A stretch of DNA of 64,000 bases from Candidatus Xenobia bacterium (GCA_045863235.1 BTUM01000007.1:64001-128000), one strand, 5' to 3'; shown: positions 1-64,000, counted from the stretch's first letter. Program-made: numbers and translations. The notes: generated by a model not told the origin, from the sequence alone.

Positions 1-2065
1 CCAGCGTCGACACCGCCTTCTCCAGGTTCTCAGCCGCCCCGCCGATGAGCTGCAGCCGGGAGTGGCTGCTGCCGGCCCAGAAGAGCCCCAGCTTTTCGGC
101 CAGCTGCTCGGCCTCCGAGCGGGTCAACCGCACCGAGAGCAGTCCTCCCGGCGGGGTCTGCTCCAGAGCCCGATGGCGGCTGGCCAGGAAGGCCAGCAGT
201 TCATCACCGGTCTGCTGGCTGGTCAGGACGCGGGCCACCATCGAGCCCAGGCTGTGACCCAGCGGCTGGCCCACCAGCCCGCGCTGATTCAGCCTGGCGG
301 CCGCGCCCAGCTGGAAGGCAGCCAGTCGCTCGCCGTAGCTCTGACCGGCCAGCCCCTCCGGCAAAACCAGCTCTTCGGCCTGGCCGGGCAACAGGAAGAT
401 GACTTCGCGTCGCTCGCCGCGCGGTCCGAGCACCAGGCCCGGCTCGAGGTAGCTCAGCCGATCGGGAGCAACGGCCAGCTCGCAGCAGGCGGCCTGAAGC
501 TTGCTGCGCGCCTCGTCCACGGAGGCGGCGGTGAACAGGCACAGGAACTCGTGCAACTCGCGCTGCAGGGTCTGGGTGTAGGCGGTGGCCGCCAGGGGGT
601 AGAGGTCGAGCCGGCTCTCGAGCTCGACGAGATAGCTGCGGAGCAGGCTGGGCGAGGGGGCGCTGCAACGAAAGAGCAGTGCCTCTTGAGACTCCGAGAG
701 CCTGGCCGCGGACGGCGCCTCGGACAGGACTGCGAACGCATTGGTTCCTCCGAAGCCGAAGGCGCTCACCCCAGCCCGGCGTTCCTCCTCCGGCCACGGT
801 CTGGCCTCGGTCTCGATGGCGAAGCGGTCGCGGTAGCGCTCGAGCTGGGGGTGCCAGCGCGAGAAGGCGGCCTGTGGGGGAAGAACTCCGTGGTGCACGG
901 CCAGCGCGGCGCGGATCAGCCCGGCCACTCCGGCGGCACTGATGGTGTGGCCGATGTTGGCTTTGATCGAGCCAAGCTGAACCGGTCTCGGGCAGGGCTC
1001 GATGACCTGAGAGAGCGCCTCGAGCTCGATGGGGTCGCCCACCGTCGTGGCAGTACCGTGGCACTCGATGTAGTCCAGGCGGTCGACACCCGAATCGGCC
1101 AGCCCCATCTGGAGCACAAGCCTTTGGCCCTCGCTGACCGGGGTCATCGGGCCGCTGCTGGCCCCATCGGCATTCCAGGCCACGCCGCGAATGACGGCGT
1201 AGATCCGGTCCTGGTCGCGCAGGGCGTGCTCGAGACGCTTGAGCACGACCATGCCGGCCCCCTCGCCCAGAATGAACCCCTCAGACCCCTCGTCGAAGGG
1301 ACGGCACTCTTCCCGGGCCAGAGCGCCCACCCGGCTGAAGGCCAGCAGGTTGTCGGGTAGCACGGCCAGGTAGACCCCTCCGACCAGGGCCACCGGAGCC
1401 GGGCCGGGGCTGTCGGAAAGCCCGCGCAGATATTGCACCGCCTGTACCAGGGCCATCAGCGAGGAGGCGCAGGCGGCATCTACCGCCAGCGAAGGCCCGC
1501 CCAGGTCGTAGAACTGGGAAACCACCCCGGCACACATGCTGAGCTGGTTGCCGGGCAAGGTGTAAATGCGGATAGGCAGACATCGGTCGGCCAGCCTTGT
1601 GGTCAGCTCGTCCGGGGCCGTCTGGCCAAAGTCGCCGTGGGAGGCCTGGCAAAAGCGAGTGTAAACGCCGCAGAGCTGGTTGTACTCGCTGATGCTGGCG
1701 CCAATGAACGTGCCAGTGCGCTGGCGATCAAACGAGCTACCTTCGAGCCCGGCATCTTGCAGAGCCTCGCGGGCCACCTCCAGGGTGAGCCGCTGCTGCG
1801 GATCCATGACTTGACCTCGCCGGGGGGCGATCTGGAAGTAGCGGCCGGGAAACAGGTCGATGTCGTCGAGATAGGCCTGGGTGCGGCTGTGGATGCTCAG
1901 AGGGTCGCGCGCGGGGCGATTGAGGAAATGCTCGTGGTGCCAGCGTCGGTGGGCGATCGGGCGAATGCTGACATGGCGCTGCAGGATGTTCTGCCACAGC
2001 GAATGGAGATCGGGAGCGTCGGGAAAGCGGACTGCCATCCCCACAATGGCGACCGGCGCGTGCAC
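1..2065 (-). CDS. Type I polyketide synthase, KS-AT portion (3' end runs off the window)
   Basis: Manual minus-strand translation from GTG 2065 gives VAIVGMAVRFP, KS triad motifs VDAACASSL, ECHGTATTVGDPIE and KANIGHT, then AT motifs FLLPGQ and GHSLG. Absent from the ORF track because it is incomplete. Confidence 0.92.
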   Translation of the reverse strand, partial: MHAPVAIVGMAVRFPDAPDLHSLWQNILQRHVSIRPIAHRRWHHEHFLNRPARDPLSIHSRTQAYLDDIDLFPGRYFQIAPRRGQVMDPQQRLTLEVAREALQDAGLEGSSFDRQRTGTFIGASISEYNQLCGVYTRFCQASHGDFGQTAPDELTTRLADRCLPIRIYTLPGNQLSMCAGVVSQFYDLGGPSLAVDAACASSLMALVQAVQYLRGLSDSPGPAPVALVGGVYLAVLPDNLLAFSRVGALAREECRPFDEGSEGFILGEGAGMVVLKRLEHALRDQDRIYAVIRGVAWNADGASSGPMTPVSEGQRLVLQMGLADSGVDRLDYIECHGTATTVGDPIELEALSQVIEPCPRPVQLGSIKANIGHTISAAGVAGLIRAALAVHHGVLPPQAAFSRWHPQLERYRDRFAIETEARPWPEEERRAGVSAFGFGGTNAFAVLSEAPSAARLSESQEALLFRCSAPSPSLLRSYLVELESRLDLYPLAATAYTQTLQRELHEFLCLFTAASVDEARSKLQAACCELAVAPDRLSYLEPGLVLGPRGERREVIFLLPGQAEELVLPEGLAGQSYGERLAAFQLGAAARLNQRGLVGQPLGHSLGSMVARVLTSQQTGDELLAFLASRHRALEQTPPGGLLSVRLTRSEAEQLAEKLGLFWAGSSHSRLQLIGGAAENLEKAVSTL

Positions 2066-2146
2066 GGTGCCGGCGCTTCGTCACTCGAAGCGGGGAACCT
2101 GCGCCGGAGGGCGAACCTGGCTCGACCAAGCTCGTTGGAGGATTTC

Positions 2147-2464
2147 GTGAAGCGTGCTCTCATCCTGGTTCTTACCCTGGCTTTGATGTCCCTGGCCCTG
2201 GCCGCCGATACCGCCACCATGAAGGCGACCTTCCTGGGTATCGAGCAGGGAGACTACTTCCACCTCAACGTCAAGGACGAGAAGGGGGAGGAGCGCAGCT
2301 TCTGGATTTCCAATGACGACAGCTTCAAGCCTTTTCTGGAGAAGCCGGAGAGCTACCGGGGCAAGAAGGTCGAGGTGACCTGGCACCGGGTCAAGCGCGA
2401 GATTCCCGAGGCCGGCGGGGAGATGGAGATCGACGAAGCGGTCTCGATTCGCCTGCTGAAGTGA
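2147..2464 (+). CDS. Small secreted hypothetical protein
   Basis: GGAGG RBS before GTG 2147; signal peptide MKRALILVLTLALMSLALAA; this is the C-terminal part of ORF 1433..2464. Confidence 0.8.
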   Translation: MKRALILVLTLALMSLALAADTATMKATFLGIEQGDYFHLNVKDEKGEERSFWISNDDSFKPFLEKPESYRGKKVEVTWHRVKREIPEAGGEMEIDEAVSIRLLK

Positions 2465-3047
2465 GGATCTGCCAGGCCTGGTCCTGAGTCTGAGCGATGG
2501 TGAGCTGGCTGTTGTCCAGGGTGACCGCCCCAAGGTGGCCAGCTTCCCGACGCAAACAGGCTTCCAGGCGGGCGAACTCCTCGGGCGCGTCCAACACCAG
2601 TCGATCGCCACAATCGTTTTTTCGCCGCAGGAAGTAACGGCGCTGGCGCTCGGGTAGCGAGGCGGTCAGGTAGATCGTCTGGTCGAAGCGGGGAAAGAAT
2701 TTCGTTGCCTGGCGCAGCAGGGCGGCCAGCTCGGCGCGCCCATGCCACTCTTCCCAGGCCAGGGTACGCAGCCAGCAAGAGTCCTGCAGGTGCACCTGGC
2801 CTGGACCCGGGAGCACGAAGTGGGCCGCGTCCCACATGTGGGCGGCCACGAACAGCATGGCCGCCCGGTCAGGGTCTCGCTCCAGGTCCTGGCGAAGCCG
2901 GTCGGCCTCGCGCGCCACCGGATTGTCCGGGCACAGGCAGTTTCGTGCCAGGCGAACCTCCAGGCCTTGCTTCTCGAAGCGTCGGGCCAGCTCGGGCACC
3001 AGGCTGGACTTGCCGGCCAGGTCCAGCCCCTCCACCAGGAGCATCAT
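2391..3047 (-). CDS. Thymidylate kinase-like nucleotide kinase
   Basis: MMLLVEGLDLAGKSS P-loop and YLTASLPERQRR lid region; ATGA overlap with the upstream radical SAM gene. Confidence 0.8.
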   Translation of the reverse strand: MMLLVEGLDLAGKSSLVPELARRFEKQGLEVRLARNCLCPDNPVAREADRLRQDLERDPDRAAMLFVAAHMWDAAHFVLPGPGQVHLQDSCWLRTLAWEEWHGRAELAALLRQATKFFPRFDQTIYLTASLPERQRRYFLRRKNDCGDRLVLDAPEEFARLEACLRREAGHLGAVTLDNSQLTIAQTQDQAWQILTSAGESRPLRRSPSPRRPRESRA

Positions 3048-4327
3048 GCCGCCCACGGCGAGACCTCGGGGGCAAATCCGCGGGGAGAGGTGATCATCTG
3101 CAGGAACTCGGCGTGGCTGAGGCCTGAGCGAGGGTCGTAGTAGCTCTTGCGGTCCCATCGGGTCAAGTCCATGGCGTCCAGCTCCTGAACGCTCTTGGAG
3201 CGAAGCCTCTGGAAGGGGGTGGCTCCGGTGGGTCGGGGCACGAAGCCCAGGTCGAGCAGCAGCCGGTGGGTGTAGAGCACGTCCTCGCGACGCTGGCCGG
3301 GCAGCCCCAGCTGGGTGTAGGCTTTGCCCTCCACCCCGTAGCGGGCGAAGTGAGCCGCCACCTGCTCGAGCAGTCGCTCGTCCACCTTGGGGGTCAGCCT
3401 TCGGCTCCGGTCGGCGCACAGGGTCTCGATACCAAAGCCGATGCCCTTCAAGCCAACGCTGGCCAGCTCGGCCACCAGCGCCTCGTCGGCGTAGGGGTTG
3501 ACCAGGTCCACGGATTTGAAGGGAACCTCGGGGCACAGGCGAGCTTTGTGGGCGACGAAGGCTGCGATCCAATCGCGATCCTGCACCAGCAGGGGTGAAT
3601 GAAGCTGGAACAACTGGTAGGGCTCGGGCCCGCGGGAGAGATACTCGACGGTTTGCTCCACCGGTCGTCGGCGGTCCTTGATGCCCTCTTTGCGAGGGGT
3701 GGGACACCAGGCGGCGCAGTTGATGGGGCAACCGCGCGAGATGGTGAAGCTGAGGTCGTCGGTGCGCTTCTCGCGGTGCAGTCGAGCGGTGTGGTAGCCC
3801 GCGGGGTCGATGGCCGCAAGGTCGGGGAAGGGCCACTCGGCGCCCTCCAGAGTGCGGCCCGGGGCGGTATCGTTCCAGTCGTGGCCCCAGCGGTAGCGGA
3901 CCCCGTGCTCGGGGTCGAGGCCCTGGGCCAGGCGCTCGATGGCGTCAGCCAGCACGCGCTCGGGGTCGCCCGAGAGCACGACCACGTCGAAGGGATCGCG
4001 TTGGAAGTAGTGTGGGATGTAGACCAGGCTCTCGCCCCACACCAGGATGCGGGTGGCGGGAGAGATCTCGCGGGCCAGCTCGGCCAGGGCTCGGGCTGCC
4101 GGGGCTTCCCACACCCGGGCCCACAACACCAGGAAGTCGGGCTTGCGGGCCAGGTGGCGCACGATCACCCGCTCGGGGGCTCCCGTCAGGCCGGCCGCTT
4201 CGGTGATCACCTCATGATCGGGGAAGCGGGTCTTGAGGTAGGCGCTGGTGGCCGAGAAGACGGCTTGAAAGTAGTGCAAGGTCTTGTCGAACACCGGAGA
4301 GCTGGGGGAAACGTGCAGGATCTGCAT
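3044..4327 (-). CDS. Radical SAM protein with N-terminal B12-binding-like domain
   Basis: SRGCPINCAAWC cysteine motif, GFGIET and QLGLPGQ motifs, N-terminal Rossmann-like region; GGAGG RBS. Confidence 0.8.
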   Translation of the reverse strand: MQILHVSPSSPVFDKTLHYFQAVFSATSAYLKTRFPDHEVITEAAGLTGAPERVIVRHLARKPDFLVLWARVWEAPAARALAELAREISPATRILVWGESLVYIPHYFQRDPFDVVVLSGDPERVLADAIERLAQGLDPEHGVRYRWGHDWNDTAPGRTLEGAEWPFPDLAAIDPAGYHTARLHREKRTDDLSFTISRGCPINCAAWCPTPRKEGIKDRRRPVEQTVEYLSRGPEPYQLFQLHSPLLVQDRDWIAAFVAHKARLCPEVPFKSVDLVNPYADEALVAELASVGLKGIGFGIETLCADRSRRLTPKVDERLLEQVAAHFARYGVEGKAYTQLGLPGQRREDVLYTHRLLLDLGFVPRPTGATPFQRLRSKSVQELDAMDLTRWDRKSYYDPRSGLSHAEFLQMITSPRGFAPEVSPWAA

Positions 4328-4464
4328 CCGGACCTCCCTTCGTTGGTGGACTCAGCCTATCAGAGCATGGAAAATCCTTCCGTAAGGAAGCTCACGCTCG
4401 AGCTGTGAGCCAGTTAACAAAGCGAGGGTGGATCAAGGGCTCGGAACGCGGCATGATGGCGGCG

Positions 4465-5064
4465 ATGAACGTGGGAGCTGTGAGTCGACCCCTACCGGTT
4501 GTGTCAGCAGGCGACGAGGAGGCCAACCGCCTGCTCGACCGCATGGCGGCCGCCCCGCTGGGTTACTTCGAACGCCGGACTCTGCTCAAAGCCGCCCGCC
4601 GACTGGGCACCGAGCCTCTCCAGCGCCTGTGCGAGGCGGGGGTCAAGATCCGCATTCCCGACGATCCGAATGCTATGCGGGCGGCTTACTACCCGAGCAC
4701 CAAGACGCTCAGCATCGCCCCTCGTCGTCTGGACGTGAGTACCGTGCTGCACGAGCTGGGACACGCCCTGGACGATCTGGCCGCCCCTGACGAGGGAGAG
4801 AAGCCGGTGCTGCGATCCGAGCGCGATCCCAAGCTGCAACAGCTGCACCAGAGCTACTGCCAGCGCGTGGACGAGCTGTCCTGGTGGCAGAAGTTCTGCA
4901 GCAAGACCCTGTGGAGCGATTACGCCCGCACCAGCCCTCAGGAGTATCTGGCCGAGGGCGTGATGGATTTTACCCGCAGCCCTCACCACAATCAGCGGCT
5001 CTTGCAGGCCGACCCTGAGCTCCACGCCTACGTTCAGGGTTTGCTCGTGGACATCAGCGCCTGA
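4465..5064 (+). CDS. Zinc metallopeptidase, anthrax lethal factor/Pro-Pro endopeptidase-like
   Basis: VLHELGHALD and YARTSPQEYLAEG motifs; start could be 4453, 4456 or 4465. Confidence 0.75.
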   Translation: MNVGAVSRPLPVVSAGDEEANRLLDRMAAAPLGYFERRTLLKAARRLGTEPLQRLCEAGVKIRIPDDPNAMRAAYYPSTKTLSIAPRRLDVSTVLHELGHALDDLAAPDEGEKPVLRSERDPKLQQLHQSYCQRVDELSWWQKFCSKTLWSDYARTSPQEYLAEGVMDFTRSPHHNQRLLQADPELHAYVQGLLVDISA

Positions 5065-5106
5065 GGTCCTTCCGCTGTGCAGGACGGCAAGACCTGCGAT
5101 GCTCTC

Positions 5107-6594
5107 TCAGTCCTCGAGCCAGGCCGAGCGGCGCACCAGCCCGTCCGGGCCCAACTCGGCCGGATACAGATGCCCTCCGGCCGGACCCAGGCTGATGTCC
5201 TCGGGCCCGAGCTTGGAGAGCGCCAGGCAGGCTTCCTGGATGCGCTCGCGGGTGATGTCCTGGCGCGAGAGCCAGCTGAGCTTTCCGTCTGGACCGAAAG
5301 TCAGGGTCAGGCCGCCCTTGACCTCGCCCGCCAGGCCCTCGGCTTCCACTCGTTGGCGGGAGAGGAACTCCCAGCGCTCTCGGCCCTGTTGGTCGCGACC
5401 GGTGCGGTAGAGCTGGTAGGCCGAGGCGTCCACTCCCAGCACCTGCTGGTGGCGGCGCAAGAAGCGCACGGGATCGCTGGTCTTCTGCAGCCGGGGTAGC
5501 TCGTCGAACTGGCGCCGCCAGGCCTGCAACTCCTCGGCGCTCAGGAGCTGGCGCTCGCTAAAGACCCGGCTCAGGGTTTCCTCGTGCGCTCCCCCGTAAA
5601 GCTGGCGGTCGGCCGTCAGCATGCAGCGGGCCACCTCCGGGAGCGTGGTGGAGGAGGGGCTGAGCATGGCCACGGCGTGCAGCAACAGCCGTCCCAGCAC
5701 CTCCGCGGCGCTGGAGAGGTTCTGACCGGCGGGCCCGGCCATGGTCACCAGGCAGCGATAGAAGGCCCCGGTGAAGATCTGCCCGTAGGAGTGGTCCTGG
5801 CGGGTGAGCTCGTCCGGCGAGCCGTGCTCGGGCAACTGTTCCATCGGCACGTAGAGAAAGTTGTTGTTGGCGTTGCGCAAGAAGGATCGCTCGTCGGCCG
5901 GGTTCCAGGCCTTGCGCCAGGCCAGCCCGAACTCCTCGGCCACCCGGTTGATGGGGTTGTCGCGCAAGAGGTCGCCCCCCGTCTCGCTCAGGGCCCTCTC
6001 CACCAGGGCGGGCCGCGAGGCCGCCACCAGAATGGCCATGCAGTCGCCGAACGACTCGTGGAAGGCCCGCGAGTGCCCCCCCCAGTCGTACAGGAACTCG
6101 GGTTTGAGCCCGTCGAGCAGAGCGTGGCCGGTCTCGTGGGCCACCACGTCGGCGCACTGGGAGACCTGCACGGTCTTGTCCAGGGGCCGCGAATCGAAGG
6201 AGTAGAACTGGATCGACTCGTCCTGGCGCACGTAGTAGGCGTTCATGCCGTTGCCCTGGTGGGGGCGCACGCCCAGCGAGCGGTCCGAGAAGGCCCACTC
6301 GATGCTCTGGTCGGCCAGTCGCTCGGCCAGGTCCAGGGTCTGCTGCGCGGTCGCGAAGGAGGTGACCTGGTCGAACTGGGGGGTGGACGGCTGCTCGAGG
6401 TAGTTGCCGTCCACGTTGGGTCGGGCCCGCCGATAGAGGGGATCCTCGATCTCCAGGCGCGGCCCTTCCAGGCGGTCGCCCACCTTCTCGGCTTCCAGCG
6501 TCACACTGGTCGGCTGGCTCTCCACCCGGCTGTCTTGCAGGTAGGCGGAGAGCTGCACGGTTCTGGGGAGTGCAGCCACTTGCATGGCTGGCAT
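5107..6594 (-). CDS. M4/M36-like zinc metallopeptidase
   Basis: NAYY, DVVAHETGH, HESFGD and a downstream DH motif, typical of the thermolysin/fungalysin clan. Confidence 0.85.
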   Translation of the reverse strand: MPAMQVAALPRTVQLSAYLQDSRVESQPTSVTLEAEKVGDRLEGPRLEIEDPLYRRARPNVDGNYLEQPSTPQFDQVTSFATAQQTLDLAERLADQSIEWAFSDRSLGVRPHQGNGMNAYYVRQDESIQFYSFDSRPLDKTVQVSQCADVVAHETGHALLDGLKPEFLYDWGGHSRAFHESFGDCMAILVAASRPALVERALSETGGDLLRDNPINRVAEEFGLAWRKAWNPADERSFLRNANNNFLYVPMEQLPEHGSPDELTRQDHSYGQIFTGAFYRCLVTMAGPAGQNLSSAAEVLGRLLLHAVAMLSPSSTTLPEVARCMLTADRQLYGGAHEETLSRVFSERQLLSAEELQAWRRQFDELPRLQKTSDPVRFLRRHQQVLGVDASAYQLYRTGRDQQGRERWEFLSRQRVEAEGLAGEVKGGLTLTFGPDGKLSWLSRQDITRERIQEACLALSKLGPEDISLGPAGGHLYPAELGPDGLVRRSAWLED

Positions 6595-6685
6595 CTTAGC
6601 TTCGACTGTCCGGGTGGGGTTTGCCGGGATGTAAACCTGCGCGTTTCAGGGTTCTTTCAGGTCTGAAGTGTTCCCTGGTGCCATC

Positions 6686-7456
6686 ATGTCACGCCCGATC
6701 AGCCAGCGGTGGCGAAGCGACGTCGCCAGCCTGTGTCTGGACGGAGGAATCGGCTTGCTGGAGAGCGGTGCCGAGACGTCCCGGGTGGAGGAGACCATTG
6801 CCTACCTGGCCTGCGCCTACGGGGTGCCAGTGGAGAGCATGGTCACCCCCACCGGGCTCACGGTCTCGGTGGGGGAGGAGGAGACGACCACCCGCATCGC
6901 CCGCGTCCACCGTCGCAGCATCGACCTGGACAAGGTCACGCGCCTCAACGAGCTCTCCCGCGAGCTGGTGGTGCACAAGGTCGATCTTGAGCAGGCTCTC
7001 ACCCGGGTGGAGGACATTCGCCACGCCCCCCCCGGCTTTGGCCGCTGGACCCAGCTTCTGGCGGCGGCGCTTGGGGGCCTGGGCTACACCGCCCTGGCCG
7101 GAGGGACGGGGGCCGAGCTGCTGGCCGGGGCTCTGGCGGGCCTGCTGGTGCGGCTGCTGGGCGAGCGTTTCTCGAAGGCGTTCCCTCCCTTTGTCACCAC
7201 CTCGCTGGCGGCCTTCGTGGCCACCCTCTGGGCCACCCTGAACGTGGCCCTGCTGGGACTTGACAGCCAGAAGATCGTGCTGGGAGCCATCTTACCCCTG
7301 ATGCCTGGCCTGGCCCTGGTGGCCTCGGTGCGCGATCTGATGGCTGGCGAGCTGGTCAGCGGGTTGGCTCGAGGGGCTGAAGCCATGCTCACGGCTTCCG
7401 CCATCGCCGTGGGTGTCCTGATGGGCCTGAGCCTGCAGAGGAGCTGGGGACTGTGA
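6686..7456 (+). CDS. Threonine/serine exporter family protein (ThrE)
   Basis: LLESGAETSRVEET, IDLDKV and LMPG...SVRDLMAGELVSG motifs; multiple TM helices. Confidence 0.9.
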   Translation: MSRPISQRWRSDVASLCLDGGIGLLESGAETSRVEETIAYLACAYGVPVESMVTPTGLTVSVGEEETTTRIARVHRRSIDLDKVTRLNELSRELVVHKVDLEQALTRVEDIRHAPPGFGRWTQLLAAALGGLGYTALAGGTGAELLAGALAGLLVRLLGERFSKAFPPFVTTSLAAFVATLWATLNVALLGLDSQKIVLGAILPLMPGLALVASVRDLMAGELVSGLARGAEAMLTASAIAVGVLMGLSLQRSWGL

Positions 7457-7896
7457 GCCTGTGGTTGGGAACATTGCTGGGCGGGCTGTCGACGGCCATC
7501 CTGTTCAACGTGCCTCGCAGGCTCGTGCCGCTGGCCCCGCTGGCCGGCCTGGCGGGCTTGCTCGCCTTGCAGCTGGTGGAGGGCCACTATTCCAGGCCCG
7601 GGGCCCTTTTCGTGGCAGCTTTCGCGGTGGGCATGGCCTCCGAGCTCCTGGCCCGCTGGCAGGGCTGTCCCGCCCTGGTCTTTTCGGTCAACGGCATCCT
7701 GCCGCTGGTGCCCGGCGCGGTGGCCTATCGAGGGATGGCGGCCACGGTGCGAGCCGACTACCTGCTGGCGGCCGAGCTCTTGACTCTGGCCTTGCTCTCG
7801 GCCGGGGCCATCGCCACCGGGCTCTTGCTGGCCAGCGCCCTGTGGCGGTTGAGGCCGCGAGCGCGGCTCAACCGAGCAGCCTGCCCCGGAGGATGA
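7453..7896 (+). CDS. ThrE_2 family exporter small subunit
   Basis: ILFNVP and GILPLVPG..AY motifs; GTGA overlap with the ThrE gene. Confidence 0.88.
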   Translation: MSLWLGTLLGGLSTAILFNVPRRLVPLAPLAGLAGLLALQLVEGHYSRPGALFVAAFAVGMASELLARWQGCPALVFSVNGILPLVPGAVAYRGMAATVRADYLLAAELLTLALLSAGAIATGLLLASALWRLRPRARLNRAACPGG

Positions 7897-8207
7897 ACAG
7901 GCCCCAGAAGGCCAGCTCGAGGGGCCAGGAGGATGAACTCCCCGACCCGCCAGAGCAGGACGACCCTTCAGGGAACCAGCAGAAAGAGCAGGTCGGGAAC
8001 GTGTGCCACGACGTAGAGCAGCCACTTCACGACCCTCAGCACGAAGTCCAGGCGAGAGTTCGATTCCACCTTGTCGGGCCCGAGCGCGAACAAGAGCAGG
8101 AAGGGAGTGAGCACCAGAGCGAGCACAAGGCTCAGCTTGAGCCAGGCGAGCAGGGCGGCGCATCCTACGAGGGCACGGAGCAGAACTTCCACGGGGCGAA
8201 AGAGCAC
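7868..8207 (-). pseudogene. Small membrane protein, apparently interrupted (internal TGA at 7968-7970 plus a frameshift near 7921-7924)
   Basis: AGGAG RBS + GTG 8207 and a hydrophobic 79-aa ORF. Hydrophobic reading continues past the stop (RVVLLWRVGEFILLAP) and, after a one-base shift, as LELAFWGLFILRGRLLG*. Confidence 0.4.
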
Positions 8208-8390
8208 GGGTGGCGTCTCCTGTCGATTGGGATCCCCTGGATCTTACCGTCCGGAGCCGCCAAGTCGCCTTCAGGCGCTGCTCGCACGCTTGGCGAGCCA
8301 CTCAAACGGTCGCTCAGGCCTCGACCTGCAGATCAGATGCGCTGCCAGGTCGAAAAGGGGCCTGCCACCTGACTGCGAATGGCGGCTGCT

Positions 8391-9602
8391 ATGCGTTTGA
8401 TCGTCCTGTTGCTGCTGCTTTTGACCCTGCCACTTTCGGCCCAGACCGATAGCCCCGAGGAGCCGCGCGACGACGGACGGCACTCGGCGGGTCGGGTTCG
8501 ACTCGGAGGGGACGAAGGATTCGGAGCCGGCACCGCCACCTCCGATCCCACCGCACTGGAGGGCCCAAGTCGGATCGAGACGGTGCTGTTCAACTCCCGT
8601 CGCTTCAACACGGTGGATCTGACGCTGCACTATCTGCGCCGACTCTCCGACAATCAGGACTTGCTGCTGGAAGTGCAGGGGGGGCCAACTTCCCTGGGGG
8701 GCGATTTCAGCTACAGTTTCAGCGACCACCTCACCGTGAACGTCTCTGGCTCATCCGGCCGCAATCCGGCTTTCGAGCAGGGCCTGACCCGTGTCTACCT
8801 GGCCAACGGCGAAGAGCCCTACTTTCGTTCCCTGGGAGGAGGACTGGAGTACTCCGACCAGCCCTGCGACGAGCTCGGCCTGGCCGCGGCGCTGAATTAT
8901 CAGGCCGTTACGGTCGGTGACAGCCTGCTCGGGCCGGTGGTGGCCCCCCCGGTCGACCAGTTGGGCAACCGGCTGACCTTTTCGCCTGGCGGCCACGACG
9001 AGCTGCTGACCCTCAACTTCGTGGGCCAGCTCAACATCCTCGACCAGATGGTCAATCCCAGTGACGGCACTCGTCTTCGTTTTCAGCTCGAGCAAGCCAT
9101 CCCGGTGGGGGACAGCCAGATCACCTCCACCACCGCGGCAGCCAACCTGGCCCAGCTCGTCCCGATGCCCGGCCCCGGAGAAGGCTCCAGCTACCTGCTG
9201 ATCAACTTGCAGGGTGGAGCCATCGGCGGCGATGTTCCCCCGTATCGGGCCTTCAACCTGGGCGGCTCCAACTCCGTGCGCGGCTATCAGCTCGGCGGCC
9301 TGAGCACGGGCTCATCCTTCCTGCAGGCCACCCTGGAGTATCGCGGTTCCCTGACGAGATTCGAGTTGCTCGGCCACGAGCTCGAGCTCAAGGGCGTGCT
9401 CTTCTTTGACTACGGATCCGACCTGGGCACGGCCGACCGGGTGCTGGGTCAGCCGGGCGTGGCCCGCCAGAAGCCGGGGGAGGGGATTGGCTACGGCGCG
9501 GGTCTCTACTTCTTCAGTGACGTCGGGTTGTTTCGGCTGGAGGCGGGTTGGAACCAGCAGGGTCAGAATCAGCTCTTCTTCACGCTGGGGGACCGCTTCT
9601 GA
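8391..9602 (+). CDS. Omp85/BamA-TamA family outer membrane beta-barrel protein
   Basis: Signal peptide; FNLGGSNSVRGY motif, FFDYGSDLG, GYGAG and C-terminal LGDRF. Confidence 0.88.
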   Translation: MRLIVLLLLLLTLPLSAQTDSPEEPRDDGRHSAGRVRLGGDEGFGAGTATSDPTALEGPSRIETVLFNSRRFNTVDLTLHYLRRLSDNQDLLLEVQGGPTSLGGDFSYSFSDHLTVNVSGSSGRNPAFEQGLTRVYLANGEEPYFRSLGGGLEYSDQPCDELGLAAALNYQAVTVGDSLLGPVVAPPVDQLGNRLTFSPGGHDELLTLNFVGQLNILDQMVNPSDGTRLRFQLEQAIPVGDSQITSTTAAANLAQLVPMPGPGEGSSYLLINLQGGAIGGDVPPYRAFNLGGSNSVRGYQLGGLSTGSSFLQATLEYRGSLTRFELLGHELELKGVLFFDYGSDLGTADRVLGQPGVARQKPGEGIGYGAGLYFFSDVGLFRLEAGWNQQGQNQLFFTLGDRF

Positions 9603-9805
9603 GCTTGAAAGCGAGCCAGCACATCGGCCAGTTGATGGAGGAGAATCTGGTTGTCACTGGCGGAGCGCACACCGATTCTGAGATAGAAGTGGCTGTCTCC
9701 AAACTTCGCGCTGGCGTCCTTGAGCAGCAGCGTCCTGGATGACTTCGGCATGGAGGACTTCCTGTCCGGCGTTCCCCGGCCCGCCGCCAGGATGATGGCC
9801 TTCAT
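9569..9805 (-). pseudogene. N-terminal remnant of a LicC/PntC-like nucleotidyltransferase
   Basis: MKAIILAAGRGT...MPK start, then loss of similarity; only 78 codons. Confidence 0.55.
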
Positions 9806-9868
9806 GAGCCAGGGGTTCACGAGATCTGCCCGAACTCTTGCCGCTTGGGAATTCTCTATCCCGTGACC

Positions 9869-10558
9869 ATGAGGCGGGCGCGGCCGGGCGGGCGCTATCA
9901 GGTGGCCGGTCGGGAGAGGTGTGTGCCCGAGAACCTTCTGTTTCCCCGCCCGGCTTACTTCACGTGCGAGCAGGTGCTCACAGAGTTGGCCCGTCTGCTC
10001 GAGATGGTGGGGCGGCGATTCGATGAGGCTGGAATCTGCTGGTGGGCTACTCAGGGCACCCTGGTCGGAGCCTTGCGCCATCAGGGGGTGATCCCCTGGG
10101 ACCACGACGTGGACCTGAACCTGATGCTCGAGCAACTACCGCTTTTGCTCGAGTTGGAAGCAGAGTTCGACCGGTTGGGCCTGCGCCTGAAAAAGGCGGC
10201 CGGTGGATACAAGCTCGGATACGCCCGCTGGCCACTTTTCCCTTATCTCGACCTGGTGCCGATGGCTCAGCGCGATGCCGTCTGGCAACTGGCCTTTCCT
10301 CTCGACCAGGAAGGGCGACCGACTTTCCGCAAACATCTGCAGTGGCCCCAGGAGGCTATCAGGGACCAGGATCTGTTCCCTCTCCAGCGCTGGCCGTTTG
10401 AAGGCTTTGAAGTCTGGGTGCCCGCTCGGGCTCGGGAGTTCGCCCGGCAAATGTATGGGCCGGAGTGCCTGAGCTCGATTCATTGCCCACGATTTCCATG
10501 GCTTATCAATCATTATTGGGATTCAATTCTCTTTGCTTTGCGGTTGACGAGAGGCTAG
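9869..10558 (+). CDS. LicD family phosphotransferase
   Basis: WWATQGTLVGALRHQGVIPWDHDVDL, LFPL..WPFEG and MYG motifs; start uncertain (9845-9869). Confidence 0.9.
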   Translation: MRRARPGGRYQVAGRERCVPENLLFPRPAYFTCEQVLTELARLLEMVGRRFDEAGICWWATQGTLVGALRHQGVIPWDHDVDLNLMLEQLPLLLELEAEFDRLGLRLKKAAGGYKLGYARWPLFPYLDLVPMAQRDAVWQLAFPLDQEGRPTFRKHLQWPQEAIRDQDLFPLQRWPFEGFEVWVPARAREFARQMYGPECLSSIHCPRFPWLINHYWDSILFALRLTRG

Positions 10559-10588
10559 CAACTCAGATGCTCGAAGGGCACTCGGGAC

Positions 10589-11491
10589 GTGAACGAGCTG
10601 GTCTATACCTGGGTGGATGGCGCCGCGGAAGGGTACGAAGAGCTTTGCCGTCGCTACACCAGCAGTCCGCAAGACTTGAATCCCGAGCGTTATCGCGATC
10701 CCTACGAGCTGCTGCGCTACAGCCTGCGCTCGGTAGAGCAGTTCGTGCCCTGGATCGAGCGGGTGCTCCTCTTTACCTGCCGTCCGCAGGTGCCGGACTG
10801 GCTCTCGTCCGAGGTTACCGTCGTTCATCACGATGAGATCATCGACTCGCGCTTTCTCCCAACCTTCAGTCCCAACGTCATCGAGAGCTATCTGCACCTT
10901 CTCCCGCTCCAGAGCCCCTTCTTTCTTTACGCCAATGACGACTTTTTCTTTGGAGCCCCGGTCGCTCGGGAGGACTTTCTGACGCCCGGGGGCAGGCTGC
11001 GCGTCTACGGCACCTTGATGGGAGAGCAACTGGCCTGGAGAATCAGGGACCGCACTCAGGTCCCCTCCTTTGGATTCCTCGAGCACACCCCCTATCCGAT
11101 TCATCGCGAGCTCTGGGGGAAGATGCTCGAGCACTACGCTCGGGACGTGGAGGCGACTCGTCGCAATCGGTTCCGCTGCAGCGAGGACTTGCGGATGGAT
11201 CGCCTCTGGCGCTACTTCCTCTTGAGCCAGCATCGAGCGCGCTGCTCGGTCGTCTCGGGTTGGGAGGTGGTGCGGGGAGCGGCCTTCCTCAAACTGCACA
11301 ACGATGCTCCTCGACTCGAGAGGCAACTGGCCAACGTCGGCAAGCGCTTTCTCTGTCTCAACGACGACCAGGGCCCCTCTCCGGCTCCCTCGGCCCAGGC
11401 CGTGGTCAGGGAGTTCCTCGAGAGGAGCTATCCCTGGCCCTCTCGATGGGAAAAGCGGCCAGCCATCGGCCTCGAAAGTGGCGGATCATGA
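10589..11491 (+). CDS. Stealth family hexose-1-phosphate transferase
   Basis: CR1 VYTWVDG; CR2 ELLRYSLRS...LPTFSPNVIE...FLYANDDFFFG; CR3 HTPYP; CR4 FLCLNDD. Confidence 0.92.
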   Translation: MNELVYTWVDGAAEGYEELCRRYTSSPQDLNPERYRDPYELLRYSLRSVEQFVPWIERVLLFTCRPQVPDWLSSEVTVVHHDEIIDSRFLPTFSPNVIESYLHLLPLQSPFFLYANDDFFFGAPVAREDFLTPGGRLRVYGTLMGEQLAWRIRDRTQVPSFGFLEHTPYPIHRELWGKMLEHYARDVEATRRNRFRCSEDLRMDRLWRYFLLSQHRARCSVVSGWEVVRGAAFLKLHNDAPRLERQLANVGKRFLCLNDDQGPSPAPSAQAVVREFLERSYPWPSRWEKRPAIGLESGGS

Positions 11492-12371
11492 TGGTGTTGG
11501 CGCGTCGCTCGTTGTTGCCCTGGCCGGAGTTGACTCTCCCGAGCGAGGTTTGGCGGTAGAGGTCCGCCAGAATCGGGTGCTGGATCGGAAAGCGCGCAAA
11601 CGGCTCCACCCAGCGCTCCGAGCGACAGTGAGCCGAGATCCAGACGTCATCGACGTAAAACGCGGCCTCGGGAGCATGGCTGTAGTCGTGCACCTCGGGC
11701 CCGAAGTAGCCCGGCTCGACTCGATAACCCGAGAAGCCCTGCAGGACGTCGATTCTCACCGGCTTTCGCAGGCGGCTGCACTTGAGGGGAGTCGGGGGCA
11801 GGCCGGCCAGGTTGCTCCATAACGTGGTGGGTCGGTCGGTCAGGTCGGACGGGACCCGCCACCCGCTCAGACCCGTGGCTCGAGAGTCGAACCGCTCGAG
11901 ATGGGCCAGAAAGCCAGGCGGATAGAGCCGGTCGTCGTCCACAACCAGCAGCGGGGTGCGCTCGGGAAGATCGAGGGCTGGCAGAAGCTTGGTGGCTGGA
12001 CCCAGGTCCGGGCAGCGCACCAATTCGACCGAGCGCAGGCAAGTCAGCCATTCAGGAAGGCGGTAAGCGACCTGCTCACGCCGACTGTGCTCGGGAAGGT
12101 GCAGTCGGATGCGGGCCGGGACCGGATCCTGGGCCAGCAGGCTCTTCAGGGTCCAGTGCAGGTGGGGGAGTCGGCTGGGAAGGGTGGTGAGACACGCGAT
12201 GAGACTGCTCTTGCGAGCTTGGGCCCAGCGCTGGTCCAGTCTCTCGAGAGCAAGACGACGCAGGCGGTTGAGGTCGAGCAGGTCTCGAATCAGGTCCCCT
12301 CCGGTAAGATGGTTGCAGGCCGCCAATCCGGCCCAGGTGGCCAGGGCGAGCCCGGCCCAGGTGCGGTTCAT
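11406..12371 (-). CDS. GT-A fold glycosyltransferase
   Basis: LTTLPSRL, DLGPATKLLP, VVDDDRLYP and VDDVWIS motifs; N-terminal hydrophobic anchor. Confidence 0.8.
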   Translation of the reverse strand: MNRTWAGLALATWAGLAACNHLTGGDLIRDLLDLNRLRRLALERLDQRWAQARKSSLIACLTTLPSRLPHLHWTLKSLLAQDPVPARIRLHLPEHSRREQVAYRLPEWLTCLRSVELVRCPDLGPATKLLPALDLPERTPLLVVDDDRLYPPGFLAHLERFDSRATGLSGWRVPSDLTDRPTTLWSNLAGLPPTPLKCSRLRKPVRIDVLQGFSGYRVEPGYFGPEVHDYSHAPEAAFYVDDVWISAHCRSERWVEPFARFPIQHPILADLYRQTSLGRVNSGQGNNERRANTIMIRHFRGRWLAAFPIERARDSSSRGTP

Positions 12372-12473
12372 GACGACGCTTGTTCTGCCCACGGTGAAAG
12401 TGGCCTTCACCAGACCCTGGCGCGGAGGGTCGACCTGGCCAGGAATTCCGGTCGCGTCGGTAAACCTGGCCGG

Positions 12474-14048
12474 GTGACCAGGGCGCGAAGGCTACGGGAG
12501 ATACTGGCGGGCAGCCAGTTGGAGTTCCTGCTGGAAGCCCACAACGCTCTCGCAGCGCGGATTGTGGAAGAGTCGGGCTTTGCCGGGATCTGGGCCAGCG
12601 GATTGGCCCTTTCGTCCCAGTTTGGGGTGCGAGACTCCAATGAAGCGAGTTGGACGCAGGTGGTCGACATGGTCGAATTCATGGTTGATGCCACCAGCAT
12701 TCCCATCCTGCTCGACGGAGACACCGGTTACGGGAATTTCAACAATCTTCGTCGGCTCATTCGTAAGCTCGAGCAGCGCTCGGTGGCCGGGGTGTGTATC
12801 GAGGACAAGCTGTTTCCCAAGAGCAACAGCCTGATGGGGGAGCACCATCAACTGTGCAGCCTGGATGAGTTCTGTGGAAAGATCAAGGCGGGTAAGGACA
12901 GCCAGACAGACCCGGACTTTTGCCTGATCGCTCGAGTCGAGGCCCTGGTGGCTGGTCAGAGCCTGAGCGAGGCCCTGCTTCGTGCTGAGGCGTATCGCCA
13001 GGCCGGAGCGGACGCCATCTTGATTCATTCTTGCCGGGCCCAGCCCGACGAAGTGCTTGCATTTGCTCGCGAGTGGGCCGGAAGAGGCCCCCTGGTCATC
13101 GTTCCCACCCGCTACTCGAGCACCCCGGTCGAGGTGTTTCGCCGGGCCAACATTCAGCTGATCATCTGGGCCAACCATATGCTTCGGGCCTCCATCGCGG
13201 CCATGCAGTCGGCTGCTGGTCGGATCAAGGCTGAGGAAAGCACCCTGCAGGTCGAGGATGAGATCGCACCACTATCGGAAGTGTTTCGACTTCAGGGTGC
13301 GGATGAGCTGGTGGCGGCTGAGAAGCTTTACCTCGGACGTCCTCTTCGGGCCGTGTTGCTGGCCGCCACTCGAGGCGAGATGAACGGTCTGACCTCGGAC
13401 AGACCCAAAGGGATGATCCCCATTGCCGGCAAGCCTCTGCTGAGTTGGACGGTGGACGCCCTCAAGGCCCTGGGGGCTCATCCCATCACCGTGGTGGCCG
13501 GCTGGCAGCCGGACGCGGTGGATCTGCCGGGTGTGGAGCGGGTGGTGAACGATGCCCACGCCTCCAGCGGCGAATTGGGCTCGCTCGCCCAGGCCCGGGA
13601 GGCACTGAGCCACGATGTCCTGGTGCTGTACGGCGATCTGCTGCTTCGCAGCTACATCCTGCGTGAGCTTGCCGGGAGCACGGCCGAAGTCACGGTGGTG
13701 GTGGATTCCGACCTTGAGGGGCGCCGCAAGACGGGTCACCAGGACTACGCCCGCTGTGATCGGCCCGACGACCGCGGCGTCCTTCAACCCGTGGTGAGGC
13801 TCGTGGAGATCTCCGAGCGACCTCAGGAGGTCCACGGACGTTTCATCGGAGCGGCCAGCTTTCGAGCCGCCGGGGTCACCTGGCTGCGGGAGGCGCTGCT
13901 CGAGTTGCCTCCCAATCTTGGTCTGCCCGATCTCCTGAATCACCTGGTGGGGCGGGGCAATCCAGTGCGCGTGCTCTATATTCACGGCCACTGGTTGGAC
14001 GTCAATACCGTGGAGGATCTACCTCAGGCAGGCAGCTTCCTGGCATAA
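12474..14048 (+). CDS. aepX: Phosphoenolpyruvate mutase fused to a C-terminal nucleotidyltransferase (PntC-like)
   Basis: EAHNAL, WASGL, LDGDTGYGN and the PepM signature EDKLFPKSNS (EDK-X5-NS); C-terminal LLAATRG...DRPKGM and YGDLL NTase motifs. Confidence 0.95.
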   Translation: MTRARRLREILAGSQLEFLLEAHNALAARIVEESGFAGIWASGLALSSQFGVRDSNEASWTQVVDMVEFMVDATSIPILLDGDTGYGNFNNLRRLIRKLEQRSVAGVCIEDKLFPKSNSLMGEHHQLCSLDEFCGKIKAGKDSQTDPDFCLIARVEALVAGQSLSEALLRAEAYRQAGADAILIHSCRAQPDEVLAFAREWAGRGPLVIVPTRYSSTPVEVFRRANIQLIIWANHMLRASIAAMQSAAGRIKAEESTLQVEDEIAPLSEVFRLQGADELVAAEKLYLGRPLRAVLLAATRGEMNGLTSDRPKGMIPIAGKPLLSWTVDALKALGAHPITVVAGWQPDAVDLPGVERVVNDAHASSGELGSLAQAREALSHDVLVLYGDLLLRSYILRELAGSTAEVTVVVDSDLEGRRKTGHQDYARCDRPDDRGVLQPVVRLVEISERPQEVHGRFIGAASFRAAGVTWLREALLELPPNLGLPDLLNHLVGRGNPVRVLYIHGHWLDVNTVEDLPQAGSFLA

Positions 14049-14074
14049 AAAAGCCCCCCGCGGAGCGGAGGGCC
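14046..14074 (-). terminator. Intrinsic terminator
   Basis: Minus strand GCCCTCCGC-TCC-GCGGGGGGC followed by a T-run, between convergent genes. Confidence 0.65.
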
Positions 14075-14102
14075 TTGTTGTTGAACCGAGACCGAGCGAG
14101 TG

Positions 14103-15737
14103 TCAGCGAACGCCGATCATCAGCGCGGTTGGGAACTGCGAAGCGGCGTTGGGCCGGCCGTCCACGATTCCATGCATGACGGTCCGGTTGGGACAGAACT
14201 GACCCGAGGTGAGGTTGATCTGCAACATGTTGCCGGTGATGGTACCGTCAGCGTTGACGCTGAAACTGCCTCCCACCACCGCTCCCATGACCTCGCGGAC
14301 CAGCGGGAACGGGAAGATGGGAGTAAACGTGTCAGCATACAGCTTGGTAAACTGGAGGTTGGTGATGACCCCTCCGAGCAGGTCGACGTTGGTGATATCC
14401 ATGTCGGCGAGCAGTGACCCGTCGCCGCCGCGCAGGCCTACGTAGCGGATCTGGTTGGGCAGGTCATCGTTGCTGGACGTCTCGGTGGGCAGAGGAGCAG
14501 CATAGAAGACAAACTGCTGAAAGCCGAACTGAGCAGGAGTGGCGACTGCGGTCAGCATGACGCTGCCGTCGCCGGCCATGGTGCCCGACAGGCTGAAGTC
14601 GGAGATGCCGGGAATCGTGATCGTTCCTGTCACGTCGCCGTTGACGGCCACGTTATAGGTCCCGGTCGCGGAGTTGCCCACCACGGTACCCGTGAGATTG
14701 CCGGCTCCGTCGAATACAAGGTCGCCCGCTTGAGCCCCGGAATTGGGAGTAAAGCCGATCACGCCCGAGCCAGAGACCTTGAACGGCCCGTTCAAGCTGG
14801 CGTTGCTGAGGCCTGTCTGGGCTTTCTGCAGCTTGGCCATGCCGACCATGTAGTCGGTGGTCGGAGGATCGCCTCCAAAGAAGGTGGTGTAGATGGCGTC
14901 ACCTGCTGGCGTGACCGTGACTCGCCCGTCCCAATCGATGTCGGCGAGGCGATCGGTGATCATGTCGGCGTGAAAATTTCGGGCCGCGTCGATGGTGTAG
15001 GTACCGCCGGTGATGTTGTAGGTCGTGCTCAAGTAGGTAGCCGGCGGGCCGGCCAGCGTGCCAAACGGGTTGGATTTGAGGATCTGGCCCCCGGTGATGT
15101 TGCCATTGCCGTCCAGGGTCACATTGCCGCTGATGACCCCGCTGCCGACGGCGCCACTGGCGCCGGTGATGGTGTAAGCACCCACAGCCAGGCCATTGGT
15201 GCCGGTCAGCTGGTCGAAGAAGTCAGGGTTGTTGATGGGAAAGGTTTCATTGGCAACCAGCTGGACGAACTGGGTAAAGGTTCCCACGACGTTGGTGCCC
15301 TGGACAAACTGGACGACCAGGATGACCACGGTCGGATCGACATCTTCGATCAGGATCTGCGCCGCCAGAGGCAGGTCGGCAGTCTGGAGGAGCTGGGTTC
15401 CAGCCGCGTTGAAGCCGGTGACTCGCACGGCTGTGACCGTATTGGGGACCTGGCGGGGCTGGAGGTCGAGGTTGAGCTGGATGTCAGCCAGGTTGTTGGG
15501 TACGTTCCCCCCGTCGACGGCTCCGCCAGCGGCTGCCCCACCAGCGTTCCCTCCGGCGGCGTTCCCTCCAGCAGCGTTCCCTCCAGCGGCGTTCCCTCCG
15601 GCGGCCGCGCCACCATCATTGAACGTAAAGTCCCCCCCTGTGCCCCCACCGCTCACATCAGCGCCGCTGGTGCATCCGAAGGCGATGAGCATCGTGAGGA
15701 AGATGAAAAGAAATGCAAATTGTCTGAGCTGAACCAA
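14103..15737 (-). CDS. Surface lipoprotein with Gly/Asn/Thr-rich beta repeats
   Basis: GGAGG RBS + TTG 15737; lipobox IAFGC; GGNAA linker repeats; repeated LDGNGNITG/FDGAGNLTG...YxVxxNG units. Confidence 0.8.
   Translation of the reverse strand: MVQLRQFAFLFIFLTMLIAFGCTSGADVSGGGTGGDFTFNDGGAAAGGNAAGGNAAGGNAAGGNAGGAAAGGAVDGGNVPNNLADIQLNLDLQPRQVPNTVTAVRVTGFNAAGTQLLQTADLPLAAQILIEDVDPTVVILVVQFVQGTNVVGTFTQFVQLVANETFPINNPDFFDQLTGTNGLAVGAYTITGASGAVGSGVISGNVTLDGNGNITGGQILKSNPFGTLAGPPATYLSTTYNITGGTYTIDAARNFHADMITDRLADIDWDGRVTVTPAGDAIYTTFFGGDPPTTDYMVGMAKLQKAQTGLSNASLNGPFKVSGSGVIGFTPNSGAQAGDLVFDGAGNLTGTVVGNSATGTYNVAVNGDVTGTITIPGISDFSLSGTMAGDGSVMLTAVATPAQFGFQQFVFYAAPLPTETSSNDDLPNQIRYVGLRGGDGSLLADMDITNVDLLGGVITNLQFTKLYADTFTPIFPFPLVREVMGAVVGGSFSVNADGTITGNMLQINLTSGQFCPNRTVMHGIVDGRPNAASQFPTALMIGVR
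15539..15604 (-). repeat. 15-bp coding tandem repeat (GGNAA x4)
   Basis: Four gcgttccctcc cores at 15-nt period. Confidence 0.85.
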
Positions 15738-15831
15738 AGTGGATCCCTCCCTTGTCGTGAAGCCGCCTGGTTCGCAGTGTGGACGGCAATCACCTGCAGG
15801 GGCCGATTCTCCCACGCCCGAACCTGGCCGG

Positions 15832-16848
15832 ATGCCGTGGCTGTTTTTCAGCAAGCTTGGCAATCCGGCCCTCGAGGAGCTGATCAGAGCCCTGCGAGGT
15901 CTGGGGCTTGCAGTCGAGGCCGTGCATCCAGGTCTCGCCTGGTCCCCCCTTTCGCGAGCGGTCCCGGTGCTGCCGGTCGGCCCTCGATGGCTTGCACAAC
16001 TGCACGGGCCACTGCTCGAAGGACTGCGCCCCGAGGTCGTGGTCTACTCCTATCCTGACCAGGCACCGCTGGCGCGACGCTTCCCAGGCGCGAGCAAGGT
16101 TTACTACGTGCAAGACGATTTTCGAGCTTACAATTATCCGGACGCCCGGCTGCGAGCCTGGGAGGAAGAGCTCCTGCCGCGAATCGACTTGTTGGTGGTC
16201 GTCTCCGAGGCCCTGGCCGACTCGTATCGAGAGAGATACAAGTTTGAAGGCACGATTTTGGTTGCTCCACTGGCCGTCCCAGAGCGTTTCTTGCCGGCCG
16301 CTTGCCCCCCCCGCCTCTCTCGAGGCGGAAAAGTCGGGGTTCTCGGCCGGATCTCGAGCCGTCTGCGCCTGGGCTGGCTGCGACAGGCAGTGGAGCGGCT
16401 CAACTGGATGCGCCTCGAACTGGTTGGTGACGTGGAGGCCTCCGAGTTGATGGCCGAGGACCGCTACCACCTGCGCTACCTGCAGCAGTGCCCTCGCTGC
16501 CGGTTTTATGGTTGGAAGCCTTTCGCCCACCTGTTTGAGCGGGCTTCCCAGCTTGATCTGGCGCTCCTGCCGTACAGCCCTCGAAGTGTCAATCCCTGCG
16601 GCTCGGCCTATCGATTCTATATCCACCTTGCTTACGGGGCCCCCATGCTGGCCACCCCGGGCGTGGCTCAGCTTGAGGAGTATCAGCCTCTGGTTCAGAT
16701 TTGCCGCAGCAGCGATGAGTTCTTGAGCAGGTTGGACGAGCTGGCCAGGCGGGGCTTTGATGACGGCCTCCATACGCAACGTTGGGAAGCCGCTCGGGCC
16801 AATACCTGGAGTCATCGGGCCCGGGCTCTACTGGAGGCTCTGGGGTAA
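15832..16848 (+). CDS. GT-B (GT4-like) glycosyltransferase
   Basis: YYVQDDF, DLLVVVSEAL, FYGWKP, DLALLPY and NTWSHRA motifs. Confidence 0.8.
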   Translation: MPWLFFSKLGNPALEELIRALRGLGLAVEAVHPGLAWSPLSRAVPVLPVGPRWLAQLHGPLLEGLRPEVVVYSYPDQAPLARRFPGASKVYYVQDDFRAYNYPDARLRAWEEELLPRIDLLVVVSEALADSYRERYKFEGTILVAPLAVPERFLPAACPPRLSRGGKVGVLGRISSRLRLGWLRQAVERLNWMRLELVGDVEASELMAEDRYHLRYLQQCPRCRFYGWKPFAHLFERASQLDLALLPYSPRSVNPCGSAYRFYIHLAYGAPMLATPGVAQLEEYQPLVQICRSSDEFLSRLDELARRGFDDGLHTQRWEAARANTWSHRARALLEALG

Positions 16849-16869
16849 GAATCGCCCGCCACCAGGACC

Positions 16870-17691
16870 TCAGGGTCGGGTCGGGAGGTCGCCCTGGCCT
16901 TGAGGGGCGCGCAGCCGCCAGGCCAGCACATCCAGCCAGCGGTGCAGCCAGTAGAATGCCCGCACCAGCGGGTCGGCAGCCATCGGGATCAGGTTGCTGA
17001 CCTTGTTGCGCGTGCGCAGAAAAGGTACCGGGTCGGGCGAGCTGATGTCGAGGGCGTCCCGGGTCAAGGTAACCAGTCCGCGCTCCTGGGCATCGTAAAG
17101 CAACAGGCTCAGAAGGGCCTGCTCGAACTGGTGCACCGCCAGTCGAGCTCCCGGAGGGTTCTGGATGCAGCCATTGAGAGCCCACTGCTTCCACCGCTCC
17201 GTCAGGGCTCGAACCCATTCGCGGCGGCCATCGAAAGCGCACACTCCGCTGGCCCGGGTGCGCAGGCGGGCCAGCTCAGGGTTCACTCCCGTGAGCGTCA
17301 ACGGCCCGGGAAGCACCCGAATGGGGCCACCCCCTCCAAACGGGGTATACACCCCCGTGCGCTCCACCTCCCGGGTGATCCGGTCGAGAGGGCCAAGTAC
17401 GACGGTTGCTGAGTCCAGCCAGAGGACAGGCCCCTGATAGTGACTGACCAGGTCGGCCACGATGATAGGTTTCCAGGCGTAGGCGCCCCTTTCGAGTCGG
17501 ACGTGATCCGGATATCGGTCAAAGGGAAAGACGCGCAACTCATAGCGTTCTGACAACCACCGGCGCTGTTGGGCCGTCATGCCCAGATCGTAGAGCACCA
17601 GTTGATCAGACAGGCCAGCGCGCTCGAGGCTGAGCAGGAACTGACGCAGCGACCGATAGTAGACCCGGTCAGCCCCCGAGACGATCAGCAC
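16870..17691 (-). CDS. DUF1647-like putative glycosyltransferase
   Basis: IVSGAD, LYDLGM, YAWKPIIV, VLWLDSA and HQFEQALLS motifs; start overlaps the upstream stop. Confidence 0.7.
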   Translation of the reverse strand: MLIVSGADRVYYRSLRQFLLSLERAGLSDQLVLYDLGMTAQQRRWLSERYELRVFPFDRYPDHVRLERGAYAWKPIIVADLVSHYQGPVLWLDSATVVLGPLDRITREVERTGVYTPFGGGGPIRVLPGPLTLTGVNPELARLRTRASGVCAFDGRREWVRALTERWKQWALNGCIQNPPGARLAVHQFEQALLSLLLYDAQERGLVTLTRDALDISSPDPVPFLRTRNKVSNLIPMAADPLVRAFYWLHRWLDVLAWRLRAPQGQGDLPTRP

Positions 17692-18368
17692 AGTCTGGGA
17701 TGCAGAGCACGGGCGCGAGCCAGTTGCCTGGCATCGTCGATCTCGGCCCACAGCAGGTCCTGCACTAACGGGCACGCAATCGGGTGGGTGGGCGCGCACC
17801 CGACCATCCCGTGGCTTTCGTAGTGCTGGCCAGGTTGGCACAGGAGCTTGGAATAGAGATTCTGGCTCACCCGCGAGATACCGACTAGCTCACCGGTCAC
17901 GTTGCTCAGTCGGCTGCGGTCTTTTGACATCGATACCAGCCAGCCGTCGCGCGCCTCCACCCAGACTTCGTCGCCCGCCCCGGTGGGGCCGGACAGCAGC
18001 ACGGCGTCTGGATGAGAGAGTTGGAGCAAGACCTCGAGCGCACGCCGCTCATAGATGAGGTCCGATTCGAGCAGCAGAAAGTCGCCGGTCAAGTGTTCGC
18101 GTGCCGCCGCGAGGCTCTGCAGACTGCCGGTGCTGGCATAGTCAGCGTTGTGAACCAGGCGCACCCCCTCCAGCTCCTGGTAAAAGGAGGCAAGATGGCC
18201 CGTGACCACCACCACCTCGGTAATGCCCACCGATCGCAGCCGCTCCAACGACTCCGCCACGATGGGTAGCTCCCCCAGGCGGAGGAATCCCTTCGGGTAA
18301 GGCAGGGGCCCCAGTCGAGTCCCTTGTCCGGCGGCCAGGATGCAGGCCAGGTTCGGCATGGTGCTCAC
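17685..18368 (-). CDS. Phosphocholine/phosphonate cytidylyltransferase (LicC/PntC family)
   Basis: ILAAGQGTRL..PKG, NADYASTGSLQSL, LLESDLIY, GELVGI and WAEIDD motifs. Confidence 0.9.
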   Translation of the reverse strand: MSTMPNLACILAAGQGTRLGPLPYPKGFLRLGELPIVAESLERLRSVGITEVVVVTGHLASFYQELEGVRLVHNADYASTGSLQSLAAAREHLTGDFLLLESDLIYERRALEVLLQLSHPDAVLLSGPTGAGDEVWVEARDGWLVSMSKDRSRLSNVTGELVGISRVSQNLYSKLLCQPGQHYESHGMVGCAPTHPIACPLVQDLLWAEIDDARQLARARALHPRLC

Positions 18369-20152
18369 GGCAGTCGGGCCAGCTGCTGAAACTGGGGACT
18401 GGAATAGAGCAGCTCCTGGTAGGTGCCCCTGGCTCGCACCTGGCCCTCTTCCAGCAGGTAGATCTGCTCACAGGCCTGCACTGTCGTGAGTCGATGAGCG
18501 ATGACCAGCAGCGTCTTGGAGTGGACCAGTTCGGCCAGGGCCTCCAGGAACCAGCGCTCGGTCTGATTGTCGAGCGCACTGGTGGCTTCGTCCAGGATTA
18601 AGAGCTCGGGCTCGTGATAGAGGGCGCGGGCGATGCCGATGCGCTGGCGCTCGCCCCCGCTCAGGGCCACTCCGCGCTCGCCCAGGACCGCGTCGTAGCC
18701 CTCGGGTCGGGCGGCGATGAATTCGTGCAGATGGGCTGCCCGGGCAGCCCGCTCGACAGCCAGCTCGTCGATCTCCTCGTCTGCCAGGCCGAGGGCGATG
18801 TTGCGACGGATCGTGTCGTCGGCCAGGTAAACCTCCTGGGGGACGTAACCGATGCATTGATGCCAACGTGTCAGGTCCTCGGGTCGCAGCGGTTGCCCGT
18901 CGACGAGCAAGGTGCCCTCTCCCGGCGTCAATAGCCCGGCCACCAGGTCGGCCACGGTGGTCTTACCCGAGCCGGTTCGACCCACCAGGGCCACCGAGCT
19001 GTGTCGGGGAATGGTCAGGTCGAGGTCGTGCACAGCGGGAGCGACGGCCCCCGGGTAGGTGAATGCGACGCGGCGGAGCTCGATGGCTCGGGTGAAGGGC
19101 AGGGGGGGGTCCCCTTCTGCGGGCGTCAGGGGCTCGGGGTCGGCCAGCTCGCGGTAGATTTCCTCCACCAGGGGAAGCCGGAACTGCAGGTCCACCAGGT
19201 CGTCATAAAGGCACTGCAGGCACGGCACGAGCCGCCATGTGGCCATGACGTAGGCCCCCACCAGGGGAAGGGCCGCGCGACTGGCCTGGGTGATGCAGAG
19301 GTATACAAGAACGGTGACGATAGCAGCCAGGGCCAGAATTTCGGTGCAGGGCCGGGCGACCTCGCCCAGTGTCAGTCGGTGGAGGAGCAGCCTGTTCTCG
19401 CGCTCAAAGGCGCGTCGGTAGCTCTCCAGGAAGTGGCGCCTGCGAGGCAGGGCTTTGGCCTCCCGCAGGGCCGACAGACTCTCTGCCGCGATCTTTGCCC
19501 GCTGGTATCCTGCCTTGTGGCACTCGTTGCCCAATCGGTCCAGATTTCGGTTGAAAAATCGGTAGATGGCCATGAACAGCATGCTCAGGACCAGACCGGT
19601 GGTCAAAGCCACCCGATAGTCGAGCCAGAGCAGCCCGGCACAGAGAAACAGCGAGGTCATGGCTCGCATTGCCATGGTAGCCAGGGTTCGTACCACTTTG
19701 TGGACCAGCTCATCTACCTGCTGCAGTACCACCCTCGTCAACCGACTTGTGTTCTGACCAAGATGCCAGACATGCGGACGGTGAAGGTAGCGGCGCAGCA
19801 GATTGAGCGACAGGTCGGAGCTGACCTCGGTGGTCAAACGGTAGATGAACCACCAGGTCAGCGTGTTGAGAAAGCTGGTCAGAGCGAAAAGGGTCAGGAA
19901 CAAGACTCCCAGCAGGGCAAAGAAGCTCTCGAAGCTGGCGCAACCCGACCAGGTGTAGAAGCGGTTCAGCGTAGCGTTCTGTTGGACTAAATCCGGGTCG
20001 GCGGCTACTGCGAGCAGGGGCACCAGGCCGGCCACTCCCGACAATTCAGTGCTTGCGTTGACAAGGGTGCACAGGCCAAGACTGAGGGCTTTGCGGCGCG
20101 CGGCGGGAGAAAGAATGGCTCGAACCATTCGGAATGCTTCAAACACCGCCAT
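18365..20152 (-). CDS. ABC exporter, fused permease/ATPase (PglK/HetA-like flippase)
   Basis: Six-TM N-terminal half; GRTGSGKT, LSGGERQR, ILDEATSALD and IAHRL motifs. Confidence 0.92.
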   Translation of the reverse strand: MAVFEAFRMVRAILSPAARRKALSLGLCTLVNASTELSGVAGLVPLLAVAADPDLVQQNATLNRFYTWSGCASFESFFALLGVLFLTLFALTSFLNTLTWWFIYRLTTEVSSDLSLNLLRRYLHRPHVWHLGQNTSRLTRVVLQQVDELVHKVVRTLATMAMRAMTSLFLCAGLLWLDYRVALTTGLVLSMLFMAIYRFFNRNLDRLGNECHKAGYQRAKIAAESLSALREAKALPRRRHFLESYRRAFERENRLLLHRLTLGEVARPCTEILALAAIVTVLVYLCITQASRAALPLVGAYVMATWRLVPCLQCLYDDLVDLQFRLPLVEEIYRELADPEPLTPAEGDPPLPFTRAIELRRVAFTYPGAVAPAVHDLDLTIPRHSSVALVGRTGSGKTTVADLVAGLLTPGEGTLLVDGQPLRPEDLTRWHQCIGYVPQEVYLADDTIRRNIALGLADEEIDELAVERAARAAHLHEFIAARPEGYDAVLGERGVALSGGERQRIGIARALYHEPELLILDEATSALDNQTERWFLEALAELVHSKTLLVIAHRLTTVQACEQIYLLEEGQVRARGTYQELLYSSPQFQQLARLP

Positions 20153-20193
20153 GATCGCGCGAGGTTCGACGCGGAAGGGGCGATTCCGCCTCG

Positions 20194-20799
20194 TCAGTTT
20201 CGCTGGCGGACGAAGTAGCCCGTGGCCCGGTCACGCACGGCGTCCGAGCCCAGGTATCCATAGTGGTGCTCGAGCAGCTCCCGGGGCCGGGCAGGTAGCC
20301 ACGTTTCCTGGCCCAGGAAGGTTGCGCTCTGCAAGGGGAAAACGAACTCGTCGGGAATCTTGGAGCGCTCGCCCGGAAAGGTGCCTCGCTCGAGGGGGAG
20401 GAGCCAGCTCTGCTCGGCTCGGTAGAAATAGAGGTCGGCTTCCCATCCGTCCCACTCGACGTAGAGCTTGGGGCCGAGGTGTCGCGCGCTGGTGTCCTGG
20501 AGCCGAAAGCCCGGCGGAAGACGAGAAGCGGCCTTCTTCACACGGGTGTAGTCCGACTCACGCAGTCCGAAGTCGACATCCACGTCGCCTCTGATGATCT
20601 GGCCTTCTCGATGCTGGCCGAGCAGAGTGCCGAAGGCCAGCCAGTAGTCCACCCCCGTCTCGCGCAGGAAGGCGTTGGTGGTGACGAACAGTCGGCCCAG
20701 CTGCCGGGCCACCGCCTCACGGTGGCTTGCCCCGAGCAGGAGGGGGTTGTAGCGGACGTGGCGCCAGAGCAGCCTGGCGGTTCGTGGCAGCCTGATCAT
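20194..20799 (-). CDS. LicD family phosphotransferase
   Basis: YWLAFGTLLGQHRE..IIRGDVDVDFG, VFPL and LEHHYG motifs. Confidence 0.88.
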   Translation of the reverse strand: MIRLPRTARLLWRHVRYNPLLLGASHREAVARQLGRLFVTTNAFLRETGVDYWLAFGTLLGQHREGQIIRGDVDVDFGLRESDYTRVKKAASRLPPGFRLQDTSARHLGPKLYVEWDGWEADLYFYRAEQSWLLPLERGTFPGERSKIPDEFVFPLQSATFLGQETWLPARPRELLEHHYGYLGSDAVRDRATGYFVRQRN

Positions 20800-21575
20800 A
20801 CCCGGTAGCGATAGGTCCTGCCCGGCTCGCGCTCGCAGTCAGGAGGATAGCTCTTGCGCTTGGCAGCAAAGTATTCTTCGCGCCGATCCCCCTCGCGACG
20901 CAGGCCGTAGGTGATGTACAGGATGCGCCGTGCCTGCGAGCTGTCGTTGGGACCCGACCGGTGGGGCACGAACGAGTCGAAGAAGATGGTATCTCCCGGG
21001 GCCGCTTCCAGAGGCTGAAACTCGAGCCCCAACTCGCTCAGGGGCTCGTGCATCGGCCCGAGCAATCCTTCGCGGTGGCGCCCCGGGACGACTTCCAGGC
21101 AACCATTGCCCGGGGTGGCTCGATCGATGGCCACCATGGCCGTCAGGTGGATCGAGCCCCAGGCGTCCCAACCGGCCTGAACGTCCTGGTGGGGGGCAAA
21201 GCCGTCCCCTCCGGGAAGCTTGAAGTTCAACTTGTCCTTAAACAAGACCAGGCTCTCGCCCATGAGTTGCTCGGCGGTTTCGAGCAGCGCGCCCGTGCAG
21301 AGCTCCCGCAGATCGGGGTGGTAGGGAAGGAAGTTTTCGGCCCGGCAGAGCAAGCGTTGGTGGGGAATTCTTCGGTGAGGCTCGTAGTAGAGCATCCATT
21401 TGCCCTGGGTCTCGGGCCAGCTCTCCAACTCACCCACCCACTCTCGCAGAGGCTCGGCAGGCAAGAATCCGCTCAGGTGAAGGTAGCCGTCTCGTCGGTA
21501 ATGCTCGACCTGATCAGGGGTCAGACTCACGGCTGGAGGTTTGACGCGCCTGGGCATTTCCTGCCAGGCGCTCAT
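20796..21575 (-). CDS. Fe(II)/2-oxoglutarate dioxygenase, PhyH family, PhnY/TmpA-like
   Basis: LFKDKLNFKLPGGDGFAPHQD and HRSGPN..RR motifs; C-terminal YFAAKRKSYPPDCERE tail resembles PhnY; alternative start GTG 21530. Confidence 0.8.
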   Translation of the reverse strand: MSAWQEMPRRVKPPAVSLTPDQVEHYRRDGYLHLSGFLPAEPLREWVGELESWPETQGKWMLYYEPHRRIPHQRLLCRAENFLPYHPDLRELCTGALLETAEQLMGESLVLFKDKLNFKLPGGDGFAPHQDVQAGWDAWGSIHLTAMVAIDRATPGNGCLEVVPGRHREGLLGPMHEPLSELGLEFQPLEAAPGDTIFFDSFVPHRSGPNDSSQARRILYITYGLRREGDRREEYFAAKRKSYPPDCEREPGRTYRYRV

Positions 21576-22383
21576 AGAGCCCGGGTCCTACCAGGGCCCA
21601 GCCCAGAGCTACCGCCCAGCCAGCTGGCACGTCCACCAGGTAGTGGAATCGCGCGTAAACCGTGGCGAAAGCAATCGAGAGAGCGATGAAGAGATAAAGA
21701 CCGGTCAGGCCCGAGCGGGCACGCCAGGCGGCCAGCGCAGCGGCGGTGGACCAGGCGACATGACTTGAAGGAAAGGCGGCGCCGTCGACGGCTCCGTGAT
21801 CGACCAGGCGATGGCACATATGCCAGAAGAAGCCCTGGCAGGCCGGCTCGAGGGCTGGCCAGAGCGGACGGGGACCCTGCACCGGAAAGAAGACTGCCAC
21901 GAGATAGCAGGAGTAGAGCGTGGCCAGGCCCGTGAAAGTGGCCTGCTCGGCCGCTCCGGGGCGGCCCAGTTGGCGCAACCTCAGGGTCAGCAACGGGAGC
22001 AGAAGGTAGTAAAGCAGATAGCAGAGGTGCAGCCATTCGGAGAGCAGTCGATAGGGGAGCACCTGGCTCAGCCAGGCCGCCGGAGAGGCTCCAAAGAGCC
22101 GGGTCTCCCAGGCCAGCACGGTGGCGTCGTAATAAACCCCTGACAGGATGCGGTTCTGGATCTCTAATTCGCTGTACATGGGGATCAGGAGGAAGAAGGG
22201 GTAGAGTCGGACCAGTCCGCCGCCAAGACGCGGGATCAGCCAGATGACCGCCAGGTGCCACAGGATACGGAGCGTGAGCTCTGCGGTGCTATGCCCGGCC
22301 GGCGGGTGGAACAGGCCCAGGGCCAGAAAGCCGGCAGTCAGGGCCAGGTAGGCCCGCACCAGCAGATCGACCGGATCGCTCAT
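21514..22383 (-). CDS. PAP2/AUR1 (inositol-phosphorylceramide synthase-like) membrane protein
   Basis: Multi-TM; FPVQGPR, AAFPSSHV and TVYARFHYLVD catalytic motifs. Confidence 0.85.
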   Translation of the reverse strand: MSDPVDLLVRAYLALTAGFLALGLFHPPAGHSTAELTLRILWHLAVIWLIPRLGGGLVRLYPFFLLIPMYSELEIQNRILSGVYYDATVLAWETRLFGASPAAWLSQVLPYRLLSEWLHLCYLLYYLLLPLLTLRLRQLGRPGAAEQATFTGLATLYSCYLVAVFFPVQGPRPLWPALEPACQGFFWHMCHRLVDHGAVDGAAFPSSHVAWSTAAALAAWRARSGLTGLYLFIALSIAFATVYARFHYLVDVPAGWAVALGWALVGPGLYERLAGNAQARQTSSRESDP

Positions 22384-23417
22384 CGCTTTCGCACCAGGAA
22401 GAAGGGGTCGTGGACGATTCGGCGGGCATCGATGAGGACCAGGTCATCCTCCACCACCAGATGGTGCAGCCCGTCGGGATAGGGCCAGCACTTCCGGGGA
22501 GAGAGCCGCAGCACGGGCTTCTCGTGAAAGGTCTCTGGAGTCAGCTCGAGCACCTCGTTGATCACTACGGCGTCGCCATAGCTCGAGGAGCAATCCTGGG
22601 CCGGGCGATAGAGGCGGCCGTCGAGCCGAAAAGGCTTGCCGGCCGAGCGCGTGGAGCGGATGTCCTGTTTGAGCGGGCTCTGAGCATGGGGCTGAAAAGG
22701 GCCCAGCGGGGTCGCTGCAAAGGCAGCTTTGAGCCGGTAAGCGCCATGCCGGCTGGGACCGGTGTAGAGCAGCCACCAGCGGCCTTGATGCTCGAACAAC
22801 ACCGGATCCACGACTTGCGCGTCCTCGAGCAGAACCCGTTCCAGGATCAGGCCGTCTTGCACCCGATAGAGCTTGAGTCGCTGCTCGGCCAGGCTCTCCG
22901 GCAGGCAGTAGAGCTGGTCGTTCCAGGTGAGCAGGTAGGGGAATGAATGGTGCGAGCCTTCCAGGCGGGGAATGCGCTGGTTGTTCTCCGTAATCTCGAC
23001 CAGTCGGGCCGGCCTTCCGTGACGGTGCTCCTCGACCATCAGGTGCCAGGCGTGATCTTGTCGGAAAGCGAAGGGGTCGGCCTCATAGGTGAGCGGAGCG
23101 AGCTCGGGGCGCCAGGCCCACTTGAGGTGAGGGAGCTCGGAGAGGCTCTGAAGGCGATGGAGGGCGTAGCCAACTGCCCAGATGTCGTAAGTGAAAGCTT
23201 CGCGATAGAGATACTCGAGCCCGCGTCGTGCCTCGAACAGGGCTGTGAGGAATCGCTGGGGCCAGCTGATTCGAGCCGCCGGTTGAGCTCGGTGGAACTG
23301 CCCGGCCGCGCGCCGCAGAGTGCCCTGGTAGCTCCAGTGGGGGCGGAACCAGGCCTCGAACCCGTCCTCGCGCACGACCTTGATGGGCTTTCGTCGCCAG
23401 TACTCTTGAATGGTCAC
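22380..23417 (-). CDS. Beta-propeller protein resembling the GINT1 N-terminal domain
   Basis: ADPF, HHSFPY, LPES, VDP...WWL, PHAQSP, RSAG, RPAQDC..YG and GLHH motifs; GTGA coupling to the upstream gene. Confidence 0.75.
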   Translation of the reverse strand: MTIQEYWRRKPIKVVREDGFEAWFRPHWSYQGTLRRAAGQFHRAQPAARISWPQRFLTALFEARRGLEYLYREAFTYDIWAVGYALHRLQSLSELPHLKWAWRPELAPLTYEADPFAFRQDHAWHLMVEEHRHGRPARLVEITENNQRIPRLEGSHHSFPYLLTWNDQLYCLPESLAEQRLKLYRVQDGLILERVLLEDAQVVDPVLFEHQGRWWLLYTGPSRHGAYRLKAAFAATPLGPFQPHAQSPLKQDIRSTRSAGKPFRLDGRLYRPAQDCSSSYGDAVVINEVLELTPETFHEKPVLRLSPRKCWPYPDGLHHLVVEDDLVLIDARRIVHDPFFLVRKR

Positions 23418-24481
23418 GCCCGCTCCAGCAGGCGGTAGGTCTTCTCGCGCCGAGCTCCCAGGGCGTTCAGCATGGCCTGCATGGGGCGGTTGTCGGCCAG
23501 CACCCAGGAAGCCTCCAGTCGCTCCCACGGGATGCGCGCGTCCAGTTTTACCAGCGCCTCGATCATGGCCCCAGCTACGTCAAGCTGTCGAGCCTCGCGC
23601 ACGATCCCGATGGCATAGGCTCGATAGTTGCGGATCCAGCTGCGGCGCGTGAGGTAGTCGTAGAGAAGGCGAAGGGTCAATCGTCCCTGGCTTCGGGTCA
23701 GCATGGGGTTGAGATCGGGCAGGGTGATGAGAGCGCCCACCGTGGCGCCCTGATGCTCGGCGAACAGCACGGTCTCCGGGCGGATCAAGAGCAAGCTGAG
23801 GACCACGAACTCCCGCATCATGGGCTCGTCGAATTCTTCGAAGCCCCAGTTGTCGGCCAGCGCGTTGTTGAAGACACTTGCCAGCCTGCGGGTGTCGCGA
23901 ACCCGGTGCCAGGGATCCATGGATCGCACCGTCACCCCCTGCTCGGCCGCCCGGCGGGCCCGGCCTCGCATCAGGTCTTGCCTGACCTCGCCCCGCTGGA
24001 AGCTGTAGGTATGCATCTCCTGCAGACTGCGAAAGCCGGCTTGCTCGAGCAACTCGGCGTAGTAGGGTGGGTGGTAGGCCAGCAAGAAGCTAGGCGGGGT
24101 GTCGAAGCCATCGACCAGCAGGCCCGGGTAGGGGTCCTCCTGGCGAAAATGGTAGGGGCCCCGCAGGGGCAGTCCGGGAAAAGTCTCGCAGGCCTGCTTG
24201 AAGAGTTCGTTCAGAGCCTGGTGCTGCCCCGGCAGGCACTCCAGAAAGCCGAAGTGGAGAGCTTGCTGATGGCGCTTGACGCCCAGGTGAGCCACCGGCT
24301 CGCCGTTATGCCAGGCCACGTAGAAGGCGCGCTCGGGGTCGTCGAGCCCACCCATCAGCTGTCGGTAGTGCTGCCAGAGCGGAGGCACCCAGGCCGGATG
24401 GCGGCCCGGGTAGATGGCTCGCGCGAGGCTCCAGAAAGCCAGACGCTCGCGCTCGGTGCGCACGCGGGTGATGCTCGTCAA
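23414..24481 (-). CDS. YghO-like GNAT acyltransferase (family that includes bacterial ceramide synthase)
   Basis: WVPPL, FGFLEC, GLLVDGFDTPP..YHPPYY, NWGF, LPDLN, SWVLADN..M and KTYR motifs. Confidence 0.8.
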   Translation of the reverse strand: MTSITRVRTERERLAFWSLARAIYPGRHPAWVPPLWQHYRQLMGGLDDPERAFYVAWHNGEPVAHLGVKRHQQALHFGFLECLPGQHQALNELFKQACETFPGLPLRGPYHFRQEDPYPGLLVDGFDTPPSFLLAYHPPYYAELLEQAGFRSLQEMHTYSFQRGEVRQDLMRGRARRAAEQGVTVRSMDPWHRVRDTRRLASVFNNALADNWGFEEFDEPMMREFVVLSLLLIRPETVLFAEHQGATVGALITLPDLNPMLTRSQGRLTLRLLYDYLTRRSWIRNYRAYAIGIVREARQLDVAGAMIEALVKLDARIPWERLEASWVLADNRPMQAMLNALGARREKTYRLLERA

Positions 24482-24518
24482 GGCCAGGTTTGTTCTGAAC
24501 CGGCCGGGATGGGCCCTC

Positions 24519-25448
24519 TCAGGCCGAGCGGGTCAAGGGCTCCAATCGACGCATGTAGCGGGCCAGGGTCTGGATGGTGGGACCGTAGCCCTTGTGATAG
24601 ATCGCGTACTCGAGCTCGTAGCCAAGCTTGCCGGCGCTCTCGAGCCGCTCGTTCGGATCGGGGGCCAGGCAACGATCGAGGGTTGCGGCCAGCATCGGGG
24701 TCAGGCCCGGGGGACTGCTCAGCCGGGTGCTCAGAAGCCGGGTGAGGGTTTCGCTCAAGCTCTCTCCCTCCACCAGGAAGGGATTCCGGCCCGTCAACAG
24801 CTCGTAGTAGACGACACCCAGGCTGAAGAGGTCGCTGCGACCGTCGGTGACCTGGCAGCTGGCCTGCTCGGGCGCCATGTACTCTACCCGGCCATAGACC
24901 TGCTCGCCTTCTTTTGACTCGAGGTAGTGGGCCGCCTTGGCCACCCCGAAGTCTGCCAGCTTGACCTCGCCTTCGCCGGAAATCAGGATATTGTTGGGCG
25001 ACACGTCACGATGGACCAGACCCAGGGGCTGGCCCTGCTCGTCGGTGCGCTCGTGAGCATACTCCAGGGCCCGGGCCAGCCGGCTGACGATGAAGGTGGC
25101 CAGCTCGACCGGCACGGTCTTTCCAGCGTGCAGATCGAGAAAGTGCCTCAGGCTCATCCCCTCGATCAGCTCCATGGCGATATAGGCTCCAAAGTCCGCC
25201 CGGCCCAGCTGGTAAATTTGCACGATGTTGGGGTGGATCAGGTTGGCCACCAGACGAGCTTCCCCCACGAACATCTGGCTGAACTCGCTCGACTCGCTCA
25301 ACCAGGGGTGCAACACCTTGAGGGCAACCCGCTTGGAGAAGCCGTCGGCTCCCAGTTGCTGAGCCTCGTAAACGGTGCCCATGCCTCCCGAAGCGAGCTC
25401 GCGGATGATCCGGTAGCGAGTTTCTTGAACGAAATACTGAGGAGTCAC
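24519..25448 (-). CDS. Hanks-type Ser/Thr protein kinase (soluble)
   Basis: GGMGTVY, VALK, HRDVSPNN, DFG, YMAPE and DLFSLG motifs. Confidence 0.95.
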   Translation of the reverse strand: MTPQYFVQETRYRIIRELASGGMGTVYEAQQLGADGFSKRVALKVLHPWLSESSEFSQMFVGEARLVANLIHPNIVQIYQLGRADFGAYIAMELIEGMSLRHFLDLHAGKTVPVELATFIVSRLARALEYAHERTDEQGQPLGLVHRDVSPNNILISGEGEVKLADFGVAKAAHYLESKEGEQVYGRVEYMAPEQASCQVTDGRSDLFSLGVVYYELLTGRNPFLVEGESLSETLTRLLSTRLSSPPGLTPMLAATLDRCLAPDPNERLESAGKLGYELEYAIYHKGYGPTIQTLARYMRRLEPLTRSA

Positions 25449-25530
25449 GACAGAGCTTGACTTCGATTCAAGCGCTCGCGGTCCTTCTTTTCGGGTTTCC
25501 TTCAGGCAGGCAGGCTAGTCTGATGTCAAC

Positions 25531-26676
25531 ATGCGCATTCTGGTTACCCATAGCTCCTCCACCGGACACGGCCACCGGATGGCCGCCGAGGCCCTGGTCA
25601 GCGCCCTGCGCGAGCATCCGGGTGTGGAGGCCGAGTCGTTCGACATGCTCAGCGTCTGCCCGCCCGAGGTGCGCGAAGCCCAGAAGAAGAGCGTGCAGGC
25701 CTTCGAAAGCCGCGAGAAGCTGGCTCGCTGGAGCTACGAGCTGGCCCTGGCCGGCAACCCTGTCATCGGCACCGTGCAGTGGGCCATCAACCACTACAAG
25801 GCATGGATGGCCCCGGAAGCTCTGCAGTACATCAAAGACTACCAGCCTGACCTGATCGTCAGCACCCACGAGCAGGCCAGCGGCCTGGTGGACATCTGGA
25901 AAGATAGCGGCGAGCTGACCGCCCCGCTGGTCAACGTGCACACCGACCACCTGGCCGACATGCGCTGGGTGCAGCCCCAGGTGCAGCACTACTTCGTCGC
26001 CAACGAGCTCATGCGCGAGGATCTCGCCCGCCTGGGGGTCGAGCCCGAGAAGGTGAGCGTCACCGGAATTCCCATTCGTCCGGAGTTTGGCCAGCCCGCC
26101 CCGGCCGATCTGGATCAGAAGCTGGGCCTCGACCCGACCTTGCCCACCGTGCTCATCATGGGCGGCGGGCTGGGCCTGCAGCCCTTCAATCGCCAGGTGG
26201 AGGCGCTCGAGCGCCAGCCGTATCCGATGCAGATCGTGTGCGTGTGCGGCACCAACCAGGCTGCCTACGACGAGCTGAAGGCCCGCCAGGGTGGCAATCA
26301 CCCGTTGCATGTGCTGGGCTCGGTCAAGAATATGCCCGAGCTGTTGAAGGCGGCCGACGTGGTGGTCAGCAAGGCGGGGGGGTTGACCACCTCGGAGATC
26401 CTGGCCACCGGCAAGCCGATGATTCTGTACAATCCGCGTCTGGGTCTGTCGGTGCACCAGTCCAATCGGCTCGAGTCCATCGGGGTCGCCAGCATCGCCC
26501 GCAGTGGCGACGAGATGGCCGGCCAGGTGGTGGGCTACCTGAGCGACGAGACTCGCAAGGAGCAGGTAGCCCAGGCCATGGCCCGGGCCAGCAAGCCCGA
26601 CTCCAGTCGCGCCATCGCCTCCGAGCTGGTCCAGATGGCAGCCCGGCACCAGAACACCCTGAACGTCTCAGCCTGA
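25531..26676 (+). CDS. MGDG synthase/UgtP family glycosyltransferase (GT28)
   Basis: GHGHRMAA, IVSTH, VTGIPI, MGGGLG and KAGGLTTSE motifs. Confidence 0.92.
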   Translation: MRILVTHSSSTGHGHRMAAEALVSALREHPGVEAESFDMLSVCPPEVREAQKKSVQAFESREKLARWSYELALAGNPVIGTVQWAINHYKAWMAPEALQYIKDYQPDLIVSTHEQASGLVDIWKDSGELTAPLVNVHTDHLADMRWVQPQVQHYFVANELMREDLARLGVEPEKVSVTGIPIRPEFGQPAPADLDQKLGLDPTLPTVLIMGGGLGLQPFNRQVEALERQPYPMQIVCVCGTNQAAYDELKARQGGNHPLHVLGSVKNMPELLKAADVVVSKAGGLTTSEILATGKPMILYNPRLGLSVHQSNRLESIGVASIARSGDEMAGQVVGYLSDETRKEQVAQAMARASKPDSSRAIASELVQMAARHQNTLNVSA

Positions 26677-26746
26677 CTTCGTCTATAGCGATGTTGAGAG
26701 GGTCTTGCCCTGTTCTTGGGGGAAAGCTGCTGCAGAGGCTCCGCGC

Positions 26747-29224
26747 TCAGATCTTGTTCAACAGGTCGTACTTGCGCGTGACAGGAGCGACCGCGGTCAG
26801 TCCGGTGTGCAATCCCTCCACCGTCACCGATGACACGCGGGTGCGCCAGGGACGAACCGAGTGGATCAGCCCGCCCCAGCTCTCCATACCGGTATCTTTC
26901 CGATATTGCCCGGGGAAGAAGATGGGGTCGGGCATCTGGATGGAAAGCCCGCTGGCTGCTCCCAGCGACGCCTCGTTGCGATTCACCACCACCGCCTCCT
27001 GCAAAAGCGCCTGGCAGCGGGCGGCCAGCTGGGCCACCTCGGCATCGGGACAGCCCTGCTGCAGCTTTTCCAGAAAGCTCCCAAGGTCGCCGTAGCCCGG
27101 GAAGTTCACGAAGCGCTTGAGCCCCAGCCACAAGTTCTCCAGTGTTCCTCGCCAGCCCGGGGCGGTGGACTTCTCCTCGCGAGGGAAATGGCGCGTCTGG
27201 GCGGCCGCTTGCTGGAAGTGCTCGCCGACCACGGGTAGCTTCTCTTGCACTATGGCCGCCAGCTCTTCCACCGAGGCGGTCAGGGCCGGCAGCTTCTCCA
27301 GGTCCACCAGCGAGAGCGTGGGCACCACCTCGTTGCCGCCATGGCGTTTCACCAGCATTTCGCCGAAGGTCTTGGGGTCCTTGTCGATCTCTCCCAGTCG
27401 GGGCAGGATATAGGTCCAGGGCAGACCTGCTTCCCACAGGCTGTCCTGGCTGACCACTGCGTAGCGGGCGTGCTGGCCCAGGTCCTTGAGCGCTTCCAGG
27501 TTGGCCATCTCGCAGGCTTCCATGATCAGCACGTCAACCTTTTTGCCCGTCTGGGCGTGGGTCAGCTCCAGGGCTTTGCTCACGTCGGCCATCTTCATGC
27601 CGGCCAGGCGCTTGTAGCCCAGGCCATGGCCTTCGAGCAGCACGGCAGTGTGCTCGGAAGGGTAACGTTTCATCGAGCGCACCCACAGGTTGCTCAGGGC
27701 TTCGGGGCTGGGCGCGTCGGTGCTGGAGCTGCGCTCGACCGTGTGGGTCTGGATGGTGTTGCGGCCGGGAGTGTGCACGCCCCCGGCAGCCAGTTCGTAG
27801 GTGCGGGTGCCCGACCAGCTGGCCTCCTCGTGAGCCTCAGCCACCCGGCCGGCGGTCCGGCGGTCCTTGATACCCTGATAGATGGAGAAAGCCGCCCCCT
27901 GAGCCAGCTGGCTTCCCACCAGCAGGGCCGGGATTCCGGCCAGACCGAACAGTCCGAAAGCTGCTGCGCCTGCCGCCACGGCCAGGGCCGGCAGAGCATA
28001 GATCTTGAAAGTCGCGCTGCGCTTTAAAGACTCCACGTCTTTGCCCTCGCGTCGCAACTGCAGCACCACGTGGGCATCCGGATGGGGGTTGCGCTCGAAG
28101 TCGATCACCTGACGGGTGCGCATCGGCTCGAGCTCACTGGCAGTGGCGTCCAGGTGCCCGACGATGGTCCAGGGGCGGGAAGCGGCCATCGGCACCATCG
28201 GCAGGGACTCCCTGACACTGGTTGGAGTTTCCACCTGGCAACCGCATCCGCAGCCGACCGGGTGGCGATGGCTCTCGCCCTGCCCGTCCACCAGATCGCG
28301 GGTGAGGTTGCGTCCCAGCACTCGCCCGCCGTGCCAGCCCTCGATGGCGCCCAGTTTGAGTCCTTTGCCCAGCCCGACCGCGAGGCCGGCCACAAAACCC
28401 GCCGGGCCCAGCACGGCCGAGGCGGCCAGACTGCCAACGGCTCTTGCCATGCTTTCGTGCCAACCGGCCAGCGTTTTGTCCAGCTTCGAGCCTTCCGCCG
28501 AGGGGCCGTATCTCTTGGTCCAGCTCGCTTCCAGGCTGGCGTTTTGACCGAGCCCCGAGTTGACTCCCCGGAAGGCCCCGTAGCTGGCTCCCACCAGTCC
28601 GAAGGCGCACAGTCCGGTCAGGCCGCCCAGCACTCCACCCACCACCGAGCCGGTGGCGGTGGCCGCTCCGGCCAGCGGGCCCAGTTTTTTCTTATCGGGC
28701 TGCACCCAGGGCCGGTTGTGAATGATCTTGAAGCGCGGGGGAGCGGTCGGATCGTGGTCGGGATGCTCCACGACCAGCACCCGCAGCTCGTCCTTGAGGA
28801 TCTTGACCCACTCTTCATTGAGGGCTTTCGCCTCGCTGGCCCGCCCGGCTTTCAGCTCGGACTGCATCCGGCCCAGAATCTGGTGCACATCCGCCAGACG
28901 CTCGAGCGCAGCCTGGTCTTCCACCGCAAAGCGCGTTCCCACCTGATCGGGTGGTGTCGTGGCCAGCTGTACCACAAACTGTTTCAAGCGCTCCTCATAC
29001 TGGTCGGACGAGCAACGCTTGAGGCGCATCAACCCCGAGAAGGCCCCCTGGACCATGCCATCCTGCTCGACGGCTTCCTTCATGAAAGCACTGCAGGACG
29101 GGGTGTACATGCAGTGAGCGCCCCGCTCGCCGTTGTAGTCGGCCGAGATGTAGTCCTGGTAAAGGCTGACCACCTTGTGAGCGGCGCCTGCCACGACCTG
29201 GCGAGGGATCTGGGTCACCTTCAT
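26747..29224 (-). CDS. Fusion of a YidD-like domain, a Gly-rich hydrophobic region and a clostripain (C11) peptidase
   Basis: N-terminal YQDYIS...CMYTPSCS...RLKRC (YidD); C-terminal EGHGLG, MEACEM, TLSLVDL and GLSI (C11). Confidence 0.75.
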   Translation of the reverse strand: MKVTQIPRQVVAGAAHKVVSLYQDYISADYNGERGAHCMYTPSCSAFMKEAVEQDGMVQGAFSGLMRLKRCSSDQYEERLKQFVVQLATTPPDQVGTRFAVEDQAALERLADVHQILGRMQSELKAGRASEAKALNEEWVKILKDELRVLVVEHPDHDPTAPPRFKIIHNRPWVQPDKKKLGPLAGAATATGSVVGGVLGGLTGLCAFGLVGASYGAFRGVNSGLGQNASLEASWTKRYGPSAEGSKLDKTLAGWHESMARAVGSLAASAVLGPAGFVAGLAVGLGKGLKLGAIEGWHGGRVLGRNLTRDLVDGQGESHRHPVGCGCGCQVETPTSVRESLPMVPMAASRPWTIVGHLDATASELEPMRTRQVIDFERNPHPDAHVVLQLRREGKDVESLKRSATFKIYALPALAVAAGAAAFGLFGLAGIPALLVGSQLAQGAAFSIYQGIKDRRTAGRVAEAHEEASWSGTRTYELAAGGVHTPGRNTIQTHTVERSSSTDAPSPEALSNLWVRSMKRYPSEHTAVLLEGHGLGYKRLAGMKMADVSKALELTHAQTGKKVDVLIMEACEMANLEALKDLGQHARYAVVSQDSLWEAGLPWTYILPRLGEIDKDPKTFGEMLVKRHGGNEVVPTLSLVDLEKLPALTASVEELAAIVQEKLPVVGEHFQQAAAQTRHFPREEKSTAPGWRGTLENLWLGLKRFVNFPGYGDLGSFLEKLQQGCPDAEVAQLAARCQALLQEAVVVNRNEASLGAASGLSIQMPDPIFFPGQYRKDTGMESWGGLIHSVRPWRTRVSSVTVEGLHTGLTAVAPVTRKYDLLNKI

Positions 29225-29302
29225 AGCTCGATTATCCCGCCATGAACTGAAAGAAGCCTGACGAGCATTCTCGCCAGGCTTCTCGAGGGTGCTACGCGTG
29301 GA

Positions 29303-29578
29303 TCAGCCGCGCTGGTTCTGACCGTTGGAGCAGCAGACGCTGAAGACTACCAGGGCGCAGACACCGGCGGCCACCAGGGTGAGGAAGTCGGTCTCCATGT
29401 TGGCGGCCTTGCTGTTGGGCGCGGCGGTTTCGGCGTAAGCGACCTTGGGGGAGACGGCTTCGTCCGAGACGCTGCCGGCGTAGCCGTCCTGGCTGCCGGA
29501 CGCGGCCTGCGGCTGGGAGCCGGAGGCGCGGGTCGCCTGGGTGTAGCCGGCGACGGCGGGGTTGATGGTGCTGATCAT
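29303..29578 (-). CDS. Small protein with a hydrophobic, Cys-containing C-terminus
   Basis: GGAGGA RBS; 91 aa; host-like codon usage. Confidence 0.75.
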   Translation of the reverse strand: MISTINPAVAGYTQATRASGSQPQAASGSQDGYAGSVSDEAVSPKVAYAETAAPNSKAANMETDFLTLVAAGVCALVVFSVCCSNGQNQRG

Positions 29579-29704
29579 GGTGGTCCTCCCGTGTTTGTGA
29601 TTTGGTCCCTTGTCTGTGACGATTTGCGTCGAGACTACCCAGGTGGCCTGAAAATCTTCTGAAGCGGCAGGAACCGTGCGCTCGGCCGCACAGAATCAGA
29701 CCGC

Positions 29705-30610
29705 ATGGCACGTATTGCTCGCAAAGGACGCGACGGGGCGCTCTATATCGGCTACCGAGAAGAAGACGGCGGGATCTTGATCCCCGACGAGCGCATGAAG
29801 GGGCCGGCCGGCAGCACGCGCACCGGGGATATCGTGGGCCACGAGTTTCGCTCGGAGATTCTCGGCGATGAGCGCATCATCATGGTCTATCGGCCGCCCG
29901 GCTATTCGCCCATGAATCCCTGGCGCTACCCGGTGCTCTACCTCAACGACGGACAGAACATGTTCGATGCCGCCACTTCGGCCTTCGGTGTCGAATGGCA
30001 GGTGGACGAGACGCTCGAGCGCCTCATCTCTGAGCGAGCCATTCAGCCGATTCTGGCGGTAGCGGTCTACAACTCGGCGGAGCGTTTCGACGAATACACC
30101 CCCGCGCCCGATCCCGAGCATGGGGGCGGTGGAGCCGACCGCTACGGGATGTTCCTGGCCAACGAGTTGCAGCCATTCATCAACCGCGAGTATCGCACCA
30201 ACACCGATCAGACCGCCTTGATGGGCTCCAGCCTGGGGGGTCTTTGCTCATTGTACCTGGGCTGGCAGTATCCGCGTTGCTTCAACCTGGTGGCCGCCCT
30301 CTCGCCCTCCCTCTGGTGGGCAGGGCGGGAGCTGACCAGAGCCATTGCCGAGTCTCCCCGCACGTGTGACGACGGGCCGGAGAAGATCTGGCTCGACATG
30401 GGAACGAAGGAAGACAAGGACGACGACCTGATCGCTGACATTCGCGCCCTGCGCAAGGTTCTGGTGAGCAAGGGATACGTGGTGGGGGAGAACCTGTTTT
30501 ATCGCGAGGTCAAGGGGGCCTATCACACCGAGTCTTCCTGGGCCAAGCGGGTGGGGGACGTCTTGCAGGCGTTGTTCCCTCCCGGTCGAGGCTACTTTAC
30601 GGCCGACTGA
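29705..30610 (+). CDS. Alpha/beta hydrolase, putative esterase family
   Basis: YPVLYLNDGQN, GSSLGG, WLDMGT and HTESSW motifs. Confidence 0.92.
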   Translation: MARIARKGRDGALYIGYREEDGGILIPDERMKGPAGSTRTGDIVGHEFRSEILGDERIIMVYRPPGYSPMNPWRYPVLYLNDGQNMFDAATSAFGVEWQVDETLERLISERAIQPILAVAVYNSAERFDEYTPAPDPEHGGGGADRYGMFLANELQPFINREYRTNTDQTALMGSSLGGLCSLYLGWQYPRCFNLVAALSPSLWWAGRELTRAIAESPRTCDDGPEKIWLDMGTKEDKDDDLIADIRALRKVLVSKGYVVGENLFYREVKGAYHTESSWAKRVGDVLQALFPPGRGYFTAD

Positions 30611-30699
30611 CCTGCGTTTTCAATTTCGTGGTGGCTGTCTGGAAGGAGTCCCCCTCGGATGCCGAATCATGCGGCTGGATTTTTTTTCAAGGAGCTTCG

Positions 30700-32067
30700 A
30701 TGCGTTTAAGAACCAGCCTCTACTTGCTAGCTTTGCTCTTCCTGTTCGGCTGTTCCGGCGGGGGGTCGAGTTCCGCCGGCGGCGGCGTGCCCGCCCCGCC
30801 TCCAGGCCCCCAGCTGGTGAGCATGAAACTCGATGTCGAGGTCCTCGACCAGGCTCAGCGGTCCATCCAGGGCCGTTCGGGGGTCATCGAGGTGGTCGCC
30901 GAGGTGGTGGACCGCAATACTCTCGATACCGGCACTCTCAGCGGCCGCAAGGTCATCTCGCGAGGGGCGGCCACGGTGGGGGACACCGACCGAGTCGTCA
31001 AGATCTTGCTGGACATCATTCCGGGCATCTGGGATATCTACATCTTCGGCCTGGACTCCGAGGGCAAGGTGGTGGCACTTTCCACCATCGATCAGCTGAC
31101 CATCACTCCGGGAGTGGTGCTCGAGCAGCGGGTCAGCCTGCAGTCCCAGAGTCGCTCGGTGTTCGTCAATCCGTCCAATGCGGCTATCCAGGTCGGACAG
31201 CAGCAGCAATTCTCCGCCCTCGTCTTCCTCCCCACCGGGAACAGCACCAGCGTGAACTGGGCCTCGGACAACCCGGCCGTCGCTACGGTAGACGCTAACG
31301 GCCTGGCGACCGGGTTGGCGGCCGGTGTCACCACCATCCGGGCGACTTCCACGGTGGACAACAGCCTGCAGGGCTCCGCCCAATTGACCGTGGCTGCCGA
31401 CAACAATGCCCGCCTTGTTGGCCTTTACACCGTGGCCCTGGCGGGAACGAGCGCGGACGGCCTGGATGTCTTCTCGGTTCTGTCCAACCTGAATTTGGAC
31501 GGAGCGGGAGGAGTTACTGATGCCGGCTCCGGTCTCTTCGAGGATGGAGTGCCCGGTCTGCAGCCAGTGACTCTGGGCCTCGTGCAGTACAGCGTCGCCA
31601 ATGACGGGACGGTCACCTTTACCGGGAATGCCACCGCCAGTACCGGCGTGGGCCCCCTCTCGGCGGACAATCTGACCATTCCTCTGACCTTCGCGGGACC
31701 GGCGGGGAGCGGCGAGGGGTTTGCCGTTCGCCAGGAGGCGGGCGGGGTGACCCCTGCCTCCATCGCAGGGAACTGGACGGGGGCGCTTCTGAGGAGTACG
31801 GGGGTTCCGTTCGCGCCCGGTACCACGGCGACCGTGACGATCAATGGCAATGGCACGCTCAGTGGAGCCATTCAGGAGCCTGGCCTGCCCGACGTGACCT
31901 TTGCCGGAAACTTCACCGTGACCGCAACTGGCCTGCTGCAGGCAAACGTGGTCGATGGCTTCGGAGATCCCATCGTCATCAACGGCCAGGTCGGGGCCAA
32001 CCAGACCCGGATCGTCATCATCGGTCAGGACAGCTTGAATACAAGCTTTGCCGCCGTGCTTCAGTAG
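30700..32067 (+). CDS. Lipoprotein with an Ig-like (Big_2) domain and C-terminal beta repeats
   Basis: AAGGAG RBS; lipobox LFGC; VNWASDNPAVATVDANGLATG Big_2 motif. Confidence 0.88.
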   Translation: MRLRTSLYLLALLFLFGCSGGGSSSAGGGVPAPPPGPQLVSMKLDVEVLDQAQRSIQGRSGVIEVVAEVVDRNTLDTGTLSGRKVISRGAATVGDTDRVVKILLDIIPGIWDIYIFGLDSEGKVVALSTIDQLTITPGVVLEQRVSLQSQSRSVFVNPSNAAIQVGQQQQFSALVFLPTGNSTSVNWASDNPAVATVDANGLATGLAAGVTTIRATSTVDNSLQGSAQLTVAADNNARLVGLYTVALAGTSADGLDVFSVLSNLNLDGAGGVTDAGSGLFEDGVPGLQPVTLGLVQYSVANDGTVTFTGNATASTGVGPLSADNLTIPLTFAGPAGSGEGFAVRQEAGGVTPASIAGNWTGALLRSTGVPFAPGTTATVTINGNGTLSGAIQEPGLPDVTFAGNFTVTATGLLQANVVDGFGDPIVINGQVGANQTRIVIIGQDSLNTSFAAVLQ

Positions 32068-32075
32068 CTCGTTCT

Positions 32076-32166
32076 CTGCGTTCGAGCCAGTCCGACTGGC
32101 TTGAACGCAGGGTCGTTCGTCTCAGTCAAGCCAGTCACAGGCTCTCTGCTTGTGCTGGCTTGACTG
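32076..32166. repeat. Two adjacent REP-like hairpins sharing an AGCCAG/CTGGCT core
   Basis: 16-bp stem at 32076-32110 (one G-U pair) and perfect 12-bp stem CAGTCAAGCCAG/CTGGCTTGACTG at 32123-32166. Confidence 0.75.
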
Positions 32167-32238
32167 CGTGTTGGGCTGGAAAAGGAGTTTGCCCTGAATG
32201 CCGAATCATGGGGCTGGATTTTTTTTCAAGGAGCTCTG

Positions 32239-34200
32239 ATGCGTTTAAGAACCAGCCTTTACTTGCTAGCTCTGCTCTTCCTGTTCGGCTGTTCCGGCGG
32301 GGGGGCGAGTTCTGCCGGCGGTGGTGTGCCTGCCCCCCCTCCAGGCCCTCAGTTCGTGAGCATGCGACTCGATGTCGCGGTGCCCGATCTGGCCCAGCGG
32401 GCCGTTCAGAGCCGCTCGCAGATCTTCGAAGTGGTGGTCGAGGTCGTTGATCGGAATTCGCTCGACCCGGGCACCCTCAGCGGCCGGAAGATCATCTCTC
32501 GCGGGGCGGCCTCGGTGGGTGAAACCGACCGGACTGTGAAGGTTCTCCTGGATGTGATTCCGGGGATCTGGGACATCTACATTTTCGGCCTGGATTCGCA
32601 GGGCAAAGTGGCGGCCCTCTCGACCATCGACCAGCTCGCGATCGTCGCGGGCGCCGTCATTGAGCGGAAGGTCAACCTTCAACAGGTGAACCAGGGAGTC
32701 TTCGTGACTCCCACCAGTGCGGCGGTTCCTGTCGGCGGGCAGGCTCAATTTTCAGCCGTGGTCTTCCTGCCGACCGGGACCAGCACCAGTGTCAACTGGG
32801 TTTCTGATAATCCCGCAGTGGCCGGCGTTGACGCCAACGGCTTGGCGACCGGTTTGTCTCCGGGTCAGGCTCTTATCCGGGCGATTTCCACCGTGGACAG
32901 CACCCTCCAGGGGACCGGGGTCCTGAATGTGACACCGCCCAATGTCACCGTGCAGTCGGTCACGCTCACTTTCAACCCCGGCTCCCCGGTGCGGCTTGGC
33001 CAGGCGGGTCTGCAGTTCAGCGCAGTTGCGAGTTTTAGCGATGGCACAAGCCAGGCTATTACACCGGACCAGTTCGTCAGCAGCGATCCGACGGTGCTAT
33101 CCGTGGATTCGGCCGGAGCGGCTCAGGCTCTGGACGTGGGCACGAGTGACGTGACGGCGGACTTCATGGGCGTGACGAGCGCACCGGTGACCGTGGACGT
33201 CGAGGCAAGCCGGGTCATCGTCGTGGAGTCCGAGCTCATCCAGCCCGACGAGATTTTCTCCTATCTTCTCGATGAGGGGACGGGCAGTCTCGTCCAGGTT
33301 GATGTCGAGACAGTCCCGGGCGGAGTCGGGGCTGGAATGGGCGGAGATCCTGACAGCGATGCCGTGTTCGTCAGCCAGACCAACAACACTCTGGCGATTT
33401 ACCTGGTGAGCGCACTGGGTATTCTGAACCAGTCCCAGATCATCGGTCTGGGCGGTGCTCCGACGCTTGTGCCCGCCACCGGCGCGGGAGGCTTCCTCTA
33501 CCTCGCCGACAACAACCCGACTCCCCCTGATCTTCGCACCTTTGCCTTTGACGGTGTGCTCTACAACCTGGTCGGCCTCTCAAGTCCTGCTGGCGTTGCC
33601 GAGGTCCAGGTGATGGCCGCCAAGAACGGGATTCCAGCACTCTACCTGGCAGATTTCCTCGGGAATCTGTTGAACGGCCTGGTGCTGACCGGCTCCATTC
33701 CGGATGCGGTCGGAACCCAGGTGGGCGGCTCTCCCCAGGCGCTCGGCACTTCGCCTGCTCGCCTCGAGATTCACCCCAGCAACAACTTCCTGGTGGTCGG
33801 TCGTACCGCTCATCTCGATGTCTTCCCCATCGATGCTGCCGGCAACATCACCGGGCCCGCCATCAGCACCCAGGTGACGGCCGGGACGGCTTTCACCGCC
33901 CTGGCCATTCACCCGAGCGGGAACTTCGTGGCCGCCTGCACCCAGCAGGCCGGGGGAGTGATCGAGATCTTCCCGATCAACGCTTCGGGCATCCTGTCGC
34001 CGGCGGTGGCTACCATTCCCTCATCCGGCTCGCAGATCTTTGGCCTCGGTTTCAACGCCACCGGGACCTTCCTGATCTATCCGGAGCTGACCAACAATCA
34101 GGTGGTGGTCCAGCGGTTCGATCCGAATACCGGTGCCGTGACCCCCGCCACCACCAGCGGCGGGATCAACCGGCCCTTCGAGATGTTCATCTTCCCCTGA
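32239..34200 (+). CDS. Lipoprotein with two Big_2 domains and a lactonase-type beta-propeller
   Basis: Same signal peptide as the 30700 gene; two Big_2 motifs; repeated IHPSxNF propeller blades. Confidence 0.88.
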   Translation: MRLRTSLYLLALLFLFGCSGGGASSAGGGVPAPPPGPQFVSMRLDVAVPDLAQRAVQSRSQIFEVVVEVVDRNSLDPGTLSGRKIISRGAASVGETDRTVKVLLDVIPGIWDIYIFGLDSQGKVAALSTIDQLAIVAGAVIERKVNLQQVNQGVFVTPTSAAVPVGGQAQFSAVVFLPTGTSTSVNWVSDNPAVAGVDANGLATGLSPGQALIRAISTVDSTLQGTGVLNVTPPNVTVQSVTLTFNPGSPVRLGQAGLQFSAVASFSDGTSQAITPDQFVSSDPTVLSVDSAGAAQALDVGTSDVTADFMGVTSAPVTVDVEASRVIVVESELIQPDEIFSYLLDEGTGSLVQVDVETVPGGVGAGMGGDPDSDAVFVSQTNNTLAIYLVSALGILNQSQIIGLGGAPTLVPATGAGGFLYLADNNPTPPDLRTFAFDGVLYNLVGLSSPAGVAEVQVMAAKNGIPALYLADFLGNLLNGLVLTGSIPDAVGTQVGGSPQALGTSPARLEIHPSNNFLVVGRTAHLDVFPIDAAGNITGPAISTQVTAGTAFTALAIHPSGNFVAACTQQAGGVIEIFPINASGILSPAVATIPSSGSQIFGLGFNATGTFLIYPELTNNQVVVQRFDPNTGAVTPATTSGGINRPFEMFIFP

Positions 34201-34219
34201 CACTCGACGGTAGACCAGC

Positions 34220-34259
34220 AAGAAGGCGCGGAGCCGAAGCATCCGCGCCTTCTTCTGTT
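34220..34259 (+). terminator. Intrinsic terminator
   Basis: 13-bp stem AAGAAGGCGCGGA/TCCGCGCCTTCTT just after the stop at 34200. Confidence 0.75.
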
Positions 34260-34319
34260 GAGGACGAACATACTTTTGAAAGGGATTCAACCAGCTCGGG
34301 CGTAATTGAAGAACATCCT

Positions 34320-36035
34320 ATGCTCTCCATTTCCGCAAGTGCCGAGTTTCGTCTGGCCGCCGCGGCCGATCTGCCGGCCGAGCTGGCTCGACTGCCTGAG
34401 GGTGCCACCGCCGTGCTCGCGCCCGGTCGCTACCGGCTCGGTGAGCTGACGCTCAAGCGCAACCTGCGATTGGTGGGTGCCGGGCTGGAGCGCACGGTAT
34501 TGGAGGGGTCCCTGCGTCTCGAGCAGGGGCAATTCGGGCTGCTCGACCTCACCGTGGGGAAACTGCAGGCTCTCGACTGCCAGCTCGAGATAGAGCGCTG
34601 TCGGCTGCCGGGTATGGCCCTCGAGGGTGAGACCAGCGCCCGGGTGCGCTTCTGCCAGTGCGAGGGAGAAGAGGTGGGCATCCGGGTGGGCGGAACCGCT
34701 CGGGCCGAGCTGGAGAGCAATCGTTGCTGTCAGTGTGCCCTGTACGGCATTCTCTTTCAGGACGAGAGCAGCGGGCGGGCGGTTCAAAACGATTGCTCCG
34801 GCAACCAGGTGGGTATCGGCGTGATGGGGCAGGCCGCTGCGGAGCTTCTTGGTAACCACTGCAGCCAGAACGAGTCGGCCGGCATTGCCTACCATCAGGA
34901 GGGCGGTGGTTTGGCTCGCAACAATGACTGCGAGGACAACGGCCACCATGGCATCGCTGTGGCCGGTCAGGCGGCCCCCCGTTTGCAGGGAAACTCCTGC
35001 TGTCACAACGGCTTCTGCGGCATCGACTACAGCGGCCAGGCCTCCGGCAGCGCCGAGAGCAACACTTGTTACGGCAACCAGGCCTATGGCATTCAGGTAG
35101 GGGAGACCTCGGAACCGCGCTTGCTGGCCAATAGTTGCTCGGAGAATGCTCAGGCCGGGCTGGCCTACTTTGGCCGCGGCCAGGGCTCGGCCGACCGGAA
35201 TCAGTGCGCTCGCAATCAGTTGCATGGCATCCAGGTGGGTGAGGAGGCTGCTCCCGCCCTACGGAGCAACATCTGCAGCCAGAACTTGCTCTCCGGGCTG
35301 GCCTACTATGGCAAGAGCGGCGGCCAGGCCGGGCAGAACGAGCTCCACGACAACCAGTACCATGGCCTGCAGGTTTGCGAGCAGGCTCGTCCCGTGCTAT
35401 GCGACAACGTGTGCCGGGCCAATGTCATGTCGGGGATCGCCTGTTTTGGCGAATCGCAGCCTGTGCTGGTGCGCAATCAGTGCCTCCACAATCAGCTGCA
35501 CGGTCTCTACGTGGGCGAGCAGGCCGTTCCGGTGGCCCATGCCAACCTGGCCCACGAGAACCAGGGCAACGGTTTGCTGTTCACCGAGGAGGCGGCTGGC
35601 CTGGCCACCCACAATCAGGCTGATGCCAACGGCCGCCATGGACTCTACCTGGGCCATCGGGCCACTCCCTTCGCGCGCGAGAACCTCTGCCGGCGCAACT
35701 TGCTGTCGGACGTTGTGACCCTGGGCCAGGTCGACCCCGTGGTCAGCGTGGCGCCCGTGCGACGTCACCGGCTGACCCTCGAGTCCGAGGGCGGTTCCTT
35801 CGAGCTGGCCCTGCCCTTCGAGCTGAAGCCCACCGAGCGGGCGGTGCTCGAGCACCTGGCCCGCTACGGCCGCATGAGCGAGGCGGCCCTGGGCAAGGCG
35901 GTGGGCACCCGGCGCATCGGGGGGCTCTTAGAGAGCCTGGTGGAGCGCCTGAACCGGGCTGGATTTCTGGCTCTGGGCCGTGAGGGGGACGGCCCGGAGG
36001 GCAATGTCTATGAGCTGAGGAGAGACCGACTGTGA
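34320..36035 (+). CDS. Right-handed parallel beta-helix repeat protein with a C-terminal winged-helix-like domain
   Basis: About 15 tandem 23-aa N-x-C-x-x-N-x3-G[IL] repeats; no signal peptide; C-terminal TERAVLEHLARYGRMSE...RRIGGLLESLVERLN. Confidence 0.85.
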   Translation: MLSISASAEFRLAAAADLPAELARLPEGATAVLAPGRYRLGELTLKRNLRLVGAGLERTVLEGSLRLEQGQFGLLDLTVGKLQALDCQLEIERCRLPGMALEGETSARVRFCQCEGEEVGIRVGGTARAELESNRCCQCALYGILFQDESSGRAVQNDCSGNQVGIGVMGQAAAELLGNHCSQNESAGIAYHQEGGGLARNNDCEDNGHHGIAVAGQAAPRLQGNSCCHNGFCGIDYSGQASGSAESNTCYGNQAYGIQVGETSEPRLLANSCSENAQAGLAYFGRGQGSADRNQCARNQLHGIQVGEEAAPALRSNICSQNLLSGLAYYGKSGGQAGQNELHDNQYHGLQVCEQARPVLCDNVCRANVMSGIACFGESQPVLVRNQCLHNQLHGLYVGEQAVPVAHANLAHENQGNGLLFTEEAAGLATHNQADANGRHGLYLGHRATPFARENLCRRNLLSDVVTLGQVDPVVSVAPVRRHRLTLESEGGSFELALPFELKPTERAVLEHLARYGRMSEAALGKAVGTRRIGGLLESLVERLNRAGFLALGREGDGPEGNVYELRRDRL

Positions 36036-37351
36036 ACCAAAACCCCCAAGTCCTCGACCGGGCCGTCGCCCTGGGAATCGTCAACGCCCTGCGCTCGGGA
36101 ACCGTTCCCCCTGAAGGGCTCGAGCACTTTGCCGTGGGGCTGGACGCCCCGATGAAAGCCCTGTCCGAGCAGCGGGCCTACGTCAAGCAGGGCAAGAGCG
36201 CCTACAAGTTCATCCGGGGAAGCTACGGGTCGGGCAAGACTTTCTTGACCAGCCTGGCCGGTGCCCAGGCCCTGCAGGATGGCTTTTTGACCAGTAAAGT
36301 GGTCATCTCGGTCGCGGATACGCCTTTGTATCGGCTGAGCGAAGTCTATCGTCGTCTGTGCCAGAACCTGACCCTGCCCGGTCGCAGGGGTGGGGCCCTG
36401 CAAAGCCTGCTCGACCGCTGGCTCTACGGCCTGGAGGAGCAGGTCATCGAGGTGGACGGCGTGGACGAGAATGCACCCGAGTTCGAAGCCGCCGTGGGCC
36501 AGAAAGTGGAGCAGCACCTGGTGGCCGTCGGCCAGCGGGCGGGCCGCCTGGCTGCCTGCCTGAAGGCTTACCACGAGGCCAAGTTTCGCCAGGATTTCGA
36601 GGAGGCCCGGGGCATTCTCGACTGGATGGCGGGGGAGGCCAAAGTGGGCGCGGCCATCAAGCGGGTCGCCGGGGTCACCGGGCAGATCGACAACACCGAC
36701 GCCCTGGTCTTCTTGCGCGGCTGGCTCGAGCTGGTGCGGGCCGCCGGTCACGCCGGCATCCTGGTCATTCTCGACGAGGTGGAGACGGTGCTGCGCCTGC
36801 GCCGTCCCGAGCGGCTCAAGAGCCTGGAGGTGCTGCGGCAGCTGGTGGACGCCCAGGATAACCAGGAATTCCCCGGTCTACACCTGCTCATTACCGGCAC
36901 GCCCGATTTCTTTGACAGCCCGCAAGGGGTGCTCGAGCTCGAGCCCCTGCACGAGCGCATCAAGGTGCTCAAAGCCCACGATCAGCCCGAGAACCTGCGC
37001 CAGCCCCAGATCCCCCTGCGGCCCTTCGATACCGCTCGGCTCTTGCTCGCGGCCCGGCGCATTCGCGAGCTGTACCCGGCCGATCACCCCGAGCGCTTGA
37101 AAGCCAGGGTGACCGATGATGTCTTCGAGGCCATGGTCGAGCGGGTCACGCGAGGTTTCGGTGGACGGGTCGAAGTCGTGCCGCGTCTGTTCTTGCGCGA
37201 GGTCGTCAACCTGCTCGACCTGGTGGATCAGCATGAGAGCTACGCGCCGATGCGCGACTACAGCTTCGACGAGAGCGCGGTGAAGACGCTGGCCCTGGCT
37301 CCCGAGGAGGAGGAAGCCCTCAGCGGTGCTGTGCGCGAAGTGGTGCTGTGA
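36032..37351 (+). CDS. brxD: BrxD/DUF2791 family P-loop ATPase
   Basis: IVNALRSGTVP..GL..FAVGL, Walker A RGSYGSGKT, Walker B ILDEVE, ITGTP.FF and PRLFLR motifs. Confidence 0.85.
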   Translation: MNQNPQVLDRAVALGIVNALRSGTVPPEGLEHFAVGLDAPMKALSEQRAYVKQGKSAYKFIRGSYGSGKTFLTSLAGAQALQDGFLTSKVVISVADTPLYRLSEVYRRLCQNLTLPGRRGGALQSLLDRWLYGLEEQVIEVDGVDENAPEFEAAVGQKVEQHLVAVGQRAGRLAACLKAYHEAKFRQDFEEARGILDWMAGEAKVGAAIKRVAGVTGQIDNTDALVFLRGWLELVRAAGHAGILVILDEVETVLRLRRPERLKSLEVLRQLVDAQDNQEFPGLHLLITGTPDFFDSPQGVLELEPLHERIKVLKAHDQPENLRQPQIPLRPFDTARLLLAARRIRELYPADHPERLKARVTDDVFEAMVERVTRGFGGRVEVVPRLFLREVVNLLDLVDQHESYAPMRDYSFDESAVKTLALAPEEEEALSGAVREVVL

Positions 37352-39450
37352 CCTCGGCGCCCCCCAGCGCCTTCTTCCAGCTCTCCGAGCGAATGCGCCA
37401 CGGCCTGGTCCACCGACTGGGATGGCGCTCCTTGCGTCCGGTGCAAGAGGTCAGCTTCCCGCCCATCCTGGCGGGCGAGAATGTGCTGGTTCTGGCCCCC
37501 ACCGCCGGAGGCAAGACCGAGGCTGCCGTTCTGCCTGTGCTGGACCGACTGGGAACCGGGTTGGGCGCCCTGTTTCTCTCTCCTCTGCGGGCCCTGCTCA
37601 ACAACCAGGAGCCGCGCCTCAAGGAGCTCGCCTCCCTGGTCGGGCTGGAGGTCTTCAAGTGGCACGGGGACGTTTCCGCCCATCTCAAGAAGCGGGTACA
37701 GGCCCACCTCTTGATGATCACGCCCGAGTCGCTGGAGGTCATCCTGACCTCGGGCCGGGGCGAGATGTTGAGCGAACTTTCCTGCGTCATCGTGGATGAG
37801 ATCCACGCTTTCGCTGGAGATGACAGGGGAGACCATCTCCTGTGCCTGCTCGAGCGCCTGCGCGCCTACACTCCCCACGATTTCCAGCGCATCGGCCTGT
37901 CGGCCACGGTGGGAAATCCCGAGACGCTGTGTGAGTGGCTGCAGGGGTCGAGTCAGCGCCCGCGTCGGGTCGTGTCGCCCACGCGTGAGCCCGGTCGCCG
38001 CTTGATCGAGATCCACCCTCATGAGGAGTTCCAGGACCCGATTCGCACCGCGGCCCGTCTGGCCCGGGGCAAGAAGTCGCTCTTCTTCGCCGAGTCGCGG
38101 GGCAAGGTGGAGCGGGTTCGTGGGCAGCTCCAGGAGCTGGGGGTGCAGGCACTGGTGCACCACTCCTCGCTATCGCGCGAGGTGCGCGAGGCCACCGAGC
38201 AGGCCTTTCGCTCCGGCAGTAACTGTGCCATCGTGTGTACCCGCACCCTGGAGCTGGGATTGGACGTCGGGGACCTCGACCTGGTGCTGCAGCTCGACGC
38301 TCCCACTACGGTCTCGGGGTTTCTCCAGCGCCTCGGACGCACCGGGCGGCGCGACGGGGCGCGCGGGCACATGGCTTTCTGCACCGATGACCGTTGGAGC
38401 TTCCTCAGAGCCATCTCCCTGATTTCCCTGGCTGCCAAGGGGGTGGTCGAGCCGGTGCGCCCCTCGCGCTTTTCGCCCCATCTGTTCGTTCATCAGGTGC
38501 TCACCCGGGCGCTCGAGCAGCGCGGTCTCTCGCGCCCGGCCCTGCTGGCCACCCAGGGCTACTGTTTCTCCGACCTGACTGATTTGCAGCGCGAGCGCAT
38601 TCTCGACCACCTGCTCGAGATGGACATCCTGGCCCGGGTCGACGGGCGTCTGGTGGTAGGCCGTCAGGGGGAGAAGGAGTTCGGACGGGGCTACTTCCGC
38701 GAGCTCTACTCGGTCTTCGAGGCCCCTCGCGAGCTGGCCGTGGAAACTCCCGACGGCAAGCGCATCGGGTCGGTGGAATGCTGGTTTGCCCAGGTGAGCG
38801 GCGATAAACCGTTCTGCTTCCTGCTGGCCGGTCGTGCCTGGCGGGCGGTTCGCTGCCTCTGGGAGCGCTCCGTTCTGCTCGTCGAGCCAGCCGGCCAGGG
38901 GGCCATCCCTTCTTGGAGCGGCGAGCTGGTGCTGCTTCATCGGGACCTGTGCCGCGAGATGCGCGCTCACCTCGTGGCCGAGGAGCCGGTCTTGTTCTTG
39001 TCCGACGCCGCTCAGGCGATCCTCGAGCGGCTGCGCTCCGAGTGGCGCCCGCTCCTTTCTCACGCCCCGGTGATCTTGGAGCGCCGTGACCAGAAAGCGA
39101 CCCTCTACACCTTTGCCGGGGGGCGCGTCAACAACGTGGTAGCAAGGCTCTACGCTCAGAGGACGGGGCTCGAGGCCCGGGCCGACAACCTGCGGGTGCG
39201 CTTTGAGATGCCCACGGATGAGGTCTGGTCCGGCCCCATGGAGCGAGTTCTGGAGGAGCTGGCCACGCCCCTCTCGGGCGAGACCCTGCAGGCCCTCGTG
39301 AAAAGCATCCCCCGCGCGCGCGCCTCGAAGTTCCAGCCCTTTTTGCCGCCCGACCTGGAGGCCGCTTTCGTAGCCGGGCGATTGTTGGACCTGGAGGGAG
39401 CCATGAGCCTGGCGGCCGAAGACCTCGGGGTGGTGACCTTCGATGCCTGA
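37348..39450 (+). CDS. Lhr-like SF2 DEAD/DEAH helicase (BrxHI-like)
   Basis: APTAGGKT, ITPESLE, DEIH, LSATVGN, TLELGLDVG and QRLGRTGR motifs. Confidence 0.92.
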   Translation: MTSAPPSAFFQLSERMRHGLVHRLGWRSLRPVQEVSFPPILAGENVLVLAPTAGGKTEAAVLPVLDRLGTGLGALFLSPLRALLNNQEPRLKELASLVGLEVFKWHGDVSAHLKKRVQAHLLMITPESLEVILTSGRGEMLSELSCVIVDEIHAFAGDDRGDHLLCLLERLRAYTPHDFQRIGLSATVGNPETLCEWLQGSSQRPRRVVSPTREPGRRLIEIHPHEEFQDPIRTAARLARGKKSLFFAESRGKVERVRGQLQELGVQALVHHSSLSREVREATEQAFRSGSNCAIVCTRTLELGLDVGDLDLVLQLDAPTTVSGFLQRLGRTGRRDGARGHMAFCTDDRWSFLRAISLISLAAKGVVEPVRPSRFSPHLFVHQVLTRALEQRGLSRPALLATQGYCFSDLTDLQRERILDHLLEMDILARVDGRLVVGRQGEKEFGRGYFRELYSVFEAPRELAVETPDGKRIGSVECWFAQVSGDKPFCFLLAGRAWRAVRCLWERSVLLVEPAGQGAIPSWSGELVLLHRDLCREMRAHLVAEEPVLFLSDAAQAILERLRSEWRPLLSHAPVILERRDQKATLYTFAGGRVNNVVARLYAQRTGLEARADNLRVRFEMPTDEVWSGPMERVLEELATPLSGETLQALVKSIPRARASKFQPFLPPDLEAAFVAGRLLDLEGAMSLAAEDLGVVTFDA

Positions 39451-39781
39451 GCCGAAAAAGTTTGCTCTGAGTGCTGATGAGATCCGTCCTCTGGTTTCGG
39501 GGCGGGGCGCCTGTTTTGCCAGCGATCGGATCACCGTGGACGGGAGCCGGGTCGGCTACTGCTATCGAGAAGAGCCCGACAACGAGGTGGATAGTGGCTG
39601 GAGGTTCCTGGCCGGGGATGAGACGGACGCTTACATGGAGGACGTCGCCAATCACGGTGTTTACGACGTGAACACGATTGCCAACTACGACCCGGACATC
39701 ATCGCCCTGCTCGATTCTCCCATCGGCTCGGAGTTTGCGCGGGATCGGGCCAGCGGGGAGTTCCGGACCCTCCCGGGCTAG
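39443..39781 (+). CDS. DUF2185/Imm33-like protein
   Basis: VGYCYREEP...DSGWRFLAGDE...YDVNTIANYDP; start overlaps the helicase stop. Confidence 0.85.
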   Translation: MPEPKKFALSADEIRPLVSGRGACFASDRITVDGSRVGYCYREEPDNEVDSGWRFLAGDETDAYMEDVANHGVYDVNTIANYDPDIIALLDSPIGSEFARDRASGEFRTLPG

Positions 39782-39855
39782 GAGCGCAGCCGGAAACCCC
39801 CTTGACACGACCTACTGTGGTGTCCTCTAAACCTCGTCGCTTTGACCGTGCCAGG

Positions 39856-40350
39856 TTAAAGGAGACGGCCGAGCAGGGCGGGCTCGTCGGAGGGCTTGTG
39901 GAAGATCGAGTCGACCTCCAAGACGCCGTAGGTGTCGAAAGCCTTGACATCGTTGGGCCGCCGGGCGCTGTAAAGGATGCCCTCGATGTCTTGCTGCTGG
40001 AATTCGTCAAGCAGGCGCTCGGCCCGGTCGCTGGTGCAGAAATTGGGATCGCACCCCTCGAGAATGGTATCCAGCAGTTGCTTGCGGTAGTCGCTGGGAG
40101 GTCGCTGGCTCAACAGCTCGAGAAAGTTCAGGCCGTTGATGCGCTCTTGAAGGTCGGCCAGGTCGAGGTCGAAGTCCGAGACGATCGCTCGGAGACGCGA
40201 GAGCTTACCGTCCTCGTGGGCTGCCAGGAGCGTCTGCAAGGCTTCACAGGGGCTATCCACGACCCGGCAGCGCAGCTTCTTGGAGCGCAAACGTAAGACA
40301 GCGCGCTCGATCAGTTCAGGCTCATTTTCGATCCACAGTACCCAGGCCAT
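39856..40350 (-). CDS. Divergent stand-alone response regulator receiver-like protein
   Basis: VLWIENE, IVSDFDL, NGL, ILYSA and IFHKP map onto the receiver fold, with an insertion. Confidence 0.6.
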   Translation of the reverse strand: MAWVLWIENEPELIERAVLRLRSKKLRCRVVDSPCEALQTLLAAHEDGKLSRLRAIVSDFDLDLADLQERINGLNFLELLSQRPPSDYRKQLLDTILEGCDPNFCTSDRAERLLDEFQQQDIEGILYSARRPNDVKAFDTYGVLEVDSIFHKPSDEPALLGRLL

Positions 40351-40389
40351 GACTCCCGGGATATCTACACCTGCCCCGGATCTCCTGCT

Positions 40390-40881
40390 TCAGACGTTGT
40401 GCTCGCTGCGGGCCGACCGTCTCTGGTAGTCGATCTCGGTGAGGATCTCCTCGAACTGAGGGAAAAAAAATTGCTCGATCCGGGCGAAGGACGTCCCGTC
40501 GCTGACCGTGGCCACCATGAAGCTGCCCTTGATCCTCTGGGGCTTGAGCAGGGTGACGTTGCGCCAGCGGATAGCCAGCTCTTGCTTTCCATTCTCGTAG
40601 AGCAGGCAGTCGGGCCGGAGGGTGAATCGCTTGCCGCGGTATGCATTGAAGGCCAGGACGGGCAACAGCAGCAAGAGCAGGGACATCCCAATGGGTAGAT
40701 AGCCTGCGATGAGACGGAGACCGGGCTCATTCAATTGCTTGGGGATTCCAATGTTCAGCTCGTAAACCCCGGCGGCGATCCCCAGCAGGCTTACCACCAC
40801 AGCAGCGATGGCAAAGGGCCAGAATCGCTTCATGTTGGCCTGATAGACTTTGAATTGAGGTTCCTGCTTCTTCGGAGGCAC
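40390..40881 (-). CDS. Hypothetical two-TM membrane protein
   Basis: Two hydrophobic segments followed by a soluble beta domain; start at GTG 40881 or ATG 40833. Confidence 0.7.
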   Translation of the reverse strand: MPPKKQEPQFKVYQANMKRFWPFAIAAVVVSLLGIAAGVYELNIGIPKQLNEPGLRLIAGYLPIGMSLLLLLLPVLAFNAYRGKRFTLRPDCLLYENGKQELAIRWRNVTLLKPQRIKGSFMVATVSDGTSFARIEQFFFPQFEEILTEIDYQRRSARSEHNV

Positions 40882-40983
40882 CAGTTTTCTTTCGGGGTAA
40901 TGCCGATGCTTCCCTACCCTAGCTAGCAACAGGATTCGCGTCACCAGAAGAGAAAAAACCTCCAAGTAAGACAGGAGGCCAGG

Positions 40984-41397
40984 ATGCAAGTTCGCCGCCG
41001 GCGAGGGTTCACACTGATCGAGCTCATGATCGTGTTGATGATCTTCGTCATCCTGTTGACCTTGATGATGCCCAGCCTGATCAAGGCCCGCTACCGGGCC
41101 CAGCTGACCGCCTGCATGGATACTGTCAAGCATGTCGCTACCGCTCTCGAGCAGTATTCGGTGGACAACAAGGTCTACCCCATAGCGCTCGATCCCACCT
41201 TCACCAAGGCCTATCTCAATCGCACCAAAGTGGTGTGTCCCAGCTCGCAGCAAGACTATTCCTACCAGGTCGACAATGTGGAGCACAGCTTCACCATCTA
41301 CTGCGGGACGGGCATGCACGAAGTGGCCCTGCCGGGCGTGGTCCTCAGCGGTTACCCCCAATTCTCGCATCATCTCGGCTCGGTGATGCTCAAGTAA
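40984..41397 (+). CDS. Type IV pilin/pseudopilin (GspG-like)
   Basis: RRRRG-FTLIELM prepilin cleavage motif; AGGAGG RBS. Confidence 0.92.
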   Translation: MQVRRRRGFTLIELMIVLMIFVILLTLMMPSLIKARYRAQLTACMDTVKHVATALEQYSVDNKVYPIALDPTFTKAYLNRTKVVCPSSQQDYSYQVDNVEHSFTIYCGTGMHEVALPGVVLSGYPQFSHHLGSVMLK

Positions 41398-41422
41398 AGT
41401 GCAAGGCTTCTGGTCTTGCACT
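41398..41422 (+). terminator. Stem-loop after the pilin gene
   Basis: AGTGCAAGGC-TTCTG-GTCTTGCACT inverted repeat; no strong U-tract. Confidence 0.45.
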
Positions 41423-41626
41423 GTGCAGCGCGCCGTCGTCTGATTCAGGGCGGCGCTCGTTGAAGTCAGACAATCTGTTGAACGGCGCCACGCTACAGCC
41501 TCAGGTCAAACGCGGGCGTGTAGAAGGCGAGCACATTCGCTCGAGGGGAACTGTTCACCCCTTTTTCACAAAATTCGGGGCCGGCTCGCTTATGCTCCCG
41601 CCAGACAAGCAGGCAGGAGGAACCCC

Positions 41627-42322
41627 GTGCAAGCCGCAGCCCTGGCATTTCGGCCCGCTCTGGCGCTCACCAGCGCGGGCACGCAGACGTGGAAGAACGG
41701 CGTCGTGCACACGGACGGCTCGGCTGATGTGTATGAGCTTCCCAGCCAGACTCCGGGCGTGGCACAGCGCATCGAGGTGCGGCCAGTCCTGTGGGGCCTG
41801 CTGGGCAAAGAGGTGACGGCCACCGATTGTCAGGGCAAGCCGCTGCAGGCAACTCGGGATTGGAGTGGACTGGTGACGCGCGATCCGCGCTCGGGCCTGG
41901 AGACCGTGCTTGACCCGAAGGCCCGGACGATCACCGTTTCAACTCCGATGGTGCGCGAGAAGCTCGAAGACAAGAATAACTTCCAGCGGGACAGCTATCA
42001 TCGGGAGGCCCGTCAGGAGGTCGATGACCAGGGCAACTGCCGCTATGTGAGCAATCTGCACGGTGAGAGCGAGGCCGTCATGATCTCCATGGTGCGCGAG
42101 ATGCCTCCCAACCAGCGCTGCGTAACCCGTGACAGCAAGAGTTGGGAAGAAACCACGCTGTCTCCGGGTCGAGCGCCGGAGACCCGGCGGCTGAGCTCGG
42201 AGCAGCACACGGGACCGCGTCTTGAAGCAACCCTCTCCAGCTCGCTCTCACTCGATGGCAAGCTGGTCGTGGTGGGCGACGACGGGGTCACCCGAACCTA
42301 CGAGATGTTTCTGAAGGTCTGA
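41627..42322 (+). CDS. Hypothetical protein
   Basis: AGGAGG RBS + GTG; 231 aa; no recognisable motif. Confidence 0.7.
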   Translation: MQAAALAFRPALALTSAGTQTWKNGVVHTDGSADVYELPSQTPGVAQRIEVRPVLWGLLGKEVTATDCQGKPLQATRDWSGLVTRDPRSGLETVLDPKARTITVSTPMVREKLEDKNNFQRDSYHREARQEVDDQGNCRYVSNLHGESEAVMISMVREMPPNQRCVTRDSKSWEETTLSPGRAPETRRLSSEQHTGPRLEATLSSSLSLDGKLVVVGDDGVTRTYEMFLKV

Positions 42323-42326
42323 AGCC

Positions 42327-42956
42327 ATGGCAGTGCTCACCCTGATCGCCACCTGCCTGGGAATTTTTTTGTCCATCTTGAACCTGATCGTCTTCTTGCG
42401 CGAAAAAGACCGCAGCTACCTCAAGCTGGCTCTGTCGGTCGTCTTCCTGGGTGGAGCCCTGGTGACCTGTTTGACCCTGCCAGGCTTTGCGCCCGACCTG
42501 GCCCGGCGCTTCGCTCGGCAGCTCCCCGACCACCATCTGGTGCGCCTCTGGCTCTCCCAAGCTGGCTCCGGCGAGCACCCGCCTGACGCTTCGCCTCTTC
42601 GCGGCTCGTTCACGCCCGAGTTGCAGCACAACCTGTTCGGTGGCATCTCGGGACTCAAGCTCAAGTTTCGTTTTGTCTCCCTGCATTCGGTTCGGGCCCG
42701 GGTGCTGGGGTACCGCCTCCGGATCGAGCCCGAGCGCGGTCAGGCAGAGTTGAGCTACGAGCGCTTGCTTTCCGAGCCCCTGGTGGTCGAGCCTCATGAA
42801 ACGGGTCTGGTCGAAGTTGAAGTGGACCGGGAGATTCTCGAGGCCTACTTCCGACGGATGGATGCGGCCAATCCGGGCAGGATCTCCATTACCTGGCAGG
42901 GGGCCGACGAGCGAGGTCAGAGCTTCGACTTTTCCGCCGAAGGCGGTACGACTTGA
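42327..42956 (+). CDS. Hypothetical membrane protein
   Basis: Two N-terminal TM helices; starts 4 nt after the previous stop. Confidence 0.75.
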   Translation: MAVLTLIATCLGIFLSILNLIVFLREKDRSYLKLALSVVFLGGALVTCLTLPGFAPDLARRFARQLPDHHLVRLWLSQAGSGEHPPDASPLRGSFTPELQHNLFGGISGLKLKFRFVSLHSVRARVLGYRLRIEPERGQAELSYERLLSEPLVVEPHETGLVEVEVDREILEAYFRRMDAANPGRISITWQGADERGQSFDFSAEGGTT

Positions 42957-43034
42957 GGCCGCGCGTTGATCTTCAGCAGTAGGCAATGAGCGCTCAAGGC
43001 CGGGCGAGCCTGCTGCTCGGCTCCCTGGTGAGGC

Positions 43035-43550
43035 TCAGACGTTGAGTTGTTCCATGTAGACCATTCGCTTGCGTTGCTCGCGAACCAGGCCCCAGATCGT
43101 CTCCTTCATCTTCTCCGGGTGGGGGATTCCCCGCATGGCCAGGTCGGGCTCGGTCTTGTCGGTGCTGATCAGGTGCAGATCGCCCACCTTGAAGAGCCGG
43201 TTCCAAAAGGTCTGGTTGAAGTTGATGTCCTCGACCCTGACCAGCTTGAGGTCCTCGGAACTGCGGCCGAAGACGCCTGAAGTCACCGTCAAGCGCTCGC
43301 TGGTCAGCCGATAGTGTCGGTTGGCCTTGCGATACCAGGCCACCCCAAGAAAGATCACAATCGGGACCACGAGCAGGAACCCGATGAACCACCACAGATT
43401 CAAGAGCGAGCTGGCGGCGCAGGTTCCCTCCCAGACCAGGCGCTCGGGCTCATCGGTGGGGGCCGGAGCGTGCGCTTGCATGGACTTGCCGCAATGGTTG
43501 CAGAACTGCGAGCCGTCGGGGTTATCCTTCAGACAGGCGGGGCAGTTCAA
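43035..43550 (-). CDS. Zinc-ribbon + bacterial PH (bPH_2) domain membrane protein
   Basis: CPAC..N....FCNHCG, one TM, and YRLTSERL..G...RVEDI..Q.FWNRLFKVGDL. Confidence 0.85.
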   Translation of the reverse strand: MNCPACLKDNPDGSQFCNHCGKSMQAHAPAPTDEPERLVWEGTCAASSLLNLWWFIGFLLVVPIVIFLGVAWYRKANRHYRLTSERLTVTSGVFGRSSEDLKLVRVEDINFNQTFWNRLFKVGDLHLISTDKTEPDLAMRGIPHPEKMKETIWGLVREQRKRMVYMEQLNV

Positions 43551-43551
43551 G

Positions 43552-46056
43552 CTAACTTCCCATGCTGCGCCACTGGTCGATCCAGTTCTGCAGCCCATCG
43601 ATCACGGCCGGATTGGCGTTCAGGAGGGCTCGATAGAGATCCTGGCCGGACTGGAGCAGGGGCTCGAGGTTGGGGTAGCTCTTGCAGGCCTCTTCGAGCA
43701 CTCCGAGCGAGTAGTAAAGCTCTTCCGCCAGAGGCTCGGCGTGGGCCCGGCTGGGCTGGCGGCGAAGCCGGTCGAGCTTTTGCTCCACTCCGTCCAGCCG
43801 CTCCAGGAACTGCTGGCGAAGGTTCTTCGGTTCGACCGCGCCGGAGACTGTGGTGCGGCCAGGCACGTGCCCGACGGCTGCCGCCTCGGCTCCAAACGTC
43901 CAGACGGACTCGAAGGCCGGGTCGATCTCGCCCGTCACGCGAGTCATGCTGTCGTCTTGAATCAGCCGCCGGACCTCCGGGGTCTCCTTGTTGATGGAGT
44001 CGAGCTTGTCTTTGTGCTTGTCGCGGATCTTGGCGGCCTGCTCGCCCTCGATCTTGGCTCGATCGCTTCCAGGAGGCTTCTGGCGAGTAAACTGAGCTTT
44101 GGCACCCTCGGCAATCTTCTTGGCGCCGCCCTGGCTCTTGGCTGTCAAGCGATTGGAAGTATTCACCCCGGTTTTGGCGGTCAGGCCCCGATCTCTACGC
44201 ACTTCCAGGGGCTTGGGCGCCGGGGGAGCCGGAGCGGGCTCGGCCGGAGGCTTGTTCTCCAGCGGTGGGAGCGGCGGCAGTTTGGCAGTCTCCACTGCGG
44301 GTTGCGCGGGTTGCTTCGCCGGCGCTGGTGGGTCGGCCAGTGCTTGTGAGGACGCAGCCGCCGGACCAGTTCCATCTGCCAGCACGTGAAGGTGGGCCAC
44401 GTTTTGCAGATCGAGCAGCACCAGGGCGGTGGCCAGGCTGAGGACGCCGCTCTGGACGGAAAGCTCACTGAGCTCCTGGGTCAACCCCGCCTGGTCGGAT
44501 GGGCCGGCAAGCTGACGCTGCTCTTCCAGTTGAGCCAGGCGCAGGCGGGCCCAACCCGCTGCCAGAGCCGGGTTCTTGCTGGGGAAGGGAGCGATCTTGG
44601 CGGTGCGGACGGCGGTCTCGTGCGGGAGTTTGAGCTGCAGGGCCAGGGCACCCTGGCCCGTCTTGCGGCCTGCTGCCGAGACCGGTCGCTGGGCCAGGAG
44701 GTCGCTCAGCTGGGTCGGAACCAGAGAGTCGGGCAGAAGACCCAGCCCCTGGTCCTGGAGCTCGAGCTCGAAGGCGACCGGTTGGCGAAGACTGCCGATC
44801 AGACGCTCGACCGCGTCCTTCAGTTGCTCGGCCTGGACCTGGAAGGCGTGACCGCGGCACTGATCGGAGAGTCGACTGAGAACGACCTGGTTTTCGCGCG
44901 AAAGGCTGAACGCATAGAGCCGCCCGGGCAGGGGACGAGTCCGGGCGGCTTTGATGAGCTCACCACCCTGGGGCAGGCTCGATGCGGTGATGAGCACGAG
45001 CCAGAGGGTCCGGCCCGTACCAGGCACCGCTCGCAGTTGCTCGAGCACCTTGGGCAGATCGGCCGTCCCGGCAGGAGCCAGGGTCTTCAGCCACTCGAGC
45101 GCGGCCGGGCGCTCGGCCGGTCCGGTCAAACGCCCGCCGGATGGCCCGGCAAGTTGCTCGTTGTAGGCCCAGATGGCAAATCGGTCACGCTCACCCAGCA
45201 TTCCCAGGGCCTGGGTCAGGGCCTGGCGAGCCCCATCGAGGTTGGCCCCGGCCATAGCCTGAGAGCGGTCGAGCAGGAACACCACGTCCACCCCGGCAGG
45301 GCTGGGGACGGTGTTCTTGGGGGGCAGAATCCCGACGTGGAAATGCTGATCGCCGGCAAAGAGCTGAACCCTGGGTTGCTCGGCTCCCAGCCGAAAGCGG
45401 AGGGTGAAGTCGCGAGGCTTCAGCTCCGCCGGGCGGGCCAGCTCGATGCGCAGGTCCCCCCTCTGGCTCGATTGAGTGGCGGTGGGCTGGCTGGCTGCCA
45501 GCCGAGCCGGTGGCACCCCGGCCGTTTCGAGCACGGTCACCATCTGAAAGTTGGCCGGCACGTTCCCGGCCTGGTCCAGCAAAGGAAAATGGAACACCAG
45601 GTCGCCGCCGGCTTGCGGCTCGAGGGCCTCGACATAGGCCAGATTGATGGCGACCTCGGAACCGGGGGGGACAGCTCCCAGATTAATCTGGAGGGTAGCG
45701 ACCGATTGCTCGGTGAGAGTGGCTGGTTGGCCCTTGGCCAGCACGGCCTGATAGGCCTGCATGGCCCGCCCCCGGTCCTGCAGCCGTCCTTCCAGGACTT
45801 TGCCGGCAACCTGAGCCCGGAAACGGCTCAGCCTGGCCCCGAGGGGAAAAGCGAGCTGGTAGGTCAGCGGGGTTGTTCCGGACCCGGCCGTATAGCGCGC
45901 CGTGCTCTCCACCCAGGCCAGCGACCCGGAGATCCAGACCCGAACGGATGCGTCCAGAAGTTGCCCGCCCGAGAGCATGCCAGGGCCAAGACCCCGCGAA
46001 ATCGAGGGGCACTCGGCATCGCCAAGTAGCTCCAGGGCCCGGGCAGCTGCCTCCAT
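43552..46056 (-). CDS. VIT and vWA domain protein
   Basis: N-terminal VIT-like region; VVFLLDRSQAM vWA start, DRFAI and SLATALV; Pro/Ala-rich linker. Confidence 0.85.
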   Translation of the reverse strand: MEAAARALELLGDAECPSISRGLGPGMLSGGQLLDASVRVWISGSLAWVESTARYTAGSGTTPLTYQLAFPLGARLSRFRAQVAGKVLEGRLQDRGRAMQAYQAVLAKGQPATLTEQSVATLQINLGAVPPGSEVAINLAYVEALEPQAGGDLVFHFPLLDQAGNVPANFQMVTVLETAGVPPARLAASQPTATQSSQRGDLRIELARPAELKPRDFTLRFRLGAEQPRVQLFAGDQHFHVGILPPKNTVPSPAGVDVVFLLDRSQAMAGANLDGARQALTQALGMLGERDRFAIWAYNEQLAGPSGGRLTGPAERPAALEWLKTLAPAGTADLPKVLEQLRAVPGTGRTLWLVLITASSLPQGGELIKAARTRPLPGRLYAFSLSRENQVVLSRLSDQCRGHAFQVQAEQLKDAVERLIGSLRQPVAFELELQDQGLGLLPDSLVPTQLSDLLAQRPVSAAGRKTGQGALALQLKLPHETAVRTAKIAPFPSKNPALAAGWARLRLAQLEEQRQLAGPSDQAGLTQELSELSVQSGVLSLATALVLLDLQNVAHLHVLADGTGPAAASSQALADPPAPAKQPAQPAVETAKLPPLPPLENKPPAEPAPAPPAPKPLEVRRDRGLTAKTGVNTSNRLTAKSQGGAKKIAEGAKAQFTRQKPPGSDRAKIEGEQAAKIRDKHKDKLDSINKETPEVRRLIQDDSMTRVTGEIDPAFESVWTFGAEAAAVGHVPGRTTVSGAVEPKNLRQQFLERLDGVEQKLDRLRRQPSRAHAEPLAEELYYSLGVLEEACKSYPNLEPLLQSGQDLYRALLNANPAVIDGLQNWIDQWRSMGS

Positions 46057-46529
46057 CAGTTCCTTTCCGTCAGTTTTGTAGTCCCAGGTTCGCTCCCGGA
46101 GGCTTCCGCCCCTACTGCGCTCCGGGTCAAGTCCCGGGTGAGCAGGGAGCGCACCTCGGGTTGAATGGGTCGAGTCTGACCGGTCGCGTAGTCGTAGCCC
46201 ACCTGCACGGTGCGCCCAACCGCGGCCACCTGTCCATCGCCTCGTCGGACCCGGTACTCCAGGTCAAAGCTCTTGGTCCCCAGCTTGGAGCAGCGCACGC
46301 CCACCTGGAGGGTGTCAGGGAAGGACACGCTGCTGCGGTAATCGCATTCGACCCGGGCCAGGATGAAGTCCAGAGCGGCCACCGAGCGAACCCCGCTCAA
46401 CTGCATCCAGTATGCCGTACGGGCGATTTCGAAGTAGGTGAGAAAACTGGCGTGGTTCACGTGGCCGAGCGCGTCCAGGTCGCGAAAGCGTACCTCTACC
46501 GGATGCTCGAAGCTAAACTCCCCGTCCAT
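46056..46529 (-). CDS. Acyl-CoA thioesterase (4HBT/FcbC family)
   Basis: VRFRDLDALGHVNHASFLTYFEIAR motif. Confidence 0.92.
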   Translation of the reverse strand: MDGEFSFEHPVEVRFRDLDALGHVNHASFLTYFEIARTAYWMQLSGVRSVAALDFILARVECDYRSSVSFPDTLQVGVRCSKLGTKSFDLEYRVRRGDGQVAAVGRTVQVGYDYATGQTRPIQPEVRSLLTRDLTRSAVGAEASGSEPGTTKLTERN

Positions 46530-46576
46530 GCTGGCTCGCCCATTCGCCCAGGAAGGGAAGGCAACCTGCCCTGAGC

Positions 46577-48364
46577 TCACCGATAGACCAGATAGAGGCT
46601 GGTGGCGACAAATCCGGCAGTGAGGGCAACCGGGAGCAGCAGACGTACGATACCGTTGCTGATCCAGCGATCCAAAATTCCAGTAACCGACAAGAAGAGA
46701 TAGATGCTGGCAAGGAGATTGAAGGCGGCAAACCAGACGAACTGATGGGCGTAGCTCATCACGGCCAGCTCCGGGTGGAGGAACAGGCGACTCGACAGGG
46801 CGGGCCCGGTCAGGATCACGGACAGGATAATCAGCGGCAGGGTCATGCCCAGCAGGTAGATCATCCCAAATTCGCCTTGCTGACGGTTGGGTAAGCGCTG
46901 GTAGAGCTTGGTGGTGATGAGCGGGGCCAGCACGGCCAGCAGGAAGTAGAAGAGTGCCGTGGTCTCGACCATCGGCAAGACGTCCACCTCGAGGGCGGAG
47001 ATGCCTGAGCCTTGAAGCGAGACCGGTTGTCGGCCCAGGTAGGACTCTTGAAAAGCCGTGCTGGTATAGCTCAGAAGGTAATGCTTGATGCGTCCCAAGG
47101 AGTAGTAAAAGCGGAACAGGATATAGGCGGTGCCGATCAAGCTGGGACCAAGCAGCAGCAAAATGGCTCGGGCCGGTGTCAGGTTGGGGATCTTCGAGCT
47201 GGGCAGCAGCATGGTGAGCGGGATCTTCCTGATCTCATGCGGGGTCTGGATGATGAGATACTCGGGCCCGTCACTCAGGGCTGCCGGATCGATCCAGTAG
47301 TCGATCCGGGCATAGCTGCCTTGAAAGACCGTCGGCTTCACGGTCACCTTGGGGTGGGTCGCGCGGATCTGACCGGTGACCGGGCTGTCGTCCGGCAAGA
47401 TGATCTCCACGCGCCCCCGGTAGGAGTATCGCCCCTCCTGACTGCGGTCGGGACCGACATAGGTAATCTGGTGGTGCAGCCTCGGGGTCGGGGGCGGCTC
47501 GGGCGCCTTCTCCTCGACCATCTCTTCTTTCTTCTTGATGGGGCCGGTGTGCTCGCGTTGGAGCATGCTCACGACCAGCCGGGTCAATTCTTCGGCTTCC
47601 TGGGTAGCCGACCCGGCAGGAGAGTTGGCCCCGGAGACCGGCGGCGGGGACACTGCCCCCGACTTTCGGCCCTCACGCAAGCGCAGCGTGAAGCCGGTGC
47701 GAAGCAGACGGTCGCGCCAGCGAACGACCATCTCCATTTGTCCGAATTTCGACCCGGTCTCGAAGCGGTGGTCACAATCTTGGAGAAAACGCCGCGAAGC
47801 CAACACCCAATCGTGCAAGACAGGGAGGAACATCTTGAGCTGTTGCTCGCACACCTCCACCGGGGGCGTTTCCTGGGTGGAGGCAAACCAGGCAATCAGC
47901 TGGTCTTTCCCTTCCACCGGCTCGCCTGCGCCAAGCAGGCGGGTGAAAGTACGGGGGCCCCAGCCCGGCTCAACGAACACCTCAACCAGCACGCGGGCCA
48001 GGGGGTCCTCGGTCATATCGGCCAGGGCTTGCAGGGAGAGCACGATTAGCTCGACTCGCTCGGGTGTGCTGCGGGCCTCGCGCCAGAGGGTGAGCACTTC
48101 GGGAGGAGGGGCCGCCAGGCTGCGCCATGCGGCCGGCAGAACGCCTGCATAGTATCGGGTCAGCAGGCCCAGGGCGTCACGAGTGGCTGCCCAGCAGCGA
48201 GCCGGGTCTCCTTGAGCCAGTTTGCGCTCGAGCTCGCGCAACAAGACCACCAGGTGATCGGGGGCACCTACCGGCACCAGGGGCGCGTCCAAGCCCTCCA
48301 GGGCATTGCTGGCCGGCGGTGTGCCTGAAGAGGCGGGCGGGTTATGCCCTGCAAGCTCGGACAT
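46577..48364 (-). CDS. Hypothetical protein with C-terminal multi-TM region
   Basis: 595-aa ORF with about five hydrophobic helices at the C-terminus; lies within a same-strand gene run. Confidence 0.8.
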   Translation of the reverse strand: MSELAGHNPPASSGTPPASNALEGLDAPLVPVGAPDHLVVLLRELERKLAQGDPARCWAATRDALGLLTRYYAGVLPAAWRSLAAPPPEVLTLWREARSTPERVELIVLSLQALADMTEDPLARVLVEVFVEPGWGPRTFTRLLGAGEPVEGKDQLIAWFASTQETPPVEVCEQQLKMFLPVLHDWVLASRRFLQDCDHRFETGSKFGQMEMVVRWRDRLLRTGFTLRLREGRKSGAVSPPPVSGANSPAGSATQEAEELTRLVVSMLQREHTGPIKKKEEMVEEKAPEPPPTPRLHHQITYVGPDRSQEGRYSYRGRVEIILPDDSPVTGQIRATHPKVTVKPTVFQGSYARIDYWIDPAALSDGPEYLIIQTPHEIRKIPLTMLLPSSKIPNLTPARAILLLLGPSLIGTAYILFRFYYSLGRIKHYLLSYTSTAFQESYLGRQPVSLQGSGISALEVDVLPMVETTALFYFLLAVLAPLITTKLYQRLPNRQQGEFGMIYLLGMTLPLIILSVILTGPALSSRLFLHPELAVMSYAHQFVWFAAFNLLASIYLFLSVTGILDRWISNGIVRLLLPVALTAGFVATSLYLVYR

Positions 48365-48410
48365 CGATCTTGAGCTACTTCGCTCCCGCGGCAGCTCAGC
48401 CTTCCGCCGG

Positions 48411-49499
48411 CTACCTCTCGGTCAGCTCGGTCCACACCTGGCCCAGGCGTGACTGGCAGTGCCGGGCCAGGTTCAAAAGCTTTTGCAGATCGCCGATGCG
48501 TTCGTCCATGGCCAGCTCGACCACGGCCGCCCGGTCGGGGAAGTAGGAGACCAGGACCAGCACGGAGGGCCCACTCGCCGGCGTAACTGCCTCCTCCTCC
48601 CCCTCGTCCTCAGTGGTCTGGGAGAGGGCGGGGGCATTCTGATCGATGCGGGTTGGAACCCCTCGGAAGCTGGGTGCCTGCGAGCTGGCTGCCATTCCGG
48701 CGTCGAGGTAGTCAGGCCGGGCCGGGCCGGTGGGCGTGATGTCGCCAAAGGCGACCGAAGGGGAGGGAGGCGCTTGCGGGGCAGGGGGAGCTTGCTCGGC
48801 TGCCTGAGGCTGCCCGGGGGCTGGTTCGGGCTCGGCTGGCAGCGGCAGGCGGGCAAGAAAGCTCTCGCTGCCAATTCCAAAGACGTCCTCGCGCTTGAGG
48901 GCGGCTGCCTTGAGGGTGTGATAGATCTGCTCGGCCTTGATGCTGGTCGTGCCCCCGTAGACCGCCACCTGAACGAATCCGAGGCTCTCGGTGTTGTAGC
49001 GCCTCAGACTGAAGGGCACGGGAGCCTCGCTGCCTCTGGTGCGCAGCATATTGTTCGGCCGGGATGTGCGCGGACGAAGGCCCGCGCTGGGGGCATAACT
49101 GTAAGGAGCCACTTTCCCGAATACCTCAGGTTGAGGTCCGGTGGGCCTGGCTTGCAGTTCAGCCAGCATCTCCGGAGGCAGGTCTTTGGGCAGGGCAGGC
49201 TCGAGGGTGGGGAAGGGAGGGACGTCCCACTGCTTGGGGGGCGGAAGCGAGCGACCCGGACGGTCTTCGGCCACAGGGACGTCGCTCAGAGGCACGACCG
49301 GCGGGCCGAGCAAGGAGGGAGCAGACTCCTCGACGCTCTGGAATCGCTGGCCAAGGGAGATCTCTTCCTCGACGTCCCGCTGGCTCATCAGCGTCACAGC
49401 GAGGTCCCGGGGGTAGATGGTCGAGTTCTGTGCCTGGCAAAGCAGCAGCGAGCCCAGAAAGAAGGCCAGCCCCACCAGTTTGCCCGGCAATCGTCCCAT
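48411..49499 (-). CDS. Pro-rich secreted hypothetical protein
   Basis: GGAG RBS; signal peptide; 362 aa. Confidence 0.8.
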   Translation of the reverse strand: MGRLPGKLVGLAFFLGSLLLCQAQNSTIYPRDLAVTLMSQRDVEEEISLGQRFQSVEESAPSLLGPPVVPLSDVPVAEDRPGRSLPPPKQWDVPPFPTLEPALPKDLPPEMLAELQARPTGPQPEVFGKVAPYSYAPSAGLRPRTSRPNNMLRTRGSEAPVPFSLRRYNTESLGFVQVAVYGGTTSIKAEQIYHTLKAAALKREDVFGIGSESFLARLPLPAEPEPAPGQPQAAEQAPPAPQAPPSPSVAFGDITPTGPARPDYLDAGMAASSQAPSFRGVPTRIDQNAPALSQTTEDEGEEEAVTPASGPSVLVLVSYFPDRAAVVELAMDERIGDLQKLLNLARHCQSRLGQVWTELTER

Positions 49500-49515
49500 C
49501 CAGAACTCCCTTTCC

Positions 49516-49630
49516 CGCTCGCAGGCTCGCTGCGCGCTTCGCTTGCCCTTGGAGCTACGCTCGCAGGCTCGCTGCGCGCTTCGCTTGCCCTTGGAGCTAC
49601 GCTCGCAGGCTCGCTGCGCGCTTCGCTTGC
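49516..49630. repeat. Perfect 42-bp tandem repeat, 2.7 copies
   Basis: CGCTCGCAGGCTCGCTGCGCGCTTCGCTTGCCCTTGGAGCTA at 49516, 49558 and (partial) 49600. Confidence 0.95.
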
Positions 49631-49702
49631 TTGTTGGGCTTTGGTGGCTCGAATCCTGCTCACAGGATCTTTCTTGCAGCCGCGCGAACCGCGTGCCCTG
49701 TC

Positions 49703-51109
49703 ATGTTGAGCTTGCAGTTTCTTGGAGCCGCCGGCACGGTCACCGGCTCGAAATACCTCCTGACCTACCAGGGCCGTCGCATTCTGATCGATTGCGGACT
49801 CTTCCAGGGCCTCAAAGAGATCCGCTCACGCAACTGGGAGGACCTGCCCGTCGACCCGGCCTCGATCGAGGCCCTGGTGCTGACGCACGCCCACATCGAC
49901 CACACCGGGTTCATTCCCCGGCTGGTGCGGGACGGCTTTAAAGGCAAGATTCACTGTACCCCGGCGACCCGTGACCTTTGCACGCTGCTCTTGCCCGATT
50001 CGGCCCACCTGCAAGAAGAGCAGGCTTTCTATATGAATAAGGAGCGACTCAGCCGCCACAAGCCGGCCCTGCCCCTGTACACGATCTACGATGCCGAGGC
50101 GAGCTTGAGGCGCTTCGTCACCCACGACTACCACGAGGCCTTTGAGCCCCTTCCCGGGATCTCCATCGTCTACCACGACGCCGGCCACATTCTGGGCTCG
50201 GCCTGGATCGAGCTCACGGTGGATGGGAGAAAGATTGTCTTCTCGGGCGATCTGGGGCGGAAGAACGCCCCCATCCTGCGCGATCCGGAAGCGCTGGTGG
50301 GCTGCGAGTACCTGGTGTGCGAGTCCACTTACGGTGATCGTCTGCACGGAGACCACCCCGTTCAGGAGAATATGCGCGAGATCTTGTGGGAGACGATGAA
50401 GCGGTTTGGAGTGCTGGTCATCCCGGCCTTCGCCGTGGAGCGCTCTCAGGAGATCGTCTATCTCTTGCAGGAGATTCGTCGTGACGGCGGCATTCCCGAC
50501 GTCCCGGTCTTCATCGACTCCCCGATGGCCGCCCGGGCCACCCGTATCTTCGCCAACTACCCCCAGTACTTCGACGAGGATGCTCTGGAGCAGCTGCGCA
50601 CCCAGGGCGCCCTGCCGGGCCTCAAGCTGTGCGAGAGCGTGGCCGATTCGAAGGCCATTGCCAGCGTGCGCCCGCCCTTCGTGGTCATTTCGGCCAGCGG
50701 GATGGCCACCGGAGGTCGTATCCTTCACCACCTCAAGCAGTATCTGCCCGATGCTCGTAATACCGTGCTGCTGGTAGGCTACCAGTCGATCGGTACGCGC
50801 GGTTGGCAGCTGCAGCAGGGTGAGGAGCGGATCAAGATCTTCGGGCAGTTCGTTCCTGTTCACGCTCGCGTTCGCAAGCTGGATGGGTTTTCTGGTCATG
50901 CCGATTACGAGCAGATCAATGAGTGGCTGAGAGCCTGTCCTCAACCGCCCAGGCGGGTCTTCTTGACCCACGGTGAAGGAGCCGCCCTGGAAGCTCAGCG
51001 CGCGCGCATCTCGGCCTGGCCGGGATGGCAGGCCCATGTGCCCGAGCACCTCGAGGAGGTGCAGCTTACATTCCAGACCAGGGAGGCCGCCGGTGGAGCT
51101 GTGGTTTGA
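49703..51109 (+). CDS. MBL-fold beta-CASP ribonuclease
   Basis: GAAGTVTGS, THAHIDHTG, AGHILGS, ESTYG, SASGM..GGR and FSGHAD motifs. Confidence 0.95.
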   Translation: MLSLQFLGAAGTVTGSKYLLTYQGRRILIDCGLFQGLKEIRSRNWEDLPVDPASIEALVLTHAHIDHTGFIPRLVRDGFKGKIHCTPATRDLCTLLLPDSAHLQEEQAFYMNKERLSRHKPALPLYTIYDAEASLRRFVTHDYHEAFEPLPGISIVYHDAGHILGSAWIELTVDGRKIVFSGDLGRKNAPILRDPEALVGCEYLVCESTYGDRLHGDHPVQENMREILWETMKRFGVLVIPAFAVERSQEIVYLLQEIRRDGGIPDVPVFIDSPMAARATRIFANYPQYFDEDALEQLRTQGALPGLKLCESVADSKAIASVRPPFVVISASGMATGGRILHHLKQYLPDARNTVLLVGYQSIGTRGWQLQQGEERIKIFGQFVPVHARVRKLDGFSGHADYEQINEWLRACPQPPRRVFLTHGEGAALEAQRARISAWPGWQAHVPEHLEEVQLTFQTREAAGGAVV

Positions 51110-51929
51110 GGAGAGCACGCCTGAGGGCTGGGGTCTGAAGGTGCGCCTCGAGCGCACGCTGGAGTCTGTCCAGAGCCAGTTCCAGCGAATCGACCTCTAT
51201 CAGACCTCAGGGATGGGGAAGCTCCTGGTCATCGACGGGAAGGTCCAACTGTGCGAGTTGGACGAGTTCACCTATCACGAGATGCTGGCCCACGTTCCGC
51301 TGCTCTGCCACCCGGCTCCTCGCCGGGTCATGGTGGTGGGCGGAGGGGACGGCGGCACCATGCGGGAGGTGCTGGCCCACCCCAGCGTGGAGAGAGCGGT
51401 GCTCGTCGAGATCGACCCCGAGGTGGTGCGCGTATGCCGCGAGCATCTGCCGACCCTGTCCGGGCGGCTGGGCGACCCGAGAGTGGAGATTGTGGCCGCC
51501 GACGCGGCCGAGTACATGCGCACCGCCCGCGATTTTGACGCCATCCTGGTGGACTCGAGCGATCCGGTGGGACCCTCCGAGGTGCTCTTCAGCGGCGGGT
51601 TCTATTCGGATCTCCGTCAGGCGCTCACCCCGCAGGGCGTTATGGCCATGCAGTCCGGCTCCCCCTTCTTCTACCTCGAGCAGATCGTCGGCGCTGTGCG
51701 CGGATTGAAGGAGCAATTTCGCCACGTGCGTCCGCTGATCGTGCCTGTGCCGACCTATCCCAGCGGTACCTGGTCGTTGGTGGCCGCTTCGCTGGGCGAG
51801 GATCTCGAGCTCGGCGCGGATGAGCTGGCCCGCCGTTATCGCGAGCGCGGACTGCAAACCCGGTGGTACAGCCCCCAGATGCATCGGGCCAGCCTGGCTC
51901 TTCCCCCCTTCCTGGAGCAGGCCTTGTAG
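51093..51929 (+). CDS. speE: Spermidine synthase (polyamine aminopropyltransferase)
   Basis: YHEMLAH, VGGGDGG, VEID, DSSDPVG and PTYPSG motifs. Confidence 0.95.
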   Translation: MELWFEESTPEGWGLKVRLERTLESVQSQFQRIDLYQTSGMGKLLVIDGKVQLCELDEFTYHEMLAHVPLLCHPAPRRVMVVGGGDGGTMREVLAHPSVERAVLVEIDPEVVRVCREHLPTLSGRLGDPRVEIVAADAAEYMRTARDFDAILVDSSDPVGPSEVLFSGGFYSDLRQALTPQGVMAMQSGSPFFYLEQIVGAVRGLKEQFRHVRPLIVPVPTYPSGTWSLVAASLGEDLELGADELARRYRERGLQTRWYSPQMHRASLALPPFLEQAL

Positions 51930-51932
51930 GCG

Positions 51933-53297
51933 ATGGAGATCGTCCATCTCCCGCCGGCCATGGTCGGGCTCCTCAATGCGCTGCGGGAAGGGGAGGCCGA
52001 CGTTGACACCCGGCTGGAAGAGTTTCGCTCCGAGCGCCAGGCGGCGGGGCGCTGGCTGGAGTTCCACGGGGCCTTCAGTCTAGACGCTGAGGACGAGAAG
52101 GACCTCGAGAACATCGCTTATCTTTTCGAGCAGGTGGATGAGGCGCTGGATGATCTTGCTCTGGAGCGTCTGCTTCCGCCTCTCTATCAGGCCGTGGCCT
52201 TGATGGAGCGGGTCAACAAGCGCCGCGAGCAGCCCCACTTTTCCCCGCAACCGGCCGTGAATGACTTCATCATGGCCGCGGCTGCCTACCTCCAGGGCCG
52301 GGGCCAGAAGCGAGGCGTGCTCGAGCGTCTGCCGATGCTGGACGAATCTTATCAGAGCCTGCGCCAGCTCTACCGCCTGCGCAAGGATGAGCTGAAGAGC
52401 GAAGTGCGACCCGAGCTCGAGACCGGCCTGCGCCATCTCAAGAGGGGCCTGGAGGAGGCCCGCTCAGCCCTGGAGGCCGACGATCGCGACGGATTGCACG
52501 ATTCCCTGGCTCGTCTTTCGGGTGGAGCCGGGATTCTGGACCACTTGCTGGAGTGGGAACGTCAAGACCGGCAGCGGTATCAGGCCCGCTATCGCCGCTA
52601 CAACATCCCTCTGGTGGGCAGCGACCTGGAGCTGGCTCTGGAAACGGGCCGCCAGGTGCCCCGCGAGGACTGGCGGCGGGGAGTTCGCAATCTGGTGGAT
52701 ACCGTGCTGCCCCGCCTCTTCGGGTTCTGGAACCAGGTGCGCTGGCTACTGGTCTTGCCCATGGAGGACCGAGGGTTGCTCGAAGAGATCGACCTGGGCC
52801 TGGAACGTCTGGAGGACGCGGTCGGCCAATTGATGGTGAGCGAGATCACGGCCGAGGAGGCTCTCGGCGAGTATGCCGCGGCTTGCGAAAGCCTTCACCA
52901 TCTCTTCTCGAGCCTCGAGAGCCGGGCTCTGCGAGGAGATCGATACGCCGGCACTCCGGCTGGCGCCTACTGGCAGGTTGGCACCGGGCTGCTGGCCGGA
53001 AGCGTGCCGCTGGTAGCTCTGGAGGAGCTGCTTTTGCGCTCACCCCCGCTGGCTGAGTGGGGAGAGGTGGGCGAGCTGATGTCCCAGTTTCTGCGGCGAC
53101 CCGACCTCGAGCTCGTCAGGGAGGCCCTCTGCCTGTTGCACGAGCTGGTCCCTGAGCCGGAGCCGGACGGCGGCTCCGTGCCCGACAGTTGGAGCTGCGG
53201 GTTCTGCGGTTTTGTGAATCCGCTCGGTCAGCACCCCTGCCGACGCTGCGGGGCCAGCCCATCGGCTTCCTCAATCGAGGAAGCCTGGGAGGCCTAA
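51933..53297 (+). CDS. Helical hypothetical protein with a C-terminal RanBP2-type zinc finger
   Basis: WSCGFCGFVN.....CRRCGA; starts 3 nt after the speE stop. Confidence 0.75.
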   Translation: MEIVHLPPAMVGLLNALREGEADVDTRLEEFRSERQAAGRWLEFHGAFSLDAEDEKDLENIAYLFEQVDEALDDLALERLLPPLYQAVALMERVNKRREQPHFSPQPAVNDFIMAAAAYLQGRGQKRGVLERLPMLDESYQSLRQLYRLRKDELKSEVRPELETGLRHLKRGLEEARSALEADDRDGLHDSLARLSGGAGILDHLLEWERQDRQRYQARYRRYNIPLVGSDLELALETGRQVPREDWRRGVRNLVDTVLPRLFGFWNQVRWLLVLPMEDRGLLEEIDLGLERLEDAVGQLMVSEITAEEALGEYAAACESLHHLFSSLESRALRGDRYAGTPAGAYWQVGTGLLAGSVPLVALEELLLRSPPLAEWGEVGELMSQFLRRPDLELVREALCLLHELVPEPEPDGGSVPDSWSCGFCGFVNPLGQHPCRRCGASPSASSIEEAWEA

Positions 53298-53425
53298 AAA
53301 AAAGTCGGGCTGTCGGGCAGCCCGCATAAGGGAAGGAGGCCTGGGGATCTTGTGCGACCGGGCGTCGCACGGAACTTGATCGTTGAGCTTATCATCACCC
53401 CGGTCCGGCCTCTGACCAGGGGGAG
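53296..53425 (-). ncRNA. Candidate small RNA with its own terminator
   Basis: Minus strand carries a possible TTGTAA/TAACCT promoter, two hairpins, a CCTCCTTCC tract and a CGGGCTG-stem terminator with T8, all between two plus-strand genes. Confidence 0.35.
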
Positions 53426-53513
53426 AAGGTTACTCTTTCGTTTCCAGTCTGTTACAAGATTGTGAAGCGGCCCTTTCATGGGCCTTTCAGCCTCTCTGGG
53501 TAGAATGGGCAGG

Positions 53514-54533
53514 ATGCAAATTCATGCTTTCAGCAGATCTCTTGCCTCCCTCGGCTCGCCTCGTTCGGCGGCTTCCGAGCCCGCCTCGGGGGATCGGGTC
53601 ACCCTGTCGCACCCGGCCGGCTGCGCGTGCTGCCAGCCGGCCACGGGGCCCGTGCCAGCCGGCCAGCCCTCCTTGCGGCAACGCCTGGACGCCCTGAAGC
53701 TCAAGCCCGAGGAAGTAACCCACGTTCTCTATCACGACCCTTGTTTCGATGGCTACGGGGCAGCCTGGGCTGCCCACCGGGCGCTGGGAGACCGGGCTCA
53801 GTACATCGGGGTCAACTATGACGAGCCGGTGCCCGAGCTGCCCAGGGACGCAAAGGTTGCCATCGTGGACTTCAGCTACCCCCGCGAGAAGCTTTTGGCC
53901 CTGAAAGAGCAGGTAGCCGACCTGGTGGTGCTCGACCACCACAAGACCGCCGAAGAGGGCCTCCAGGGCCTCTCTTTCGCCGTCTTCGAGAAGACGCGGG
54001 CGGGCGCCGGCATCGCCTGGGAATACTTTCATCCGCACAAAGCCGTGCCAGCCCTGGTCTCCTACGTAGAGGATCGCGATCTGTGGAAGTGGGAGCTGCC
54101 CCAGAGCCGCGAGGTATCCGCCGCTCTGGCCAGCTATCCTCGTGAATTCTCGGTCTGGAACCAGCTGGATACCGACCTGGAGAGGCTCAAGACCGAAGGG
54201 GGGGCCATCCGGCGCTACAAGGACCAGCTGGTGGAGGCCACTCTGGAGCGGGTGCGCACGGGGAACATCCGCGGCTATCAGGTGCCCATCGTGAACACTC
54301 CCGCCGAGCTTCGCTCGGAAGTGGGCGATGCCATGTGTGAAAAGTTCCCAGAAGCCCCCTTCGTGGCCCTCTACTTCGACGACGCGCAGGGCGATCGCAA
54401 GTGGTCGCTTCGCTCGCGGGGCGAGTTCGACGCCACCACGGTGGCCAGGACCTTTCCGGGTGGAGGGGGCCATCCTCAGGCATGCGGCTTCGAGCAGCCC
54501 CGGGCGAACCTGAGCGAGGAGTGGTTGGCCTGA
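53514..54533 (+). CDS. DHH/DHHA1 phosphoesterase (NrnB-like)
   Basis: YH.PCFDG, VDFS, LDHHKT, EDRDLW, WSLRS and GGGH motifs; TAGAAT at 53501 suggests a short leader. Confidence 0.9.
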   Translation: MQIHAFSRSLASLGSPRSAASEPASGDRVTLSHPAGCACCQPATGPVPAGQPSLRQRLDALKLKPEEVTHVLYHDPCFDGYGAAWAAHRALGDRAQYIGVNYDEPVPELPRDAKVAIVDFSYPREKLLALKEQVADLVVLDHHKTAEEGLQGLSFAVFEKTRAGAGIAWEYFHPHKAVPALVSYVEDRDLWKWELPQSREVSAALASYPREFSVWNQLDTDLERLKTEGGAIRRYKDQLVEATLERVRTGNIRGYQVPIVNTPAELRSEVGDAMCEKFPEAPFVALYFDDAQGDRKWSLRSRGEFDATTVARTFPGGGGHPQACGFEQPRANLSEEWLA

Positions 54534-54538
54534 CGATC

Positions 54539-54604
54539 AGCGGTCGAATTCTTCAGCGACGACAGGAGCGGTCGAATTCCTCAGCGACGACAGGAGCGGT
54601 CGAA
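54539..54604. repeat. 28-bp tandem repeat, about 2.4 copies, duplicating the trmB 3' end
   Basis: AGCGGTCGAA starts at 54539, 54567 and 54595; one mismatch between the full units. Confidence 0.9.
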
Positions 54605-55516
54605 AGTTTGGTGCAGGGCATCCAGGGCACGCTGGACTCCGCGAGTGGGGTAGAAGACGCATCCCGGAGCCGGCCGCAGGTGCCAGGCGCCTTCCGAGGG
54701 GGTGAGCTCGATCCAAAGGTCCTGGTGGAGGGGCTCTTCCACCACGAACACCCGCACCATGGCCTTCTGACGCTCGCGGTCGAAGACCAGGTCACGGAAC
54801 TGCACTCGGAAGGCTCCCTCAGCCACCGTCTCGGGCAGATTCCAGCGATCGGGGAATTCTTTGACCACGTAAGTGCGCACGGGAACCTCCGCAGGACGGG
54901 GAGCGGGGGGAGCCGGTCCCTCGGGATAGAGCCACGATTCAAAAAATTCTTGCTGTCCTTCGGAGGTCCAGCGCCGTTCGTACTTGGTGTTCAGAGAAGC
55001 CGGCACGGTTCGAGTCTGGATCTTATACCCGGCTGCCGGCGCGTTGGCCTGGATCTGCTGGAACAGGGGCTCGAAGTCGGTCACGATCCAGATCCCCCCG
55101 TCCGGCTTCAGACGATGGCGCAGCAACCCCAAGAACTCCACCGAGAACAGGCGATGACGCTCGTGGCGACGCTTGGGCCAGGGACAGGGGAACAGGATGG
55201 TGACCTGGCTCAGACAGTCGGATGACAGGCTCCATTCCACCATCTGGCGGGCGTCGCCTTGCATCACTCGCAGGTTGGTCAGTTTCTCCTGGGCGGCCCG
55301 ACGCAGGGCCCGCCGCACCGACTTCCACTCCAGGTCGATGCCCAGGAAGTTCTTCTCACGCTCCGCGCTGGCCGTTCGGACCAGGAACTCACCGTTACCA
55401 AAGCCGATCTCCAGCACCACCGGCGCCTGGCGTCCGAACAGTGTTCCCAGGTCCAGTGGGCGCGGGCTCGAGCGCCAGCAGACCAGGGGCGCCAGGGAGA
55501 GATACTTGCCCTGCAT
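54581..55516 (-). CDS. trmB: tRNA (guanine-N7)-methyltransferase with C-terminal extension
   Basis: LEIGFGNGEF, FPCPWPKRRH..RL, VTD and TKYE motifs. Confidence 0.93.
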   Translation of the reverse strand: MQGKYLSLAPLVCWRSSPRPLDLGTLFGRQAPVVLEIGFGNGEFLVRTASAEREKNFLGIDLEWKSVRRALRRAAQEKLTNLRVMQGDARQMVEWSLSSDCLSQVTILFPCPWPKRRHERHRLFSVEFLGLLRHRLKPDGGIWIVTDFEPLFQQIQANAPAAGYKIQTRTVPASLNTKYERRWTSEGQQEFFESWLYPEGPAPPAPRPAEVPVRTYVVKEFPDRWNLPETVAEGAFRVQFRDLVFDRERQKAMVRVFVVEEPLHQDLWIELTPSEGAWHLRPAPGCVFYPTRGVQRALDALHQTFDRSCRR

Positions 55517-55765
55517 GGCCAGTTTGCTTCTGGGCCACGCTGAAATGACCTGGAGGCGCGGCCGGAAAGGTTTCGCGTAGGCTGGGTCGATCCCCGTCAG
55601 GATGTGCCAGGAGGGCCGATGAGGCCTGGCCTGACCTGAGAGGCTTGACCGGACCTGGGACCCAGCTCGCTGTCAATCGGGTTGTGTTGGTCGGAGACAT
55701 GTCCTCCATTGAGGGAGTCTCCCCCAGGTTCCACCCGAGGTCGAGGCCTTCGGCTGCCGACCCCT

Positions 55766-56290
55766 CTACTCGGGAACGACGTACAGCGTACGGTCCGGCT
55801 TGTTGAAACCCTCCATCTTCTCGGTCGGCACGCCGAATGTGGCCGCGAACGTCCGGGTGGGGACACCGGCGAAGCTGGTCGAGATCCCGATGTCCTGGGG
55901 CTTGCTGTTGTTGAAGCAAATTGCCAGTTCGCACTCGGTGTCGCCAGCGTTCTCCAGGTAGTGGAGGTAGCCTTGGGGGATGAACCCGACATCGCCCGGG
56001 TTCAGCACGACCTCGTCGAAGGTGTCGTCCGGATTGACGACCCCCAGGCGCACCTGGCCTTTCACTACGAAGTTCAACTCCCAGCAATTGGGGTGCCAGT
56101 GGGGCTCGCGCAGCCCCTTGGGCTCCAGACGCACGTAGTATACGGCTGCCGCCTGACCGGTGACCACCGGGAATACGTCCTGGTCGCAGACGCTGACTGA
56201 CCCAACGGACGTTTTGACGACGGGGGTGATGCTGGTAAGGGGGAAACGGTGCGTGGGCCCGCCGGCTTTCAGGGTTGGTTTACTGTCCAT
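55766..56290 (-). CDS. Cupin, oxalate decarboxylase/oxidase-like single domain
   Basis: REPHWHPNCWE and GDVGFIPQGYLHYLEN motifs. Confidence 0.88.
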   Translation of the reverse strand: MDSKPTLKAGGPTHRFPLTSITPVVKTSVGSVSVCDQDVFPVVTGQAAAVYYVRLEPKGLREPHWHPNCWELNFVVKGQVRLGVVNPDDTFDEVVLNPGDVGFIPQGYLHYLENAGDTECELAICFNNSKPQDIGISTSFAGVPTRTFAATFGVPTEKMEGFNKPDRTLYVVPE

Positions 56291-56504
56291 GCGCGACCGG
56301 TTCGAGCAGTCGGCGTTCAAGCCTGCCCGTGAGACGCACAGAAAGTGACGACCGTTTCGGACGCGCAATCAAGGGCTCCAGTCCAGAGGAACGGGGGTAG
56401 ACCAGGGATTGGCTGCTCCCGGAACTCATCCACCCTACTGGAAGGGCGATTCTCCTGCCGCTCGAACAGTATGCGACCATCAAAGTTCTTCAAGGAGTCG
56501 CCGA

Positions 56505-58121
56505 ATGCACAAGTGTAATGTTCTGCTCGGAGTCCTGGCGGGGGGAATACTGTTCTGCGCCGGGTGCTCGGGGAGCACCGAACCGAACGTGACCACAGCG
56601 ACTCCGCCTAACCCAAGCGCGCTTGACGTGCAGCTGAGGCAATTGGCCCAACAGAACGGGGTCACCCCGCTGGATAATCCGATTCCCACCGATCCTCCCA
56701 ATGGCAGTGCCCGGGCCCAGATCTTCCTGGGTCAGCAGCTTTTTCGAGACAAAGCTATCAGCGGTAACGCCAGTATCTCCTGTAACAGTTGTCATACGAC
56801 GGCCCAGAACCTGGGAGACGGGATGTCGATCGGCGTGGGCCAGGATGCGCAGGGTACCGCTCCCTTTCGACGTAACGGCTTTCAGACGGGCTTCCTGAAT
56901 ACCAGTGGGCTCCGCGTCCCTTATTTCCACCGCAACTCCATGCCGCTGTTCAATGTGGGCTCTGAGTTCTGGCGCGTTCGTCTCTGGGATGGACGGGTTC
57001 AGGAAGGCACCCAGACGATCGGCAATCTCGAGAGCAATGGCCAGTTCATCTCCCCGGCCGGCAACTTGCTGCCCCTTGGCTTCGACAACGTAACGGCCGT
57101 GCTGGAATGCTTCCCGCCCACGACCGATCGCGAGATGCTTGGAAACATCGGTGATCATCGTCGCAATCCCCAGGACACGATGGTCTACACTGGCCCCTTG
57201 AACGAGGTCGCGTCGGCAGGCATCTCTCAGGTAGAGGGAACCCAGGAAGGCAGCGACCCCGAGTTTGCCGACCAGATCGGCGCCATTATGGGGCGACTGT
57301 CGGGTCCTCTGAATCTGGCGGGCGAGCCCAACCCCTACATCGAGCTGTTCCAAGCCGCTTACGGCCATCCGCCGATCAACGGCCCCCAGGGCTACGTCGA
57401 CGTAGGAAACGCCATGTCGGCCTTCTTGAAGGTGGCGTTCACCTATATCAACAGTCCTTTCGAACAGTATCTGCGGGGCGACGACACTGCTCTCAACGCC
57501 CAGGAGAAACGCGGCATGCTGGTGTTCTTCACCAATGGGCGCTGCGTGGCGTGCCACAACGGACCGCTGCTCACCGACCAGGACTTCCACAACATCGGTG
57601 TGCCGCAGATCGGTCCGGGAAACATCGCCGGCCTCGATTCCACGGCTCCCAACGGCGAGATCGCCACCAAGAGCGACTACGGCCGCTTCGGGCGCACGCT
57701 GATCGAGAGCGACAAGTTCAAGTTCCGTACGCCCACGCTGCACTCCACCGCTCTGACGGGGCCTTTCATGCACGACGGCACTTTCTTCACGCTGGAAGCC
57801 GCCGTGCGCCATCACCTGAACGTCCAGGGCTCGTTCCAGACGTACAATGCGGCGCAGGTGTTCCCGCAGCAATTGCTCGACCCTAATCTGGGCGGCGGGC
57901 CGGTGAACCGCGATCCGATCCTCACCACCAACCTGGATCCGGTCGTGGCCAACGGCATCCCGCTGACCGAGGAGGAGATCCAGGACCTGCTGGCTTTCCT
58001 GAACGCTTTGACCGACCCCGCCGCGCTTACCACCCTGGACCGCGCCAACCCGACGGGCCGATTCGCGACCATCAGCCCCAGCGGCATGCCGATCAGCGAC
58101 AGTTTTGGCGGCAACCCCTAG
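56505..58121 (+). CDS. Di-haem cytochrome c peroxidase/MauG family lipoprotein
   Basis: Lipobox CAGC; haem motifs CNSCH and CVACH; FRTPTL and GPFMHDG; AAGGAG RBS. Confidence 0.92.
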   Translation: MHKCNVLLGVLAGGILFCAGCSGSTEPNVTTATPPNPSALDVQLRQLAQQNGVTPLDNPIPTDPPNGSARAQIFLGQQLFRDKAISGNASISCNSCHTTAQNLGDGMSIGVGQDAQGTAPFRRNGFQTGFLNTSGLRVPYFHRNSMPLFNVGSEFWRVRLWDGRVQEGTQTIGNLESNGQFISPAGNLLPLGFDNVTAVLECFPPTTDREMLGNIGDHRRNPQDTMVYTGPLNEVASAGISQVEGTQEGSDPEFADQIGAIMGRLSGPLNLAGEPNPYIELFQAAYGHPPINGPQGYVDVGNAMSAFLKVAFTYINSPFEQYLRGDDTALNAQEKRGMLVFFTNGRCVACHNGPLLTDQDFHNIGVPQIGPGNIAGLDSTAPNGEIATKSDYGRFGRTLIESDKFKFRTPTLHSTALTGPFMHDGTFFTLEAAVRHHLNVQGSFQTYNAAQVFPQQLLDPNLGGGPVNRDPILTTNLDPVVANGIPLTEEEIQDLLAFLNALTDPAALTTLDRANPTGRFATISPSGMPISDSFGGNP

Positions 58122-58192
58122 CTAGGAGACTGATGCAAAACCGGTTGTGGCGGCGGAGCTCTGCCACTACAAGAAATTGTGTAGGGCATCAG

Positions 58193-58301
58193 CCTGGCGC
58201 AGGATGATGCAAAAGCCCTCTTCGAGGACTTTTGCATCATCTCTGCCAGGCCAGGAGCGCAGCCGGAAACCCATTGACGACACGCCTTTCCGGCTGTGCG
58301 C
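58193..58301. repeat. Two long hairpins between convergent genes (terminator or REP-like)
   Basis: GATGATGCAAAAG/CTTTTGCATCATC at 58203-58241 and GCGCAGCCGGAAA/TTTCCGGCTGTGC at 58257-58299. Confidence 0.7.
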
Positions 58302-58366
58302 GCCCAGCATATTGTTCGCTGGCGGAGGTGGGGGCCGGGGCCCCCGAGGGACTTTAGACCTGGACC

Positions 58367-59401
58367 TCAGGATTCCGACGACTCTCTGGTCTTCTCGCGG
58401 GCTTTGGCGCGAAACACCCAGTACACCGTCCCCGTGTAAGCCAGCGCCAGGGGCATGCCCACCAGCGCCACCCAGCGCATCGTGCTGAGCGTGCCCTGAC
58501 TGGAGGCTGAGTTGTAAATCGTCAAGTTCAAGCCAGGGTCGGCGTGGGACGCGATCAGGTTGGGGAACAGCACGGCGGCGTAGAGGAAGGCCAGGCACGC
58601 GATGTTGGCGGCCGACAGCATGAACGCCACCACGGGACGGCTATGCGCGAGGGCAAGTCCGGAGCCCACCATCAGGGCGAGCTTGAGGCCCATTGCGACG
58701 CGCGCGATAGCCAGGTGGACGAGGCTGGTGTATTCCCAGAACACGTATTTCCAGGCATAGTATGAGACAGCAGCGTAGCTCAGGAGGTAGATGATCCAGA
58801 AAATCCAGGCGGCCCGTGTCACGCGGTCGAGCAGGGCTCCCGGCTCGATTCGCATGCGGAGAAACAGCGTTCCATGGAGCGCGAAAAGCATAATGGTCTT
58901 GAAGGCCACCAGGCCCGCCCCCACCGAGAAGAGGTCCGCCAGCGTGCCGGCGAATTCGTGGTGGGTCCCGAGCGGTACGCCCGCAAGGGCGTTGGCGATC
59001 ATGCACCCGAACACAGCCGAGGTGAGCAGACAGGCCGCTCCCAGCGCCAGATCCCACAGCTTGCGCCACCAGGACCAGGTCTCATGGTCACGCAGCTCCA
59101 TCGCGACCGCGCGCAGAAGAAGTGCGGCCAGCAGGGCCATGAAGGGCAGATAGAACCCGGAGAACGCGGCAGCGTAGGCGTCCGGAAAGGCTCCGAAGAA
59201 GGCGCCGCCGAAACAGACCAGCCAGACCTCGTTGCCGTCCCAGAGGGGGGCGATCGTGCTCAGGAGCGTTCGCTTCTCCGCCTCGGTGCGCGCCAGCAGG
59301 TTGAGAACGATGCCCACGCCCAGATCGAATCCGTCCAGAATGGCATAGGCCGTCAGCATGACGGCCAGAAGCACGAACCAGAGGACGTTCAGGTCGGTCA
59401 C
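58367..59401 (-). CDS. cydB: Cytochrome bd ubiquinol oxidase subunit II
   Basis: LDGFDLGVG, PLWDGNEVWL and LTIYNSASS motifs; GTGA coupling to cydA. Confidence 0.96.
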   Translation of the reverse strand: MTDLNVLWFVLLAVMLTAYAILDGFDLGVGIVLNLLARTEAEKRTLLSTIAPLWDGNEVWLVCFGGAFFGAFPDAYAAAFSGFYLPFMALLAALLLRAVAMELRDHETWSWWRKLWDLALGAACLLTSAVFGCMIANALAGVPLGTHHEFAGTLADLFSVGAGLVAFKTIMLFALHGTLFLRMRIEPGALLDRVTRAAWIFWIIYLLSYAAVSYYAWKYVFWEYTSLVHLAIARVAMGLKLALMVGSGLALAHSRPVVAFMLSAANIACLAFLYAAVLFPNLIASHADPGLNLTIYNSASSQGTLSTMRWVALVGMPLALAYTGTVYWVFRAKAREKTRESSES

Positions 59402-60804
59402 TCGTTCACCCTGGATTTGGCGCGGGATACCACGCTGTCTGCCCATCCCCTGGCCAGGCTCTGGTTGGTGCCGAGCGCGAAGACCTCCGGGCCGGCCTGG
59501 ATCCGCCGCTTGAGGGTGTAGAGCCAGAGCAGGCCCATCAGAAAGTAGATGACCAGGAACATGAGGATGGATGCCAGCACATGCGAGGCCTGAACGGCCT
59601 CGCTGATGGCGTCGCTGGTGCGGAGGAGCTTGTACACGATCCAGGGCTGCCTCCCCACCTCGGCGGCGACCCAGCCGGCCTCGTTGGCCAGGAAGGCTGC
59701 CGGAGCGCCCATCATCAGGAGGACCAGGAGCCAACGTTGGCGCTCCAGGCTCTTCCGCCAATGGAAGAATAGCCCCACGTACGCCACCGTGGCCATGTAG
59801 ACCCCTAGAAACGCCATCAGGTGAAACGAGAAGAAGGAGAGGGGGAGGGGAGGCCAGTCCTGCTCAGGGGTCTGGTCGAGCCCGGGAACCGGCTTGTTCT
59901 CGAGCGAGTGATAGGTCAGGATACTGAGCAGCCACGGTATCTCGATCGCGTAGCGTAGCTTCTTGGCCTCTTTGTCGGGCCAGCCGATAAGGGCGAAGGA
60001 CGACCGCCCGGTGCCGGTTTCGAAGTGACCCTCGAAGGCCGCCAGCTTGGTCGGCTGGTGCTGCGCCACCATTCGGGCGCTCGAGTCCCCCGAAACCATC
60101 ACCAGGGTGCAGGCGATGGCTGCGTAGAACAGACCCAGCCTCAGCATGATAGGGGTCATGTCCGGGTGCTGCTTGCGCAGCGCGTACCAGGCGGAGATCG
60201 CCAGCGAGAAGTAGGCACCCAGCACGAACGCGGCCAGCCAGACGTGCACCAGGCGGTCCACGGTGGACGGGTTGAGCACCATCGCCCAGAAGTCCGTGAC
60301 GTGCGCCCGAGCATTCAGGCCTGTTCCCACGATCGTGTACCCTGCCGGGGTCTGCATCCAGGAGTTGGCGATCACGATCCAGATGCTGGAGAAGATCCCT
60401 CCGAACATCACCATCGTGGTGCAGAAGAAGTGAAACCTGGGGGAGACGCGGTTCCAGCCGAACACGACGACGCCGAAGAACCCTGTCTCCAGGAAGAAGG
60501 CGAAGATTCCCTCGGACGCGAGCGCCGTGCCGAAGATGTCCCCCACGAACCGCGAGTAGGCGGCCCAGTTCGTCCCGAACTGGAACTGGTTCACGATGCC
60601 AGTGGCCACGCCCATCACGAACGTCACGCCGAAGAGCTTGGTCCAGAAGTGGGCGATGGAAAGGTAACGAACGTCCTTCGTCTTGAGGTAAAGCCCCTCG
60701 GCCACCACCATCAGCACACTCAGCCCGATCGTTAGCGGCGGGAACAGGTAGTGGAACATGATGGTCATCGCAAACTGAAGGCGGGAGAGGATAACGACGT
60801 CCAT
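59398..60804 (-). CDS. cydA: Cytochrome bd ubiquinol oxidase subunit I
   Basis: [25 protein letters not shown] and EVGRQPW motifs. Confidence 0.97.
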
Positions 60805-61030
60805 CAGGTGCCTCTCCTTTGTGGGATGGGCCCGATCCCCTGCGTTCGGATGTTCAAAGAGCTAAGGGCCAGGAAAACTGCTCGAAACTTTCTCAATGGT
60901 GGTTATCGACGGCTGCGTCCTTCTGCATTTACTCCCTGAGTGCCACCATCGGCCGGGACCAACCTCGTCCCCGGCCGGGCTGCAGTCGACAAGTGGAAGA
61001 ATGACCGCCATAGCGGGCTGATGTGGTCTG

Positions 61031-61624
61031 CTAGTTGCGCGGAGCGGCGGAGAACACGTTGGTCTGAACTTCCATCTGCATCGAGTTGGGACGGCGCCGC
61101 TGGGCTACGATGGTCAGCCCCAAGACTCCCCCCAGGTCCTGGACCTGGAAGCTGGTGACCGAGCGGGCCAGGACTCGTCCGCCTACCAGGCTGTTGGCCA
61201 GGGGCTGGCCGGTGTACTGCTCGATCGGCACCACGGCGCTGGTGGGGGGAACGATGGGCACCTCCAGGTAACGCACCTCGCCCGAGGGGGCGTCGAAATA
61301 GTAGAGCTGATAGCTCTGCCAGATCAGCTCGCTGGTGGTGGGGTCGATGGCGAAAACCCCGGCCGGGGTGATGGCCGAGGGCAGGCTGCAGGCATTCCCG
61401 GTGGCTGACAGGCTGATGGCCGACAGGCTTGCCGTCTCGGTCTCGCGCACCCAGCGTCCTCCGACCGCCTGGCCCTGTTGCTGTAGCTCGGCCAGCCCAT
61501 CGGCTTTGAACCAGGCCCCGATGCCCATGCGGAAGATGGCGAAGATGGCTGCGGTCAGGATGGCCAGGATGCCGGCTCCAACCATCGTCTCGAGCAGGGT
61601 GGCTGCCCGCTGATCAGGGCGCAT
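61031..61624 (-). CDS. Minor pilin/pseudopilin (PilW/PulJ-like)
   Basis: QRA-ATLLET prepilin-like N-terminus followed by a hydrophobic helix. Confidence 0.78.
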   Translation of the reverse strand: MRPDQRAATLLETMVGAGILAILTAAIFAIFRMGIGAWFKADGLAELQQQGQAVGGRWVRETETASLSAISLSATGNACSLPSAITPAGVFAIDPTTSELIWQSYQLYYFDAPSGEVRYLEVPIVPPTSAVVPIEQYTGQPLANSLVGGRVLARSVTSFQVQDLGGVLGLTIVAQRRRPNSMQMEVQTNVFSAAPRN

Positions 61625-62021
61625 AGAAACAGCTCTCCGTCATCACCCGGTGCTGTTGCTGCCAGCGAACCTCGACTCGCACGGCCACGAAGTCCGGGCG
61701 GATCGGCTGGGTGGTCACGAACAGGGTGAAGGGCAGATTGGCCACCGCGGCGGTGGGGTAGGGCGCGGGCGGAAAGCCGGCCACCGTAGGGGTGGGAATG
61801 GAGCCATCGAAGGTCAGGGCGTTGTGCGGGACGTTGCCTGAAACGCGCACCTGCTCGAGCAACTGGCGGGCGAGCTGGGTGGCCGCTTGGGCGTCGCGCG
61901 ATTGGGCCAGCAGGCGTAGACCCGAGGTGAAGACCCCGATCAGGGCCAGCATCGCCACCGCCAGGATGCCCACGGCCAGCATGATCTCGGCCAGGTTGAT
62001 GCCTCGCCGACGCGAATTCAA
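61614..62021 (-). CDS. Minor pilin (PilV-like)
   Basis: RRRG-INLAEIM prepilin motif; VRVEVRW C-terminal strand. Confidence 0.82.
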   Translation of the reverse strand: MNSRRRGINLAEIMLAVGILAVAMLALIGVFTSGLRLLAQSRDAQAATQLARQLLEQVRVSGNVPHNALTFDGSIPTPTVAGFPPAPYPTAAVANLPFTLFVTTQPIRPDFVAVRVEVRWQQQHRVMTESCFYAP

Positions 62022-63835
62022 CGACTCATCCAGACGCTGACCTGGAACGTGCCGATGGTCGAGCCGGATTGCTCGAGCAGATCGCGCACGAAGGTCACTC
62101 GCACTCCCCGGTTGAGGTAGATGTCGCCTGGATTCACCTGCAAGCCGGGGTTGGTGGGGTCCGGGAAGCCAGGGGGCTGGGTCCCGTCGTCGGCGGCGAT
62201 CAGCCCGCCCCGGATGTTGACCTCGTTCTCCGAGTAGAAGTAACCGTTGGTGTAGATCAGGCCGTTGAAATGGGCCGCGCCCAGCTTGTCATAGTCGAGC
62301 TGGCTCATGGTGGAGCTGATCAGGCTGTAAATCAGGGCCTGCTGAGCCGGCCCATAGGTGGAATAGGAGTCGTTGGAGCCGTCTGCCAGACCATCCGTAG
62401 ATCCGTTCGCCAGCGCAGCGTTGACGTCGTTCTGCGAGTCGCCTACGCCGGCGTGCCAGGCATACAGGCCCTTGAGCTGGTCATTGGGATCCTGCAGGTA
62501 GGTGAATTTTTCCAGCAGGAACTGCTGGGTCGGGCTGAACGGCTGGGCCTGGAGCAGGTTATTGAGCTTGACGACCGGGGCCATCTCGTTTGGGGCCACC
62601 ACGAAAGGAGGGGTCACATCGGCCGTGCCCTGGTGGCCCAGCATGTCGATGCAGAAGTCGAAGTCCGAGCCTTGAAAGCCGTAATCCGTGGGCCCGAAGT
62701 TGGCCAGAAAGGTCTGGGCCTGTTGGGTCCAGTTCTTGGTGTTGGTCCAGTGGGTGCTGTAAGGAACCCCGTTGGGGTCGTTACCGGCCGTGGCCACCAG
62801 GTTGTCGAGGTAGGTGGTGCCGTCGAAGCCACGCAGGGCCACGCTACCCTTGCTGTACACGGAGACCTGCTCGGCGTTGCTGGCGGTGATCTCGCTGTCG
62901 CCGTAGAAACTTGTGTTACCGCCCGTGAACACGCTGCCCTGGCCTTTGATCGTGCCGTTCACTGTCAGATTGCCGGCCACGTAGAGGTTGGCTCCCTGCA
63001 GGTCGAGATCGCCATTGTAGTTGAGGTTGCCCCCCACGTAGTAGTCGCCAGCCGCCAGGGTGGTCACTCCGGGAACCAGGACCGGGGCCGGAGCGGCCGA
63101 GTTGGCGCTGATGCGTCCGGTGATGTCCACGATGGGCGGAGGGGGAGAGGGCTGGTTGTTCTGGACCTGGCCCGTGACGCTGGCTCCGGCCATCTGGATG
63201 GCTGAGGGATGGGCGCTGGCCGAGAAGACGGAGCCCTTGATGGTGGCTGATTCGCCCGGGACGCCGGTCCAGACGACCTGGCCTGCGGAGTTGACACTCG
63301 AGCCCGAACGCACGTCGGCATCCACCGGAACGGGATTGCTGAGACTTTCGATGCCGTCGATCTCCACGTTGCCCCGCATGCGGATGACGCCCGAGCCGGT
63401 CAGGGAGGCCGTCGTGCTGGCCGGGCCCTGGCGCGTGACGATGACCTCGAGCACCCGGTGGGTCAGGCCCTGCTCGCCGTCCACCACCAGAAAGGCGGTG
63501 CCGGGTTGGACCGGCCCGCGAGGGCCGGGTACGGCCACCCCGCCGCCGATGTTGTTGACCGAGGCGGTCGGTGAGAAGCGGATGCTGTAGCGAGCGCCAC
63601 CCGAGGGGAGGGGCTGGTTGATGAGGTCGGTGGACCAGCCGGGAAGGGCGGTCAGGCGTGACAGAGCATCGGCCACGCCTGCTTCGGCTGCGTTGAGAGC
63701 GGCCAGGCCGCTCTGAGACTGCAGTCCAAAGAATCCCTGGGCTCGCAATCGCACCGTGAAAGCGATCAGCATCAGGGCCAGGATACCCATCATCAAGAGA
63801 GTGGTGACCAGAGCCATCGCTCGGTGGTTGCGCAT
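62018..63835 (-). CDS. PilX-like pilus assembly protein with a large beta-rich C-terminus
   Basis: HRA-MALVTTL without Glu5, and the A..AAEAG motif of PilX_N. Confidence 0.82.
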   Translation of the reverse strand: MRNHRAMALVTTLLMMGILALMLIAFTVRLRAQGFFGLQSQSGLAALNAAEAGVADALSRLTALPGWSTDLINQPLPSGGARYSIRFSPTASVNNIGGGVAVPGPRGPVQPGTAFLVVDGEQGLTHRVLEVIVTRQGPASTTASLTGSGVIRMRGNVEIDGIESLSNPVPVDADVRSGSSVNSAGQVVWTGVPGESATIKGSVFSASAHPSAIQMAGASVTGQVQNNQPSPPPPIVDITGRISANSAAPAPVLVPGVTTLAAGDYYVGGNLNYNGDLDLQGANLYVAGNLTVNGTIKGQGSVFTGGNTSFYGDSEITASNAEQVSVYSKGSVALRGFDGTTYLDNLVATAGNDPNGVPYSTHWTNTKNWTQQAQTFLANFGPTDYGFQGSDFDFCIDMLGHQGTADVTPPFVVAPNEMAPVVKLNNLLQAQPFSPTQQFLLEKFTYLQDPNDQLKGLYAWHAGVGDSQNDVNAALANGSTDGLADGSNDSYSTYGPAQQALIYSLISSTMSQLDYDKLGAAHFNGLIYTNGYFYSENEVNIRGGLIAADDGTQPPGFPDPTNPGLQVNPGDIYLNRGVRVTFVRDLLEQSGSTIGTFQVSVWMSR

Positions 63836-64000
63836 ATGTTCTTATGGTAGCACTGATTCGTGGGGTCGGCAGGTGCCGGCGCCCGGAGGGCAAAAATGCC
63901 GCCGTGGCACTCGATCTCCCCGACCTCGACCCCGATCCGCTCAGGCAGTTCCAGAGTTGGTATGCCGATTGGTGCAAAGTCTGCCCGCGCGACCCTGAGG

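What the first reader, a model, noticed from the sequence alone, without database searches (positions are those of the whole stretch)
16870..24481. Candidate phosphono-sphingolipid pathway: GNAT, GINT1-like, AUR1-like, PhnY-like, LicD, flippase, PntC, DUF1647
Seen: eight co-oriented genes, nearly all with overlapping stop/start codons. Known: bacterial ceramide synthase is a YghO-like GNAT; AUR1/PAP2 enzymes transfer phospho-head groups to ceramide; PhnY makes 1-hydroxy-2-aminoethylphosphonate; sphingolipids with that head group have been reported chemically from Bacteriovorax stolpii, and I know of no genes assigned to them. Inference: with pepM, this operon may encode ceramide-(hydroxy)aminoethylphosphonate or a glycosylated derivative. 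Caveat: no serine palmitoyltransferase gene is in the window.
Basis: partly seen in the sequence, partly recalled or inferred. Interest (0 to 1): 0.85.

Follow-up and report, generated by a model that had tools for sequence, protein, structure and literature searches.

The report
Phosphonate-decorated inositol sphingolipid gene cluster
In an uncultured Eremiobacterota bacterium, an eight-gene operon likely builds a yeast-like inositol-ceramide membrane lipid and is predicted to hang a carbon-phosphorus (phosphonate) tag on its sugar head, which would name candidate enzymes for a transfer step whose route is still unknown.

Summary
The eight overlapping genes are real. The ceramide reading holds: the YghO-like GNAT and an alpha-oxoamine synthase occur in the same 16 of 44 genomes of the class. 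A KS-AT-ACP-oxoamine synthase fusion starts inside the window (1-2065). The head-group reading changes. The AUR1-like PAP2 follows inositol-3-phosphate synthase (13 of 14 genomes, next to it in 3), not pepM (9 of 14), so it likely makes inositol-phosphoceramide rather than ceramide-aminoethylphosphonate. The phosphonate would enter through PntC and LicD: LicD orthologs occur in exactly the 9 of 61 genomes that have both PAP2 and pepM. Best reading: a phosphonate-substituted glycosyl-inositol-phosphoceramide. Against it: no aminoethylphosphonate transaminase was found in any of five genomes of the genus. A cytidylyltransferase-PLP gene that partners LicD in relatives is deleted in this genome. 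The PhyH substrate is unresolved, because the family also sits in hopanoid clusters. The GINT1-like gene is only a beta-propeller and predates the island. A Bacteriovorax pepM cluster is already named in print. The scan noted a similar split pepM island in another genome. No lipid has been measured.

The parts
23414..24481 (-). YghO/bCerS-like GNAT N-acyltransferase; second copy in the genome
   Evidence: 26% identity over full length to E. coli BL21 YghO, E 1e-31; 43% to the C10 paralog; two copies only in the 3 operon carriers
22380..23417 (-). GINT1_N-type five-bladed beta-propeller, no GT64 domain; older than the island
   Evidence: PF24793; model pLDDT 87; Z 19 to GH130 mannoside phosphorylases and to glycoside hydrolase BT_0996, tied with GH43/62/159; present at this site in G001, which lacks the rest; directly upstream of INO1 in G007, G031, G011
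21514..22383 (-). AUR1/BT_1522-like PAP2_3 phosphotransferase; predicted inositol-phosphoceramide synthase
   Evidence: FPSSH and HYLVD motifs; best PDB match AUR1, E 4e-4; best NCBIfam match NF052609, 22.5 bits, far below cut-off 480; orthologs in AOS-CDP-OH-PAP2-INO1 operons
20796..21557 (-). Fe/2-oxoglutarate PhyH-family dioxygenase, PhnY*-like; substrate unresolved
   Evidence: family beside pepM in 14 of 80 metagenome loci and beside HpnG-like genes in 10; tree unresolved
20194..20799 (-). LicD-family phosphotransferase; predicted to transfer the activated phosphonate (or phosphoethanolamine) to a sugar
   Evidence: PF04991; orthologs in exactly the 9 of 61 genomes with both PAP2 and pepM
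18365..20152 (-). MsbA/PglK-like ABC exporter; predicted glycolipid flippase; accessory
   Evidence: absent from this locus in G003; 42-46% orthologs near GNAT or INO1 loci in G040, G003, G004, G027
17685..18368 (-). PntC phosphonate cytidylyltransferase
   Evidence: best PDB match T. denticola PntC 6PD1, E 6e-34, against LicC 1e-11; orthologs between ppd and pepM in 5 genomes of a sister genus and beside pepM in G040
16870..17691 (-). DUF1647 GT-A-fold putative glycosyltransferase; accessory
   Evidence: absent in G003 together with ABC and GT4
15739..16848 (+). GT4-like glycosyltransferase, convergent; G003 has a PimA ortholog at this site instead
12471..14048 (+). PEP mutase fused to a C-terminal cytidylyltransferase (start approximate)
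   Evidence: TIGR02320 367 bits, over cut-off; EDKLFPKSNS motif
11406..12314 (-). GT2-like glycosyltransferase whose orthologs head the CDP-OH-PAP2 operon in a sister genus
   Evidence: Atlas score 0.98; PF00535 on 28-37% of cluster members; 47-50% orthologs upstream of PAP2 in 5 genomes
10589..11491 (+). Stealth-family sugar-phosphate transferase
   Evidence: also beside LicD, PAP2 and GNAT in G040
9845..10558 (+). second LicD-family protein
9602..9820 (-). remnant of a cytidylyltransferase/CobD-like PLP fusion; about residues 20-542 of 593 are missing
   Evidence: intact in G002, differently deleted in G003; a contig spans the junction in run X1, and a run X2 contig carries 921 further letters at 9768/9769
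1..2065 (-). 5' part of a KS-AT-ACP-alpha-oxoamine synthase fusion (1318 aa); predicted serine palmitoyltransferase equivalent; INO1 lies about 1.2 kb downstream, outside the window
   Evidence: orthologs head-to-head with the GNAT in 5 genomes of a sister genus

Best explanation
The operon likely makes an inositol-phosphoceramide, would extend it with sugars, and is predicted to attach a PntC-activated phosphonate to that sugar head through LicD. Steps: (1) the KS-AT-ACP-oxoamine synthase fusion 15 kb away likely extends an acyl chain and condenses it with serine (family shown, substrate inferred). (2) The GNAT likely N-acylates the base (inferred from YghO homology and synteny); the reductase is unassigned in this genome. 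(3) INO1 and the C101 PIP-synthase-like enzyme would supply phosphatidylinositol (genes shown; no PgpA-type phosphatase found). (4) The PAP2 likely moves inositol-phosphate to ceramide. (5) PimA-like, GT2, GT4, DUF1647 and Stealth enzymes would build a short glycan. (6) PepM and the remote Ppd would give phosphonoacetaldehyde; the next enzyme is unidentified. PhyH may hydroxylate C1, PntC would make the CMP-phosphonate, and LicD would transfer it to a sugar. (7) The ABC exporter would flip the product.
For: Ceramide: GNAT and oxoamine synthase occur in the same 16 of 44 class genomes. An oxoamine synthase domain lies within 10 of 14 fetched GNAT loci. KDSR-like SDRs follow the GNAT in a sister genus. 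Inositol: PAP2 genomes have INO1 in 13 of 14 (the exception is 64% complete) but pepM in only 9 of 14. G027 and G029 carry an AOS-CDP-OH-PAP2-INO1 operon and G025 has INO1-PAP2. This matches the tested Bacteroides BT_1522/1523/1526 set (PMC9246714, passages). G003 has a PimA ortholog inside this locus (E 3e-46, next hit 8e-25). Link to the phosphonate: LicD presence equals PAP2 AND pepM across 61 genomes, with within-genus contrasts: G017 has PAP2 but neither pepM nor LicD was found; G004 has pepM but neither PAP2 nor LicD was found. G040, from another order, clusters PAP2-Stealth-LicD-ABC-GNAT and has ppd-AEPT-PntC-pepM. An unrelated plasmid has an NTP-PhyH-LicD triad. The LicD enzyme Mf1 modifies the sugar of a glycolipid (PMC11982090, passages).
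Against: No AEP transaminase was found in 5 of 5 genomes of the genus (two are only about 65% complete), so the phosphonate's identity is open. In 5 sister-genus genomes the LicD ortholog is in an operon with the cytidylyltransferase/CobD-like fusion, away from pepM. That fusion could make CDP-ethanolamine, and it is deleted here. The 9 LicD genomes come from only three genera, so they are not independent. The PhyH is not placed in a phosphonate clade. None of 80 metagenome PhyH loci had a GNAT, PAP2, INO1, AOS or LicD neighbour (many loci are short). Neither oxoamine synthase reaches an SPT cut-off (315 and 299 bits against 640). No PgpA was found. The acceptor could be a glycerolipid PI-mannoside instead.
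Confidence: 0.45

Rival explanations
1. Two pathways share one variable surface locus. GNAT and PAP2 make plain inositol-phosphoceramide, while PntC, PhyH, the LicDs, Stealth and the ABC exporter phosphonylate a different glycan (O-antigen, capsule or PI-mannoside).
For: The PntC-PhyH-LicD module occurs without ceramide genes. The locus is an indel-rich island: G001 lacks 9598-22375 and the GNAT separately. LicD and glycosyltransferases are usual in phosphonoglycan clusters (PMC6697681, passage). G004 keeps pepM and ppd without PAP2 or this LicD.
Against: GNAT, PAP2, PhyH and LicD are translationally coupled in three genomes. G040 clusters PAP2, Stealth, LicD, ABC and GNAT independently. This LicD was found in none of the 9 pepM-positive, PAP2-negative genomes.
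Confidence: 0.22
2. The substituent is phosphoethanolamine, made by the cytidylyltransferase/CobD-like fusion from phosphoserine. PhyH hydroxylates a lipid, and in this genome the tagging branch is partly decayed.
For: The licD-fusion operon is present in 5 genomes. The same fusion lies near LicD and glycosyltransferases on a Gloeothece plasmid with no pepM in the 18 kb seen. Mf1 accepts CDP-ethanolamine. The fusion is broken in 2 of 3 operon carriers. PhyH follows a KDSR-like SDR in G040, and homologs sit in hopanoid clusters.
Against: The fusion was not found in G040, which has LicD and a full AEP operon. Both LicD genes, PntC, pepM and ppd remain open frames here. The cytidylyltransferase in the operon is PntC-type.
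Confidence: 0.15
3. One reading: the PAP2 transfers (hydroxy)aminoethylphosphonate straight onto ceramide, giving the Bacteriovorax-type sphingophosphonolipid.
For: PAP2, PhyH, LicD and PntC are co-transcribed. PAP2-type enzymes can be relaxed about the head group (own knowledge). The operon PAP2 is only 35-45% identical to the INO1-linked orthologs and could have changed donor.
Against: Orthologs track INO1 and persist without pepM or ppd in 5 genomes. The route needs a diacylglyceryl-phosphonate donor, yet the locus has no CDP-alcohol transferase and the genome has only 3 such genes, all elsewhere. No AEP transaminase was found.
Confidence: 0.12
4. The amide lipid is not a ceramide. The PKS-oxoamine synthase uses another amino acid and the GNAT acylates an amino-ketone metabolite.
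For: No SPT family cut-off is met. The best PDB match of the fusion's PLP domain is a broad-range AONS/KBL enzyme, tied with SPT. The GNAT clade is separate from the YghO clade.
Against: Co-location with CDP-OH, AUR1-like and INO1 genes needs a 1-hydroxyl acceptor, which serine provides.
Confidence: 0.06

Closest known systems
Bacteroides thetaiotaomicron inositol lipid cluster BT_1522-BT_1526 (PMC9246714)
   Same: AUR1-like PAP2, CDP-alcohol PIP synthase and inositol-3-phosphate synthase; a BT_1521-like LPG-synthase membrane protein lies beside PAP2 in the sister genus.
   Different: Different phylum; the base is predicted to come from a PKS-oxoamine synthase fusion; no PgpA was found; extra glycosyl and phosphonyl tailoring genes; here INO1 and the PIP synthase lie outside the operon.
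Caulobacter/E. coli Spt-bCerS-CerR ceramide pathway
   Same: A full-length YghO-like GNAT linked to an oxoamine synthase.
   Different: 26% identity and a separate clade; two GNAT/AOS sets in one genome; relatives pair the GNAT with a KDSR-like SDR; no reductase in this operon.
Phosphonyl-tailoring clusters: T. denticola PntC (PMC6697681), Burkholderia group 1 phosphonolipid cluster and B. stolpii GCF 761 (PMC8942020)
   Same: PepM-PntC fusion, second PntC, 2-oxoglutarate dioxygenase, LicD-like transferases.
   Different: ppd is remote, no AEP transaminase was found, and the locus has no CDP-alcohol transferase; ceramide and IPC genes are in the same transcription unit.
AEP-substituted glycolipids and GPI glycans of molluscs and Trypanosoma cruzi (PMC6994554)
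   Same: The predicted product type: a phosphonate on a sugar of an inositol- or ceramide-linked glycan.
   Different: Those are eukaryotic, and the review states that their transfer route is unknown. The resemblance is in predicted chemistry only, with no homology shown.

Membership tests
bCerS (bacterial ceramide synthase) | Full-length homology to the YghO/bCerS GNAT family | tested here: met
   26% over 355 aa, E 1e-31. That YghO is a bCerS is recalled; the E. coli gene lies beside an annotated spt operon.
bCerS (bacterial ceramide synthase) | Falls inside the clade of tested bCerS enzymes | tested here: inconclusive
   Forms a separate, well-supported clade from the one holding YghO (quick tree, midpoint root, no Caulobacter or Bacteroides sequence available).
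bCerS (bacterial ceramide synthase) | Co-occurs with an SPT-like oxoamine synthase | tested here: met
   Same 16 of 44 class genomes; the domain is in 10 of 14 fetched GNAT loci.
bCerS (bacterial ceramide synthase) | N-acylates a long-chain base | not testable with these tools
   Needs an assay.
Serine palmitoyltransferase | Reaches a curated SPT family cut-off | tested here: not met
   Fusion 315 bits and C10 enzyme 299 bits against 640 for NF047600; also below the BioF, Kbl and HemA cut-offs. They may work like SPT but are not filed as members.
Serine palmitoyltransferase | Oxoamine synthase fold with the PLP lysine motif | tested here: met
   GTLSK and GTFSK motifs.
AUR1/BT_1522 inositol-phosphoceramide synthase | PAP2_3 domain with His/His/Asp triad | tested here: met
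   (the triad's role is recalled).
AUR1/BT_1522 inositol-phosphoceramide synthase | Curated NF052609 cut-off | tested here: not met
   22.5 bits against 480; works-like claim only.
AUR1/BT_1522 inositol-phosphoceramide synthase | Genome supplies PI (INO1, PIP synthase, PIP phosphatase) | tested here: inconclusive
   INO1 present; PIP-synthase-like gene below cut-off; PgpA not found.
PntC phosphonate cytidylyltransferase | PF12804 enzyme closer to PntC than to LicC, in a pepM neighbourhood | tested here: met
PhnY/PhnY* catabolic hydroxylase | Paired with the PhnZ HD oxygenase | tested here: not met
   No TIGR03276-level match in the genome (best 21 bits).
PhnY*-like biosynthetic phosphonate hydroxylase | Groups with pepM-linked homologs | tested here: inconclusive
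   Long branch, unresolved base.
AEP biosynthesis core (PepM, Ppd, AEPT) | AEP transaminase present | tested here: not met
   Best TIGR03301 match 8e-8; no tblastn hit with a relative's AEPT; genome 97.6% complete.
Plant GINT1 (GT64) | C-terminal GT64 catalytic domain | tested here: not met
   345-aa protein with PF24793 only.

The most novel reading that the evidence does not exclude
This lineage makes a eukaryote-like glycosyl-inositol-phosphoceramide on a sphingoid base built by a single PKS-oxoamine synthase protein, and LicD caps the glycan with a hydroxylated phosphonate. The phosphonate amine would come from a route without AEP transaminase, such as a CobD-like decarboxylation of phosphonoalanine fused to its own cytidylyltransferase. 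This would be a bacterial counterpart of AEP-bearing GPI-type glycolipids, and LicD would be the phosphonyl-glycan transferase.
Probability: 0.25. Interest if true: 0.85.

Novelty: new variant of a known kind. Interest (0 to 1): 0.6.

Why it matters
It would extend inositol sphingolipids to an uncultured phylum and propose a PKS-oxoamine synthase fusion as the entry enzyme. It also gives a small, cloneable gene set for a step that a 2019 review calls unknown: how aminoethylphosphonate reaches glycans (PMC6994554). LicD, PntC, PAP2 and the GNAT can each be assayed in E. coli, Bacteroides or yeast. Each module has precedent. I did not find the combination in my searches (listings only, and the library lacks most subscription papers).

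Tried and rejected
PDB search with the GNAT found nothing at E<=1, and no NCBIfam model covers it or E. coli YghO. The paper that defined bCerS could not be opened, so no tested bCerS sequence entered the tree. The genome-contig scan returned only the two congeners; their record titles say Burkholderiales, which I set aside because protein hits name Ca. Eremiobacterota/Vulcanimicrobiota. The careful PhyH tree did not finish, and the quick tree does not place the operon enzyme. Fold searches for the propeller give ties among glycosidase and phosphorylase families, so no function follows. An RNA-library run covers all 30 bins at a low, even depth as contigs, which is no evidence of transcription. 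An iron alcohol dehydrogenase as a hydroxyethylphosphonate route: only a 29% match in the genome, outside the locus, not accepted. Catabolic PhnY/PhnZ role rejected. GINT1-like as the island's glycosyltransferase rejected. No complex prediction was run. Not seen and may bear on novelty: Fig. 5 of PMC8942020 (the B. stolpii gene map), and the supplementary Spt/bCerS lists of PMC11334938 and of the bCerS paper, which could already include this phylum. No supplements were opened.
Full report
Observation. The eight ORFs are as described. Six of seven junctions overlap, four by the 4-nt stop/start coupling. The block is conserved in two congeners, G002 and G003; G003 lacks ABC, DUF1647 and the convergent GT4. 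Protein hits name the lineage Ca. Eremiobacterota/Vulcanimicrobiota. The genome is 8.36 Mb and 97.6% complete. A close relative, G001, lacks window 9598-22375 and, separately, the GNAT, but keeps the GINT1-like gene. So the locus is an accessory island built around an older propeller gene.

Ceramide part. The genome has two alpha-oxoamine synthases. One is a 1318-aa KS-AT-ACP-AOS fusion whose 5' part is window 1-2065, with inositol-3-phosphate synthase (INO1) about 1.2 kb downstream. The other is a stand-alone enzyme on contig C10, near a second GNAT that is 43% identical to the operon's. Both GNATs align over full length with E. coli BL21 YghO at 26%, the gene beside that strain's annotated spt operon; that YghO is a bCerS is recalled. 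Among 61 genomes the GNAT is in 16. The oxoamine synthase is in 24 at E<=1e-60, of which 16 lie in the 44 genomes of the class, and these are the same 16. Of 14 GNAT loci fetched, 10 hold an AOS domain. In five genomes of a sister genus the GNAT is head-to-head with the KS-AOS fusion, and a short-chain reductase follows it in that genus. G027 shows only a KS there, and G040, G035 and the second G003 locus show none within the stretch. Neither AOS reaches an SPT, BioF, Kbl or HemA cut-off, and PDB matches tie between SPT and a broad-range enzyme. The GNATs form their own clade apart from the YghO clade. Ceramide synthesis is therefore well supported by context and not shown.

The AUR1-like gene. 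It keeps the FPSxH and HYxxD motifs, and a four-sequence profile finds AUR1 first in the PDB. Orthologs occur in 14 of 61 genomes. All 14 have the GNAT, 13 have INO1 (the exception, G003, is 64% complete), and 9 have pepM. In the other five neither pepM nor ppd was found; four of them are 96-98% complete, though only two also pass the 5% contamination bar. G027 and G029 carry an operon AOS, CDP-alcohol transferase, PAP2, INO1; G025 has INO1-PAP2. The sister genus has GT2-like, CDP-OH, PAP2 and LPG-synthase-TM genes facing the GNAT. This is the gene set tested in Bacteroides, where BT_1522 makes phosphoinositol dihydroceramide (PMC9246714, passages). This genome's ortholog of the CDP-OH gene is on C101 and scores best with inositol-phosphate lipid synthases, below cut-off. 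No PgpA was found. The GINT1-like protein is a five-bladed propeller without GT64 and its homologs precede INO1 in G007, G031 and G011. G003 has a PimA ortholog inside the locus, and this genome has one on C38. I conclude that the PAP2 likely makes inositol-phosphoceramide.

Phosphonate part. PepM passes its cut-off and keeps its motif. Ppd lies alone on C22 (288 bits against 312). The NTP transferase is PntC-like, and its orthologs sit between ppd and pepM in five relatives. No PhnZ was found. LicD orthologs occur in 9 of 61 genomes, exactly those with both PAP2 and pepM. These nine come from three genera, so I give no statistic; the useful contrasts are G017, G004 and G001. G040, from another order, clusters PAP2-Stealth-LicD-ABC-ABC-GNAT, has PhyH behind a KDSR-like reductase on a short contig, and has ppd-AEPT-PntC-pepM. 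A Rhizobium plasmid has an NTP-PhyH-LicD triad, though its LicD is barely similar. The LicD protein Mf1 transfers phosphocholine or phosphoethanolamine to the sugar of a glycolipid (PMC11982090, passages).

Results against. No AEP transaminase was found in the five genomes of the genus, while five of five tested sister-genus pepM genomes and G040 have one. In those five sister genomes LicD is in an operon with a cytidylyltransferase/CobD-like fusion. That gene is intact in G002, and deleted in different ways in G003 and here. A contig from run X1, possibly the source sample, spans the junction, and a contig from another study carries 921 further letters at that point. The fusion could make CDP-ethanolamine, or it could supply the phosphonate amine; I cannot tell. 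For PhyH, the best 80 of 558 metagenome matches had pepM nearby in 14, ppd in 15 and AEPT-like genes in 18 (some weak), and none had GNAT, PAP2, INO1, AOS, LicD or a PhnZ-like gene. I scanned 72 of 96 flanking ORFs, taken from 58 of the 80 loci: 10 had an HpnG-like gene directly upstream, one inside a clear hopanoid cluster. This genome has a squalene-hopene cyclase. The tree does not place the operon enzyme.

Comparison with print. The Burkholderia group 1 cluster already joins PepM-PntC, a second PntC and a 2-oxoglutarate oxygenase, with a predicted 1-hydroxy-AEP lipid, and the B. stolpii ppm cluster is named as GCF 761 (PMC8942020; passages and section 15 seen, figures not). PntC and LicD-like neighbours are in PMC6697681 (passages). 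Spt-like genes were predicted in 40 phyla (PMC11334938, passages; the word Eremiobacter does not occur in the main text). The Caulobacter pathway was read in PMC11324152 and PMC11087976 (passages). PMC6994554 (passages) states that the route of AEP transfer to glycans is unknown. Searches (listings) showed no paper on a bacterial KS-AOS ceramide entry enzyme, on sphingolipids in this phylum, or on a phosphonylated bacterial inositol-ceramide.

Verdict. Real operon; ceramide reading supported; direct ceramide-phosphonate unlikely (0.12); phosphonate on the glycan of an inositol-phosphoceramide most likely (0.45); separate glycan acceptor 0.22; phosphoethanolamine or decay 0.15; not a ceramide 0.06. 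New variant of known kinds, interest 0.6.

Noticed in passing
L199 7299-13120; also L157, L159, L165, L171, L183, L187, L193, L207, L211: A well-supported clade of PhnY*-like PhyH dioxygenases, plus a few relatives, sits directly behind HpnG-like genes and before HpnN or HpnA in hopanoid clusters. It is a candidate side-chain hydroxylase for highly hydroxylated bacteriohopanepolyols. One paper search (listing only) showed no obvious description.
   Followed up: partly
G000 C10:50773-64275 (L012): A stand-alone oxoamine synthase heads an operon with FabD, KS, FabG, HMG-CoA synthase and two enoyl-CoA hydratases (a polyketide beta-branching cassette), beside a GT32, an HpnA-like reductase, an FtsX-like permease and the second GNAT. 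Parts are conserved in G001, G002 and G003. It may make a second, methyl-branched ceramide. The enzyme has Pro where Sphingobacterium SPT has Arg (GSP against GSR).
   Followed up: partly
window 2391-4327 (minus): A B12/radical-SAM-like gene and a thymidylate-kinase-like gene lie upstream of the KS-AOS fusion here and in G002, and beside INO1 in G004. E. coli's spt locus also carries dTMP-kinase-like genes.
   Followed up: no
G000 C22:4581-6098 (L013): The lone ppd carries several tandem copies of a short Gly/Ala/Ser-rich unit in its interdomain linker and has no phosphonate neighbours.
   Followed up: no
L089 5130-8736 (G004): G004 has GINT1-like, an aldo-keto-reductase-like ORF and pepM in a row (the reductase label is my reading of the translation). 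It could be a phosphonoacetaldehyde reductase in a genome without AEP transaminase.
   Followed up: no
window 24519-26676: A kinase-domain-only Ser/Thr kinase gene ends 37 nt before the GNAT, and an MGDG-synthase-like GT28 is divergent from it. The MGDG gene is also at this site in G001, G002 and G004, and the kinase in G001-G003.
   Followed up: partly
L156 7520-13066 (Azospirillum plasmid): ppd, a PLP aminotransferase, a PhyH/class V aminotransferase fusion and a GNAT in one run.
   Followed up: no
window 36032-39450: BrxC/D-like ATPase followed by a DEAD helicase, a possible defence pair.
   Followed up: no
window 14103-15863, 30628-34200: Large predicted lipoproteins with Gly/Ala/Asn repeats or Ig-like domains; the first lies inside the island in G000 and G002 but not G003.
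   Followed up: no
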